In this document: piece after piece, positions 1 to 64,000 of the stretch
Numbering within the stretch: position 1 is the first letter of the stretch
Layout: the number at the start of each line of letters is the position of its first letter
Origin: Eutreptiella sp. 'Long Island Sound 2002'
Taxonomy: Eukaryota; Protista; Euglenida
Assembly: GCA_964036045.1 (NCBI GenBank)
Contig: OZ038379.1
Location: 38,750,001-38,814,000 of the forward strand
Length of the DNA: 64,000 bases
Direction: 5' to 3'
Program-made: the position numbers and the translations under genes
Notes under the pieces: generated by a model
Databases searched by the model: none
What the model was told of the DNA's origin: nothing
What the model saw: the letters and a program-made list of their open reading frames with translations, nothing else

Positions 1-797
1 GGGCGCTTCCACGCGACGGTGTGCCACTGAAACTTGTTGTGGGCCGCCCTAACCTCTTGGCATACCGCATTGTTGATGTCCATTGATTCTTGCGCGAGAA
101 TGTACCCCCGGCGTCGATCTGAGTCCTCCCCATGTGCCCCTAGCGGCATGGTACCGTGTGCCGCCTTGATACGGTCGTCGGATACACCAATAAGTAGTGG
201 TGGTGGAACAAAGGGGATGGTAATGGGGTCCTTGTTGTGTGTCACCCATAGCCCATCGCAAGTTGTTCCCGGCCCATGTTCACTCCATTGGTGAGGGGAG
301 TTTCTTCGGAGGAAGTACACGGGACTTGACAAACTTGGATCCTTTTCCATGGACAAGCAAAGGCGGTGCTGCAAATGTCCTTGCCATGATGTGTGTTTCC
401 AGGAGGCGCCTTGGGGTGCATCCGCTCGGAGGTCTAGGCACCCGTTATCCAGGCTCTCATGGTACACCGTCCCTTGGCGGCCATCCCCATCGACAGTACC
501 GGCGGTGTACACGAACAGGTGCTCCGGGTCTTTGCCACTGAGCCGTACCACCACAAGCTGCACATCTAGGTTCCCTTCCAAAATATCCTGTAGAACATCA
601 CTGAAGCACCCTGTGGATCGCTTGGAGGTGAACATAGGCAGCATCTTGACATGCGCCATGGTACCATCGCATTGCACCTGCATAATCTCCCTCACAAGGA
701 TGAATTGCGTGGACATTTTGGCAGCATGAACCACCAACGCCCTCGTGGTTCCCATGGTGCCCATCGACCCCTTTGCAAGGTTGTCCACTTTTGGCAT
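1..797 (-). CDS. Open reading frame of unknown function (at least 265 codons) running off the window start
   Basis: I translated the minus frame by hand: no stop from 914 to 1, first ATG at 797 (MPKVDNLAKGSMG...DVLQDILEGNLDVQLVVVRLSGKDPEHLFVY...). It is absent from the ORF track, presumably because it lacks an in-window stop. No family recognised. Confidence 0.45.
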   Translation of the reverse strand, partial: MPKVDNLAKGSMGTMGTTRALVVHAAKMSTQFILVREIMQVQCDGTMAHVKMLPMFTSKRSTGCFSDVLQDILEGNLDVQLVVVRLSGKDPEHLFVYTAGTVDGDGRQGTVYHESLDNGCLDLRADAPQGASWKHTSWQGHLQHRLCLSMEKDPSLSSPVYFLRRNSPHQWSEHGPGTTCDGLWVTHNKDPITIPFVPPPLLIGVSDDRIKAAHGTMPLGAHGEDSDRRRGYILAQESMDINNAVCQEVRAAHNKFQWHTVAWKR

Positions 798-1184
798 TGC
801 AATGGAAGAGAGGAAGTAGCCAACTAATATAAGCCACTGGCGTACACAGGTGTCAAGACAAGGGATTGTCCATAGACATGGGGTGCAAGCAGGCCTCAAG
901 ACACGCAGTTGTCGTCAGATAGGTAGTACAACATAAGGGGGCTGTCATCCGATAGACCCCTGTCTTGTGCGAAAACAGGGGCTGTCGTTAGAAATAAAAA
1001 AGTTATCCAAAACACAAGCGCACTACGCAACCACTTATTTGTGGGCTATTTGCGGCTGATCCGGTGCAAAAAAAACAAACAAACTAAGAACATGCAAAGG
1101 TGCGGGGTATGGTCTGCAAAAAAAAGGCTGCAACAGGGGGGGGGGGGGGGTTGGCTTCATCCCATTTTACTACACATCCTGCTG

Positions 1185-1808
1185 CTACCGCTTTTCCCGG
1201 TGCATATGAGCTGCCCAGTTCGCATCTTGAAAAAGTGTGACCGGATGTCCGCTGCCCATGTGGAGCCCAAGATGGCGCCTATCATCTTCCATATGAGAGA
1301 ACAAAGAAGCAGTTATCATGTCGGATGGGTGCAAGGAGTCGAAGTAGTGAAGGATCCAAAGACGAAAGAAACCCACCACAAGCTCTTCCTGTGCCAGTGC
1401 TTTAGCTACCAGATCCACACGCGTGACACGAGGAGTGACTCCAAGGCTGCAATCGTATTCTTCTCTTTGCCGAAAGTCCTCCACAATGGTCAGGCTGCGA
1501 GCATGTGCGTCACTTGCCCTGTGCTTTTCTTGCCGTGTCCGCCCCGTTGGCATGCCAAGATGCAGTACACCTTTGGTCTCGACGAGAAAGTGGATCTTGG
1601 GAGACTTCTTGGGCTGCCCGTTCCGTAGCGCCCTCCACCTTCGCCTACCATAGTGCGCTTTTTGCCTTGGCCACCCTGGCCGGTTCATCCTCTTCACTGG
1701 TAGATGAGCCGCCGCTGCTGCTTCTGCTCGTCCAACGACCTCATCCACTGCCCGACCCGCTACCCGTGCCAGTGCCACTGCCACTAGGGCTCCCTGACCC
1801 CGACTCAT
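1185..1808 (-). CDS. Possible 207-aa ORF of unknown function
   Basis: ORF track; ordinary globular-like composition in the C-terminal two thirds; same strand as the 1-797 ORF. No motif recognised. Confidence 0.25.
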   Translation of the reverse strand: MSRGQGALVAVALARVAGRAVDEVVGRAEAAAAAHLPVKRMNRPGWPRQKAHYGRRRWRALRNGQPKKSPKIHFLVETKGVLHLGMPTGRTRQEKHRASDAHARSLTIVEDFRQREEYDCSLGVTPRVTRVDLVAKALAQEELVVGFFRLWILHYFDSLHPSDMITASLFSHMEDDRRHLGLHMGSGHPVTLFQDANWAAHMHREKR

Positions 1809-2583
1809 TGTTCACACTTAGGGGGGGGGCTCTCCAGAATGGTGGACCATGGTGCGTTCCCTAACGTCATCCTACCCACTTCGGCTTTCCCTTTCACATT
1901 TGGTCTCTCGCTATCTTTCTATTTTTCTTTCTCACTTTTATTTTGCTCAATTTGGGCCTTCTCCTTCTTTTTCTCCGTACTCTTCTCCTTCGCCTTCTTT
2001 GTCTCTTTCTTGTGTTTTGGGTCGTCCGGCATAGAATGCATGTTGTTCGCGTCTTGCACGTTGGCTTCACAATTGTCCCTAGAGCCAAGCACAGCATCTT
2101 GCAAGTCCGTCGCGTCGGGCGCGTTCGGCTTTCATTTTATCCCTTGGAACAAGGCAGGCGTCGTGTGTGTTGTGCAGGTGCAGCACACCTCATTGGGAAC
2201 GAATCCCCAAAAGCAGCCGCCTTTAAGCATGTGCAGCGCAATCTTGCAATCGCCTTAGTTGCGTTCATTGTCAAACTTCCTCTCCTTCCCGTCAAGTGGT
2301 GCATCACTACAAGAAATGCTTGGGTACCACACCGCACCCTGTTGAGGGTTTGTATTCTCCGCGTCTTCCGTGTCCTGCATGTTGTCTATGCTGAAGTCTC
2401 CAGCCGCAAGTGCCGTCGTTGAGCGCGTCGTACGCACTTTCCACGTTGGCTCTTTGTGTGTCCCTGGGGCCCGATTGTCGTGGCACGCGTGCTACGCGCT
2501 TTGCAGTCTGCCACATTGCTTGCAGAATGCCACGATTTGCCAATGGGGATTACGATGTTGCCTATGGCTGCAACCCGGACAAT

Positions 2584-3344
2584 CTAGGGGTGGTGGAAAA
2601 TTGGCTTGCGCCCACGGGGGGTCACGGATGTCCATTTCCCAAACCCCCCCCCCCTTCTGGCCCGCCGTGACGGGGCAATGACAACCGGTATACACAGCCC
2701 CCCAGTCCCCCCCCCCTACCCCCAACGGTGGTGGTATTTATGTCCGGTCTATTCCGGTTGCATCCCATAGCACGGGGGGGGGGGGGGTGCAACGCCCCAC
2801 CATGGCCTCCCGTTGGCAAATTAGTCTGATGCAGATGTCAATGAAGACACATTTGCTGTCAGTGGCCCCCTGTGTTTAACTGACTTTTGTTTGTTTCCTT
2901 GTCAGGGGCTGGTTGCTTCGGGGAAAGGGGTGGAGAGCAGGGGGGGGGGGGTTTAAGGGGTATGTGTGCCTGTGATTGACACAAAGGGTCCCCCCTGATG
3001 GGGGGACTTGTAGAAAACTGTCTTGGGGGGGGCATGCACATGCAAACATGCAAACATGAAGACATCAAAAGGACCAAAAAAGCGAAGGGAAAAAACCATT
3101 ACATGAAGCTGGGATTGAACCCAGGACTCTGGAATTGGAGCCTAGGTCCGCTACCAACTAAGCTAAGTCAGGATCTGGCTGAAATCAAAAATCAGAGAGC
3201 GTATAGCATACTAAAAAAAAAACGCTGACAATGAGGACCATACATAGGTCCTGTCACAGGTGTCCATTTCCCAACCCCCCCCCCCCTCCTTCAGGCGACA
3301 GCCGTGACCCCCCCCGGGCGCAAGCCAATTTTCCACATGCCTAG
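2584..3344. mobile_element. MITE-like non-autonomous element (~760 bp) with ~44-bp terminal inverted repeats
   Basis: 2584-2627 and 3302-3344 are inverted repeats with an exact 21-bp core GTGGAAAATTGGCTTGCGCCC. Both ends finish in CTAG (either TIR tip or palindromic TSD). An internal direct repeat TGTCCATTTCCCAA-polyC occurs at ~2629 and ~3261. Confidence 0.7.
3101..3172 (-). pseudogene. tRNA-Trp(CCA)-like pseudogene / Pol III unit inside the MITE
   Basis: Minus strand shows A-box TAGCTTAGTTGGTAG, anticodon loop CT-CCA-AT, T-arm CTGGG-TTCAAT-CCCAG and a T6 run just downstream. Acceptor and anticodon stems carry mismatches and the T-loop is 6 nt. Confidence 0.6.
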
Positions 3345-6160
3345 GCAGTTCTGGATTGTAGCAGAAAGAATTGTTCCAACTGAAAAGAGCCCCTCAATAC
3401 TTTAAGACAAATTTCCCCACCACTGCACGGCACAAGGCAGCCGCCTCCAGTACCCGCAAGGGTGGAAAGTGCACGTAAGGCCATTCCTCTGCCGAACCTT
3501 ATGCCGAAACCCCACAAGGTGTGAAGCCGGAAAGCGTGGCGTTGGGATCGCTGAGCGTAGTGCAAACACACACGACTTTGGTCGAGCGGGACAAATCAAA
3601 GCTACTCGTCCGTACCTTTTCCGAGATTAGTGGTGTGCGCAATGACAAACTCATCGACATGCCCTTTAAGAGCATGGCCATCAAGTATGAACGGACAGTG
3701 AAGGCTGCTGACCAGTTGCGGTACATGATGACGGAGGAGCATGATGCTAATGAGGAGGCCCTTGCAAATTTGGGCAAGAATTGGCAACTCATCATTAGCC
3801 GGGAGCACGACGAGTACATGGGATGGATGCGACAAAAAATATGCCGTCCATGTGTCCACCGCGTTGCACGATGGCGCCAAATGTGCCCCTGCATGGCCGT
3901 TATACCGTCGCGCGCGTTGGGTGTCACAGTGTCCCGGGGGCGGGCACATCACCCGCATTCCGTCATACTGTTTGTAGACGTCGGATTATTATCCGCCATA
4001 CCAACCGCAGCCGTACCAACCTTAGTCGGCCTAAACCGAGCGCCCGATTTTCTAGCACGTGTCATAAACACCTTGTTTTTGTAAACCCATAAAAAAAGCG
4101 AGGATTTTGGACTTGGCGGCAGTAATTCGGGGGGGGGGGGGGTCCCGGACCCGTAAAAAATAGGGGAAATGTGTTTTTTGGGTGGGGTTGAGCACGGGGT
4201 GGCAGTGCAAGAATAGGCACATGAGAAGCCACAATGGCACGTTTTCTCAACCTTTTTGAGTATTTTTCCATTACCAGACCTGTTGCCCCATTACCAGCCT
4301 CACAAGCGATGGCCAATATTTGTCTGTGCTGTTCAGCAAGCAGCACCTTTGAGCAACATGTGGGTGGAAGAACACAGCATGCAGGGCACATAGGGTATGA
4401 CAATAGTACTGAACCGTATAGTCTCGGATCGTGTATAAGGTAGGCTAAAAACTGCAAAATGAAAAAAGAATCAGCTTTGGCTCATTTTTTTGGCCCAAGC
4501 GAATAAATACATCGCTTAAAAACTATACTCACATATAGTATTGCTAGCAGTCCTGACATGACCAATTGTCATCCTTTGCCTCCTCCTTGTGCTAGGCTTG
4601 TTTCTTCTCCCGCTCCTTATTCACACCTACGTCCTCTACCTCTAACTGTGACACCTCTTCACGTCTCACTTTGCCGGGTGTGGTCTTTTTTGGTGGTGTA
4701 AATTCCTCGTCCTCTGCTGGAATTAGGTCCCCATCATCGTCATCCTCATCCTAGGACTTGTGAACATCCATGCACACCGCACACCACTAAGCAAGCTGTT
4801 GCACATAAAGGTTGCCATTGGCACACCTAGCTTGGATTGCTTCGATGTAGTCTTTCAACTCTGCCTTCGGCCCGTGAACAACACTTCAACACAGACAAGT
4901 TTCGGCAGTGAAAAGGGAGACCAGGCAAACAACTGCAAGTTTCAATCCAGACCCGGTCACCAGGCACGTCAGAGTTCTCCCCGTGAGGCTGCTTGGGGCA
5001 GAGACCAAAACACTTCAACAAAAAACCAAGCACGCGAACCGTCATTGGCGACTTCACAACACCCTGATAAGCATTCAAGTAATTAGGCATCTTCACAGGG
5101 ACCTCTTCCGGAAACCCGACAACAGCTTGAATTTCTCTTCATTTATAGTAAGCATGTGTACTGCCAGAGTCAAACAGGCTAATCGTCGGCCAATTCCAAC
5201 CAACACAGAACTCACATCCCTCAGCTCTGTGTGAGTTGACTTGCTTTCCACCACAGGACCCACAATACAAATAGGATCCCTAGCCCGAAGCCGCCGGTGA
5301 AGCATTGGGCGCACGTAAAACTTTTGGTGCTGTTGTAACTAAATAAACATCTGTAGGACAACAACGGGCAATTTCAAGCACTTACCAAGCAAGTTTGATT
5401 CTCGGGAGGAGCCAAAGCTTATAAAGTTCGCAAACGATCAAAATATGCACAAGAGAAACATTAGCGTGACCCAAAACAAAGCACACCATTTGAAAGCAAC
5501 GGTTCGTCAAGCCCCCGGTAGTGCCCGCTTTACCATGTGGAGGAACTTCACTTGTGGTCCCTGTATCAATTCCCCATCGCGCGAAATATGTCCTTCAACG
5601 TGCATTTTGTGTGCAGCCTCGTCACTAGTCTCCAACTCAGACGCCAACACGGGTCTTGCTAGGATGCTCCGGAATTAAGCTGCTCCATTCTGCTCCTTCC
5701 CAAATCGGCGCTTTCTTGATTGGTTCGTAGGGTGGGTACTCGTCCTGGTGCTGCGGTGTCCATCTTCCGAGATGACATTTCACCGTTGCCGGTCCCAACC
5801 CTAGACACCTACGTTAAAACCAATAGGGTTAATTATAATTTTGAGTGTATGAAAGGGTGTAAAAATCAACCTGTCAAATATTAACACATTAACCCAATTT
5901 TGGCACATTTGCCCCGCTTTGCTTGTGCGCGTACCATGCCCATTTGAAGTGTTTGGGTGGTCAACGGGTGCCCAACGGGTTGCTACAGGGGTTGCATAGT
6001 CCTATAGGTGGTTATGTAGACCCAGACATCCCTCTCCGGTCCCCCCACTCACCCTACTCCCAACCTCCTTTTTCCCTTGCGTAGCTCTTGTTATGCCTTT
6101 CTCTCGTGACACCCTTCTCGAGTTTAATGTGACGCTCACGTGTGAATTGGGGCCAAGAGT

Positions 6161-7050
6161 TTGCGCAACTCTTTGGTCTCCCAACTCCTTGGTGAGTGGG
6201 TGGCCTCATCCCCTTTGGCCAAAGCACGTAGTACGAGGCCACCGAGGTTGCCCAAGTCACCGTCATCCGCAAAAAGCAACCGTCCTCTTCCGCGCACACG
6301 AATTGATTGGGTTACTTATGGACTTGAATGTCCCCAAGGCGGCTTTCAGCATGTGTCGGAGTTCATGAGCCGCCGGGGGACCACGTACACAGCCGCAACG
6401 GGCCTCCCATTCCCCCGCCCCATCCTTCACGTGACCGCTTCATGGACACATGGAAGGAGTTGGTCAAGCCGCTTGAGCTAGATCGACCCGTGTCCGTGGC
6501 GGATCCCCCCACAAGCGGCCGCTCTTGGCCGTTGCAATCATGGGCCCGCTACATCCAATCGCGTCCAGCCCTTGTGGACACCATTGATTGGAAGCAGCCA
6601 CTCACTTTCCTCCCCCACGGGAATGCCTACCCATGCACCAGTGCAAGTTGGACCCAACTTTCCATCGGCCTCCTCAACCACGGCGCACGGGGCCGACCAC
6701 CCGCCTACCTATGGGTGATTGGCATGGCCGTATGCGGGGACAAGGACATGGCCGCACTAGCGATAATATGGTTCCAAAACTCCCTGGTATACGGCCGTTT
6801 TTCTTTGGTTTTGGTTTTTGCGTTAGTTTCTCGAGGTTACTATTTAATATTTGGCATATATCAATAAGAGCTGAAAAATCAATCTAAGATGACCCTCCAA
6901 AAATTAATGCAAAAATTAATTCCCCTTTTTTTGTAGATTTTGCAGCACATTGATGACCACAAGGGGTTCTAGTGGGCATCACGCTACTTACCCAGTGTGC
7001 TAGCCATTTAGGGTGACCACCTACTTGTGCACCGCCCCATTGTCACCTCT
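6161..7050 (+). pseudogene. Frameshifted RAG1/CMC-fold DDE transposase remnant (paralog of 17123-19119)
   Basis: WKELVKPLELDRP...SWPLQSWARYIQSRPALV...LTFLPHGNAYP...WTQLSIGL aligns with WKELVPPVQLDNP...SWPFASWVTYILSRPGLV...LTFIVRGDAYP...WTQLTISL. First catalytic D is replaced by N. Phase-0 GT donor at 6787 sits at the same protein position as in A1. A GDH (second D) motif lies at 7011-7019. Confidence 0.8.
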
Positions 7051-7089
7051 ACCTCCCCCATAGTGTGCTCCACATACAAAATATACAGC

Positions 7090-9400
7090 AACAATGCACC
7101 TTTTCTTGTGTGGCATGGGAAGAAACACACAAGCACATGCGCACACACACACACACACACAATAATATTGGCACCCCCACACATTTGTCCCCTCCCACAC
7201 ACATCCTTCCTATCTCCTCCCTTTGTCCTCCCCCTCCCCTTGTGGTTAACGTTTGGGAGGGTATGCCCCTTTCTTTCTGCAGGACTTTTGGAGATGTAAG
7301 AAAAATATTTTGATCATGGGACCAATCAAGAAAGCTGGTAGGTGTGTGTGTCTAGGTGTGTGTGTCTCCGTAGTGGCCAGATTGTAGGCCGTAGATTGCC
7401 CCAAAGCTGATAAAGGGGCTAGTTCATGCTTTCTTTGCACTGCCAATCTCCCCCCCTTGCGATTGTGCTGTGTGTGGGTTGTGATGTGTGGGGTGTGATG
7501 TGTTGGGATGTGGTTTTTAGGGGTCCGGTGTGTGGGGGACCAGGGTGTTTGGAGTTGTGGTGCGTGGGGCTGTGATCTGTGGGGCTATGGTGTGTGGGAG
7601 AGTAGGTTCTTAGGATCTAGGTCAAACGGTCCTGTAACCCCCTAGAGCAACCCTCCCCCCCAACCAACCGAGTTGGGTGTGTTATAGCGTTGCGTGGTGT
7701 TCCCGTGGTATGTAACCCCCCCCCAAGGGCCCCCCAAAAGCCCCCCCCCCCCTCGCCCGCGTCCCCAAAATGTAGTGGCACAACAGTGATGCATGCGCCC
7801 TGAGGGGGTTTGCTTTGTGTTGTGGATGTTTTTATTCACGTTAATATTTGAAACGTGGGTTAATTTTTGTAGGTCAACATTAACAGATTAACGACATCAA
7901 CAATTAATATCTAATATATGAATTAATATTTGGCCCGATGATATTACCCTGCAAAAATTCATGCCAGGGGGCGAAAACGTAACTCTCGGTTTTTCGTGGG
8001 TTTTTCGCACATGCAACATGTGGAGGGGCGGCCAAACCACTGCACACCACACAGCCGCACACGCCACCGCCCTACATTCCACAACCCCGCACCCTACAGC
8101 CCCAAAGCCCACAACCCCAAGCACTACACCCCCAAACACCACGGCCTGGCACGCCACAGCTACACACCTCGCAGCCCAACATACCATAGCCCTTCACAGT
8201 TGTGGCCCACACCCCACAGGCTCGCCCCCTACAGCCCCATACACCATGGCCCCCCCACACCCCCACCCCACATCCCACAACCCCACACCACGCGGCTCCA
8301 CACCCCACAGCCCCACACCCCACAGGCAGAGGCACCACATCGCCAAACACCAGAGCCCAACACGCCACAGCCCCCTAGCCCGCTGCGCAAGACACCACAA
8401 GCCCACCCCCCCACTGCCCTACGCCCCAGAGCCCCACACCCCACAGCCCCACACACCACAGCCGCACACACCACAACCGCATACACCACAGCTCCACACA
8501 CCCCAGCTCTGTACACTGCATCACCACACCCACAACCCCACACATCCCAGTATGACACTGCAAAGGCCCACACACCACAGGCCGACACACCAAAGCCCCA
8601 CATTGCCCCAATTGTTTCAGGTGAACTTTTTGACCGCCACCATTAATGTTGGCAGGTTAATATTTAATTTTTAGACCGGTGTTCGAAACATTAAAATTAA
8701 CAGTTAATATTAACCTTCAAGAAACCAAAAAAATGTCACAAAAATTAATTGTGGCCCTCAGTCCCTCGTGCACTGTTTTTTGCTCCCATACAACCCATCA
8801 CAGTGCCGCAATGCACCCCCACAGCATCCCCACCAACACATGCAACAACCCCACACACCACAGCACCAAAAACCAAACCCACAGACCATGGCCCAGCACA
8901 CCGCATCATAGCCCCACACACCACAGACCTGGAGACCACATCCCCTCACACCACAGACCCACACACCACAGCCCCGGACGACACATCCCACACACCACAC
9001 TACCAAAGGGGGGGGGAGGGTTAACATTGCAAACAAAGCCTGAACTAGCCGCTTTATCTGCTTGGGGGCAATCTACACCCTACAACCCAGCCACAATGCA
9101 CATGTACACACCCACACAAGCCCCACACAAGCACACACACACACACACACCAAGACACACATACCTCCAAGCTTTTGTGATTGGTCTTGCCTGCAAAAAT
9201 GTTTTGACGAACATCTCCAAAAAACCTACATAAAGAAAGGGGCATACCCTCCCAAACCCAAACCCCAAGGGCAAGGGAAGAAAAGAAGAAGGATTAGGGA
9301 GGGATGTGCGGGGGGGGCTGCCAATATGTGTGTGTGTGTGTGTGTGTGCAGGAAAAGGGGGGGGGCATCCACTTTAGTAAGGCACAAGAACTATGCATGC
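7090..9400. repeat. Diverged inverted duplication (7090-7445 vs 9020-9400) plus CA/CCCCACA-rich low-complexity tracts
   Basis: GGGAGGGTATGCCCCTTTTCTTT at ~7255 vs AAAGAAAGGGGCATACCCTCCC at ~9231, and GTAGATTGCCCCAAAGC vs GCTTGGGGGCAATCTAC; (CA)n blocks in both arms. Confidence 0.75.
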
Positions 9401-10104
9401 CCCCTAGTATGTTTGGCTTGTTGTTGTGCATTTGTAGGGGAGGTTGATATTTGCGGCAGTGTATTAATTTTTCGCAGGTTAATATGAATGCTGGCGACTC
9501 ATTAATTTTTAATGTTTCAAATATTAAACGAAAAATTAAACTCAAAAATTGGAGCCGAGGACTCTTTTAATATTTTCCCCATGAAAGCAGGTGAGGACCC
9601 CCCCCAACCCCCGGGTGAAAATGGCACCCGATCCAGTAAGGCACCCCATTGGGGTAGAATTTCTCACGTCTAAGCCCCTCACCCCCCCTCCCCGAAAAAA
9701 GGTCAACTTTGGGTTAACGCATTAATTTTTGACACGAATATTAAACATATTGGGTTTAACATAGCTCTCTAGGGGCCAGGCGTCCCACCTTTGCCATTTC
9801 CTCATGCGTTCCTAGTATCACCACACGGGGGGGGGGGGGATTGCGACTGCACCAGACGTCTTCCAGACTGTAAGGGGAGTTGCGCACATACTTCTATTGG
9901 GATGCAGCAATGGGTTCTCAGGATGCATGAAGACCAGCTTCCAGTGCCTGTCACGCTTCCAGAGTCTCACGAGCTTTGCAGGGCCTGCAGCTGATGCGCA
10001 CTCGGATACCACATAGATGCAACTCTCCTTTGTGTGATCCCGGTACACTGCCGACGTGCACTTTAGGCCTATGATTGTCAGGTGTGAGAATTGCGGTCGG
10101 CGGG

Positions 10105-11245
10105 AATGAGCCATGGCTCATTTAAATTCTGAACGGTCGAAAAAGGGTCCAAAAATACCTTCCTTTTTGCTTTCAGCGTACGACCTCATCGCTACAGATA
10201 TTCGATTGTTAGTATGGTTGCCCAGTTGATATAGCGGCTTCCAGGTCCTTGAGACACTGTCATGTTAGGCACATAAGCCGCATAGCATAAGCTACAGAGC
10301 TCCACAGACCAGCGGGGTCTACTGTTTGGGGGGGAGGCATACCATGGTGACTTTTGCTTTGATGACGCCTGCCTTGCCAACTGCCATGTACACTACCTCA
10401 TGCGGGTCAATAGTATTGGGATCATCGAGTGGTCGTTGGATCTTGCTGATGCTGTGCTGACTAGCATTGTCCTCCCCTCTATGATCTCCCGGATATGCGG
10501 CCGACACTCTTTCTTCACCACTTAGCAACTCACTATCACCATCCATGAGGGTAGTGTCTCCTTCTTCTTCAAAGTATCCGCTGCCCACAATCGCATAGCC
10601 CGGGTTAGGTGGTGCTTTGCAATGACGAAAAGCTTGTTGTCTGCACATCAAGAAATTAGGGATTTGCAAAACAAACGAGCCAAAGCTCGTTCCGCCGCTG
10701 AAATGGCAAGCATGAACCCCCCTGGTGGCACACGTGTACAGCAGTGTTTAGCGGGGAACAATAGAGGGCATGTCGATACCCTGATCCATCTAGACATTGG
10801 CCTTCAGTGGCTTACGCGGGGGATTGGCCTGTAGGGACTCCAACCGTGCCTCAACATCCTCGTTGTCTATTTGGCGTGACTGTCTAAACTTGGCTGCCCG
10901 GTCCCATTCCAGCTTCAAAATGTGGATCTTCCGTCGCATTGGCTCACTGTACTTGTGTGTGTCCACGGCTTCCCATACGTGAGACACCTCGACCTTTTTG
11001 GATAACTGTTTGCCTACCGGGAGAGCCTGTGTAAGAGAACTCACCTATTTATCTTCCGTTTACTCCGGCTTAATACCAATGTCCGCTGCCGGGGGTGCCT
11101 CCTCGTTACTATCCCTCATGGGGGGTTAGTTGGATTGAGCCACAAAGAAGAAATCCACTACCGAACAGTATGAGGAAATGCGAAAATAGCAACAAAAGGG
11201 TACACCAAAGGTAGTCCTTCAAAAAAGAATAAGCCATGGCTCATT
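10105..11245. other. 1.1-kb segment bounded by two copies of an 18-bp palindrome
   Basis: AATGAGCCATGGCTCATT at 10105-10122 (perfect palindrome) and AATAAGCCATGGCTCATT at 11228-11245 (one mismatch). Confidence 0.6.
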
Positions 11246-11614
11246 CGCGGACGGATTAGTGATTATCACAGCTGACTGCTAACAATTGACGACCCAACCC
11301 TGCAACGTTCCTCCTCGAGCATAACATACTTACCAACCTCTGTCAAATTTGACGAGTGGACAAATTGTAGGTCCACACACACATCAACAGGCAACACATC
11401 ATCCCCAAGGTATATTGAGAGCCCCTGGTCCGAAGGGAGGGAGAGGGCCGTTCCCACCACCACCCGTCTGTTGTGGCTTGTTTTGCGATTGAGCTACAGC
11501 TCGTTGTTTAACCTTGGGTAGTACTTGAATAGGAACGGATTTGCGAAAGACCTTTATCACACGGGCACACAGCTATGCCCAATTTGGGGGGTATTTATAA
11601 AAATATGTATTAAA

Positions 11615-13579
11615 TTAACTCACACCATCTTCTGACAGCTTCAGTGGTCTGGTGAGAGTATGCAAGGCATTTGTTAGCATGTTGGTGTACATGGTACAGG
11701 ATAGGGGGGTACTAAGGGCCATAGGGTGGGCAAAATTTGTTGGCCATTTAACATTGCTAGCCACTGTCTTCTTGCGGTCCAAAATGACAGCTTGAACTGT
11801 ATCTGTCAACAAATGGCTCGCAACCTTAGGTACATTGCCATCAACATATTCATGCAAGCCTCGCTGAATGAGACTGCATGTAAATGATTCTCCACATAAC
11901 AAGCTGCTTTCAAAACCAGGAACAAATAACATGCACTGTCCAACGACTTGCATTGGGGATTGGGGCGCATGGTAGCAACAAGCCTTGCCAACAATACCTC
12001 ACAACTTTCTTGAGCATGACACAGCGCACGTAGGTTGTCATACCACTTATCCCACACGAGTAGGGCAGTTCCTAGTGTCCGTAGGTACTCAATGTTGTAC
12101 CGCAACTCAGACATCAGATGTGGCAGAGTTACATAGCAATAGCATAACACGTTGTGGCCAACGTGTCCCGAACAGGCACACCAACCGCACTCACAAAACT
12201 AGGTGCCCACTAAGTAATAGTGCCGGTGTGTATTCAAACAGGAGGGTATACACAACGTGTGCTTGACCCAATAGCCCACCGGCATTCAAGGATGTCAACA
12301 TATGGGGATGACACCTACCATGTAGCAACGCCAGCTTCTGCTGTATCTGGATCTTCTGCTTGGAGGCGGAAACAACCAAACACGCGAACATGCGCTCCTT
12401 AAAGATCAGCTTGGGGAATGCATACACCGGGACATCGGCTGCCTGAATACCATGTCTATATGCCACCATCGATGGGAAAAAAAGGCGGCTTGTGACAGTA
12501 AGGGTGCAATTATATGGGTGCCATATACCCTACACCGGGGGGTTCGACAAAGCTTGTGACCCACATTGTACCCATGAGATGAGACACTATATATCATCTT
12601 CATGATACTATATTGTGTCTTTTCATCGATGAGTATCGGGAGCACATGGGATGTGTGGTGCTGCATTTTAGACACAAGTAATACCAGTCCAAGCATACCT
12701 GACTCAGTTCCGGACTGAAGTTTTGAAAGCATGAAGGGATGCCGTGGGGTGTTGTACACTACCGTTCGCCGAACATCCAACAGACAACGAATGTGCTGGG
12801 GGGGTATCTCATCTTCTATAAGGTTTGACAGTGCTCTCATCAAGACCAATTGAGTGGTAGTCAACAACCTGCCCACCTAGGAAGTAGAAGCTTGTAGTGT
12901 GGGAAGGATTGGAAACCCCACAAAAACTCAATTGCCTTGCTAACATAAGCTACAGCAATTGCCGTACAATTGAGTGATGTATTTGACTTATGTGGGGTGG
13001 GGTGTAATTGGCGACGACGGAGATTATCAAACCATAAAACAAAGACAGCGCCTTTCATACAGGCCCAAAGAGCTGCGGCACAGCCCTGTGCCGTAGTTGC
13101 AAGAGAAGCTGCCCGCGGGGCACAAAAACCAGAGCGTGCAAGGTGGCGCCGAACGCTCCGAGTGGGAGCCACTTTCTCGTCGTCACAAAACAAGTCGGCA
13201 TGAGGGCGACAAAGTAACAACATCAGACGGTACAAATCATACGCCTCCTCAGTCGCGAGAACAAAACACCTAGTTGTGTGCTTGCCGCCGCGTAGCAACT
13301 GAAATTGCCTAAGAAACATCTTCAGTGTAGGGCGCGTACATGCCTTTAAACCAAGTGACAAAGCAAAGGAAAGAAACTCGGCCGACGGACCCCTAGAACT
13401 AAGAATATCTAGAAAATCATCCTTGGTCCTGTATGTGTTGCCAGCCAAGAAGGTGACGAAGGGCACTGCATTCATAATGTCCCCATAAGGCCATAGTTGA
13501 GCACCAGAGACACATAGAAGGGGGTTTCATTCGCACGTAGGTAAGCAAATGGAGAATAACAACGCGAAATTGCTGAAGA
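11615..13579 (-). pseudogene. Multi-frameshifted transposase-like gene (DN...DE...GxxH...E order, DUF6589-like by recollection); host of the 13580-27293 insertion
   Basis: Consecutive minus ORFs carry VLWFDNL, PILIDEKTQYSIMKMIY...RVYGTH and AQESCEVLLARL. The 5' part continues at 27294 onward and has an uninterrupted paralog at ~63000-63345. Confidence 0.45.
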
Positions 13580-13725
13580 CACATGGCGCTAGAACGCACA
13601 GCATAGAAAGTAAAAAAAGCGGGAAGAAGCTAGGCATTTTGTAGGGGATTTTTTGGAAAGTCTTAGCACTTGTGGTCACCAAATGGGACGCGTATCGCAC
13701 GGTACATTTCAGAAATCAGCAACAC

Positions 13726-13865
13726 AATTTCTTCCGAGATACCCGGGGACGGTTGGCTGGAAAGTCCATAGAACATTCCAAGCGACATTGGCTGCGTTCC
13801 GGGCCCCGAGCTGGCTACCAAAACTTTCGAGCATTTTTCCGGGCAACTTTGAAAACTTCCAGGCG
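13726..13865 (+). repeat. ~140-bp subterminal direct repeat of family B (other copies ~27027-27143, 56341-56480, 61456-61595)
   Basis: AATTTCTTCCGAG...CCAAAACTT(T/C)CGAGC...AAAACTTCCA(G/A)GCG occurs four times, always on the + strand; the 27 kb copy diverges before the last motif. Confidence 0.9.
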
Positions 13866-13869
13866 ATTT

Positions 13870-14232
13870 TACATTGAAATTTGCGACAATGAGAGAGGGC
13901 AATGTTGTCCACCCACATACCTGACCTCAGTAAAGCAATATGCAAAAAAGAAAAGACTATTTGTCCTCAATTGGAACAGTGAATCCATATCCAAAGATAC
14001 ATTGTTGGCAATGCTCATGCCGAAAAAAATTGAAATACCGCTGTTAACCACCAGGGAAGCACGAAACAAGTTATGGCGTGCAAGTATGTACTTTGGGCCA
14101 ACTATCCGCGAGCTGAAGTGGATGCAGAGTGATGTGCAAGGTAAAAAAACTTGTCTTTACTTGTCCCTAAATGGAACTGTGTATGTCGTACTCCCCTTCA
14201 CTGAGCATATGCATAGGACAACCATAACTTGA
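13870..14232 (+). pseudogene. Fragment of an unidentified repeated coding family (family C), paralog of 25804-26208
   Basis: TLLAMLMPKKIEIPLLTTREA...PTIRELKWMQSDV vs TLLAMHMHRNFQIPVLTTREA...PIIRELKWMQSDV. Confidence 0.55.
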
Positions 14233-16658
14233 CATGGCGTCCACATCCAACACCCGTTCCCCTGATTATGTACAGCCGTACGCGGATACTTCTTGGGTTG
14301 CGGTTGAGGTTCAGGGCTATCATGAGATGATCATGAAGAATCTGACCCTGCGGCACTTACTGTAGAGCCGTTAGACATGTACACATCATCATCCTCAAAA
14401 TCATCATTCATCGGACTGCTACTACTCCCGCCGTCACTGCTACAGATACTGCTGTTGGTGCTGTTGCTGCTACTACTGCTATTACTGCCTTTGGGAAACA
14501 CACATTGCTGCTCTATTTTGCTATCAACAATGGGGATGCGCAACAACGTGCAACGTGCCTCACATCACTCGGACCTTGAAAGGAGGTAGCAGTGTCCTCT
14601 ACCTCCGAAGCAGGAACCACAACAACGGAACCTGGGTTAGAATCCACCGGTTTGTGTTTTGGGCCCCACATCACATTTCCCCTTACCCTTTCCCTTGCCC
14701 TTGAGATCTTTACGCCGTGCGGCACAGGATTTGAATTTGGACCGGCTCTTCAAACCCACTGTAGGCCAACTGTGGACAGCTTCCAGCTCAAGAGGGACCC
14801 ATTGAGGTATACCACGCTTTCAGCCACAAATCCTGCGTACACAAACCACATCACTTCCGCGTTCTGCACTTGGAAAAGTCCATTCAACCGAATTGGTTGC
14901 CGGGTGCATATAAAAGCTGCAGCCGCCTGCTCCTTGACAAGTCATCAAGTGCCGTAACAGGCGCCGGAAGACTTTTTGCCACATGGCGTTGGCAGCAACC
15001 AAGCAAGCCTCCAAAAAAGGTTCTAATGGACAAGGGCCCAAATTTTGGCAGTAGGAATCTTCCTTTTCTTGCACAAAAACTTTTCATACCACTCACGCTT
15101 CAAACTTTCACTAATACTGGCATCCCGGCTAGTACTAGTCACGGGGGCATATCTTTTGGCCACGCGGTGATCCCGTTCCCCTGCCTCATCAGAATATAGC
15201 ATGGGCGTCCGCGGGTTAAACCAAGTGTGGGACCACCCATGCATATATAGGGTTGCCGTGCAACCTTCTTGCGCAAATTCCGGAATGATGTGCACAATAT
15301 ATGTGTACACCAAAGCCATGGCTTGCCATGCTGCAATTGCCAATGTGGCGCAACCGTAGCATAGGTCTACTATGGGGTGCAAGGCCAGAACAAGAGAACG
15401 GAAAGGCAATGGGAGGACCATGACCCCCGCCATTCTGCCCATCACAGTGTGGGCCTCTCGGCCCGTTAGGCGGATGCCTGCTTGGAACCTTCCTCGCACA
15501 AGGCGCAAGAGCTCCCTGCTATCAGAAGGCAAAGATCCAGGGTGGTATCTCCTAGCAACTTGAGGTATAACCTTCAACAACTCACGCTTGTACGGCCCGG
15601 GTACGGTCCGCCCAGTAAGACCAAGGAGTCTGGACTCTGCTCCTTTGGTGTTGTGTAATACTGGTTGTATAATATAAATTGTGCCAGGTTAGATACACCC
15701 TTGAACTTGTGGTAACCCTGCACCTCATTTAGACGCCCCCCCCTTGTGCAAAAAGAGTGTGGCAACCCCATGCTTTTTGACCGAGGGACATGCCACGCAC
15801 CCCCTTTGTAGACACTCTAACCACAAATGGTGGTGATCTGCAGTCAGGCAACCAAACTGTAGGTGCAGTGCTGTAGTGTACTCTGCACCACCATACTTCA
15901 TATGTTGCTGGAATTTACACAAAGGCACAGCTAGCAGGGCCTCGGCCCGTTTGGGTAGCCACTCCCCATCAACAACTTTGGGAAATTCCATCCACATTAT
16001 CATGCTGGTGCACCCGGGCACATGGCCAGACCTTGGGAACCAGTCTCCCGCAAAATTGATTGTATAAATCTTAGTGTTAACATTGAGACGCCCCGTGGGT
16101 TGGTATCCATCTGCAAACAGGCCCAAGTTAGGGTGGCTTGTTGGGTTGGGGGGTCCCGGCACCCTTGTACTGCTAGGGTACCGGACTTCTGCAGAAGTAG
16201 ATGGCACAATTCTGCCAATAACTTGCTGTTCCTCAGGGAGTAGTCCACTACCAGAAGATTTAGGAGCTGCTGCTGCCGCAATACCACCATAGGACACCCG
16301 GTAGTTGGTTGGAGGCGATCGAGGGTTCGCAGCACTGCTGCTGGCATAACATGCTCATGCCGCAAAAGCATGGTAGCTGGTGCCGGGGAACTGGACTGGC
16401 GGGGTCGGGTGACAAAGGGCCCATTGCGCGCCGCACAACCCGGACTTTGCGAGTGGGGGGCCGTGGCAGGTTGTCTAGCTCCTTGCTGTCCAAAGGGGTG
16501 GCCCCAGGGAAGTTCAAGATGAAAGCTGACACCATGAACTGGTTGGCATGGACAGGGCAGAGGTTGGCAAACGCCTCTAGTGTGGAAACGTCCCCATTGA
16601 CCCATGCAGCAAAATCGTCCACAATGTACTCATGGTGGAACATTGTGATTTTGCAATA
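14231..16658 (-). pseudogene. Family B transposase exon 2, frameshifted
   Basis: Motifs LGLFADGY (D), LTADHHHLWLECLQRGCVAC (D + CxxC), LYMHGWSH (HxxxH) and LYSDEAGER (E) are spread over several frames. Colinear with 56624-59117. Confidence 0.85.
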
Positions 16659-16693
16659 CTGTGATACGAAGCACGGATGGCGGACATTTTTCT

Positions 16694-16896
16694 AATGCCC
16701 CGACCAGTAGCTGTTACCAGAACCTTATTTTCGTCCAATTGCTCACAGTAGCTCAAACATCTGGTCCCTCCCTGTGTGCTCGACCATCCGCCCCCTAACA
16801 AAGGCCCACTGTTTCAGATTTCTCCCAACCAAGCATTTATGTAATGCCCCAACCAATAGCTTTCACGAGAATGTTTTTTTGGTCAATTTGCTAACA
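16694..16896. repeat. Left remnant of the ~149-bp tandem array, split by the A1 insertion
   Basis: Same unit as 22336-23323 (TGTGCTCGAC...CCGCCCCCTAACAAAGGCCCACTGTTTCAG). Confidence 0.9.
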
Positions 16897-17122
16897 CCCT
16901 TGGTACACGCTAGAGAACCTAATCTCGTTCTAGCCTAGAACGCTCTAGCTAGAACGTTCTAGGCTAGATTAGATCAATAGTAGAACGATACAATGTCTAT
17001 CAACATATCCCAATTTCTTCATTGTTCCGTGCGTGCGTGCGTGCATGCTTGCTTGCTATTGTCGGTAGTGCATTGTTCCATGCTTCCTTCTTTCCCGCTT
17101 AGATATTGCACATTTCGTTGCA

Positions 17123-19119
17123 ATGAAACGCCCCGCCACTACCCCCCTTGCTCCCTCCTCACCCGGGAAGGATACTTCCCTCTTGTCCAAGGCACTACGG
17201 GGGTTGAGTGGGGCCTCAACCCTCAAGGATGAGCGGGTGCGCCATTACTTGGCCCCATGGGCGCTGTCATGCCCCCTAGCACGGCGGCAATTGAACAACG
17301 CCGTCCAACATGTGAACTCCGCCACTTCTACCCAAACCACGGGTGAGGCATGCAAGGCCGCCGTTGAGGCATACGCCGCCTCCCTACTTCCCCCCACCGC
17401 CATGTGTGAACTAGTGCTCAACACGAGGGCCCCCAAGTCGTCGTGGAGGACCCTCTCGGAGCTCTACACGCTCCGTAAGTTGGAGTATCACCGCACCGTC
17501 CCTAGTGGCCCCTACTCCCGGCCAATTTGTACCGAGCGGGCTTTCCAAGCCCGTTGGAAGGAGTTGGTCCCCCCGGTGCAATTGGACAACCCCGTTGCCA
17601 CGGCGTTGCCCAAGGCCACCGGGATCTCATGGCCCTTCGCCTCATGGGTCACATACATCCTCTCCCGGCCGGGCTTGGTGCGGTCAATCAACCGCACCTT
17701 CCCGTTGACGTTCATCGTCCGGGGAGATGCCTACCCCGTGCCCGGGGGCAATTGGACCCAACTCACCATCTCCTTGGCCAACTTCGAGCGCTTGGCCCGC
17801 TCCCCAGCGGGCCTTTGGGTGTTGAGCATGGCCAATTGCGATGACAAGGCCATGGAGACCCTTGCGACGTTGTGGAAGAGCAATTGGAAGGTAGTCCTCT
17901 CACCTAGTGCCTTTTACTCGTTCTAGTTTTGATCTAGTCGGCCTAAAACACCGCTCACTAGACGCTAGATTGGAATAGACTAGAACGAAATTAACCACCC
18001 CCCATGTCTCGTGTTTAGGTGCTTCAAGAGATCATCGACACGGGGCTGGTCCAATGGGGGGCCTCCAAGGAGGAGGCAAAGGTGATCCCTGGGGGGGATC
18101 AACCGTGGCCGCGACGGGTGATCGGGGTGTCCACATGCCCCCAAGTGGGCTCCATGTTCAATGAGGGCATATGGAATACCCCAACGAAGACTTGGGAGGG
18201 TAGTGCTAACCCCTGGACGATGGACGGTGATGAGGCCAACTACACGGCCTTCCTCCTTGGGACGCCATCCTTGCAAGCCGCCGGCTGCAGTACGCAGCCC
18301 ATTTTGAAATTGCCACGTGCCTGGGTCGTCTTGTGCATTTTGCACTTGACAATGGCCATGGGCCGCTTGTTGGGTGACTTTCCCGATCGGGAGGCTAGGT
18401 TGGTCACCCCTGCGCTCCGTCGAGACCTGCAAGTTCTCCTGTCGGAGAGGCGTGCAGGTTGGAGCGTTTATGGGTCAGCATCCCCAGATGGGGAGGTGAC
18501 GGCCAATTTTTTTGACGCATGGCCGGATATTGCTAAGTGCCTCCGCATTAGGCCAAGCACGGCCAAGTACAAGGCCATTGCGAACATGTCGGACCTGCTG
18601 CAGGCCCTCTATTGTACATATCAGGGCCCTAACCCTTTGAATTCTGCTGCTGTTGCCCGCGATTTCCGGCGACACTGCACTGCTGGAACAGCATCATGGT
18701 ATCTACTAAGCCTTGAGCAGGATGTAGATACCACGTTGCAGAACATTAAGCCTTTTGGCCTAGCTATGTTCTCCGGTGACATTTCGGAAAGCATTAACCG
18801 CTTTCTGAAACATGGTCACAACGAGCACATCAACCGGGGGGGGGGGGGGGGCTGTCGGGTGGAGGGGGTGGACGAGGTGTCGGGTCCTCAATTGTCGGCC
18901 ATCCACAGGGAGGCCAATGTGCAAGCGCAGTGCATGACATGGTTGTTTGCGTACTTGGACGTGTCGTGGGTTGTGCATGGGGGGCCACGGTCGCAAGTGC
19001 CATGCTCAGGCAGGGATGCCATGGAGGTAAGGAGGGGCCCGGGTCACATGCAGGCTTCCCGTAACCAGAATTTTGCAATCCAAGATGGCTACGCGGGAGC
19101 AGTTGGACGAGCTCGTTAG
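17123..19119 (+). CDS. Spliced DDE transposase of RAG1/Transib/CMC fold (exons 17123-17890 and 18019-19026 or 19119)
   Basis: GT-AG intron 17891-18018 joins the ORFs in frame. Motifs: FIVRGDAY (D, codon 17726), PGGDQPW (D, 18097), LCILHLTM (like RAG1 DALHCDI) and LAMFSGDISESINRFLK (E, 18787; like RAG1 IGAWASEGNESGNKLFR). Confidence 0.85.
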
Positions 19120-20990
19120 GCAGGTATATTTCGTGCTGTACGTTCTAGCGGTGATCTAGGGAATCGTTCTAGTCTTGATCTAGGCAGCACGATCGGCCGT
19201 TAGACTGTCGCTAGAACGCCGCTAGAACATTTGCCTAGAATGCCGCTAGAACGCTCCTGTGCTACACAACGCAGCGACCCAAGCGCTGATTGCGCAAATA
19301 CTGGAGGCGGAGAGGCGTGCAGCGGAGGAGCCGAAGGCCTAGCAGGCCCCGCACCCCAAAGCCCCCCTCGCCAAGGCCAAGCCCAGACCCAAGCCCCAAC
19401 CCCAAGCCCATCGTCCACAGTCGCCACCCCCTCCCCCATTGGTAGCCCGGAAGGGGGCGGCGGCGTTGGAGGAACCGGCAGAGGTGGAGGTGGCGCGGGG
19501 AGAGCTCAAAGGGTTCTTGGATTCCCGCGCCGCCTCTAGGGCGGCCAACACCCGGGCAGAGACGAAACTCTCGGCCTGGGAGGTAAAATTACGGAGCCTC
19601 GTGGAGGATGGAGCGGAGGAGGAAAGGGTGGAGTGGGCGGAGGCCAACCTTCGCAAGGCGAAGGCGAAGGTGACGGAGAAGGCGGCGGCGGTGGAGGGGT
19701 TCGAGCGGGCGGTGAGGCATTGCGAGAGGCAGTTGGCGGCGGTGGTGGCGAGGGTGAAGGACGAGGAGGTGGACGAGGTGGTGGAGGTGGACGTGCAGGG
19801 CGAGATGGAGGAGGAGGCGAGCGTGAAGGATGAGGAGGAGGAGACCAAGGTGGTGGAGGCGGCGCCGGCGGGGGGGGGGGACGAGCGACTGGCTCAGGGG
19901 GTTGATGGGGTCGAGGGCTGCGGGGGCCCTCCAGGACCTGCCATGGGACCCGGCAGTCCTGGCTGGCACCCACCCCCCAAACCCGGACACCCCCCTCGTC
20001 GTCGCCCCGGAGAGTCCGGTATGGACTCTCCGGTTTTTGTTGGTGCGGGTGCACCACCGGCTGTTGGGGGCGGGGCTGGGTATGGGTGGACAGGGGGGGG
20101 GGGGTTTGTCCACCTGGACGAGCCCCTGCGCCTGGGGTGGTCGAGGGGTCGTGGGGGTGGCAACGTGAGTTGCCAGGGCAGGGGAACAAGGGGTGGGGGG
20201 GAGCCCCCCCCCCCCCCCCCCGAAAGGCGGGTGAAGATGTTTGAGTTGGCGCAAACCAACATCTTCAGCCCCGAGCGGAAAAAGGGGGGGGCAACCCACT
20301 GGCGATTCGTCGCCCACTGCTGGCAGGGGCGGAACTTGAGGGGGGTTGAGTGGGTGGGGAAGGCCTGGGTGTGGACGCCGACCTGGTCGGCGCTGCTGGA
20401 CATCAGGGGTTTCAACCCCGAGGCGGCGAACCGGGGGGTGTATGCCGGGGTGGTGCACGGCATCGCCGGCCGGCCCAAGCCCAAGCCCAAGCCCGCCGCA
20501 GCCCCCGCTGGCGGCCCCCGGCAGCCGCACCCCCCCAACGCCGCGGACGCCTTCGCCAAGGCACTGGGGGCCATCCCCCCCGCCCTGGACCACCAAGGCA
20601 CGGTATGTCAATTGCGTTCTAGCGTTGATCTAGCAAACCGTTCTGGCGCTGTTCTAGCCACTGCCGTACCGCCGCCGCTAGAACATCGCTAGAACGTCGC
20701 TAGAACAGTTGCCTAGAACGCCGCTAGAACGCTCCTGCATTTTGCTCTTCACGTTGTCAACGTGCAGACGTGTGGAGGCGACCCCCGCGGGGTGCGCGTG
20801 GAGTGGCGCGATGGTGGAGGGCGCACGCGCCTCATGGGGGTCACCGAGTTGAGCTGGATCTTGGGGACAAACCCCAATTTGGCTCTCTCGGTGTTGGAGG
20901 GTTTGGGTAGGTGGGAAGCGGGCAGGAGTGCGGAGGGCATGGACCCGCAGCGCAAGGGCTGGGCCAGGTTGCAGGACTGGGGGAAGGATG

Positions 20991-21023
<33 letters not shown>

Positions 21024-21738
21024 CCAGCACCAGCAGCGAGGGGAAGACACCCCCCCCAAGGCCCCCAACCTCCCCCCCCAATGCCCCCAAGAAAAAACCC
21101 CGCCACTTCGAGAGTAGCGACAAAGAAGAGCCCCCCCCCCCCCCCCCCCCAAGCCCAAGCCCAAGGCCAAGCCGCACGCCAAGGGCAAGGGCAAAGCCAC
21201 CCCCCCCCCCAAACCCTAGCCCCCCGCTATGCAAGAAAGGGGCCGGGACCCCTATGGGAATGTGCCGGGTGTGGGGGACACCCGGTATGTCCCTTGGGCG
21301 GAGGGGGGCAATGGGGGGACCGTCAGCCAAGTGACGGTGTTGGGGGATTGGGAAGAGGAGTTTGACCCGCAAGAGTGGTGGGTGGTGTCGCAGGGGTCCA
21401 ATGGGGAGGGGGAGGGGGGGAAGAAGGGGAAGAAGGGGAAGAAGAGGAAGCGGGAGAAAGAGGGGGGCACCTTCCGGGTGGCAGGGGACCTCCTCTTCCT
21501 CACCCGGGAGGAGGCGGAGGCCCAGCTCCGGGAGGCCTTGGAGCCCGGGGACCACGGGGACGACGGGGATGACGAGGGGGACGAGGGTGGTGACAAGGGG
21601 GAGGGGGGTGACAAGGGGGGTGAGGCGGGGGGTGACAAGGGGGGTGAGAAGGAAGGGGACACGGGGGGTGGGGGTGAGAAGGGGGGTGCCGGGAGCAAGG
21701 ATGAGCCCCGGCAACCCCCCACCACGCAGGAGGGGTAA
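19085..21738 (+). CDS. Spliced low-complexity extension or second ORF of A1 (coiled-coil/acidic, Pro-rich, poly-Ser, Lys-rich, GGD/E repeats)
   Basis: ORFs 19439-20692, 20762-21334 and 21229-21738. GT-AG intron 20603-20767 joins the first two in frame. One in-frame TAG near 19337 and frame changes inside poly-G/C runs. Confidence 0.5.
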
Positions 21739-21779
21739 CATGCGTGTCGCGACTCGCGAATGGGGGCCGGGGGGGGCAG

Positions 21780-21905
21780 GGGGGCTAATTGGGCTAACCG
21801 GGCTAATCGGGCTAACCCACCACCATGTGATCCGGCGCCGGCCCGCCAAGTGACCTTCCAAGTGACCTATGGGGTGCGGTGGGGGGCTAACCGGGCTAAC
21901 CGGGG
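21780..21905. repeat. 9-bp GGGCTAAYY micro-array in the A1 3' region
   Basis: GGGCTAATT-GGGCTAACC-GGGCTAATC-GGGCTAACC, repeated again at ~21884. Confidence 0.7.
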
Positions 21906-22335
21906 GGTGGGGGGGGGGGGGGGGACCCAGCGCTCTGTGAGTCGGGTCCAGCATCGGGACCCTGTGATTGGCCACGGCTGGCCATGGTAGCCGGGGCAGC
22001 TTCTCTTTGAGGAGTGGCGGAGCATTCATATATATCGTTCTAGCGGCGTTCTGGCGAACCGTTCTAGCGGCGTTCTAGCGGCGTTCTAGAATGCTCGCTA
22101 GAACGTCGCTAGAACGCCACTAGAACGAAAAATTTTTGGACTCCAAAATCAGGTGAAAACAGTGAAATTGTGAAAAAGAAAGTATGGGCCCCCCAGTATG
22201 GATAGGGGGGTCCAGGTTGGACACCTCAATCCCCCCCCTGCGGGGGGGGGGGGTATCCCCCTCTTTTTTTCGTTCTAACCTCTCTAGCCTGTTCTAGGCT
22301 AGAACGAGATTGGGTATTCTAGCGTGTACCAAGGG

Positions 22336-23323
22336 CAATAGCTCACAGATCTAGTCTCTCCAAGTGTGCTCGACTACCCGCCACCTAACACAGGTCCACT
22401 GTTTCAGATTCCTCCCAACCAAGCATTTCTGTAATGCCCCGACTAGTAGCCTTCACCAAAATGATTTTTTGGTCGAATTGCTCACAATGCCTCAGAGATC
22501 TGGTCGCTCCAAGTGTGCTCGACTACCCGCCCCCTAACAAAGGCCAGCTGTTTCCGAGTCCTCCAAACCAAGTATTTCTGTAATACTCCGACGAGTAGGT
22601 TTCACCAGAATGTTTTTTTGGTCGATTTTGCTAACAATAGCTTTGACATCTGGTCGCTCCAAGTGTGCTCGACTACCCGCCCCCTAACAAAGGCCGACTG
22701 TTTAAGATTCCTCCCAACCAAGCATTTCTGTAATGCCCCGAGCAATAGCTTTCATGAAAATGTTTTTTTTGGTCAATTTGCTCACAATAGCTCAGAGATG
22801 TCGTCCATCCAAGTGTGCTCGACTATCTGCCTCCTAACAAAGGCCCACTGTTTCAGATTCCTCCCACCAAAGCATTTATGTAATGCCCCGACCAGTAGCC
22901 TTCACTAGAATGTTTTTTTGGTTGATTTGCTCACACTGGGACAGAGATGTGGTCGCTCCAAGTGTGCTCAACTATCCGCCACCCCCAAAAGGGCCCACTA
23001 TTTCAGATTTTTCCCAACCAAGCATTTTTGTAATGCCCCGATCACTAGCCTTCACTAGAATGTTCTTTTGGTTGATTTGCTCATAGTGGCTCAGAGATCT
23101 TGTCACTCCAAGTGTTCTCGACTATCCGCCCCCGAAAAAGGGCCCATTGTTTCAGATTTTCCCCCACCAAGCATTTTTGCCATGCCCCGACCAGTAGCTT
23201 TCACCCAAATGTTTTTTTGGTCGATTTGCTCACAGTGGGTTTCACCACAATGTCTTTTTGGGCGATTTTCTCACAATGGCTCGGAGATCTGGTCCCTCCA
23301 AGTGTGCTCGACTATCCGCCCCC
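22336..23323. repeat. Tandem array of 149-150-bp units (~6.6 units), within the predicted family B intron
   Basis: CCAAGTGT(G/T)CTC recurs at 22360, 22509, 22659, 22809, 22958, 23108 and 23298. Confidence 0.95.
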
Positions 23324-23899
23324 TTTCACACAGGCACACAGACACACAAACAGCAAGAGAGGTAGAAGATGACATCCGCACGTGATTCGTTGTACATGGG
23401 ATATGACCATTGTGCACCATGAACTCATAAAATACATTACCCTGACTCCCTTAACTCCTTTGGATCAGAACTCATAACATATAGAAGGATGAAAGAATAA
23501 AAGTATGTATTAATCTGAGTCCTCTGACTCCTCCGGCTTTGACTTATGCGACCCTGTGTTTTGGGTGTGTGCAGGGACAATAAGAAGGATGAGCTCTCCC
23601 TCACCAGATGGGCTCCCATCCAGTAGGGGACATCTAGGACTTGGGGACGGTGCCCCGTGCCCATGACGTACTCCATGGCTCCATCCGGGACTTGGGGCGG
23701 TGCCGCGTGCCCCTGACGTAGTCCGGCACTGTGCGAACCGACGTCACAATCCTAAGTGGAAGGGACCCCTCTAGCCTCCCGCCCTTCCCCCCATGATGAG
23801 TAGGGGATGGGGGCATCTGCCCCCTTCTTCTTCTTCCCGTGCCTGGTTGCTGAGGCCCTCTTCCTCTTCCCGCTTCACCCCTGTAGATGACACCCGGGC

Positions 23900-26208
23900 A
23901 TCGGGGTTAGACTCACACTCAGACGCAAACTTAGTCTCAGGGGGAGGGGGGGGCGGTCGCGTTCTGGGGGGCATCACAAGGATAACCATGTTCCTCGCGA
24001 GGGGGGCTGACGGCACTGGCCGTTTGCCCCCCCACACGTGGCAACTCCATAGCCACCTTTGCGAATTCCTTCAACACAATGGAGGCCCACCCCGTGCGCC
24101 CAAGGGCAACGTTCCCGGGTGTTGCTACCCAGGATGCTGCCTGATCAAACATGGCCATACACTCTCTCCCTAGCATGGCAAAATTTTCAAGAAGGGGGGT
24201 TTATCCCACTCCCTTGTGGGGTGTTGCAGATGCCTCGGCAACACCCGCAGTGCAATATATAAACAATTTTCTTGACTGCAGTGCGGGGGGCTCGTGTGAA
24301 GGGCAACTGCAACACTCCGTGCGCGCAACCTCACGCAAGTTGACTGAGGCATTAGGGCCTGCCAAATCATAAATTTCACCCCTCCTTGCGTGCACAGCAA
24401 CAACAATGCCGTGCAACCCCCCCCCACCAATCACCTCCCATGTGCCAAAAGGAGGGAGAGTGGAGGCAAGCATTTTGGGCAGGAGGGACTTGAGGAGATG
24501 GTGCTCTTTGCCTTCTGCCCATGGGGCACGCATCTGCACCGGCATCCCCTTTGCCTTTTTGCTGTGGGCAGTGGTAGTGTGCCTTAGCCAGCGCTCCTTG
24601 CCCTTGAGGCCAACCCCCCCTTGCCTGTTCCCCCCGCACATCTCCCGCACCCGCTGCTCTGCGGCCTTAAACTTCTTACCGTCCTCCACGAACTTCCCCC
24701 TCGGTACCCTAACCTGCTCAGCTGGTTGCCTAAACTGCACCCAATCATGCACCTCGGCCGTGACCCACAAAGAAAGAACAAACCCCGACGCGATTGTTCC
24801 CAACGGCGGGCTTCAGCAGGGCCACGGGAAAGGCGGGGGGAGGACCCCAAATTTTTCAACCCTCCCTAGCGTTGGCTTAGTGGTGATGGCAGCCTTGGTC
24901 TGCCAGGCCACCTAGGGGGTTTGGACGTGGCCTGGATTGCCACCCAGTTCTTGCTCTTCTTGGTGAAGAGGTGCAGGTAGTACTACACTTGCACTGCTGC
25001 CACGGCCACGCCCGCCCGTGCCGCCACCAATGCTGCTGATGCTGACGCTGCTTGAGCTGCGGCCTCCTCTAGTGTTGTTTCTTCTCGTGCTGCTGCTTCT
25101 CTTGCTGCCGCCGCTGCTGCTTCTTGTGCTGGCGCCGCTGGTGCTTCTGGGGCAGGGGGTGCCCATAGGGGGGCTGACATCGACGGCGATGGGCATGAAG
25201 ATGCCGAGGGCGATTGGGAAGCGGCGAGCATGCAACCGGAATAAATTGTGGGCCTTGCGCCAGCAGCAGAGGTGGAGCGCGCAGCCATGGCAGCTGAGAT
25301 AGCAGACATTTAGAAACATTGTCCTACCAAAACGGTGCCAAAATAGTGCATCCTTTTGGGGGGGGTGGGGTTACAGGGACTGAAACAAAGACACGCACTT
25401 ACCCTGTGGCTGGGGATGTGGACTGTTCACCCTTGGCTTGCAACCACGAGCCCATAACGGACAGTTTCACCCGTTTCGGTGCGGACTGGTTTGGCTTTGC
25501 AGCGGGGGCCAAAGAAAACTCTATACCCCACAGGGGGCCACAGGGGTGATATGTCGGTTTAGGTCTGTTCTGAATACTTCGCCCTCGGGGGGGGGGGGGG
25601 GGCACCACTTTTTCCCAAACCCCCGACGGGGCCTGGTCCCGTACCCGTCACCCTGAGTCTCCCCCATCACCTCATTAACATGGGTGCCACTGATAGGGGC
25701 TTTCAACGCACTATGGATGGTCGCGTGTGGTGCTTCGCAGAATGTCATTTATGACGACCTTTAACCCTTCAAAGGGGCTGTGTATAAAAGAGAGGGGGAG
25801 AAACTATTCATTACAAGTGATAGCTTTTTTACCGCGCTTTTTGACCTTGGCATTTTTAAACCAGGATAGCACATCACTCTGCATCCACTTCAGCTCGCGA
25901 ATTATTGGCGCAGGGTGGGTTGAAAGTACAAACTTGAGAAATTTATAGTGGTCACGGAGCCGCTCATTTCCCTCTTCGGCAAACGTGTGCTCCGCGTTAC
26001 ATTTGGGGTCAGGGCCAACTATATAAAGATTCCTATAATGTATGCCGTAATTTGTTTCGTGCTTGGGGGGAGTCGTCTTGCCGACAGCTTCCCTGGTAGT
26101 TAACACCGGTATTTGAAAATTTCTATGCATGTGCATGGCCAACAACGTATGTTTGGTTGAAATGGCATACTGCTTAGGTGTGACCGTATCTAAAAAACCC
26201 CTTAACAT
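23900..26208 (-). pseudogene. Decayed coding insertion (family C), possibly transposase-derived
   Basis: 25804-26208 is paralogous to 13870-14232 and is followed by a QGDGYG motif and further broken minus-strand ORFs. No complete catalytic series or termini found. Confidence 0.35.
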
Positions 26209-26283
26209 TCGGGGGTCGATTGTCTATGACGGCTTATGCCTCAAACATAGTGCCGCCAAGGCATGTTGAAGCCGGGACTATAC

Positions 26284-26406
26284 GTCCCCGGGTTAGGGTA
26301 ATTCCACATTGACGACATCAGCATCAACCATCTCTGCCTCAAACTCCAAACTTCCTCCGTCCTTGGGGCGCGAAGAGGATACATTGGTTTGGCTGGCGTT
26401 CGACAT
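26284..26406 (-). pseudogene. Family B copy 1 putative first coding exon
   Basis: MSNASQT...LEFEAEMVDADVVNVELP*PGD resembles copy 2 MSNSQGS...LELEGELIDADTANTEVPEPGNPG; GT donor candidate at 26283. Confidence 0.55.
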
Positions 26407-26479
26407 GTCTATTGCCAATGCCAGGGCCAAAAGTGCAACGTCACACAAGATCACAAGGTGCAGAGAGGCGCAACCAACA

Positions 26480-26960
26480 CCATGTGCAATTGACAATGGC
26501 CGCAAATCTTGTTCACAATTATTTGTACGTATCAGGACTGGTACGCAAGGCATGTCAAAGCAAAGAAAGAAGGAATGCCCCAAAATGCTTCCTTCTCGAG
26601 CCGGGGAGTAGCTCCAGGCAAGGATCTTCACTTGTCTTACCGGATTTGGCCTAGTGTTATCTGGCATAGGACACTGGCATCTATGGAGTGTGCAATTGGC
26701 AAGGAACACAAGTCTTGTTCACAAACATTTGTAAGTGTCTGGAATGGCACGCAAAGCACGTGAAAGCAAAGAAAGAAAGAATGCCCCTAATGGCCTCCTT
26801 CTCGAGCCGGGGAGTAGCTCAAGGCAGGGATTTTCCCTCGTCTGGCCGGATTGGGCCTAGTGTTCTCTGGCATAGGAAACTGACATCCACAGAGTCTGCA
26901 TTTGACAATGGACACAGGACATAAATCTTGTTCACAAATATTGTTCATGGCCCACCTTGC
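26480..26960. repeat. ~210-bp tandem repeat (about 2.3 units)
   Basis: TCTTGTTCACAA at 26507, 26713 and 26926; TTCTCGAGCCGGGGAGTAGCTC occurs twice. Confidence 0.85.
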
Positions 26961-27639
26961 AAGCAAAGCAGGCACCAAGCATCCAACTAAACATCCAATA
27001 GGTTGAGGTTCCACAAATGCCATCAAAATTTCTTCCGAGCGTTCCATGGAACCTCGGCTAGGGAGTCCTTAGAAGATTCCAAGCGATATTGGTTGCTTTT
27101 TGGGGCTCGAGCTGGCTCCCAAAACTTCCGAGCGGTTTTCCGGGGGTCGTACCCCCCCCGTATCTAAAATGGGGGAAGCGACCCCAGCGAAGCATATCGC
27201 ACGCACCTCGCCGGGTATCCCCCAAAATTGCCCCCGGTGAACAATATTGCTCTCTCTTGCAATGTTCTATGCTAGGCACCGGTGGTACATGTATGGCAAT
27301 GTCCATAGCTCAACGCAAGGCGATAGTGCATAGCCGACGAACAACATCGTCCATGTACCAACCCCGCAACTCGGTGGTGGAAGCCTTTGAGGGATTGCCA
27401 CGACAAATGTGACACGTCTCGTCTACCTCAGAAGCATCATCCTGTGTGGGCACTATATGGGGTGCGCAAACACGCATTCGGCCAAAAGAATGAGCTTTGG
27501 CTTATTCTTCTCCAAGAACACTCATATAGAGGGGTGTATTTCGAGATTCGGCCAGAAGAGTGAGCCACAGGTCATTCTTTTTTCATTTCATTGTTTTACA
27601 AGGGCACCCGTGGCAGGAAACTTTGCAAAAAAATTCAGG

Positions 27640-28720
27640 CGACGTGGTCTCGTGCCGCATGCTCTGCACGTTTTGCACGTTTTCTTCGGCGGTGTCCCTA
27701 GGGAAATTGCAGCAAGCTGTCCGTGTCGCACCCGTCGGCTGCGCTTTCTTTGTCGTTGTCCCCGGAGACATCCTGCATATCCTGCATCTCTGGCGCTTCC
27801 ACACGATGCACTGACAGAATTTGCGGAGCAGACTGGGATACCGATGCAGTACTTGGCCGATAGTCATCGCAGCCAGCAGGGTGGTTCACGCCATGGACCA
27901 TTGTGCCTACCAGCTTCTCGATGTAGCCTCTGCTGCAGTACTGGCAACAAGCAAGCAGCGCAAGAGACGACGGTGACTAGGAGTGGCAATGCTGGGTGGG
28001 GCAGTAGGGGGGGGTGGCAGTGGGTGGTCAGTGGGTTGCGCCTACCAAAGGTGTGCCGTACATGTCGGGTGTGTATGGGTGATGATGCTGCGCCACCGAC
28101 GCTGCCTAGCTAGGGGCCGAGGGCGCATGACGCCCCTCTCCTCCACTGACACCCCCTGTTGCGCGCATCCCCCCTCGAGAGGAAGGGCGGCCGGCGGCGG
28201 AGGGGGGCGGGGGGGTGCAATGGCGCAGCAGTGCCGGGCTGAAGCTGTGCATGGAGTGGCGAAGCAAGCTACCTGCGGTGAGGCGGGCCCAGGTGAACAG
28301 TGGACAATGGAGGAGTGGACATTGTAGCATGCTGTCCGTGTCCCACCCGTCGGCCGGACTTTCTTTGTTGTTGTCCATGGAGACATCCCGCACGTCCTGC
28401 ATGTCGTGCGCTTGAACAAAATGCACTGACAGAATTTGTGAAGGAGAGTGGGATACCAATGCAGTACTTGGTAAACACTCGTCACATCGAGTAGGGCAGT
28501 TCACACCATGGACCATTGTCGTTACCAGGTTCTTGACGCACCTTGTGCAGCAACATTGGCAACAAGCACGCAACACAAAAGATGATACACCAGGAATGCC
28601 AATACTAGGAGGGGCGGGGGGGGGGGGGGCAGCACGGGGGGCGGCAGTGTGTGGTCACTGGGTTGCGCACAGCAAAGGTTTGCCGGTACGCGTCGGGTGT
28701 CCATGGGTGATCTTGCTGCT
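27640..28720. repeat. Direct duplication of a ~350-bp block (27640-28000 vs 28320-28720)
   Basis: ATGCACTGACAGAATTTG...GGGATACC(G/A)ATGCAGTACTTGG...CCATGGACCATTG is present in both; the minus-strand peptides MVHGVN...QILSVH...DTDS align. Confidence 0.8.
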
Positions 28721-28909
28721 GCTGCGCCACCCATCCTGCCTGGCTAGGGGCCCAGGCCACATGACCCGCATCTCGTCCATTGACTCCCCCTATTGTGTGC
28801 ATTCCCCCCACAAGCAAGGGCGGCCCACCGAGGGGGGGGGGTCAAACAGCGCGGAAGTGGCGGAGTGAAGCTCCTCCCTTTGGGGAGTGGCAAAGCAATG
28901 TGCATAGAA

Positions 28910-30561
28910 TCACCTCGTAGAGGTTGTTAGATCAAAGCCAGGCAGGCGTATATAGGGAGGAAAACGGCACATACCCCCCCCCCCCATTTTGGCCTATTGG
29001 GCCTATTCGCGTACCCTACCACATGGGGTTGAATTGTTAGTTTCACCCCTTGTAAAAGCATTATTTTGTCCAATGAACGCATCCCCCAATGAGTTTTTGG
29101 TCCGGAGCCCCCCCACACCCCCCCCACTTGAAACCCACTTTTTTCAGGTTTTGAGGGAGGGGCGGGGGGGGTGGGGGTGGGGGGGGGGGTCAAAAATGTC
29201 TAAAAAAATGACCCCTCCCCTTTTTTGGGTGGAAAATCATGAATCTTTTGGTTTTTTTCGATTTTGAGCCGAAAAAGTGTTTCCGGGTCCCGACTCCATA
29301 GGGTTTGTACGGGGCGAAGTGGGACGAGCGCTTATGCAGTTTATGCACTTTTCAGCCATGTTTGCTATGTTGGCGGTTTTGGCGGATCCGGTGACCCTGT
29401 GGTATCCACTTTGAGGGGTGCGAGTGGCGATGTTGTGACAATATATGCCTACTAGGATACGGAAGTACTTTTTTTTGCAGTCTCTAGCCTTGCTTAGGGC
29501 CGTTCACAACCCGTGCCAAACACGCGAAATGACTGTTTCCACCAATAATGGCCTAGTGAATGGGCCGGTACACAACCTGTTTATGCAGTTTCTCACCTTG
29601 GGCAGCTCAAAAATCGAAGTTTTCGAAACTTGTTTTTCTGATATTGTGACCACATGATATGACCATACAAGCTATGTAAAGCATGTTTTAGGCCGTATTT
29701 ACGCGTTTTTCACCCCATGTGGGAATTAGGTGCGGGGGGGGGGGGGGGGGGGGGGCTCCCAAGGGATTGGTACACAACCTGCTCATGCAGTTTTTCACCC
29801 CGGGCAGCTCAAAAATCGAAGTTTTCGAAACTTGTTTCTCTGATATTGTGACCACCCAAAATGACCATCCAAGGTATGTAAAGCATGTTTTAGGCCGTAT
29901 TTACGTGTTTTCCACCCTATTTGGGTATCAGGTCCGCGGGGGGGGGGGGGAGTCTCCTAGGGGATTGGTACACCACTTGCTTATGCAGTTTTTGACCCCG
30001 GACAACTCAAAAATCGAAGTTTTTGAAACTTGTTTTCTTTGATATTCTGACCACCCAAAATGACCATCCAAGGTATGTAAAGCATGTTTAAGGCCGTATT
30101 TACGTGTCTTTCACCCTATTTGGGTATTAGGTCGGGGGGGGGGGGGTCTCCCAAGGGACTGGTACACCACTTGCTTATGCAGCTTTTCACCCCGGACAGC
30201 TCGAAAATCGAAGTTTTTGAAACTTGTTTTTTTGATAATGTGACCACCTAAAATGACCATCCAAGGTATGTAAAGCATGTTTCAGGCCGTATGTACATAT
30301 CATTCACCCTATTTGGGTATTAGGTCTGGGGGGGTGGGGGGGGTCATTGGTACACAACGTGCTTAGTCAGTTTTTCACTGTGGAGAGCTCAAAAATTGAA
30401 GTTTTCGAAAGTTACTTCTCTGATACCGTGATCACCTTAAATGATCATCCAAGGTATGTAAACCATGTTTTAGCCCGTATTCATGTAGTTTGTACCCCAT
30501 TTTGGGTCTGTGTTGCTTGGGATAGATTCTCTGCGAGGTGGACTTGCCGAAGGCAATAGAA
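28910..30561 (+). mobile_element. Non-autonomous Helitron2/Helentron-like element, unit 1 (five ~195-bp internal repeats)
   Basis: 5' CACCTCGTAGAG (28911-22) is inverted to 3' subterminal CTCTGCGAGGTG (30529-40), followed by hairpin TTGCC-GAA-GGCAA (30544-56). Confidence 0.65.
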
Positions 30562-31984
30562 TCACCTCGCATAGGTTGTTAGATCAAATCCAGGCAGTCG
30601 CATATAGGGGAAAACGCCACATACCCCCCCATTTTGGCCTTTTTGGGCCTATTCGCGTACCCTACCCCAAGGGGTTGAATTGTTAGTTTCACCCCTTGTA
30701 AAATCGTTATTTTGTCCAATAAACGCATCCCCCAGTGAGTTTTTGGTCCGGACCCCCCCAGACCCCCCCCACTTGAAACCCACTTTTTTGAGGTTTTGAG
30801 GGAGGTGTGGGGGGGGTGGGGGGGGGGTCAAAAAATGACCCCCCTCTTTTTTGGGTGGAAAATCATGAATCTTTTGGTTTTTTTCGATTTTGAGCCGAAA
30901 AAGTGTTTCTGGGTCGCGACTCTATGGGGTTTGTATGGGGTTGAGTGGGATGAGCGCTTATGCAGTTTATGCACTTTTCAGCCATTTTTCCTATGTTGGC
31001 AGTTTTGGCAACCCCGGTGACCCCGTGGTACCCACTCTAAGGGGTGTGAGTGGGGATGTTGTGACAGTATATGCCTACTAGGATACGGAAGTACTTTTTT
31101 TGCAGTCTCTAGCCTTGCTTAGGGCCGTTCACAACCCGTGCCATAGACCCGAAATGACCATTTCCACCAATAATGGCCTAGTGAATGGGCCGGTACACAA
31201 CCTGCTCATGCAGTTTCTCACCTTGGGCAGCTCAAAAATCGAAGTTTTTGAAACTTGTTTTAATGATATTATGATCACCTAAAATGACCATCCAAGGTAT
31301 GTAAAGCATGTTTTAGGCTGTATTTACATGTTTTTTCACCCTATTTGGGTATTAGGTCAGGGGGGGGGGGGGTCTCCCAAGGGATGGGTACACAACTTGC
31401 TCATGCAGCTTCACACCCTAGGCAGCTCAAAAATCGAAGTTTTCGAAACATGTTTTGATGATATTGTGACCACATGATATGACCATCCAAGGTATGTAAA
31501 GCATGTTTTAGGCCGTATTTACGTGTTTTTCACCCTATTTGGGTATTAGGTCCGGGGGGGGGGGGTCCCAAGGGATGGGTACATAACCTGCTTATGCAGT
31601 TTTTCACCGCGGGCAGCTCAAAAATCGAAGTTTTCAAAAGTGGTTTTTATGATATTGTGATCAACTAAAATGACCATCCAAGGTATGTAAAGCATGTTTT
31701 AGGCCGTATTTACATGTTTTTCACCCTATTTGGGTATTAGGTCAAAGGGGGGGGGGGGCTCCCAAGGGATGGGTACACAACCTGCTGGTGCAGTTTTTCA
31801 CCCCGGGCAGCTCAAACATCGAAGTTTTCGAAACTTGTTTTTTTGATATTGTGATCACCTAAAATGATCATCCAAGCTATGTAAAGCATGTTGTAGGCCG
31901 TATTTATCTAGTTACCACCCTACTTTGGGTGTGTGTTGCTTGGGGTAGATTCTCTGCGAGGTGGACTTGCCGAAGGCAATAGAA
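30562..31984 (+). mobile_element. Non-autonomous Helitron2/Helentron-like element, unit 2, head-to-tail with unit 1 (four internal repeats)
   Basis: Same ~650-bp header; 5' CACCTCGCATAG (30563-74), 3' CTCTGCGAGGTG (31952-63) and hairpin (31967-79). Confidence 0.65.
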
Positions 31985-32274
31985 CTTATAATCATTGTAC
32001 CGCTGCACGACACGCACGACGCGGCCGACGCGGCCAACGGCTCGTGGGAACATCGTAGAGACATCGCGTAGGACACACAGGAAACGTAGAATACCTCGGC
32101 AGAGCTCCAAAGACACACTCAACGGCGATGTGCACGACGCGTAGAGCGCTCTCCACCGGTGTTTCTTTTTTGTGGGCAGCTCGCAACAAAATACCGGCCT
32201 TGGAACCACTATCGAGTGGGTTGTTGCCATAGGACCAATGTGCCGCGAACCCACAACACCCCATCCGCCACGGA

Positions 32275-33447
32275 ATGTCGGAATTGGTTGGATTTACAAG
32301 AGATGAAGTTTCAATCGCATGCAAGCCCTTCTATGGATTACAGTGCGCAATCCTTGTGGAGCGGGACCAAATGGCACTAAATGTGTTTTGTGAGCTTTGC
32401 AAAGTGGCTCCAAACATCGTGCATGCTGTGCGCGGTGGCTCTTGTTGTTGTGCGCGTTGTACGGAACATGACTCATGTGGACCTCAATCCAATCACAACA
32501 CGCCTACACCATGATGTAGGTACACTCACTTCTTGACATGCTTGGGCATGATACGTCCGGTACAGGTGGATGGTATTTGGGACAGAAGCCACCTCGCGTA
32601 CACCAAGTATGTGTTGTCCCTCTTACCACGGACAAAGAACTACCGGCTATAAAATATACTACGAACACATGCGACTTAGTTGAAGATTGCAACTCCGCTT
32701 GGAGTGAGGCGGCCGTGTGTGGGGCGGAAGCAATCGTCCCCCCACATTGGGGGGCGATTGTCCACCATGTTTTGGTTCGACGGGTTCTTCGGGAGCCATA
32801 CCATGGCATAACACCTCGCGCAGCGTGATCATCCTTTCTTGATCCTCATCAAGAAGGAAAAGCGCCTCACGCAAGAGGGGTATTGTGCCCGGACAATTGT
32901 GGACGGCTGCTACGAGCTGTGCGTCTACAAGAATCCAAAGGAGGGCCACAAGCCCCCTAAAATCGTCCGCTTTGTTACAAATTGTTGGTATCGGGTCCAT
33001 GCGCCAGACAAGGACGAGAGGGGGAACAACCTCCCCGCCATGGTGCCCAAGTACTTGGAGGTCAAACGTGCAGTTGACATGGCAAAGCTAATGGCACTAC
33101 AAATGCATCAAGTGGGGCGCCAAACGACATGGAGCCACGCTGTGCATGCCTTCATGTTGCGTTCCACAGCCGGAAATGCCTTTGGCGCATGCAAGGCATT
33201 GGGACTGGTGTAGGGGAAGACCACCATGTGGGCGTTCCAACGGGATATTCTAAAGCGCCCGCACCTCGGGGGACCTGAGTTCAATGCGCCGTGGCCGTGG
33301 CAATACCGCGCGGTTCACGCGCCGGTGTGCCTTCCCCACCGCAGGACCGACATGCACTGCGGTGAGGGCCGGACGCATTCGGCATGTGGGGTGTGTGGCA
33401 CGCCTATGCAGATTGTACGCTTTGGGCCCGCTCACAACGCCGAGTAG
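32275..33447 (+). pseudogene. piggyBac-like transposase remnant with C-terminal Cys/His-rich domain
   Basis: Across frames: WYLGQKP, FWFDGFFGS (like the MDNFFTS second D), LPAMVPKYLEVKRAVDMAK...TWSHAVHAFML...NA (like P..V..YN..MGGVD..D...W) and HCGEGRTHSACGVCGTPM...FGPAH. Confidence 0.6.
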
Positions 33448-36400
33448 GTCATGGGCAACAACGGGCTACGACGAGACGAACATGAGGGCCGGGGCCTTTG
33501 CAATTACTACCCATGGGCCTAGTGCCTGCGAACCCTTGTGGGACAACCGCGATACCCCATGGTGAGGACGCAACACCTCCCCCCTATCCACAAACTCACA
33601 AACAAACATGTGCACCATGCTACATGTGCAAAACAGTATGTTTTGCATTCTGCGCGTCGTGCCCGTCATGTGTCAGTGGCACTCAACATGTCCCCTGAGC
33701 CAAGCCTAGATTTCCCCATACATCATGGCGCATCATGCGCGTTCTGCATGTCGTACAACGTTTTATTTGGCTTGCTGGAGACACGGAGGGCGTTTTCCGT
33801 GTCTCCAGTTGCAAATGGCGGCTGTGTAGACAATAGAATATGCAAAATGTTTTAAGAAGAGAGTGCAAAGATTAGGTAGCAGCACTGTACAACCAGTGAG
33901 TTTTACGGAAAAAAGGTGTCTCCCCTTCCAAATTAAGGGAACATCTCCCCCTGCACACAGCCTCACCAATAAACATGAGCAATCAATGTGGCAACAACAA
34001 TGTGGGAAATGGCAAATATACACTCCCTAGTGTGCAATATTTCAAGTTTGGTGGAGCAGTTTTTCACAGGTATGCAGAGGTACAAAAAATTGCCATTGTG
34101 ATCATGCGTATTTAGTAGCGTGCTTTTGTGTTGGGTACATGTGTAACGTGCCACCCAAGGATACACTGCCACATGTCACTACTTCACTGAGCCGTCGGAG
34201 CTCTCGGACTAATCCACTTGACACCATCAGGCAAAGGCCGAAGGCTCAAGCATCTCCGGACATGTTGTGGAACGGCGGGAGGCCACTCAAATGGATGACC
34301 ATGTCAAAGCAAGGAATATGTGATACATGGACACGCTCCGTTGTATCCTGGTTCGTCACATGTCACTCAAACGCACAAAAAACAATCTTTTTTGGCATCG
34401 AAATACCTGGCACCATGCCAACCCTTGGTGACTTGGCCAGCTACCATGCCACCATACCACCGTGCCAACCTTTGGTCAATCTTCCAATTTTGTAGGCAAA
34501 ATTGTCACCAACGACTCCAATCATCCTCTGCCCATCGGGAGCGTCGCTTCTAACATTGCAAGTGTTTTCCGCGGCGACCTGTGGGGGCATTGCACCAAAG
34601 TGTGGTAAGCAGCTTGCAACCAATCATTGGAAGCATGGGTTGTGACATCAGAAGCGTTTTTGGAGCCGATTTTGGGTGCGCAAGCCCGGTGTAAGGTGTG
34701 CACCACACCAACGGGCACTCATACAATGACCCCCGAAACAGATTACCCGTCAAAAAACCCGAAATTCTCAAATTGTGTCACGGCCCCTCCAATGACCACC
34801 ACCACCACCATCACCGATATTCAAAATTCACTAATGTGCATTAGTGCGCCACTCCTCAAAGAGAAATTGCGCTGGCTACCATGGCCAACCTTGCCCAATG
34901 ATAGGGTCCCAATGCAACATCCGATTTGCGGAGCGCCGAGTTTCCCAGCTCCCCCCAGCCACCACACCCACACAGCCCTGCCCCCGTTCCGCCACAGCGT
35001 GCAATCCGCCTAGTTAGCCTCCCGCACCCTGCATGCACAAAAGCACACATACATAGCAACACAAATTGCTTATGGCTTGGTCTCCCGTTTTAAAGAGCTA
35101 CAGTGTTGGTAGGCAAGCAATCCATCTCGCTCATTAAATGGGCTACGGGTGCTGACATAGATGGTGCGCCAGGATCGACATTGACGACGACACGGCATTG
35201 CCGCGGGGACAAGAGGATGTGTGCAGAGCGCAGGGCTGGCCGGCAGAACTTTTTTGGTGGAGGAGGTGCCGCTACGGCAACCTTGGGGTCGGAAATGCTA
35301 ACGGTGACAGCATTGGTCCAACTTACACGCTCCCCTGAGAGATACAGCTGCACGGACTGACGGCGCTGCACCGCAAATTTGTAGCGCGTGAACCCCATAT
35401 CCACAAGGTCGCGCATTGTAGATGGTTCGGCGGTGTTGTGGAGGTGTTCGGTCCACGGAGACAGGGGATCTTGTGCACAATGGTGGAGAAGGGTTTGGAT
35501 GCACAACCATAGGGACTCATGTATGTGGTGGGGGCTAGTAATAGTGGCCTCTTACGGGGAAGCCGTGGCCGAGGGGGGGGGGGTCAACATGGGTAAAGGA
35601 GCGCCTTCACACAACGCTCGATCGGACAGTGGTGTGCAATACTCTAGGTCATCGACGTCCGCCAAGGGTATTGAGCATCCGAGTCCCATGAGTCCTCCTG
35701 AAAATTTCTGTATTGTAAGACTTCCGGCAGATCAAACCATCCCACATCAACGAAGGGAAGGTACTTCTCGGGATCGGAAGGGGAAGCCATGGGACGGGAT
35801 GTGTATTGAAAGAAACACAGCGAGCTCAGCAACCAGCCGACCCGAAGAAAAAAAAACTGGCAAGAGGGTGCACAAATCACGTTAACTATCGATGCACAAA
35901 GTTCTCATACATAGTGTGACAACACCTCCTATGTTGGGCATCACGTGGCAAACGAGTTTGCAAACAAACACGCACAAAGCAAAATAGTTGCTCCGAAACT
36001 AAGGTTCGTTTTTTTCCATGAAAACGTGACTGCCGACCATGCCCTGGATAGGCCACCTGAATCCGTGCAGCGCTCATCGCCACTGGCATCCCAAGGGTTA
36101 GTTGCACCGCCCGGCATACGGAGATTGTAATTTCAAGGGACGGGGTGGGGGCGGGGCCGTGCACTGCAAAATAAAAAAAAGATGTCACACAAGAAGTGGC
36201 ATTACATTTTGTGTCCCCACCTTGCGAGGTTGGGGGGGGGGGGGTTTCATGGCTGCATTGTTTCAAAATTGGCCCAAGTAGGACATAGAAACCCTCATGT
36301 GTGAGGGGCAGTGATGGAACTATTTCCTAAAAACGGGGCATGCCTACTTGGTGTGACGGCAACCATTCATCAGAAACAGTGCTTCCGGCATCAGAGGCGA

Positions 36401-39400
36401 TGACGGAAGGACGGCTTCCAACAACAGAGGCAATCCTTGGGGGTGTTGCTTCCGAATATCCGAAGTGTTTCTCCCGACCAGCTTGGGCGAGAATAGTTCC
36501 TGGACGCCCAAGTTGAACGAAAATTGGCTGCACCAAATGGCTAGGATGCCCGCAGCACTACGCGCGATTGACCTGAGGATTTGGGAAAAAACATGCCAGG
36601 TATTGCATCTAAAAACTCCTAGAAAAAAACAATTCCTTTTTGTGCCATTGTGCAACATGTGTTGCGGAGGGGTGGGCCGGTAGAGGCAAGTGGACCAACC
36701 CGCAACTCAATACAACACCAATCCCATCCATCAGCGTGGAAGCACACCATCACCACCCAACGAACACGGCCCCGCCCATGGAAGTGGGTCCCCAACAAAG
36801 GAAGTGGGCGAGGAAACATTTTCAACGAATGAACGGGGAAAAGTCCATGGAGATGTATGTCGTGATAGCTAGGGTGTTGCCTATAAAAGAAAGAATCAAC
36901 AGAGCACTGTCAGTTTCAGGTACCGGTAGTTTCAAAGGACACACCACACCACAACAAACCCTACACTTGGTCTGCCACTGCCGAAACCCCCTATGGGAAG
37001 CTTCACGTGGTTATATGACATTTCCATGGCCTTTGTTCGCGTCTACTGGGTGCAAGCTCTTGCCCGCCCCCACGCCTAGTGCAAAAGGTGTGCACACATG
37101 GAATATTATCCTCATTGTGCCAATGAACCCTCCAAGTGGCATCCCTCAACACCACAACAGACCGGCCGCGTGCATGTTTGCTCTTACCCCCCCCCCCCGA
37201 ATGCCAAAACTCTTGGGAGTACACAACACGCCTCCGCAACTACAGCTGCCAAAGAGCGGTACTAGCAGCACGAGAGCGCACGACACGTCTGCAATCGTGT
37301 GCCCTAGCAGCAGTGTTGCACGTGCTCTACACACGGCATTGACCTAGCTTCATCCCCGCCCATCACCTCTAGCATTGGTCTACAATGCACCCTGGGAGCT
37401 TTGAAAATCGATGATAGTGGTTGATGGCCTTCAAGTGGGCTCAAAAGTCATGAACGATGCACGCCAAGGATTTTCCGTTTGGGAGAATTTTTTGGAGAGC
37501 TTTGCCCCTTGAAAGGCGCACCCTCCGATGGCATACGGCTCCGCAGAGTGCAAACATAGACCATGGTGCCTCGCGTGCATGGCCATCATGCCGCCCCGAA
37601 TATAACATTGTGTCTCTGCATTGCATTGTTGTGATGCCCCATATGCCTTTGTATGACACTCTCGCTGCCCACCATATTTGCTATGGGTGTCTTCCGTGGC
37701 CTCTCCAGGAACATGCTAGCTACATTCCATGTTGTTCACAAACACCTTGCGCGGCGAACATTTTCACGGTGTTGTATGTGTTTCACGTCATGACTCGTGT
37801 TTTCCGCATTGGCTAACTCAATACATGAGCTTGAGCAACCAGCCTCGACGTATCGTTGCCTTCGGCTAACACTATCAATTCTGTTGTGCCTCTTCATTAC
37901 ACATCCAAGGGTACCATGAGTTCCATCACCACCTCCGGGGCTTGCCGGTCCCTTTGTCACACACACTACTAGGCGTCTCTCACGGGGTAGGATGTACTTC
38001 ACCGTCCGCTGTAGCAACAACCGCCTTTTTGCAACGCATGGTATTATGTGTTTGGGTGCCCAGACAGACGCGTCTCAGCTTGTCCAATCGAGGACCCTAT
38101 GTGATCCCCACCCCCAAAGGGCGTTGCTTGAGAAGGGGGGGGCAAAGGGGAGAGGGGGTCCAACAAAGCGGGGGAGGGACCCCCCCCTTACCGAAATAAA
38201 CCCTCTCCACTATGAATTGCAACAAGGCACCACAGTGACACATCTGGCATGAATATTTGTCATACCATCCAAGGTCAAGTAATCAACTTATCTTTTGGGG
38301 TCCATACATTGTGCCCTCACCCAAACACCACCCGCAAGCACAAACATGACACAGGGAGGAATGCTGATTGTTGTGAAATTGTCTGCCCAAGAACAATGGA
38401 AAGTTCGACTCACCTGAGCCTGGCTCACCCATGTCTTGCTCTTCTGAACCGCAAAACGAACCAAAAGAATCTGAGCTTCATGACCAGTTACGGTACGGGG
38501 CGCACACTTCATATAGGACACCATGCATGTGGAACATGCTTTTTGTGCCATATTGTATGCCGCTTACATTTTCTTCCTAGTCCATCGATGTTGGAAGCCT
38601 AAATACAGGATCGTGCGGATGACATCGACACGTTTTGCGCGGGGACACGGTTCATCTGGGGGGCCAAAGAATTAAACGTACCTATGGGATGTTGTGACTT
38701 TGTGTCTGCAACAGAGGGAAGAAGTGATAGGAGTGGAGTGACCAAAGAACCCTGCTATAGGTACACACAAGGCGCGAGAGGAAAGTATTGACCCAAACGA
38801 AAAACAATTCACGGAAACGTGATTATTAGGTGAATTAGAGCGGAGGGGGAAGGGGGGGGGGTCCAAGCGGGACGGGTGCCCCCCACAACCCCGCCAAGAT
38901 GAAAATCAAAGCAACCCCGCCGTACATTAGATGTAACCACCAACATTAGTGGTAGCAACGTTGTGATTGGCTTGGTTTTAGTATGCGTGTCACGCTTTGT
39001 GTTATCGCAGCTGACTAAATGTCTTGACTTGCACATTCCGCCCTCAGCAGCACACCCCTTTTGGGTTTCAATTGCAAGATGCTCTGGCTCCTATTGCACT
39101 CTTTTCCTCTTTTTGTGTGCCCCATCTTTGTTACTTTGCTCCAAGCTGTCCCTCTATTGTCCGTTCCGTGCTATTGCGCTCTCATGCTAAGCCGGCATGG
39201 GATACGTGGCCATTATGTACTTGGGTGGAGACCACCAACCGGGCTCCATGGACTGGGCAGAAAAGCATCGTCCTTTCAACCACTGCGCACTGGGGAATGT
39301 CCTTGGTCACGTTGGCGAGGAGTGAGAGGTCATCCGCAGCATGCTTGGCCTCCTCCATATGATGCAACAAGGGATGGTACAGTGTGGTGCATGAAAGTGG

Positions 39401-41103
39401 AATGTCCCTCCCAGTCCCCAGAATTGCAGTATACCATCTCCGTGGGCTCAGTGGCCGTTCGTAGGTCAAAAAGAACCCCACACATTCATATGCAGCAATG
39501 TTCGGCAGTTGAACTCAAAGCCTTGAGCAACACAATTGCTATGCGGAATCTTTGCTCGGCGGGTTTCTTTCCGCCCAGTGAGACTGTCTTTTGTCAACCA
39601 CCAAGCGATTTACCTAGTATTATACAGTAGCGTGCTTTTCAGTTTTCGTGGTTTTGGCTTCCACTTGCGTGATGCTAATCCTCATTGATCAAGCTACACA
39701 TGGCCACTAAATTTGAAGCGGAGGGGTATTGACAGTTAAAGTGTGAGGAGAGTGGGGAAAAATCGTTGTGGTGTCCAAAGTGCAGTGTGCCCCAATGGGC
39801 GTCCGCAGAGCGTGAGTAACAAGACTTTTTTAATGAAAAAAAACCTAAGGGGTCCAAGGATGTATCTTTAGTGTGATGCAACGCATGTGTTCTTACGTCC
39901 CGAATTTTACTGATTTTGACGACTGTTGGTCACCCATAATTGTTTTTTCAAGTATACCGCAACCGAAATGTCTGGATGGTTATGCTCCAAGCGCCATTCG
40001 TTACCCACCAACCATAATCCATTACCCTTCAATCGCCGACAGTCTTCCGCCAACCGCTATTGGTTGCCGTCCACGTTTTTTGAAACAAAAAGAATCTTGT
40101 CCACTACAAAAAATTCCCAGTGAGTAAGAGTGAAATCCTCTTCGCTATGTCGGCTAAACCATTGGCTACGGGGATAATTGCCTACAAAATTCCGAGTAAG
40201 GTGGTGACTGTCACCGCCTATCGTCCATTTAGGCGGAGATCACCCACAACACTGTTGTAGTTGCCGTGCCGTCGCTACTGCAGGATTCATTGAGTGCAGA
40301 CATGCTAATGAGTGGGTCGTCATCTCTATCAAAAAGAAGCCCTTGAACTGAAAAATCAAAAAATAGTAGGTACCCACCCGGGGAGTCGTTAACATCGTCT
40401 TCATCGTGCAGTGGCTCTGCTTGACAGGGAGAGAAAGAGCTTCTTCTTGGGGAGTCAAAAGCAGCTAATAACGAACAACACGGCCGTGATGGTAGTATCG
40501 GACACTCATATGCCTCAGAATCGAATGAAAATCTGAACTGTCGAGGCGGCGAAGGAGTCCGGATGGGCAAACCCAGCCGAGCGCTCAGAGGCCTGTGTAC
40601 ATAAAGAGGAGAACGAGATCGCCCTGTGTTTGCTAATTCCCCAACGAAATCAGTACCATGCAATCCGGTGTGGCTCAGTAGTTTCAGGTAGTGCAGAACG
40701 GCACGTTAAGACTCAACAAATTCAAGTAGTTGTATCCCAAAACAGCATTCAACTCTGGTCCTCCTACACCTACCCAGCCATTTTGCCCCCATCTCACTGG
40801 TTGCCGCTACAGCCCTGAAAAGGCATATTCTAAATCCATAGCCCGGGGGGGGGGGCGACCCCTGGGTTCTGGACGCCAACTACCCCCCCCCCCAACTAGT
40901 TGTTGGCCGGAGGCCCCTTGCGGGGGGGGGGGGGGGGGGGGGGCATTGGAGGGGGGGGTCTAGGAGGGGCAATGGGGGGGGGGGCTCCGGGAGGGTCGGT
41001 TGGGGAGGGGGGTTCACGTGGGGCGATTTGGGGTGTTGGGGGGGGGGGCACAGGCTCCCCTTACCTCCCCTTGCCCTCCCTCTAACCACAGCATCACCGT
41101 AAA

Positions 41104-41310
41104 CCTAACCCTAACCTTTGCAGCCAGTTGGTCTGGCCATGCCAGCCATGTTGATTGGGCTGAACAAAATCCCTGCAATTTTGTTCATGGCTGCTTTTGC
41201 CACATCATTGCTCTCCATTTTGGACCCCAACACTCACTCTGTCCCTAGCCTAGGGTGAGAGCCAGGGCTAGGGTTAGGGCTAGGGTTAGGGTTAGGTGTA
41301 GGGATAGGAG
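41104..41310. repeat. Short degenerate interstitial telomere-like repeats
   Basis: CCTAACCCTAACC at ~41104 and CAGGGCTAGGGTTAGGGCTAGGGTTAGGGTTAGG at ~41263-41296. Confidence 0.55.
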
Positions 41311-42399
41311 TAGGCTGAGGGTTGGGGGTGGGTGTTAGAGTCGAGGTTGGGTTTAAGGATAGTGTTGGGGTGCAAATTGGACAAAATGATCCATAGCATA
41401 ATTTCCGATTGGATTATCCGAAATGCCGTATGACACCCACTACCGAAATATTGTAAGCCCTACTTATGGAATGTGTCATCTCCCGGGGAAGTGGGGCACA
41501 ACTCTTGGTATTGAGCAAAAATGGTGCCTCCATATCCCCCCACCCATCTTGATTGTCGCTCCCATTTCGCCGAGCCAGAATTCCAAGCAATAACGAAGCC
41601 CTGGTCCCAAAGTTGGGAGTGTCACGAGGTATTCAAGACTCCCCTCAACCCCCAAGCTGGGATCGTTGCCCCATAAGTTCAGCACCACCACATCGTTTAG
41701 TTGGTTTTGTTGCCGCTGCAAGCAGCCGCTGCGTGGTGCATCACTGCCGGGGGTCCGACCGCTATTGTACATTGGGGCTCTGGTGGCTTGCGGGCATTGC
41801 GCCAAAAATTGTTATTTTCCATTTCTTTGTTTTTTTATTGCACGCACCACCAGACTGAGTTTAGGCCATCCGGTTGATGGTGTGCATGGGCGCCCGGGCC
41901 CATGCTGTATGTACAGCATGGATTGGGAAACATGCACCTTCCTATACTGAGCTTCTTGTGTGTGAGGAATGTATGTACGTAAGGGACATTGTTAGGGGGG
42001 CAATTCATTGCTACAGTACACTCCATGACGCGGTGTGGCCTGCCACGCATGTGCAGAGCCCTCCAGTTTTACGCTGAGAGGAGACCATCATACATGTAAG
42101 GTGAGGGGCAGAGAGGTTCCAAGACGAACAACAGGGAGGCACGCCAAAAAACACGGTCCCGGACGGATCAAGGTGTGGGATTAATCATCCCCCAATGGGG
42201 CTGTGTCCCAGCAGATAGCGGACCTAGTGAGCTAGATGCCGTCTTTGTGTTGGAAGTGTTGCCGTGCGGGGGCCAAGTGAGTTGCATAGCGCAAGTGTCC
42301 CCCCTTTTGTTGGAGCGTGAGTGTTTGCCACCCATGCCCTCAAGCGAGGGGGTGTATTTCCGCTTGAGGAGAAGGCGACGGCCGATGTCGGCCTCTGTG

Positions 42400-43600
42400 G
42401 CCAGGCGACGCTCCTTGTGGGACTAGGCGCTTGCCAGTCAGTGGTCGGAGATCGCCATCCACCAGGCGTCTCAGTCCTGAAGTGTTGCCGGGCACTCATG
42501 GGAGCCGCCTGGGAAAATAGGACACTCTTGTGTCTGCCCGCTTGGGCATAGCTGTGGTAGCACCAGTCCGGCACCATCCTGTCGTGTTCCCCCTAGAACT
42601 AGCGGGACCCATCCCTTGGCAGGCCATGCAAGGACAACGTGGAAAGGTGTGAGTAGCATGGGAGTGAAGCTGTAGGAGGGTGTGGGCTAAATGTTCCCTC
42701 ATGGTGAATGAGGTACGAGCCACGGAGTGCCCAAACCAGAAGCGGAGGCTAAAAATGGCAGTGTGCCAAGCGTTTAGCGTCTTCACGGGCCACACAGTAA
42801 GCCGCTGCAGTCCCATGGTCATATGAGGCTTTTTCCAGACGTGGGCGGCCACATCGTGCCTCGTGGCCGTCCACACGCGGTGGGTGTAAGCTTGCCCACA
42901 CATGGTGTGACAAGGCCTTGGCGCAAAGCCCCGGTGTGGAGAGAGGAGAGGGGGGGATTGCCGTAGACACGGAGGAGATACGCTCCTACACTTGTTGGCT
43001 CTCCGGGTAGGAGAAATCGGGCAAGCACTCACAAGAGTGCGTTGCTAGCGTCAACAGCAAGACATTGTGTCATCAGGGTGAGTGTCGTGGTCTTTGGTTA
43101 TGGTCTCACCCGTTTTCGCCCGCGTGTGTGCTTTGCATGCCGCTTCGGCTTGTACTTCACTTTTTTGTATAGGCTATCCTCAGTGAGGAGCTGCTAGACC
43201 ACTTTCTTGCGTAGTGACGTGTGCCACACTGGCGTACTGGACGCAGTCACTATGTGTGCGCCCAGCGGCATAGAAGGCATGAGAACGGACTAATGAAGGA
43301 CAACGGTGGTGATATTGGTGCCACGCCACCCGGTACTACAAGTCCCGTTTTAGTGTGTGTGGGGGGGCGGGGGGCTATCGATGAAAGACAGGGGGACAAG
43401 CAATGTAGAGATGTGCACTTGGTCCTCAAGGGACGTTGACGAAAGCCCTGCCGAGCGATGCCCGCCCACGGCTTCCATGTCTGCACCCATTCTTGCACAA
43501 AGACGGGTGCTAAGCAGCACAGTGTATAAACCGGGTATGCGGTGTGTCTCGATGTGTGTCTTGACACGGCTCACCATGCACTTTTCTCTCCTCGGAGGGG
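42400..43600 (-). pseudogene. Decayed non-LTR retrotransposon reverse transcriptase (CRE/NeSL-like motifs)
   Basis: CLAVDASNAL (RT motif 3, like LDxSNAFN), RVYGNPPL...GALRQG (motif 4) and further broken downstream motifs. Confidence 0.5.
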
Positions 43601-44217
43601 GAGGAGCTAGCAATGTTGCCACACAACCACTGCAAGGCAGCTTGACGCCGCCGCGCACGTAGTGGAAGCCAAGTGACCCCGTGGCCTCCTGGGTGGGTGG
43701 GGTGGCGACGCAGTGCTGCGATCCAGTTCTTGGCTAGCGTGGGGGCTTCTGTCCCACGTAGAGTGATGCTTCAAGGCAAGGTCGGAGTAAAAAGTGCTAG
43801 GGGTGTACCCCTTGTGAATGGGCGACAACGTTCCTTTTCAATGGGCATTGAACCTAGTATGAATGTGGCAATGATTTGCCGTAAAAGTCCCCTACCTGCC
43901 CCAATTACAAGGTAGCTATGTGCCGAAAAAATCTAGAAAAATATTCCCGAGGGTACTACAAACAAGGCTGACCCATCCCTGGGGCACTATAGCCTCACTG
44001 TCCCCATTTTCTGTTCCATATCCTCCTTGTTAGGTTGTCTATGCGAACTGATTGTGCATTTCGCGCGAAAATCACATGAGGTTGAGTGAATTCCCACATG
44101 ACAAGACACAAAACCACAGGGTATGCGAAACAAGAGAAAAAATTTTCCAGATTTGGTTCACGTGTCAACGCCGCCTCTTCCGGGCCCGGAATCGCTGCTT
44201 CGAAGTTTCAACATAGC

Positions 44218-45700
44218 CTAGGTCACTAAGCGCCTTTCGGCGTCCTCAAGCGGCAAAGAGTGGCACACGTCTGGGCCCTTAGCCGCGCATGCTCCGCTTG
44301 ATGGGATCCCATCCCTCGCGGCGGAGACGGTCATCAATGGTGGGGTTATCCACAACCACCTGCCGGCCAAACCCAACTTGCCCCGCCCGAGGCTTAGGCC
44401 CCCACTATTGTGCAACATGCGCTTCAGTCGCTGGTGGCTCCTCTCCATTGCAAAACATGCAAATTTGGAGAGGATTCGCCACCGCAGAGCAAAAAAATAC
44501 ATGTGGTCTATCCACAAGTGTTGGGGCTGGTCCCCTGAACCGGACGAGCCTTTCCGCCGCACCCAGCTGCCCCCAGATGCTCTCGGCCGCCCCATCCATG
44601 CTTGCATGCTCGCAAGGAAAACCAAATCCCCTCCCGGTTGATAGGGTGGGGTGGGTGCGCTATGCCTGCTGCAGCTCCTCCTACGGCTGCTGCTACTGTT
44701 GCTGTTACCTTTGCTGCTACTTCTACCCGAAATGGGCAGAAAGGTGCTGCTTCCGGGCGTCCTCTTGGCCATGCGCTCCGCCATTCTCCGTGCCGCCACG
44801 GCCGCTTGCTTCTTGCTTCGCGAGACCTCAACCTGTCTACGCAAAGATTCCAATTCCTTGTTGCGATGCTGTGTCTGTTGTTGCTACTACTCCTACACTG
44901 AATGGATGATCTCGGGGTGCACGGTGTTGCCCTCGGGAGCTAGGGTGGCCGCTCGGGGTACTTTCCTTGGCCGTCCAGTTCTACCTGGGGTGCAGCTCCT
45001 TGCGCAACTCCTGGCCAAAGACCGATTTGTCGCGTCATCATCCCCCTCCCCCACTTCTTCCCTCCCCGAAGACCCCCCGCAAGTCCCCCAACCGACATGG
45101 CTGCACATGCAAAGCCATGCATTGTCGAGCCGGTCATCATTGCGTGGCCCCCTATGCCTAAGGCCATTCAAGGGCAACACCCTAGCCCACTGCAGAACCT
45201 CCCCCGGACGCTGAATGGCGGCATCCACTTCTCAATGGCCATTGTTGAGATGGTAGCCGAAGCGAGCCACCAAAACCTTATTCTCCTGCGCCCACCCCGC
45301 GGCAAAACCCTCCCTCATGTTCACCAGATAGGGGAAGCTAATGCTACGGGGGCCATCGCCTGCTCGCTGATTCGGGGTGGTGACATTCAAATTCTACTGC
45401 CCTGGGCAATACACCTCGAAGAGAGGCCGACAGTGAGCCAATCAATCAGTTAGGAAGGCAAGCGGTCATTGAGATAGTCATTCGGGCAAGCAGCCAAGCA
45501 GACAAAAACACGGTGCGAGATTTTTTGTTAGTCGCCAATTCGGTTTCAAGTAGTGGGGAGGAACGCATACATAACGGCAAGCAGTGGCCGAATGGTAATG
45601 CAGCCGGCCCCTAACCGTTTGGTCGGCGGATCTACCCCAGTCTGCTAACCACAACGGCGGCGCTGCTGACGACAATTGGTCCACAACGATTCGAACAACC
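44218..45700 (-). pseudogene. Third RAG1/CMC-fold transposase remnant (A3)
   Basis: QHLWIDHMYFFALRWRILSKFACFAMERSHQRLKR matches the H-x4-H ... E series (RAG1 YFHKTLAH...SEGNE; CACTA MYPFER). Upstream part is heavily broken. Confidence 0.6.
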
Positions 45701-45934
45701 TACTAAATTCTTGCAGCCACCTGCGTTCACATCCGACGACGAATGGTTCGAACAACGCACCGCATCCCCGCTGCTTGGATCCTTCGGAGCACAAACTTTT
45801 GACCCCCCCCCAACCCCCTCCCAAAAAAAGTGATATCCGGTTTTACGGGATAGAGGCCTCATAACCAAAAAATTGATGGGGGGGTTGTCTTATTGGGCAG
45901 AATAATGATTTTACAAGGGGTTGGACATCAAATA

Positions 45935-47600
45935 TCATGCCTTGGGGTATGATGCGTGAATGACCCCCCAAAAAAGGGAGGTATACCTTGCCCGCGCGGA
46001 CGCTTGATCTAACCACCTCTCTTCGAGGTGACTCCAGGCTGCTGCCAAAACTTCACTATGACCCCTGCTCCCCAAGGGCACACGTACCTTCCAGGCAAAC
46101 ATGGTGCCCTGCTCTGGGCAAAGAGACAGCCTGTCCAAGTGGGGCCGCTGTACCTTGTGCCCCCAATGCCACGATTGGGCATGGGGATAAAATGGATCTG
46201 GGGATCCAACCTGGGATCGGGTTTGGACTCAACCCGGGGCTCCGAGCCGGACTGTGACGTCAGATGGGACCGTTTGGGGCTGTCATGCGGCGCAAGCCCC
46301 TTCTCAGGGCGCTACTCGGTGTGGCTCTTGAAGCGCTTCTCGGCGGGGAAGGAGTTGGGGTGAGGGCTCAAGCAAGCATACTTGTGGCAAGAGAGTGGTG
46401 CAGTAGCCATGTGAAATTGGTGTGAAATTGGTGTAAAATTCGTATGAAATTCGTGCAGAGTTCCTGCAAAATTCATGTAAAATTGGTGGTACAAAACGTT
46501 CCAATCGGAATTCGATTGATGCGAAATTCGTGCGAAATTCTCGCGAAAATGGCATGAAATGTGCGTACGCAACCAAGTATGCACCCCAACGGAATACCTG
46601 CACGTCAGATGGGCAGGTGATAGACCACAACCCCGACTGTTGCTTGCTTTGGGGGCCTCCAGGCAGGGACTGCGTGGATCAGCTCCCATGCCAATCGCAT
46701 GGTGGGTCGGTGGGAGGCCATCGGCAAGGGCAAAGCGGACAAGGCCGTCCACGTCCGTAGGCCCGGTCTTGCGGACGTGGAGCTGATAGGGTCCCCGTCA
46801 GAAAATGACTTGGCCTTCCCCGACTGGGATGTGGGCGATGTGGGGGTTATTCCGCGAGAGGAACACGGGGTGGAACTCGCAAGTGCGAGTGACACCGGTG
46901 TCCGTTGGCATCCATCATATCTTTGATAGCAAGCCCAACCGCTGCCTCAGACCCCCTCCCCACCCACAATACTTGGTGCCAGGTTGGAACGAAGACTTCA
47001 TCTAGAGTCCCCGTGAATCCCTTGATTGGGGGGGCATGCCATGGTGCCGGCATGTGGATGTAACCACCAACAGATCACCCTGGGTCAGGTGCAACTCATC
47101 AAGTCCTGCGTCACTCACCGTACGCACAGCTTGCCTCGACTGTGATCCGGTATTTGGAGGACAACATAGCGAAAGTGGAAAAATGGTAGCAAGACAGCTA
47201 GCTGCCCATCAACAGGAGACACCACAGAGGGGTCCCGAGAGGTATCATCAGTATGGTCAAGTTGGTCAGCGGTATCTTGTGACACAATCCTTGGGGCTGG
47301 AATCATGTGGTGGAGATCTCTAAAACCCTTATCTACATGGGCATACTCTTCACCACCTGGCGCAGAAGTGGCTCAGTGAGGGAAGTCGAATTGCTGGGCT
47401 TCAACTGCCTTCTCTCGGGTGTCCGGCACTGAGCCTCCGCACCCTGATGGTGGAAAATGTGGTCAAAAAAGCGGACCACTTTGTCACTCCCCCCCTCAAA
47501 AATTTGTTCTCCCTTGGCCCATGGTGGGCCAGACTCCCCCTCCGACAGCAAACCCTTCACAACGGTGTACCACGGGCCTTCCACAAAACTGTTGGCAAGG
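45935..47600 (-). pseudogene. Decayed LINE ORF2/RT fragments
   Basis: EPLLRQVVKSMP (pre-RT), KGFTG...RGSEAA (motif 2-like), LVRFALADGLPP and SRGCGLSPAHL (like RQGCPLSP). Confidence 0.55.
46409..46562. repeat. Degenerate 12-bp micro-array (GTGYRAAATTSG); related array at ~48470-48600
   Basis: GTGAAATTGGTGTGAAATTGGTGTAAAATTCGTATGAAATTCG... and GTGCGAAACTCGTGTGAAATTGGTGCGAAATTC. Confidence 0.75.
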
Positions 47601-47959
47601 GGGGGGGGGTATTCTCGTCCAAGGGGAGTTGGGGGGGTGGCATAAAAGGGGGGGTCGGGCGAGGCACTTGTGCGGAGAGGGGGGGTTGCAATGGAGGTAG
47701 GGGAAGGCGAAGCTCGGTACCAGGCTTAGGATGTGGTGGTGTAAAGGGTGGGGGTGGTGAGGTCACGAAGGGGTTGCCTGGGGGCCACCCATGGGTGGGT
47801 GGGGTTGACGGCAAGATCATCCCACTAGTCGGACTGGGAGATATGCCATTGAAAGGAGAGGGTGGAGTGGTCCTTCCTTTCAGGAATGCCAAATTCGTGC
47901 AGGGGGACCATGCCACATCCCAGGGGGAGGGTGACAAGGTTGTCGACAGGGTACACCTT

Positions 47960-48022
<63 letters not shown>
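47960..48022. repeat. (CA)n microsatellite, about 30 units
   Basis: Direct reading; shorter CA/TG runs at ~7140, ~9133 and ~9328. Confidence 0.98.
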
Positions 48023-48026
<4 letters not shown>

Positions 48027-48710
48027 GGGCTTACCCTGCCCTTGCCCTCCCATAATCCCCAAAAAACTTTCCACCGTCTTCTTCCCCGGAATAAGCCTTA
48101 GGGCTAAAATCCCTGGAACAACCCCTTCAACCCTACCCACAACCTTGTACTCCACCCCTTGCAGTAGTACACTTGAGTGCGATCTCCGGATCGCACTCAA
48201 GTGTACTATAGTGGGGGGAGGGGGCGGTTGATGTTGGCCCACCCATTCCACAATTGACCCCAAAGTTAGTCATCGGAGTCATAGGTCGCCTCCTCCAACT
48301 GATCGGCGACGAAGGGGCGGGACTAGTAGTGGGGGTGCATGTCGGCGGCAGGGTCTGGCACGGACCCTAGCCGAGACAAGTGTTGCAGCATCTCAAGAAA
48401 AAAAGCTCTATTGCACAGGGGAAACAATGAGAGACATATGGGAGACATATGTGACATGAATGTGAGCTTGATGCTAAATTTGTGCGAAACTCGTGTGAAA
48501 TTGGTGCGAAATTCCCATTCGTCTAAATCATGGGAATGACCTGTGAATGTACATGTGAATGCGAGTGTGAATGTAACTTTTTGTGAATCAATGTGTGCGA
48601 ATTTCAATACGGTACCAAAGTTCATTTTCGGCGTCTGAACTTTTGTTGAATTTTAAGAGAAGAGAGCACAACAAACGGGCACGGTAGTAAGGCACAATGT
48701 AAAGAATGAG

Positions 48711-48960
48711 TCAAAAAGCGGTCACATACTTGGATTCAAAAGGGCGGTTCACAAAGGGTACGGGAAGGGTCGTAGCTAGTTTGGCCAGCCGATCTACCTC
48801 ATTGTTGCGCAAGATATCAACTCGCCGTGGCACATCGCCTGTTCCGACAGTTGGCGGTGGCCGGGGATCTAGCGCAAAGTCAGAGATTTTTGTTGGATCA
48901 CGTGAGCGGCCATCTTGCAAAGGTCAATATCTGACACTTCGCGGTGGAGGCCGTTCGATG
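48711..48960 (-). pseudogene. RNase H C-terminal fragment, retrotransposon-derived
   Basis: ILRNNEVDRLAKLA resembles the GNExADxLAK RNase H motif. Confidence 0.5.
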
Positions 48961-49524
48961 GGGCGTGACATCGAGCACAACAGGGGTAGGGGGGTTCGTT
49001 TCGCCATCCCGTCATGGTGCAAGGCTTCCATCCGCTCCTCCTCGGCGGCTGCGCCACACCGCGTCTTGCGGGCCATCTCGCTTGTGGCGGTGGCCAACAA
49101 TTAGGGCACATCGCCTGGTGAGGGGTGGGGGGGTCCGCTTGGGCAACTTGGCGCGATGTGGCCCCACTGCCCTTGCCTTGTTAGTGTCTGCTCGGTGCGG
49201 TATCCGCGGGTCATGTCGCTCTCAACGATGGCCGTCCGGGCCGTCGAGTTGTGTGGGGTCCTATGGGGGAATGTGGGGTGCCGGGGGAGGGGTGGTTGTC
49301 ACCGTTGTGGGTGGCGGGAGCACTGTGGGTGGTGAATCACTCTTTCTACTGAGCAAGGTTTTGGATTGTTAACATCTGGTTTTCCTATTGCAGAGCCGCT
49401 TCTCCCCCATATTGGCGTCCGAATTTGAAGCGCCACCAATCCACTGCGCAATCTTCGGTGAGGTGAGATTCCAAAAATTTTCCCTAATGGCAGACATTTC
49501 CATACCGTTTTGTGTCCTTTCTAA

Positions 49525-50720
49525 TTAGACCTGACGCAAAGAGGAGTCCAGGTTAGGGTCCATGGTGACTGTGTTTGCGGCCACTGTACACACTGCATGG
49601 CCATACGTGACTACATATGTGTTTCTCCCAAATAAAGTGCTTCTTTGCTCTGCCAGGAATGCGCTCAAGGCTCCAAAAAGGGTAGCATATTTCTTGGCTA
49701 CATTCTCTACCACACCACAGGGGGCAGTGATTCTTGCTTGCCATTTCAACATAGCTGGCAATTGGTCGCATTGTGCCCCGGTCCCTAGATGAGAGTCGCC
49801 CTAAGGAGGCAAACTGTACCTTGCGATCAATCATCAACCACTTGAACACAAACTGACCATCCTGCCAAAGACGTCTAGAGACCTTCGCCACCTTTCTTCC
49901 CCTTGTCGGGTGACTAGGCGTTGTTAGCATACGTGGGGCACGCCGGTTGAGAAGATGTGCTCTAAGCGAGGTCTCTGGGAAGTTCTAAAACAGCACTGAT
50001 TTCCTCGTCTAGGCTCGCGGCGCCCTCACACGACAGGTCCTCATGTCCCTGCACGCTGGCTGTATCCCCCCCCCCCCCCCCGCCGCCTTTACCCGATTTC
50101 GCCTGTAATAAAATGAAAATGGCTTCTGGGGTGGGCAGGTCAATCCATTGGACCACCACATCTTCGGATTTCAAAAAGGTCTAAAGTATATTGGCAAGTT
50201 CCGCTGCCACCGCATATTCCCGCAAGTGGGAGTGCTCATCTGGTTTGAGCTAGCGCTGAGCGCTCCTCCACGGAAAAATGCCGCTATTTCGTGCCTTGGT
50301 GGTATTGGATTATGAAGAGGTGTTCGCAAATCTATACAAGGCGGGTTGGGTGCCAACGGCTACCGGGGTGAGGTCCCTGTAGATCCTGGGTTGTGTCTCT
50401 AACCCTCGGTTGCGGATTTCTGGGTGGTGTAGGTGCCTTATGGGTATATCGTGGAGTGGGCCCCGCTTGATAGCAGGATAGCAAAATGGGTTCCGGTCCA
50501 TGGTGATGACGTTACAAAACTCAAGCGACCTGATGGTGATATGGCGTCCCGGTACAGTTTGCCTCTTTTATCAATGATGGCTAATATCATGCGCCTGTGG
50601 AGTCGTCGCATCATCGCCTTGAAATCCAGCTGGTATGTTACCAACGGGGCGTGAAGGGGGCTTGGGCAGGTCTCCACAACAATCTAGACAGATCTCCAGG
50701 GAACGTGAGAGGCTCAGAGG
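49525..50720. pseudogene. Additional broken LINE RT N-terminal fragments on both strands
   Basis: Minus: GTMRPIA and FLAEQRSTLFGR. Plus (50433-50654): KRPDG...LPLLSMMANIMRLWSRR. Confidence 0.35.
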
Positions 50721-53173
50721 CGAAGGGATCCATGGCTTCGGTTACTCGTTGAACTTTTGTTGTTTGGTTGCCCGTAAAATGCATCTTTTTCCCCTCGGGG
50801 CCGAAGGACGTATTTTTTGCCGTTGTCCGGGTAGGTATGCAGCACATCGCCGTGGTGCCTGGCTCTAGTTCGCTGATGGATGATGCCGCTAGGGGTTTAA
50901 ATTTCACTTGAAAAGACCCATCCTGCATATGTGGTGACGTTACGGCATCCGACAGCTCCTATTGCCATGGCGGGACATTGTACATGTCATTGAGTAATTC
51001 ATTCCTTGGTATGGTTGCCTTGGTGTCATGATGGATTTTGTCCCAATACAAACGTCCCCAGCCGTGTTCGTTTGGTACCCAGTGGTGTAGTGTGGAATGT
51101 CCCAATGAAATGTGGTAATGGGTTTTGGTCAGTTCTGTAGGGACATCTTCGGCGATGCCTGAGGGGGGATGGGACCCTTGGTGGCTGGACCCCGAGGCTG
51201 TGAGCTTGTTGTACAGCACCTTGACCGGGGTGAGCATGCTTCGATTAATGATGTGTCGTGTCACGTTTTGTTTCGATTGCAGCGACTCCCCCCTGGAGGT
51301 TGCCGGTGGAGGGGAGAGGGGGCGGCAAAGAAAAGAGACCCGTTCCTCGTACCCATCCCTGGGCGTGCACATGAGGCCACATTTCGTCTATCCCCTGTTG
51401 CGATGTTGTCCCGGGCTCTCGTGAGCAGGCTGCGAAAGGATTGCACAGTGTAGAGGGCCAACTCGCCAAGTACGGTGGTCTGACAACTCCGCATGGGGGT
51501 TTGTGATCGGGCCATCTCACTGAGGGTGGTGGCGTTTCTGGGCGTGTCCGCGTGGTTGGATGAGTGGGCTCGGCATTGGGCCGTCCCTGACACCCGGGGC
51601 CGGGTGTCGCTCTCTGTCCGTTATGGGAGTTCCCATGTGGGGGGGGGGGGTCGCATGTTCAAGTTCTATGGGCTTGTGGCCCGGGGGTAGGGGTGGGACA
51701 CCCATGGTACAGGCCATTGCACTGTGCGTAGTGGCCGTGGGTGTGGTATGCTCCTGGGGGGGGGGGGGGTTCCCTCATCCCTCTCCCTAGTGTGCTGGAC
51801 CTCTGGACTTTATGTCCATGCTTGGATCCGTCATGATTCCATCGGCTGTCTTGTGACTACACACACGTCATCATCCGGCAGCGGTGAATAACTCGGGTTG
51901 TTGCCCTACATATGATGAGTGAGGCACTCAGAAAACACGGTTGGACGACTGCATGCCTTGTTTGCCATTTGCAGCGAATCGTTTGGTGCAAGAATGCATG
52001 CTCACATACCTGCAGTGGCATCTGGGAGTTGCTGGCGCTCCCGGCCTATGAGGAACGCGGATAGTGAGTAGGCCTCTCCACGGAACTCAATCTCGGTTTG
52101 TCCTTCCCGTTCTTCGAAGTCTGGTAGGCCTGCCGCATGATCGGAACTTACGAACACCTTGGTTACTTGGTTGTGGTGGGGATACAGGGAGTCGTGATAT
52201 TGCTGAATAGGGTGCTGCACAAATCGTCAAACGCGGCGCCAGTGGCGGGTTGAGTGCTGTCCTCGGTGCCGCGATGGTTGATGCAATGTTCTAGGAGTGT
52301 CGTCTTGGGCTCCACGTGGGACATGGACCACTGCACTCTATCTCCCCGGCTATTAGTCCAGCTGCTGCTCTGTCGGTTGATCGTGAAGATGTCCAGTTGC
52401 ACCTTCATCCCAATCCATGTAGTCGTGTTCCTCCTAATGCTCGTCGTCGTACCACCCCATGTGTGCCTCATCCCTTGATCATGGTGATGACGTCCGGGTC
52501 GTCGTACAGGTCCCCGTCAAGGTCTTCCGAACGGCTATTGGTACAGGTTCCTCTGGCGGACGTTGTTGTGTTGAGGTCGTGACCCGCTGAGCTGTAGATA
52601 TGGCCTTCCGCTGTGTGTGTGGCCAATTCATCGGATAGGCTGCTGGTCATGGTGGCGTCCGTGGCACTGAGCGCGGGGGCGGATGTACCGAAGCCCGCCA
52701 TGATGTTCGGGGTGACGTCTATGAGGTAACGGCCAACGCCCGCTCCGCCTACTAGGTGCTGTTGCAGATCATTGCCCCGGGGCATGTCCCCAAGGAGGCA
52801 TGGCGGAGAAGACATCCAAAAAAATAGACACGAAAAAAACAGACACGCAGAAAGATTGCGTATGCATTTATATGTAGTTCATGTCGGTAATATGCTCTGT
52901 TTTCCATTTCTTTTTCCCTCTCTCCCGTGATGACGGTTCTAACCGGACTACCGAGACTTTGGAGCTACGTAGTGAGCCAGAGGAATGGAAAGTAAGAAGT
53001 GCATTTTTGAAGGTTGAGAATGCCTGTGATAGAGGTGTGAGCCCCTGTCAGCTAGCCACCTGGTCTTTCCCACTTGATCCAAATGGATATGAAAGTGTCA
53101 AAGGTGGGTATTGCAAATTGTTGACGCAAAGCACACCATAAAGACCAGCGAGCTGCTCTTGCCGTCCAGAGCA

Positions 53174-54130
53174 TTAATGCCCAAAGGGGTGGGTAAAGAA
53201 TGTGTCACCGGGAGGCTGCGTGGGGCCAATTTTCCTGAGTAGTTTGGGGTTGGGGTTCCCTACAGAGTCAAAGAGGTCCCCCACCGTAAGAATTCCTAGC
53301 TTGAGCAATGCAGGGCTGTAGTACGTGAGATGACTACCCATTTGGAATATTGAACTGTGCCACAAAAGTATTGAGTTGACTGGAGTGTAGGTCGACAATC
53401 CTTCACATACATATCTCCGTCCCTGAGAAGACGCTTTCAATGACCGGGCAAAAAGTACCTCATTGTGTTGTATGGGACTGGCCCTAACTGCAAAAGAGAA
53501 AGTAGCGCGTGCATGCAGGTGCACACCATAATTGTACGCCCGGAGCTAAAAATGCTGTGCGAACTGAGACGGAAGCCCTGCCTGCACACACAGCCATGTT
53601 TCAGGTAAGGAGAGTGTATCCCCCTTCATCAGGGGCAGCGCCAGCTGGGTGAGCGTTAAACCCCAGCTATCTGGGCCCAATGCCGTTTTATAAACCGTTT
53701 TTAGAGAACGGTCAACTGTCTTATCGGGACAGTGGCACGCACCAACAAGAGACGAGGCAGAATCCACACCTTCAGCAGCTATACCCGTTCATGCACTGAA
53801 AAAGGGAAAGCTCCCATCACGGATGCCCTGGCAAAAGCCTGTGAGGCTGTGAGATGTCCCACTAGTACTCCAAGGTATTTTATATGCTCTTTGATGGCTA
53901 TACCAAAATTGGTGAAGCGCTCTCGCTGTCCTTCTGTAAACCTGCCTTTAAGCACAAAGCCTTTAACCACATTTATCAATGTTCAAAGTAAGACCCGACA
54001 CCACCTTGATTTCCTCCATAGCCTCCAACAGACGTTGAATTTTTTTTGTACAGCTTAGGGCCGGTAACAAGTACACAGAGATCATCAACATAAAGATAAG
54101 GACTGGGTGGGGCAGGGGTCCATAAAGGGG
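53174..54130 (-). pseudogene. L1/Tx1-like LINE reverse transcriptase, C-terminal half, frameshifted
   Basis: LYVDDLC (YxDD), SGLTLNIDKC, IKYLGVLVG and the post-RT LLWHSSIF...LLKLGILTVGDLF signature, in the correct order. Confidence 0.85.
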
Positions 54131-55179
54131 GGGGGGCGCCAGTATAGTACAGCTGTTGGATGGGGCAGGGTGGGGGGTGCACAAGATTGAGAGGCAGAGA
54201 TGTAGTATGAGCGTCATGACACACCTGCCCAAGTGAGGTAGGGGCCCCATATGGATTGTGTGTCATAGCCATAGCGGCACTAGTGGTGCGAGCCTGGTTG
54301 CGATCAGGCACCAACACCGACAGCTCCGAGTGAGGGTTGCAGCGGTGGCGGAGCTCGGAGCCCTCGCAATTGATCCGCTCAGGGAAGGGCACAGGCCCAG
54401 ATGCGGTGGAGCTGGAAGCGGCGTCATGGCTGCCGCTGTGGCAGTGTGTGGATGTTGGCTGCAAGCCGACCGGGTCGTGTTTGTCCTCACGACCTGTGGC
54501 GCTGCAACGGGGCTGCATGGGGTCTTGCTGCTGCCAATACATGTTAAATAAGCCAGGTCCCAGACTGAGGACAAGAGAAGTGGAAGATGCCGCAGCAGAG
54601 GAGAGTCATATGATGAAATACAGATCCACCACCAGAGTACCACGACAGAGCACCACAGCAAACCTCGCTTTCGGAGAACCACTCACCACCTGCTTTGGGG
54701 TGTCCCGAATGCACTTTTCTGCTGTTTCCAATTTCAGGGTGTGGTAGCAATGAACCAAATAGCACCTGTAACACTGCAATGTCCGTGCCACGATTAGCAT
54801 GACTCCCGCCGGCCTCCCTGCCCCTCGCCCCCCCCCCCCCCCCCATGCACTGCGCAAGTACAGCCGAAATTAGGCAAACCACTGTATGATGGAGTTGCTT
54901 CACTTTGACGAGGTCATTACGGCACGCGCAACCCGTGGTGCAACAAAGCAGAAACACGCGAGAAGCCTGCGCGTACTTCACACAGAACAAAATCCTCCCA
55001 ACAGGGCACTACAATGCAGTTTACAAGCAAATTTCAGCATATTCTTGATGTCCTCAATCTCCATTATGGGCACGAGGAGAAGCCCTTTCCAACGCTGCAC
55101 AAGCACCTCGTACTCGCGTGTATAATGTGCACTCGCGTGACACTCAGAAAATATATATATGCATATGCATATATTTTGA

Positions 55180-55967
55180 GAGTCAGCGCGAGTGTACCCC
55201 CAGTTTTTTTTTTTGAGTGTCAGCACGACTGCTGATGAAAAAAAATCCAATCTGAACGCCATTGCTACTTGGAGAGGTGAAGTGCGGCAAGATTTTGGGT
55301 ACTCCAAGCATGGGCAAGGCAATGGAGCCGTGGCGCAAATGGATGATAAGAGGGATGGGAGGGAAGACCAATGGGTGGGCATTGGATACACCGCAGGTGT
55401 ACAACAGATTAGTTGGTAGGTTAGGGTCTATCGGGTTTCATGAGCACAGGGAATACAAGAGGAAGGGGTTGAGGGAGAACGTGGTCACAGTAGTGGACTG
55501 CCGTAGATGGCCAGCACAAAAAATCATGCTACCCATATATCGGATCGGGTGCCCTAGATAAGGGCCAAACTGTAATTGAAGAGGCCCTGTGCGATGCTGT
55601 CACTTGGGCCAAAGGTAAAACAAGTTCGCACATGAGTGACAGGGCACGCAAGGAGTTCTCGAACTCCACACTGATGCTTTGGCTGTCAAAATATGACAGC
55701 AAATTCAGACTGCCAGGGGAGTGGGGTTTCACTGAGCTCGAGCACGGTAAAAGCGACTATGACGGGCTAGGCGCCGGTATAAAAAAGAAGCTATGTTTTC
55801 AGTATTTATGGAAGCACACCAAGGGTGTCCCCATGAGGGGGAAATACGCCAAATATAAAGAGTATAGGTTTAAAACCTTGCTTGCAACGGGAGATGTAAA
55901 ATACCGCCATTTGCCATGCTTCTGTGCCATGTGCCTTGCACAAAGGTATGCTTTGTGTAAAAATTAA
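55180..55967 (+). pseudogene. Sola2-like DDD transposase remnant
   Basis: MSDRARKEFSNS...WGFTELEHGKSDYDGLGAGIKK resembles SDG..SQFKN...W.F...HGKG..DG.G...K, followed by PCFCAMC. Confidence 0.6.
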
Positions 55968-56623
55968 GACTACGTGGGTGAATGGACCACGGTGCAAGTG
56001 GCACGAAAGTAAAAAGAAATGAAATGCTTTGTGTGGTGCATGTTTTGGTGTGGCAGGGAAAACATGCGGGTTTTTTTTCCAAAACGGCCCATGTTGGCGG
56101 CTTCGCCCTAACACCCCATTGTTTCAAATCAAGCCGAAATCTTGATTTTTGAATTCTTCACGTCCAAAATAGGGGGAGGTCAATTTTTCAATCATAACCG
56201 TATCAACAACATGGAGAAAATCCAAAAATGGCCGAACGCACATGGTGCTGGGACGCACAGCATAGAAGGTAAAAAATGGCAGGAAAATGCTGAGCATATT
56301 GCTCAGGATATTTGGGGTTGATCTCGGAAAAAACAGCCAAAATTTCTTCCGAGCTCCCCCGGCACGGTCGGCTGGGAAGCCCATGGAACATTCCTACCGA
56401 TATCGGTTGCGTTTTGGGACCCGATCTGGCTGCCAAAACTTCCGAGCATCTTTCCGAGGGATTTCAAAAACTTCCAGGCGTTTTTCCATCGGTTTTTTGT
56501 ACGATGAACTACACCGTTCTTGGTTCCCAAATCCCACACCTCAGCAAAGAAACACACACAAAGACAAGCATGACCGTTCACTTACGCTTGAAATGTGAAT
56601 GCTCAGTGGCTTGCCTGTTCATT

Positions 56624-56864
56624 TCAGCTTGAACTGTGAATGCGGTACTCTCCTTCGCTGAGCATCTGCACAGGACAGCCATCGCTTGACATGGCATCCA
56701 CATCCACCACCACACGGCGATACTTCTTGGGTTGAGGTTGCGGTTCAGGGTTGTCACTGGATGATGAGGAAGAATCTGAGGCACTTACTGTGGAGGCACC
56801 AGATAGGTGCACAGCATCATCATCCGAATCATTATCCTCAGGACTGCTACTGCCCCCACTATCA

Positions 56865-56911
<47 letters not shown>

Positions 56912-59122
56912 ACTGCTGCTACTGCCACTGCCACGAGGGCACACAAGTTGCTGCTCAATGTCGCTATCAACAATGGGTACACGCGCCAACTTCGTACGTC
57001 TCATGGGTTGAACACGCTGCTGCTCGTTCCAACCCGTAGGACCTTGAAATGAAGCAGCACTGTCCTCGCCCTCCGAAGGGGGTACAATATCAACTGTCGC
57101 AGGAGTAGAAACTCTGCTTTGAGGGATGGGCCCCACACGTCCCTTACCCTTTCCCTTGTCCTTCAGCGCCTTACGGCGTGCAGCACAGGACTTAAATGTG
57201 GCACGGCTCTTCAAACCCAGTTTGGGCCACTTGCAGACAGCTTCCCTGTCCAGTGGTACCCATTGACGGACACCACGCTTTGAGCCACAGGTCCCACACA
57301 CACATACCACATCACTCTCAAGATTTGCACCTGGAAAGGTGCATTTCACCGAACGGGTGTCTGGGTGCATATATAGGGAGCAACCACCTCCATCCTGGAA
57401 ATGCAGCAAATGCTCTAAGAGGCGTTGGAAGACCACATGCCACACGGCATTGGCAGCAACCATGCACGCCTCCAGAACAACGTTTCGTTGCACGGGCGCC
57501 CAAATTTTGGCACAGGGGATCTTCTTTTTTTTCTGCACGAACTTTTGATACAGCTCATGCTTCAAACTTTCACTAATACTGGCATCTTGCCTGGTACTAG
57601 TGACGGGGGCATATCTCTTGGCCACCCTGAGATCCCGCTCGCCGGCCTCATCGGAATACAGCATGGGTGTCCGTGGATTAAACCATGTGTGGGACCACCC
57701 ATGCATATATAAGGTTGCAGTGCAACCTTCTTCAGCAAACTCGGGGATGATGTGCACAATATATGTGTACAACATCCCCATAGCTTGCCATGTGACAGTT
57801 GCCAGGTTATTACAACCATAGCATAGATGCACCATGTGGCAAAATGCCACCACCAAGGAATGGAAAGGCAGGGGGAGCACCATACCCTGCTAGTCCGCCC
57901 ATGACTGTGCGAGCCTCGCGACCTGTGAGGCTAATGTCTGCCTGGAATCTACCTCGTACGTGACGCATGTGCTGCCTGCTATCAGGTGGCAAAGATCCAG
58001 GATCATACCTCCTTGCCACATGTGCTATGACCTGGAGCAGGTCATGGTTGTAGGGCGCTGGTAGTGTTCTACTTATGACACCCAGGATCCTGGAGGCTGC
58101 TCCTTTGGTGTTGTGCAATACAGGTTGCACAATATATACCTCTTCCAGGTTAGAAACCCCCTGAAACTTATGGGACCCACGCACACCATTGAGACATCCC
58201 CCTTTGTGCAAAAAGAGTTCTCCCGCCCCATCCTTATTCACCCAGGGACACGCCACACAGCCCTTTTGCCGGCACTCAGACCACAAATGGTGGTGATCGG
58301 CAGTGATTGCCCCGAGCCTTATCTGCAGGGTGGTGTTGTACACTGCACCAGCATACTTCATACGTTGCTTAAATTTACAAGAAGGTAGGGCTTGTAAGGC
58401 CTCTGCACGTTTGGGTAGCCACTCGCAATCACTGACCTTGGGAAGCTCTTGCCAGGTCAACATGTCTGTGCACCTAGGCACATTGCCAGACATTGGGAAC
58501 CAGTGTCCCTGGAAATCAATTATACTGATTTTTGTGTTAATATTTGGACGGCCCCGGGGCTGGTAACCGTCTGCGTAGAGGCCTAAGGTGAGGGTGGCAT
58601 GGGGTGGTGGGGGTTTCTGCCGGCCTTGGGCAGCCAATGAGCCACACTTCTGTAGAAGTAGGTGGCACAGCTGTGGTAACAACTTCCTGTTGTCCAGGGA
58701 GTAGTCCACTGCAGGAAGATGCAGGTCCTCCTGTTGCCTTAAAGCAACCATTGACCAACCAACCCCTGGTTGGAGATGGTCTAAGGTGCGCAAGACAGCG
58801 GCTGGCACCACATGCTCATGGCGAAGGCGAAGTGCAGCAGCCTGGCACTCTGGTGCTTGGGTGACTGATGTGGCCTGTGTGGTAGGCAAAGGGCCAAGGG
58901 ACCTACGCACAACTGTGAAGGTGCCACTTGGGGGGCGCTGTAGCTGGTCTAGGTCCTTGGCCTGCAAGGGGGTGGCCGTGGGGAAGTTCATGGCAAAGGC
59001 TGACACCATGAATTGATCAGCTGGAATAGGGCATATGCTGGCGAATGCCTCCAGCTTGGAGATCTCCCCCTTCACCCATATAGCATGGTTGTTCACAACA
59101 AATTCATGGTGAAACATGGTGC
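56624..59122 (-). CDS. Family B transposase main exon (one frameshift near 57885)
   Basis: ORFs 57810-59117 and 56624-57883 give LGLYADGY (D), ITADHHHLWSECRQKGCVAC (D, CxxC), QPVLHNTKG, LYMHGWSH, LYSDEAGERD (like Transib SEEAQE), then a CVCGTC cluster, a basic KGKGKG stretch and a poly-Ser tail. Acceptor TCTTCTGTTTCCCAG ends at 59123. Confidence 0.85.
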
Positions 59123-59142
59123 CTGGGAAACAGAAGATTGCA

Positions 59143-60857
59143 GTAGGCCATTGTTTTGCTTGGTTTCAAAGGAACCATGTATGGAAAGCCCCAACCAGTA
59201 CCTTTCACTAGAAGCTTGAATTGCCAGGATTGCTCCAACCAGTTTGGAGATCCAAGGGTCCAAAGTGTGCTCGACTATCCACCCCCTCCCTCTGCACCAC
59301 TGTTTTGCTTGGTCTCAAAGGAACCATGTATGGAAAGCCCCAACCAGTACCTTTCACCACAAGCTTGAATTGCCAGGATTGCTCCAACCAGTTTGGAGAT
59401 CCAAGGGTCCAAAGTGTGCTCGACTATCCGCCCCCTCCCTCTGCGCCACTGTTTTGCTTGGTCTCACAGGAACCATGTATGGAAAGCCCCAACCAGTACC
59501 TTTCACTAGAAGCTTGAATTGCCAGGATTGCTCCAACCAGTTTCGAGATCCAAGGGTCCAAAGTGTGCTCGACTATCCGCCCCCTCACTTTGCGCCACTG
59601 TTTTGCTTGGTTTCAAAGGAACCATGTATGGAAAGCCCCAACCAGTACCTTTCACTAGAAGCTTGAATTGCCACGATTGCTCCAACCAGTTTGGAGATCC
59701 AAGGGTCCAAAGTGTGCTCGACTATCCACCCCCTCCCTCTGCACCACTGGTTTGCTTGGTCTCAAAGGAACCATGTATGGAACGCCCCAACCAGTACCTT
59801 TCACCACAAGCTTGAATTGCCAGGATTGCTCCAACCAGTTTGGAGATCCAAGGGTCCAAAGTGTGCTCGACTATCCACCCCCTCCCTCTGCGCCACTATT
59901 TTGCTTGGTCTCAAAGGAACCATGTATGGAAAGCCCCAACCAGTACCTTTCACCACAAGCTTGAATTGCCAGGATTGCTCCAACCAGTTTGGAGATCCAA
60001 GGGTCCAAAGTGTGCTCGACTATCCGCCCCCTCCCTCTGCGCCACTGTTTTGCTTGGTCTCAGAGGAACCATGTATGGAAAGCCCCAACCAGTACCTTTC
60101 ACCAGAAGCTTGAATTGCCAGGATTGCTCCAACCAGTTTGGAGATCCAAGGGTCCAAAGTGTGCTCGACTATCCACCCCCTCCCTCTGCACCAGTGGTTT
60201 GCTTGGTCTCAAAGGAACCATGTATGGAAAGCCTCAACCAGTACCTTTCACCACAAGCTTGAATTGCCAGGATTGCTCCAACCAGTTTGGAGATCCAAGG
60301 GTCCAAAGTGTGCTCGACTATCCGCCCCCTCCCTCTGCGCCACTGTTTTGCTTGGTTTCAAAGGAACCATGTATGGAAAGCCCCAACCAGTACCTTTCAC
60401 CCGAAGCTTGAATTGCCAGGATTGCCCGAACCAGTTTGGAGATCCAAGGGTCCAAAGTGTGCTCGACTATCCGCCCCCTCACTCTGCACCACTGTTTTGC
60501 TTGGTTCCAAAGGAACCATGTATGGAACGCCCCAACCAGTACCTTTCACCACAAGCTTGAATTGCCAGGATTGCTCCAACCAGTTTCGAGATCCAAGGGT
60601 CCAAAGTGTGCTCGACTATCGGCCCCCTCCCTCTGCGCCACTGTTTTGCTTGGTCTCAAAGGAACCATGTATGGAAAGCCCCAACCAGTACCTTTCACCA
60701 GAACCTTGAATTGCCAGGATTGCTCCAACCAGTTTCGAGATCCAAGGGTCCAAAGTGTGCTCGACTATCCGCCCCCTCCCTCTGCGCCACTGTTTTGCTT
60801 GGTTTCAAAGGAACCATGTATGGAAAGCCCCAACCAGTACCTTTCACCAGAACCTTC
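59143..60857. repeat. 149-bp tandem satellite, ~11.5 highly similar units, inside the predicted intron
   Basis: CCAAGGGTCC at 59252, 59401, 59550 and onward. Shares cores (GTGTGCTCGACTATCCGCCCCCT, CCACTGTTT, CCAGTA(C/G)CTTTCACCAGAA) with the 22.3-23.3 kb array. Confidence 0.97.
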
Positions 60858-60863
60858 ATTTGC

Positions 60864-61020
60864 CCGGATTGCCCGGTTCGGGAACTTCGGTATTGGCTGT
60901 GTCCGCATCAATGAGCTCGCCCTCAAGCTCCAAATCTGGTTCCGGGACCTGCTGAACGGGCTGGTGGGGCTGAGCGGACGAAGACGAGGCACTAGCGGCA
61001 CTGCCTTGACTATTAGACAT
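60864..61020 (-). CDS. Family B copy 2 putative first coding exon
   Basis: MSNSQGSAASASSSS...EVPEPGNPG. A phase-1 GC donor (G|GCAAAT) at 60863 joins in frame to the acceptor at 59123. Paralog at 26284-26406. Confidence 0.55.
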
Positions 61021-61684
61021 GTCTCTTGCGGGTGACAAAAAGTGTTCTGAGCACAAAAAGGGAATACATTAGTGAGTCTACTCAAAGGGGCCTAGGTGAG
61101 AAAGCGACACACATGCAAAAAGACAAACCACAAAAGCAGGCACAAAGCTTCACAAGGGACAAAGGGCAAACATTCATCAGCTTGAGTACAGTGTTCTCGA
61201 TGCAAGTTTGTAGGCAAAGCACCCACCAAGGATCAAACTGGCGTTGCACATGTCAAAAGCAAAAGTCCAAATTCACAAAGGAGCACAAAGGGGAAGCAAT
61301 CATAAGCTTGAGCACAGTGTTCTCCATGCAGTTTTGTAGGCAAAGCAGACAAAGGGTAGACAAACATTAGCTTCAACGTGCTGTTCTCCATGGCATCTTG
61401 CAGGCAAGGTAGGCACCAAGCATCCAACCAAAATTCCACTGGGTTCGGGCTGAAAAATTTCTTCCGAGCTCCGCCGGCACGGTCGGCTGGGAAGCCCATG
61501 GAACATTCCTACCGATATTGGTTGCGTTTTGGGACCCGATCTGGCTGCCAAAACTTCCGAGCATCTTTCCAAGGGTTTTCGAAAACTTCCAAGCGACAGA
61601 CCGAAGCATATTGCATGCACGTCGGTACAGATTTCCTAAAATTGCCACCTGTAACCGGACAATATTGGTCTCTCTTCCAATGTT

Positions 61685-63590
61685 CTATGCTGGGCACCGG
61701 TGGTACATGTGGTGTCGACTTTGCGTTGTTTTGGCCCAATTCAAATCCCCCCCCCCGCCCCCTGCAAAACGCCCATGTCGAACATATGAGACAACGCCTG
61801 CATACACTCCACTCGACAACCATAACAATGTACTACGCTGCCAAACACACCGTGTCCGCCCTTTACCTGGACAGTGCAACTGTCGTAGGCTTGACACGGC
61901 GCTATGGGCAGCATGTGCATACATTGCAAACCTTATATCACTGGCGACGATGCTACACACAGAGCATCATGAGCCGCGCGTTGGACTGGACCTTCCGCAT
62001 GCAGCTGGCTTCTCAAGCCCACCGGGCAATGCACTATACGACACCACATGACACCCGATAAGACGACAACTTGCACCGCAAACGACCTACAGAGGAATGG
62101 GACCTCAATGCCTGGGACATTCCACTCCAACCACTACCCAAGAGACTCAAGGCACGCCGGGATCCCAATGAATGGGAAATTTAGGCGTCAAACCACGAAC
62201 GCCCACGAGCAACAAAATTTTCAATTTGTGGTACACGCCCTCCGACACTTTGGCCTTTGCAACCAGCTCCTGTCTCTCAGGAAAGTCCATGTGGCAATAT
62301 AGAACACCTACAGGAGTTTTCCCATGGACTTTTGTGATCATGACATAAATCCACTAGGCCCTGTAGTGGTGTTGCAAGAGGTCTAGCAGGGCGGAATTAA
62401 TATTTTTCCATAATTCTGAGACACGCAAGCTGATTTTGACAGGCTTAAGGGCTCTATAGTTACGTCCATCCCGAGTTTTTTGGTCCAGATACTCATATTG
62501 ATATGTACCAACAAGGTGCAAAATTTCACCGTCCGAGAAGGCTAGGAAGGCGTTGACCAATGCCTGAAGGGTATGACAGAGGAGCAAATCGTCTTCAGAA
62601 AATTCGAAATCTTTTTCGCCGCGATGGAGTTCATCAAGCATTTGCTCACGCCGTGCGGCATCTATGGCCTGCATCATTCCCTGTCTCCTAACCCCCTTCA
62701 CGAATCGATAACCCCTCGACTCCACCATTTCACATGGTCGGGGGCTCCTTTTCTTTGCACTACGGCTTCGGGAGATGTAGAGCAATCGTTTCCTTGGAGA
62801 AGGGGATTTGCTTGAAGAAGGGGAATGGGTGGCCATCAGAGAAATCAAAGAAAACAAGGGAAACTTTATGGGGAGAACAAGCAAGGCAGAACAGTGCACA
62901 AAATCCTGCAGAAAAACCCTGCAGAACGTCGAAAAGTTCGGCCCCGTTACTCAAAAATATGGTCTCCTTCCCCACCCCCCTAACCCATACGTCTTTGAAA
63001 CGGCCTTTTGTTGGGGGTTTCGAAAAGGTATAACATACACCACCCCCCATGGAACGATATTTTTGAGAACAACGCACGTGTTGCCAGCCCGGAAGGTGAC
63101 CAAGGGCGTTGCATCCACAATGTCAACACGAAGCCATACTTGAGTAGCAGACACGCATAGAAAGGGGCTTGATCTACAGGCAAGTAAGCACGTGGAGAAT
63201 GACAACGCAAGATTGTTGAAGACAGATACCTTGCCACAACCCAACGCATAGCCATGCAATAGTCCTTAGCCGACCAAGAATATCGTCCATGTACGAGCCC
63301 TGCAACTTGGTGGTGGAAGCCTTTCAGGCATTCCCACGGCAAAACGAATACACCACCGTGCCGGCCGTGCAGGGCACGCGGCAGAAGTCGGTGGCCTCGG
63401 GGGGGGGAAGCCACCACCGGTGGATGTGCGGAGTGAGGCAGGCATCCGCTCTGGCCGCCTCGGCGGTGGGCCCCACGTGCGCGTGGTCGGTGGGGGTCAG
63501 AAACAGACCCGCAGACACCCCCTCTTGCAGGAGGAGGACGTCCCCCATGTAGGGCACCGGGGGGTCCAACGGCTGCTCAGCCTGCGACAC
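61685..63590 (-). pseudogene. Decayed coding region; 63000-63345 is the uninterrupted paralog of the site hit by family B copy 1
   Basis: YMDDILGRLRTIA...ICLQQSCVVILHVLT matches 27294-27400 joined to 13540-13581; PLVTFRAGNT matches PFVTFLAGNT at ~13450. ORFs 62354-62899 and 62147-62341 share a frame across one stop. Confidence 0.55.
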
Positions 63591-63619
63591 GAAGCAGACT
63601 GGCTGGGGGATCGCGTCGG

Positions 63620-63900
63620 GAGTGAGGAAGTCCTCCTCTGCCGGGGGGGGGGGGCGGCCGGCCTCTCCTCCGCTTCCGCCGTCACCTCCGCATCCGCCGG
63701 CGCCTCCGCATCCGCCGGCGCCTCCGCATCCGCTGGCGCCGCCGGCATCTCCTCCTCCTCCTGTGCCGCACTCTGTGGGGGGGGGGCGGCATCCGCGTCA
63801 GCCGGCGCGGCCGGCCTCTCCTCCGCATCCGCCGGCGCCTCCGGCATGTCCACCTCGTGGGGGGCAGGCACGGGGTCGGTGGCGGCTGCCTCGGCCTCCT
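63620..63900 (-). repeat. 18-bp coding-type repeats (EAPADA / EERPAAP)
   Basis: GCCGGCGCCTCCGCATCC is reiterated; ORF 63497-63997 is low complexity. Confidence 0.7.
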
Positions 63901-64000
63901 CAGACCCCTGGTCGAGGGGGCTGTAGTTCACACTGGCCTCTGTGCCCAGAGGGGACCCCACTGCAGCCCCCTCGGCCAGAAGCTCGGAGGGCATCACCGG

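Follow-up and report, generated by a model that had tools for sequence, protein, structure and literature searches.

Cut-and-paste DNA transposons are known to carry subterminal binding arrays, and these have been described at the ends of the element. In CACTA elements such as En/Spm, Tam1 and Tgm, the TIRs are conserved while the subterminal repeats bound by a second protein diverge; the repeats are copies of a short word, direct and inverted, beside both TIRs and within a few hundred bp of the ends, they are capable of forming stem-loops, and their word is thought to co-evolve with the element-encoded binding (PMC2613891). According to the respective reports, a multimeric transposase binds multiple subterminal sites in Hermes (PMC10368747), multi-site transposase binding is established for the IR/DR of Sleeping Beauty (PMC5224488), and the extra sites of these elements and of MULEs with multiple TIRs aid or regulate assembly of the transposition complex (PMC5224488, PMC10368747, PMC3310237); the sites lie in or beside the ends or are whole extra TIRs, and none is described there in an intron. 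The autonomous DNA transposon Tol2 has a hairpin-forming inverted repeat in an internal non-coding part, but these IIRs are one 300-bp pair from the foreign MITE Angel, absent from a lamprey relative and unrelated to Tol2's own ends (10.64898/2026.01.12.699174). Finally, introners and MITE-derived introns, as in Micromonas and dinoflagellates, are introns built of transposon-type inverted repeats (PMC11282704; PMC12501133); introners are mobile, multi-copy and TSD-flanked, reside in host genes and supply a splice site.

The element described here, A1, resembles each of these systems in part. Like CACTA elements it has a short word in direct and inverted copies beside both TIRs and, among its families, a conserved outer TIR with a word that differs per family; unlike them, its arrays also fill every intron of the transposase gene, its TIR starts with CCC, and no CMC Pfam domain was detected. 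Hairpin-forming repeats in an internal non-coding part are shared with Tol2, but in A1 they are made of its own end word, lie in three introns, and keep their layout across deeply divergent families. Unlike introners, the A1 arrays sit in the transposon's own gene, at conserved positions and without a cleavable TIR or TSD. In A1 every transposase-gene intron carries an array of the end-type word, and in the literature searched we found no earlier description of a transposon whose own introns carry arrays of its end motif.

A1 is a broken (dead) copy of a cut-and-paste DNA transposon, ~5.4 kb long, at 16897-22335 of the window, by which we mean the whole 64,000-nucleotide stretch of DNA that was analysed. 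Its features are the following, with the strand given for the parts of the predicted gene:

16895..16896: left 2-bp target-site duplication CA, by comparison with intact satellite monomers
16897..16955: 5' TIR (exact over 18 nt, 85% over 59 nt), which merges with the subterminal motif cluster
17123..17890, + strand: exon 1, an ORF of 256 codons, phase 0 at its end; N-terminal part of the transposase
17891..18018, + strand: predicted intron 1, 128 nt, GTAGTC..TTTAG; array at 17919-17987, with borders CGTTCTAG and CTAGAACG
18019..19123, + strand: exon 2, 1105 nt, donor in phase 1; nonsense TAG at 19117-19119, specific to the A1 copy
19124..19274, + strand: predicted intron 2, 151 nt, GTATAT..CGCAG; array at 19141-19253, 4 forward, then 4 reverse copies at 11/13/11-bp spacing
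19275..20602, + strand: exon 3, phase 0 at its end, long low-complexity tail; nonsense TAG at 19341-19343, specific to the A1 copy
20603..20767, + strand: predicted intron 3, 165 nt, GTATGT..GTGCAG; array at 20615-20731, 4 forward, then 5 reverse copies
20768..21738, + strand: exon 4 / C-terminal tail, frame broken, two overlapping ORFs
22036..22127: 3' palindromic block, 3' of the stop codon; 5 forward, then 3-4 reverse copies
22272..22335: 3' subterminal motif copies and 3' TIR
22336..22337: right 2-bp target-site duplication CA, by comparison with intact satellite monomers

Both ends carry an exact copy of the TIR, CCCTTGGTACACGCTAGA, which is absent from the rest of the window. The empty site is an intact 150-bp satellite monomer, ..gctaaCAatagc.., and the filled site reads ..gctaaCA[element]CAatagc... 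Subterminal motif copies in both orientations occupy 16927-16986 at the 5' side and 22272-22316 at the 3' side. An Rfam search of the window gave no match.

On both strands of the window, GTTCTAG was found 32 times where 3.98 copies were expected, a number that none of 100 shuffles reached. A1 holds 27 of the 32 exact GTTCTAG/CTAGAAC copies, and all 27 lie in 976 bp of non-coding sequence (5' subterminal region, 4; intron 1, 2; intron 2, 5; intron 3, 7; 3' block, 7; 3' subterminal region, 2), with none in 4172 bp of exons. When up to one mismatch was allowed, 40 of the 44 A1 copies fell within the array regions (976 bp), which left 4 for the remaining 4463 bp. Of the longer form CGTTCTAGNNNTGATCTAG there are 4 exact copies (0.00 expected), confined to the three A1 introns. 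These motif counts spanned the whole element, while later sequence searches with A1 left out 21413-21450 of exon 4. The earlier note, whose coordinates for the TIRs, the three introns and the 3' block proved correct, had held the motif to be almost confined to introns and end regions, and the comparison of density that it proposed agrees with this, the three introns of A1 together having 126 own-word copies per kb vs 0.8 per kb in exons. Its further observation that GTTCTAG occupies the 5' half and CTAGAAC the 3' half was also borne out: in each intron and in the 3' block, all forward copies come before the reverse ones, an order that yields inverted arms of 43-45 nt at 74-80% and of 30 nt at 93%. 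The array word of A1 is (C/T)GTTCTAG; its 8-nt core carries 1.15-2.0 bits of information, the spacers carry 0.04-0.5 bits, and spacer length is constant at 11/13 bp (about 11-13 bp). Core and spacing of the arrays are conserved, and the spacer sequence is free.

The three blocks are probably conventional GT-AG introns of one long transposase gene, as reading frames and conservation suggest. Stops lie inside the blocks, the frames are restored on their removal, and the intron phases are 0, 1 and 0. The exon 2 frame continues across intron 2 into exon 3 in A1 and in two further copies, L003 and L004, which have the exon 2 to long exon 3 frame with both A1-specific stops missing. Exon 2 has no conserved start codon and starts directly after AG in all families, and exon ends and starts are conserved among families at the residue level. 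The donors of introns 1, 2 and 3 (GTAGTC, GTATAT and GTATGT) are GTA-type; the acceptors are pyrimidine-rich and all AG, the last eight bases being GTGTTTAG, CAACGCAG and ACGTGCAG, respectively. The 100 exon 2 matches and the best 150 of 321 exon 1 matches in protein databases are ORF pieces called on genomic or metagenomic contigs, with no transcript-derived protein among them. One database ORF piece reads through a 159-nt in-frame intron.

Intron 1 is found at the same codon in relatives at 27-45% protein identity, its position being conserved in L001-L010, and by tblastn the conservation of exon 1 reaches residues 251-256 in all relatives; L012 and L013, which are nested or recombinant loci, were excluded from comparisons, and a metagenome scan for relatives gave two loci only. 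In each relative, intron 1 contains forward-then-reverse copies of its own family-specific word (CGTTCAAA in L001, CCTGCAAA in L002, TTCTAG in L006, CTGCATAA in L007, AATTGAAC in L008, TTCGAACG in L009 and CATATG in L010), at an own-word density among families of 22-70 per kb in intron 1 vs 0-8 per kb in their own exons. This intron 1 word is also the family's own subterminal word, clearly in four families and weakly in a fifth (5' end on contig). When terminal 6-mers were set against intron 1 in a matrix, the true pairing was the best of 720 permutations, tests that are not fully independent since families of one genome may share one inherited layout. The match of L005 was weak in this test (3 hits), and A2 intron 1 gave no own-word signal, the AT-rich word of A2 being poorly captured by it. 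L008 and L009 show a five-to-six-cluster layout along the whole element, as A1 does. The outer TIR CCCTTGGTAC is common to A1 and L005 although their words differ, which matches the CACTA pattern (PMC2613891), and TIRs in relatives start with CCCTTGG or CCCTAG. The layout has outlasted many replacements of the word, which changed in step with the ends. Within the family (A1, L003 and L004), introns and exons decay equally, as expected of dead copies, and thus give no within-family signal of selection.

The CMC label that the earlier note had attached to A1 did not stand: a Pfam scan of all exon ORFs returned nothing but noise up to E = 1 and identified no DNA-binding domain, and a profile search of PDB sequences gave no match. 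The 2-bp CA duplication is within the 2-4 bp of CMC elements, and subterminal repeats in both orientations are present as in that group, but the TIR CCCTTGGTACACGCTAGA is not of the CACTA/CACTG-like type. The predicted model of exon 2 has a mean pLDDT of 54.7, and its confident part, residues ~100-254, is helical and partial; this part matches HzTransib, BbRAGL and RAG1 with Z scores of 7.9-9.7 across 142-159 residues, and the next unrelated chain had Z 5.5. It seems that part of the exon 2 protein folds like Transib/RAG1, as a partial match. A 5-bp duplication and a CACNRTG-type TIR heptamer mark Transib/RAG1 elements, whereas A1 has a 2-bp TSD and a CCC-type TIR. The literature searched holds no description of such RAG1/Transib-like elements in Euglena.

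We give an about even chance to the reading that the introns hold arrays to which a DNA-binding protein of the element itself attaches, and that these arrays co-evolve with the ends. What would be retained in each intron, as DNA, is an internal array of the word that also makes up the subterminal repeats beside the TIRs; a putative sequence-specific DNA-binding domain encoded by the element, analogous to CACTA TnpA, most likely recognises this word. The introns would be the only interior sites of the compact 5.4-kb element where arrays leave the protein code unconstrained. Six platforms, namely the two ends, the 3' block and the three introns, which are spaced 1.0-1.5 kb from one another, would then lie along the element, and an oligomerising binding protein on them could fold it so that the two cleavable ends are brought together in synapsis; alternatively, the platform-bound protein might throttle the element's own transcription as autoregulation. 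If the binding specificity drifted in a lineage, end arrays and intron arrays would change together. That the introns hold transposase-binding arrays had been proposed in the earlier note, and the family-specific match between end and intron words and the conserved core and spacing argue for it, the binding itself being predicted. Only tentatively, at somewhat less than even chance, do we suggest that these spliceosomal introns have been kept by selection as DNA docking arrays, serving as a kind of transpositional enhancer or self-throttle and co-evolving with the ends; similarly tentative is the scope that we would give to such selection, an old and diverse RAG1/Transib-fold transposon group of euglenid-like protists.

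We consider it unlikely that the arrays are instead functionless relics, namely fold-back subterminal fragments that in the distant past entered introns, or created them, in the manner of introners or MITEs, and that nothing but gene conversion or array duplication inside the element has since preserved their likeness to the ends. The arrays are indeed paralogous including their spacers: introns 2 and 3 share 89% of positions in a 64-nt stretch of their 3' arms, and identity between the 5' arms and the 3' block is 72-78%; the former identity indicates that arrays were copied or converted between sites, and by such copying ends and introns could co-vary without selection on the intron copies. 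There is also precedent, in that Angel became the internal inverted repeats of Tol2 (10.64898/2026.01.12.699174) and MITE-derived introns are known in several protists and proposed for euglenids (PMC11282704). On the other hand, the codon of intron 1 is constant down to 27% identity, the word has changed along with the ends in every family, the conserved part is core and spacing rather than spacer sequence, and conversion would have to reach three introns again and again in each lineage. Moreover, the arrays lack an outer TIR and show neither a 2-bp duplication nor matching dinucleotides at their borders, and the 133.5 kb searched in the same assembly contained no solo array. The introner-like self-insertion considered in the earlier note is therefore unsupported as a recent event, and the search that it proposed for the same intron family in host genes found no word cluster outside A1-family elements in 133,526 bp, a small sample; an ancient self-insertion may be the origin of the arrays.

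Intron hairpins might also be diced into small RNAs that match the element's ends, so that the family is silenced or self-limited, but we regard this as quite improbable. Small-RNA targeting would require the match to the ends, and Ac killer 1 is a known precedent, whose inverted-repeat alleles make transposon-homologous small RNAs and silence the family (PMC13635294). RNA folding, a check proposed in the earlier note, gave a divided result: introns 2 and 3 and the 3' block of A1 form much more stable folds than shuffled sequence does (z -4.1, -7.3 and -9.7), but the hairpin is weak in A1 intron 1 (-1.3), and the range across introns tested was -1.1 to -7.3, with most other families at -1.1 to -3.8, yet the copies are kept. 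It is also hard to see why an element should have preserved a trigger of its own silencing in three introns over so long an evolutionary span. These near-background scores in many relatives bear equally on a very improbable proposal, that intron removal depends on the hairpin, as in the euglenid nonconventional or intermediate introns, whose ends are brought together by base pairing. Inverted repeats at intron ends do belong to the noncanonical splicing code of Euglena (PMC12501133; PMC11282704), but the GT..AG borders here have GTA-type donors and pyrimidine-rich acceptors, and CAG at +4..+6 and CTG at -8..-6, the positions of that code (PMC12501133), are absent from all three A1 introns. The paired part begins 14-30 nt inside the donor and finishes 22-37 nt before the acceptor, and a stem need not consist of tandem copies of the element's end word, so that a splicing role of the hairpin, also raised in the earlier note, finds no support. 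That the blocks are never removed, the 'exons' being separate short genes or decayed pieces and the arrays intergenic repeats in the element, is most improbable: all database proteins are ORF pieces from genomic contigs and A1 itself is broken, but exon 2 begins after AG without a conserved start, the conserved exon ends and starts and the phases fit, the long frame crosses intron 2 in three copies, and the nearly invariant D27 and E257 (exon 2) and RGD(A/G)YP (exon 1) would belong to different 'genes'.

If the arrays are bound by a protein of the element, the introns would serve the element as cis-acting DNA, which would explain why these elements keep introns at fixed positions; the arrays also suggest how distant ends could meet in a long autonomous element. 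Docking arrays under selection, if true, would represent a novel use of introns by a mobile element and would provide a natural series of matched protein-word pairs for the study of how end recognition evolves, and the many families, each with its own word, are a ready set for tests of co-evolution between DNA-binding domain and site. The A1 introns are relevant to the debate on transposon-derived, hairpin-shaped euglenid introns; they resemble those introns superficially, but their borders are conventional. Another transposon family of the same window, family B, has its end word once per end and no arrays in introns, indicating that the array habit is not general to the transposons of this genome.

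A1 is a 5439-bp cut-and-paste element (16897-22335) whose 18-nt end, CCCTTGGTACACGCTAGA, is found exactly and in inverted orientation at both ends and nowhere else in the window; the inverted repeat can be followed further, to 59 nt at 85%. The host sequence is a 150-bp satellite. Since intact monomers read ..gctaaCAatagc.. and the filled site is flanked by CA on each side, the target duplication is 2 bp. Six satellite copies lie to the right of the element (22336-23238) and partial monomers to the left (16600-16896), and the monomer seems to reappear near 59200-59650, inside family B, another transposon family of the window. This copy of A1 is dead: TAG stands at 19117-19119 and at 19341-19343, where two other A1-family copies of the same assembly (L003 and L004) have GAG, and the reading frame of the last exon is broken. 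Long G or C homopolymer runs were seen inside the coding exons (18838-18851, 20207-20222 and 21129-21150), one of them near that frame break; these could be prone to slippage, or be weak points of the assembly.

The word GTTCTAG occurs 32 times in the window, counting both strands, against 3.98 expected, a number reached in 0 of 100 shuffles, and 27 of the 32 copies are within A1.

Copies of GTTCTAG in parts of A1
First 226 bp of the element: 4
17891-18018, block 1: 2
19124-19274, block 2: 5
20603-20767, block 3: 7
22030-22135, 3' block, a palindromic array 3' of the stop codon: 7
Last 200 bp of the element: 2
Exon sequence, 4172 bp: 0

When one mismatch was allowed, 40 copies were found in 976 bp of array regions and 4 in the other 4463 bp. 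The longer form of the word singled out in the earlier note occurs exactly 4 times, confined to the three blocks. That note had described the word as almost confined to the introns and the 3' subterminal block, with forward copies ahead of reverse ones, and had proposed comparing its density between introns and exons. Both the confinement, with its coordinates, and the order of the copies, which holds in every block, are borne out, and the density of the own end word is 126 per kb over all A1 introns vs 0.8 per kb in exons (78 vs 2.1 per kb in L001, a relative of A1).

All three blocks begin with GT (GTAGTC, GTATAT and GTATGT) and end with AG behind a pyrimidine-rich stretch. Exon 1 is exactly 256 codons long. 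Exon 2 ends in phase 1, and the two bases past block 2 lead into the single long open frame of exon 3, a continuity that holds in A1, L003 and L004; the end of exon 3 is in phase 0, and its frame is taken up by the opening of exon 4, the intervening block 3 being 165 nt long with an in-frame stop. From the borders, the phases and the conservation we infer that the blocks are spliced as introns; among the matches listed, every database protein akin to exon 1 or exon 2 is an ORF piece from a genomic contig. The nonconventional introns of Euglena combine noncanonical borders with CAG at +4 to +6 and CTG close to the 3' end (PMC12501133; PMC11282704), and this code was rejected for the A1 introns, whose GT..AG borders are conventional.

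A short ATG-started mini-exon lies directly 5' of intron 2 (window 19085-19123; L001 2329-2394; L002 2013-2041). Its frame agrees with that of the following exon in the relatives L001 and L002, pointing to two separate genes; in the copies A1, L003 and L004 the frame that runs across intron 2 is that of the transposase, making one long gene. L003 is without 658 bp (A1 about 20223-20880) that take in all of intron 3 with the adjoining parts of exons 3 and 4, and the left edge of this deletion is beside a poly-C run, not at an array.

Relatives of A1 were found at 27-45% identity on contigs partly from the same assembly and partly from unrelated metagenomes. In all those fetched, the exon 1 match stops at residues 251-256, the exon 2 match begins at residue 1 or 2, and the gap between them, about 110-310 nt, is non-coding. 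Because the matches end and start at the same residues in all relatives, intron 1 is old and fixed in position. Each relative's intron 1 holds several copies of a short family-specific word, forward first and reverse after; in L008 the two are interleaved as palindromes. The second introns of L001 and L002 follow the pattern of their intron 1, and L008 (element 6669-12627) and L009 have clusters of their own words at both ends and, spaced about 1-1.5 kb from one another, at 3-4 internal sites.

Words in intron 1, and own word per kb in intron 1 and in exons
A1: GTTCTAG/CTAGAAC; 55 and 0.0
L001: CGTTCAAA; 70 and 3.0
L002: CCTGCAAA
L005: GTTCC-type; 22 and 8.2
L006: TTCTAG
L007: CTGCATAA
L008: AATTGAAC; 34 and 0.6
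L009: TTCGAACG; 28 and 4.0
L010: CATATG
A2, sister element of A1 (5799-9774): 0 and 0.0

End words, taken as the commonest 6-mers in the first 150 bp, were defined for the elements with a 5' end on the contig (A1, A2, L001, L005, L008 and L009) and counted in each family's intron 1. Of all 720 permutations, the true end-intron pairing of these 6 elements had the largest total, an agreement that is partly inherited, the same-genome families being related, and that comes from a set in which contigs include both ends for few elements. Families with different words have the outermost TIR in common (CCCTTGGTAC in A1 and L005). Intron 1 of A2 gave no signal in the 6-mer test, and this copy is heavily disrupted by CA-rich repeats. 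AT-rich words of the TTAAT/TTAAC type lie at the ends of A2 and also farther in, in blocks near 7840-7935, 8630-8760 and 9455-9545.

The best-supported reading is that intron arrays and subterminal arrays change together and, with middling confidence on our part, that the introns may carry internal arrays of a putative site for the element's own DNA-binding function. One reading offered in the earlier note had the introns hide transposase-binding arrays; the pairing of words with ends speaks indirectly for this, the binding function being a candidate one. As the favoured role, the arrays would fold the element so that its ends meet, or would self-limit its transcription.

Alignment of 40 A1 copies gave 1.15-2.0 bits at (C/T)GTTCTAG, where the choice of copies inflates the seven searched positions but not position -1, and 0.04-0.5 bits in the spacers. 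The start-to-start spacing is 11, 13 and 11 bp in every A1 array, and spacing of 11-13 bp was also found in L002 and L007. Over 64 nt, and with the spacers counted in, the 3' arm of intron 2 is 89% identical to that of intron 3, so arrays have been copied between sites. Such copying is what the main rival invokes, namely neutral concerted evolution in which conversion would spread a new end word to the introns; however, this sits badly with the fixed intron position, the repeated turnover of the word across many lineages and the free sequence of the spacers, and we regard it as unlikely.

Compared with shuffles, intron 2 (z -4.1), intron 3 (z -7.3) and the 3' block (z -9.7) of A1 fold far better at the RNA level, but intron 1 (z -1.3) does not; most introns of the relatives gave z -1.1 to -3.8 and exon controls -1.0 to -3.1. 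The fold-back supposed in the earlier note is strong in introns 2 and 3 and the 3' block, and weak in intron 1 and in most introns of the relatives. Because fold strength varies so much, what is kept is not a strong stem but the copies, with their orientation and spacing. The same variability weakens small-RNA production from the arrays, which we consider improbable, and, together with the conventional borders, structure-assisted splicing, which seems more improbable still; a hairpin needed for splicing, as the earlier note offered, finds no Euglena code either.

Its other proposal, introner-like self-insertion of end fragments, is not supported as a recent event: the outer TIR is absent from the intron arrays (the 18-nt end was sought throughout the window), the dinucleotides just outside the bounding sequences of the arrays, CGTTCTAG and CTAGAACG, are unrelated, and no solo array or word cluster outside A1-family elements was found in 133.5 kb of the same assembly. 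The arrays begin 14-30 nt inside the donor and stop 22-37 nt short of the acceptor.

The reading of the arrays as internal sites tied to the ends has its closest known case in CACTA elements, in which the subterminal repeats that TnpA-type proteins bind vary by family and form stem-loops, the TIRs staying conserved (PMC2613891); what is new in A1 is the placement of arrays in every intron. Nearest to the intron arrays in the literature is Tol2, whose internal inverted repeats come from a foreign MITE (10.64898/2026.01.12.699174). Our literature searches found no report of a transposon with arrays of its end word in its own introns and, for Euglena, no description of A1-type elements. Family B of the same window has its end word, AGCATAGAA, exactly once at each end (56259 and 61683) and is without internal arrays. 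Two further copies of AGCATAGAA, inverted to each other, lie at 13600 and 27265 and may mark another B-type element, of about 13.7 kb, enclosing A1.

No A1 exon matched Pfam, and a profile search against PDB sequences gave no match. The structure predicted for exon 2 is of poor quality on the whole (pLDDT 54.7). Over the stretch predicted with confidence, roughly residues 100-254, it scores Z 7.9-9.7 against HzTransib, amphioxus RAGL and RAG1, and the highest-scoring unrelated chain has 5.5. The alignment stops at residue 254, just short of the nearly invariant E257. Because the matched region, to which the whole RAG1/Transib-type comparison is confined, is helical and partial, we do not take this support as decisive. 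With its 2-bp duplication and CCC-type TIR, A1 does not fit Transib or CACTA.

Several loci showed features of their own. In L012 (6580-8560), a 5' end and exon 1 of A2 type (58% to A1) run into an A1-like intron 1 and exon 2 (89.5%), and an inverted A1 5' end comes next; this locus is a nested or recombinant copy. In L007 (1-1350), one short metagenome contig, a bacterial-looking recombinase-type ORF is joined to a fragment of transposon exon 1, probably by chimeric assembly. CCCTAA telomere-like repeats directly adjoin the 5' end of the L001 element (L001 40-70), and piggyBac-type transposase genes (PF13843) flank two loci of the same assembly (L003 1-266 and L005 2394-3425).

Follow-up and report, generated by a model that had tools for sequence, protein, structure and literature searches.

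The element at 56239-61711 of the window (the whole stretch of 64,000 nucleotides analyzed here), referred to as copy 2, derives from a ~9-kb autonomous transposon by internal deletion and measures 5.5 kb. We consider it fairly probable that this non-autonomous, frameshifted copy stems from a recently active cut-and-paste transposon representing a separate, uncatalogued lineage of the CMCT clade, which comprises EnSpm/CACTA, Mirage, Chapaev, Transib, Plavaka, ESTA, Lanisha, and RAG1 (Kojima 2025, PMC12730594). It is read as a CMCT lineage because its set of invariant residues is shared clade-wide, and as a separate one because no sequence-level tie to the catalogued families was found; its separate standing would thus be drawn from sequence searches without a match and not from a tree. 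The features of both copies present in the window are collected in Table 1.

Table 1. Coordinates of the two element copies and their parts in the window
Feature	Positions	Strand	Details
Copy 1	13580..27293	-	13.7 kb, decayed, older P0001-like subfamily
Left-type end, copy 1	13580..13608	+	
Transposase remnant, copy 1	14174..16881	-	several broken frames; 71% identity to reference 5833-8573
Foreign element nested in copy 1 satellite	16897..22335	.	59-nt inverted arms (I3)
Gene 1 remnants, copy 1	23513..26328	-	g1a 25426-26328, g1b 23972-24911, g1c 23513-23888
Right-type end, copy 1	27265..27293	-	TACATG replaces CACATG
Copy 2	56239..61711	-	internally deleted, 5,473 bp; transposase gene on minus strand
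Left-type end, copy 2	56239..56267	+	CACATG, 14-base spacer GTGCTGGGACGCAC, AGCATAGAA; downstream of transposase gene
Subterminal direct repeat, left copy	56339..56480	+	142 bp; repeat families D13/D14
Transposase gene, copy 2	56624..59117	-	two overlapping frames: 57810-59117, 56624-57883
149-bp satellite array	58998..60937	.	~12 units
Internal-deletion breakpoint (gene 1 loss)	60872	.	junction = position 840 of reverse-complemented copy 2
Subterminal direct repeat, right copy	61454..61595	+	142 bp; 95% identity to left copy, same orientation
Right-type end, copy 2	61683..61711	-	CACATG, 14-base spacer TACCACCGGTGCCC, AGCATAGAA

Structure of the copies and their autonomous relatives

Copy 2, one of the two copies described in an earlier note on this DNA, proved to be internally deleted in a comparison with an intact element (L010:914-9922): the two are 94.5–96.7% identical, and reference positions 996-4332, i.e., the gene 1 region, are missing from the window. 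Contigs of all four runs examined depart from the window sequence at the breakpoint and share one common continuation. Copy 2 has also lost 2 bp after 57884, which breaks its transposase frame; every aligned contig has two additional bases (CC) there. In intact elements the transposase spans 827–830 residues in one uninterrupted frame (P0183, P0257), instead of the ~880 residues of the reconstruction in the earlier note. The order of parts in these elements is right-type end, subterminal direct repeat, gene 1, 149-bp satellite (after gene 1 and ahead of the transposase start codon), intronless transposase gene, second direct repeat, and left-type end.

RAG1 is the antibody-gene recombinase, and RAG2 is a Kelch-repeat propeller that also carries a PHD finger. 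The claim that a RAG2-like partner is lacking stands for the deleted copy 2 only, as the gene 1 region of autonomous copies adds ~3.2 kb of conserved coding sequence. Within it, no Kelch repeats were detectable by Pfam and no PHD finger was detectable either; dioxygenase or ParB-like cargo was likewise not found by Pfam in the two-block-end family.

Several observations bear on mobility. Eight complete copies have flanks that are all different, copies share 94–98% identity, and the transposase cluster at 90% identity holds 157 members, several of which keep a complete open frame and come from distinct loci. Contig depth is several-fold higher over the end regions than over the transposase region, and a ~0.5-kb joined form was seen, in which 56454 is joined to 61414. 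As to selection, the dN/dS of the transposase between subfamilies is 0.155 (dS ~1.1). Partial cover of the element by one metatranscriptome, from a sample that may contain DNA, is weak evidence of transcription.

The DNA of copy 1 is ~71% identical to the young subfamily, and its gene 1 remnants g1a, g1b, and g1c match open frames of L010 (tblastn) at 59%, 36%, and 46–51% identity, respectively. Nothing in the intact element corresponds to the element nested in the satellite of copy 1, and a profile search with the open frames of this nested element gave no match to the RAG1-fold family of copies 1 and 2; it is a foreign element and does not belong to the two-block-end transposon family.

Tandem chlorophyll a/b-binding genes lie on a family-bearing contig from the same assembly, and therefore the host is not an animal, as had been suspected, but a chlorophyll a/b-containing protist, probably a euglenid. 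No description of such elements was found in the literature on euglenid-like protists.

Two-block ends and target site

All four ends in the window consist of CACATG (TACATG in one case), 14 bases, and the 9-mer AGCATAGAA, at the positions noticed earlier. A scan for this layout allowing ≤ 1 mismatch returned four matches in the window vs. none in 100 shuffles. The same layout was found at 17 further ends from 11 related loci (L001-L011), giving 21 two-block ends in total, and the gap measured 14 bases every time, with no variable spacing among the other copies. Exact copies of the 9-mer number 18 in the 302 kb examined (~2 expected), all of them at positions 21–29 of element ends, i.e., once per end and with no subterminal arrays in these 302 kb. 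In run X3, which contains the window's own flanks with zero differences, 15–16 same-species contigs break away exactly at 56239 and 61711.

The 14 bases between the blocks are specific to each end type. Left-type spacers follow the pattern G[C/T]GCT[G/A]G[G/A]A[C/T]GCAC and right-type spacers TACCACCGGTGCC[C/T]; the right-type spacer of copy 2, TACCACCGGTGCCC, includes the palindrome CACCGGTG. The 6-mer and the 9-mer are the same at left and right ends, while the intervening bases are unrelated and agree at 5/14 positions, which is chance level and bears out the reported difference between the two spacers. Selection on spacer length as such is not shown by these ends, since the constant length follows from the spacer sequence itself being conserved within each end type, and left vs. 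right amounts to a single comparison of lengths. Conservation is also not confined to the 29-base unit, as the conserved stretch reaches ~55 bases per end.

A single base is repeated at the flanks of seven of the eight complete copies (0–3 of 8 in a control with shifted boundaries), and none of the eight has a duplication of 2–9 bp, in agreement with the earlier statement that a 5-bp target site duplication is missing. Judged from these eight occupied copies, insertion seems to duplicate 1 bp of the target.

Affinity of the transposase

Across transposase members that are just 35–40% identical, D183, D274, C287/C290, H335, H473/H477, and E491 (P0183 numbering) are invariant, so the motifs D..D-CxxC..H..HxxxH..E reported earlier are real. 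Their order is, however, not specific to a RAG1/Transib module, as the entire CMCT clade is defined by this set of eight (D, D, CxxC, H, HxxxH, E; PMC12730594), in which C(2)C follows the second D and H(3)H precedes the E. The transposase is read as a DDE enzyme of the RNase H fold (D183, D274, E491) whose zinc module is made of C287, C290, H473, and H477, plus H335. The family further resembles the clade in its 5'-CA...TG-3' termini and in being a cut-and-paste element with deletion derivatives, but differs from it in that its sequence is not detectably similar to that of any member with a name, in its apparent 1-bp duplication (2–5 bp are quoted for the clade), and in its euglenid-like host.

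Sequence searches gave no closer placement. Pfam returned zero matches for 18 transposase members at E up to 10, a PDB sequence search with the family profile returned none, and a 102-sequence profile showed zero sequence-level similarity to the RAG1/Transib Pfam models and PDB sequences; the HMMER check against RAG1, Transib, and CACTA models proposed in the earlier note thus yielded nothing. Searches for named relatives (the best 150 of 304 exhaustive HMMER matches, and word-index searches) listed only unnamed ENA proteins or nameless entries.

The predicted fold of the transposase (AlphaFold model, pLDDT 74.7, pTM 0.71) superposes on the core of RAG1, with the match running from the dimerisation/DNA-binding domain to the ZnH2 domain. 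RAG1 chains were the top 41 Foldseek matches in the PDB (best E 2e-6), followed by BbRAGL (7e-4) and HzTransib (1e-3), with Hermes and the P element at > 0.04, and RAG1 from eight species headed the Swiss-Prot search. VIA-align gave Z-scores of 11.0 over 361 residues for RAG1, 8.5 for BbRAGL, 8.4 for the P element, and 8.2 for HzTransib. Among solved structures the RAG1 core is thus the closest, although the TM-scores of structural matches are low (0.3–0.5). To our knowledge, no CACTA-type structure has been solved, and the top rank of RAG1 is therefore partly a sampling effect. ESTA, which is EnSpm-like, likewise hits RAG1 by HHpred (Kojima, PMC12730594). A DDE transposase with a RAG1-core-like predicted fold is accordingly what stands of the proposed RAG1/Transib relationship, while the sequence-level match is absent and the motifs are clade-wide.

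Alternative readings and proposed mechanism

It seems unlikely that the family truly falls within the Transib/RAG1 lineage, or is sister to it, and has ends of the recombination-signal (RSS) type, i.e., a heptamer-like tip, a fixed spacer, and a nonamer-like block. Such a placement would fit the best solved-structure match (RAG1, Z 11), which extends past the RNase H core (RAG1 467-974; structures of Transib and RAG1/RAG-like systems: 6pqn, 6b40, 6xny), the tip opening with CACA (cf. CACAGTG, CACAATG), and a single conserved 9-mer per end that starts at a fixed distance, at position 21 (position 20 in the 12-RSS), without subterminal arrays. Target duplications also vary in Transib itself (5 bp, 3 bp, or TA; bioRxiv 10.64898/2026.08.26.747230). 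However, Pfam models and PDB sequences remained unmatched even with the 102-sequence profile, HzTransib did not outscore the P element, models of the CACTA type and of Plavaka gave similar matches in the Atlas, and the shared motifs are those of the whole clade. The 9-mer, part of what the earlier note took for an RSS design, differs from AAAAAAATC and ACAAAAACC: it agrees with the RSS nonamer at 3/9 positions and with the Transib nonamer at 3/9, and of two critical A's it has just one (consensus sequences from Kapitonov & Jurka 2005, PMC1131882). The spacers are equal (14/14 vs. 12/23 or 23/23), lacking the 12/23 asymmetry, and are conserved and end-specific where those of Transib/RAG-like systems vary, so that sequence conservation accounts for their constant length. 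Finally, there is no 5-bp duplication, and the second gene is without detectable RAG2 domains.

We regard as quite unlikely that the family is a highly diverged CACTA/EnSpm element (CMC proper), an ordinary CAC-ended transposon beyond the recognition of Pfam. The family shares with that group its CAC...GTG termini and subterminal repeats, the presence of a second coding region, which lies upstream of the transposase, and the large size of its autonomous copies, from which many deleted derivatives have arisen. The predicted shape is similar as well: the nearest shapes in the ESM Atlas include Transposase_21 clusters (TM 0.41/0.43 and 0.39/0.50) plus one Plavaka cluster, AFDB cluster matches include DUF4218 and "Transposase domain" proteins, and a feature search listed clusters of Transposase_21 and of Plavaka next to RAG1, each with a score of 0.85–0.86, although these are leads only. 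Against it, Transposase_21, Transposase_24, and Plavaka were matched by 0/18 members at E up to 10, the duplication of 2–4 bp (3 bp in CACTA/EnSpm) is absent, the 9-mer is single where CACTA/EnSpm elements have subterminal binding motifs in arrays, and the repeats next to the two ends are in direct, not inverted, orientation. That the two blocks are functionless drift remnants of an ordinary long inverted repeat is very improbable, as, even if left and right can be compared only once and their spacers agree no more than by chance, each end type is 89–94% conserved between subfamilies over ~38–55 bases vs. ~71–75% identity for the remaining element DNA, and drift alone would hardly yield an identical 6-mer and 9-mer around 14 unrelated bases.

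Under the preferred reading of a separate CMCT lineage, the transposase would cut at the CAC tip, and a second DNA-binding part, for which the candidates are a small domain at the N-terminus (residues 1-72) and the CxCxxC module at the C-terminus, would read the 9-mer two helical turns inward. The conserved, end-specific 14-base spacers together with the next ~25 bases may distinguish the left from the right end, and integration would be near-blunt, with a single base duplicated.

As the conserved residues are common to the whole CACTA/Transib group, they do not point to a specific link in ancestry with V(D)J recombination. Should the family nevertheless belong to the Transib/RAG1 lineage, RSS-style recognition would predate animals.

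Element ends and their spacers

Four transposon ends, each with a terminal hexamer and a 9-mer exactly 14 bases further in, had been assigned to the window in the earlier note, and this two-block layout was confirmed at those positions. The ends of copy 1 (the older, decayed copy) are arranged as in copy 2 (the internally deleted one), with TACATG as the right tip. When up to one mismatch was allowed, the end pattern had exactly four matches in the window, all of them these ends, and none in 100 shuffles. In addition, 12 loci encoding relatives of the enclosed protein were fetched, all from one ENA assembly, and 17 further ends were found in them; the gap between the blocks is 14 bases in every one, and each could be assigned to a left or a right type. 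Termini of the form CACATG...CATGTG are present in 19 of the 21 ends (AACATG and TACATG in the other two), and 18 exact matches to the 9-mer were counted over the 302 kb examined (vs. ~2 expected), always at end positions 21-29 and once per element end. Since 15-16 contigs of a public run that matches the window flanks with zero differences depart exactly at 56239 and 61711, these termini are exact; the continuations of the contigs beyond both points are unrelated.

The hexamer and the 9-mer are identical between left and right ends, whereas the intervening 14 bases are unrelated (5/14 equal). Within one end type, the spacer differs by 0-3 changes between subfamilies, and the conservation of the ends spans ~38-55 bases at 89-94% between subfamilies, compared with ~71-75% identity elsewhere. 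The right end is also rich in dyad symmetry: ACCGGTGG, the partner of a palindrome in the right spacer (CACCGGTG), lies ~42 bases further inward with CAATATTG between them, and the left spacer has a short GTGC...GCAC dyad.

The ends had been described as having the design of an RSS, and here the layout is real, while the resemblance is one of layout only. The family 9-mer starts at position 21 vs. position 20 for the nonamer of a 12-RSS, which puts it some two turns of the helix inside the tip, and the tip CACATG[G/T] shares CACA with the CACAATG/CACAGTG heptamer of Transib and RAG1. However, compared with published consensus sequences (PMC1131882), the 9-mer equals the RSS nonamer ACAAAAACC at 3/9 positions and the Transib nonamer AAAAAAATC likewise at 3/9, and of the two A's critical in these A-rich nonamers it carries one. 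The family ends are 14/14, whereas the RSS pair is 12/23; the RSS spacer has a variable sequence and a fixed length, whereas the family spacer is conserved in sequence within each end type. As to the previously proposed length-conserved spacer, the 14 bp found at both ends are themselves conserved in sequence, and their constant length is therefore no evidence of selection on length. CACTA elements differ as well, having arrays of subterminal binding sites where this family has a single 9-mer per end. The end-specific, conserved spacers are a more notable feature than the RSS-like layout, and may serve to mark which end is which or to bind a further factor.

In a diverged subfamily (locus L012, transposase P0050, 39% identical in protein), eleven direct copies of the TTTTATGATGGTAGAGCA motif flank the transposase gene; the termini of this element were sought in order to compare the block spacing and were not located at that locus.

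Coordinates of the features discussed (window positions unless a fetched locus, L008-L012, is named)
Feature	Locus	Positions	Strand	Description
Copy 2, left end	window	from 56239		CACATG + 14 bases + AGCATAGAA
Copy 2, right end	window	to 61711		reverse complement of CACATG + 14 other bases + AGCATAGAA
Copy 1	window	13580-27293		older subfamily copy
Right end with spacer palindrome	window; L010	61683-61711; 914-983		CACCGGTG
Subterminal direct repeats, copy 2	window	56339-56480 and 61454-61595		142 bp; 95% identical between sides
Subterminal direct repeats, copy 1	window	13723-13845 and 27024-27146		~76% identical, whether compared inside copy 1 or across the copies
Nested foreign element	window	16897-22335		5.4 kb, in copy 1 satellite; 59-nt inverted arms
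Tandem repeats	window	8028-9000; 29470-31984		15-bp CA-rich minisatellite array, ~41 units, and ~195-bp tandem repeats starting with G-runs
Intact copies	L008; L010; L011	896-9914; 914-9922; 53-10077		~9.0 kb
Gene 1	L010; copy 1 (window)	1724-4928; 23513-26328		second coding region
Kelch gene	L009	4306-5097		outside a 5'-truncated copy, 1.4 kb upstream
Tandem array	L009	10241-16484		long; repeated 191-residue frames; downstream of the truncated copy
TTTTATGATGGTAGAGCA motif arrays	L012	9098-9845 and 12749-13522		both sides of transposase gene; microsatellites beyond
Chlorophyll a/b-binding protein array	L012	16966-21001	-	at least 6 tandem units

Intact and derived copies

Read in gene direction, the intact element consists of a right-type end, a subterminal repeat, gene 1, a 149-bp satellite, an unbroken transposase frame of 827-830 residues, the subterminal repeat a second time and a left-type end. 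Copy 2 is 94.5-96.7% identical to it and lacks reference positions 996-4332 (gene 1); contigs of 4/4 runs exit at the deletion junction (60872) into one common continuation. The transposase frame of copy 2 is disrupted by a 2-bp loss after 57884, and both bases are present in every aligned contig. Copy 1 is ~71% identical in DNA and retains pieces of gene 1 (protein identity 59%, 36%, and ~48%). That the subterminal repeats of copy 2 are so alike would suit a recent duplication or else conversion of one by the other within a single element; in L010, the intact element has an additional ~156-bp tandem repeat copy on its right side. Contig depth over the end regions is several-fold above that of the transposase region, and a joined form (56454 to 61414, ~0.5 kb in total) is found in two DNA runs, with only 28 bases on the shorter side of the joint. 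This hints at many short non-autonomous derivatives, contig depth not being equivalent to copy number.

The foreign element nested in copy 1 has open frames of 267, 366, and 417 residues, none of which matched the transposase family profile. A stretch of the 267-residue frame (LTFIVRGDAYPVPGG) was placed by hhalign, non-significantly, on the first-D motif of the family, and the nested element may encode another CACTA/Transib-type transposase. The CA-rich minisatellite and the ~195-bp repeats of the window are both unrelated to the transposon.

Gene 1 comprises three consecutive open frames (380, 567, and 196 residues), each in a different reading frame, and could be several genes or a single one interrupted by introns or frame changes; the slight overlap of the frames suggests introns or programmed frame changes. 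It is conserved in both subfamilies. The absence of a partner gene, as proposed earlier, holds for the deleted copy 2 only and not for the autonomous copies. Its evolution is uneven, with 59% identity between subfamilies in the first part and 36% in the middle, compared with ~70% for the transposase. RAG2 is built of Kelch repeats and a PHD finger, whereas the Pfam scan of the gene 1 open frames gave no match, and specifically neither of these two. Feature searches gave weak and inconsistent leads (scores ≤ 0.68; likeness to cysteine proteases or deubiquitinases in the 567-residue frame and to MBD or homeodomain proteins in the 380-residue one) and were not relied on. A Kelch gene at locus L009 was considered as a RAG2-like partner and rejected, as it lies outside the truncated copy there; a long tandem array is located downstream of the same copy.

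The transposon family is real and recently active. Clustering at 90% identity groups 157 proteins with the intact transposase included, several of them full length at separate loci, and the divergence among copies is 2-6%. Between the two subfamilies dN/dS is 0.155 (dS ~1.1), and among copies of the young one it is 0.47-0.74, in line with decay after insertion. The transposase frame is partly covered by a metatranscriptome, which possibly has DNA content and in which informative splice joints are absent.

Flanking bases at the insertion sites

No duplication of 2-9 bp was found at any of the eight complete copies, and the earlier statement that a 5-bp TSD is lacking was borne out (0/8). Instead, the outer flanking base, read on the same strand, is identical on the left and on the right in 7/8 copies, the exception being the old copy 1, the tip of which is likewise mutated. 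Boundaries shifted by 1-4 bases gave 0-3/8 flanking matches, and the chance probability of 7/8 matches is roughly 0.0004 to 0.001. The pattern fits a 1-bp duplication, and a blunt insertion between two identical bases would also fit. The term '1-bp TSD' was not found in any paper of the literature searched. As TSD length varies even within Transib (5 bp, 3 bp, or TA; bioRxiv 10.64898/2026.08.26.747230), the duplication length of this family is not decisive for its placement.

The direct repeats and the lack of a duplication prompted consideration of a tyrosine-recombinase element (DIRS, Ngaro, or Crypton-like), which was rejected since a DDE enzyme is the one large protein that is conserved.

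Transposase, placement, and host

The catalytic and zinc-binding motifs reported from the first reading withstood comparison with diverged relatives: D183, D274, C287, C290, H335, H473, H477, and E491 (numbering of the intact transposase P0183) are invariant in four full-length members that are 38-73% identical, and all eight are kept in an 18-sequence alignment. H275-277, D490-E491, and a C-terminal CxCxxC are also invariant across branches.

In Pfam (E up to 10), the window frames, the intact proteins, and 18 diverse members had zero matches, including none to the RAG1 families and, for the 18 members, none to Transposase_21, Transposase_24, or DUF4218. A 102-sequence family profile searched against PDB sequences (E up to 10) found no RAG1, BbRAGL, HzTransib, or other transposase, and the PDB sequence searches by two family profiles gave nothing relevant. 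Of the 304 relatives found by exhaustive HMMER searching among 1.8 billion representatives, the best 150 are mostly fragments from a library without names; among the matches listed were two full-length branches, just 34-39% identical (P0036 and P0040). Word-index searches retrieved only unnamed ENA proteins. With P0036, the full-length member that has diverged most, as query, nothing was found beyond the cluster of P0036 and a single neighbour, and scans of JGI metagenome contigs by the left-end pattern and by a four-sequence profile had no matches.

Likeness to known enzymes was found in predicted structure. AlphaFold on the shallow 19-sequence family alignment reached a pLDDT of 33 vs. 74.7 (pTM 0.71) on a deeper alignment with the diverged HMMER fragments added; in the model, D183 is predicted at the end of the first strand of an RNase H-like sheet and D274 after the long fourth strand. 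RAG1 chains were the top 41 Foldseek matches in the PDB (best E 2e-6, probability 1.0), followed by BbRAGL (7e-4), HzTransib (1e-3), and Hermes and the P element (> 0.04). VIA-align gave a Z of 11.0 for RAG1 (361 residues, model 92-518 on RAG1 467-974), 8.5 for BbRAGL, 8.4 for the P element, and 8.2 for HzTransib, with noise at ~4.7. Among Swiss-Prot models, Foldseek ranked RAG1 from eight species first and then hAT-derived proteins, while in the AFDB clusters the best matches were uncharacterised eukaryotic proteins (best E 8.5e-9), with one DUF4218 protein and one 'Transposase domain' protein lower down. The ESM Atlas search by shape gave two Transposase_21 (CACTA) clusters (TM 0.41/0.43 and 0.39/0.50) and one Plavaka cluster. 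The predicted structure shows the RAG1-core fold (DDBD, pre-RNase H, RNase H, ZnC2, ZnH2), which is not exclusive to RAG1, because Transposase_21 and Plavaka models match too.

To our knowledge, RAG1, RAG-like, and Transib enzymes are the sole members of the CMCT (CACTA-Mirage-Chapaev-Transib) clade with solved structures, and RAG1-like motifs together with RAG1 as the top solved structure are therefore expected of any CMCT enzyme. D, D, E, two C, and three H are marked as residues shared in this clade (Figure 4, PMC12730594), which has 5'-CA..TG-3' termini and 2-5 bp duplications and in which the EnSpm-like ESTA group matches RAG1 in HHpred (PMC12730594). The family has the clade's residues (the DDE triad, C(2)C behind its second D, H(3-4)H ahead of its E, and a further conserved H) and its 5'-CA...TG-3' termini (CACATG...CATGTG), but differs in showing none of the 2-9 bp duplications in 8 copies, compared with 2-5 bp for the clade (PMC12730594), a range of which a 1-bp duplication would also fall short. 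It differs from Transib/RAG1 in having no sequence homology to the Pfam RAG1 families or to RAG1, BbRAGL, and HzTransib in the PDB. CACTA/EnSpm elements have CACTA/CACTG termini and 2-4 bp (typically 3 bp) duplications, whereas the tip here is CACAT without such a duplication, and the likeness to CACTA/EnSpm domains is in shape only, without a Pfam match. These comparisons assign the transposon family, as an uncatalogued lineage, to the CACTA-Transib assemblage in the broad sense and not to a place next to RAG1/Transib in particular. Of the RAG1/Transib-related family proposed in the earlier note, a DDE transposon with a RAG1-like fold in a non-animal host stands, and the tie to a single branch could not be demonstrated.

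The non-animal host agrees with one contig of the same assembly, which carries a diverged family member together with tandem chlorophyll a/b-binding genes. Euglenids are known to have light-harvesting polyprotein genes, of which this array is reminiscent. The element is present in runs from estuary metagenomes and from three coded organisms.

With this family, the assemblage of transposases from which RAG1 arose gains a recently active lineage that is not yet catalogued, in a branch of eukaryotes from which such elements are barely described. It also advises caution with 'RAG1-like' motifs or a top PDB match to RAG1, both to be expected of any CACTA/Transib-type enzyme. A complete scheme, in which a RAG1-fold transposase of a euglenid-like protist would recognise its ends by two blocks, the CAC tip and the 9-mer two helical turns further in as in a 12-RSS, with end-specific spacers, and would duplicate a single base on integration, seems to us rather unlikely to be right in all its parts. 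A sister relationship of the lineage to Transib/RAG1 would mean that the recognition of signals by two modules predates the animals, and a 1-bp duplication, if true, would be a geometry of integration so far not reported for DDE transposons of eukaryotes. Of all features, the single-base duplication and the end-specific spacers most deserve testing, and the intact natural copies (P0183, P0257), with their short, sharply bounded, asymmetric ends, open to bench tests the questions of whether a non-animal RAG1-fold enzyme reads tip and inner block, whether their spacing has a role, and what geometry would underlie a single-base duplication.
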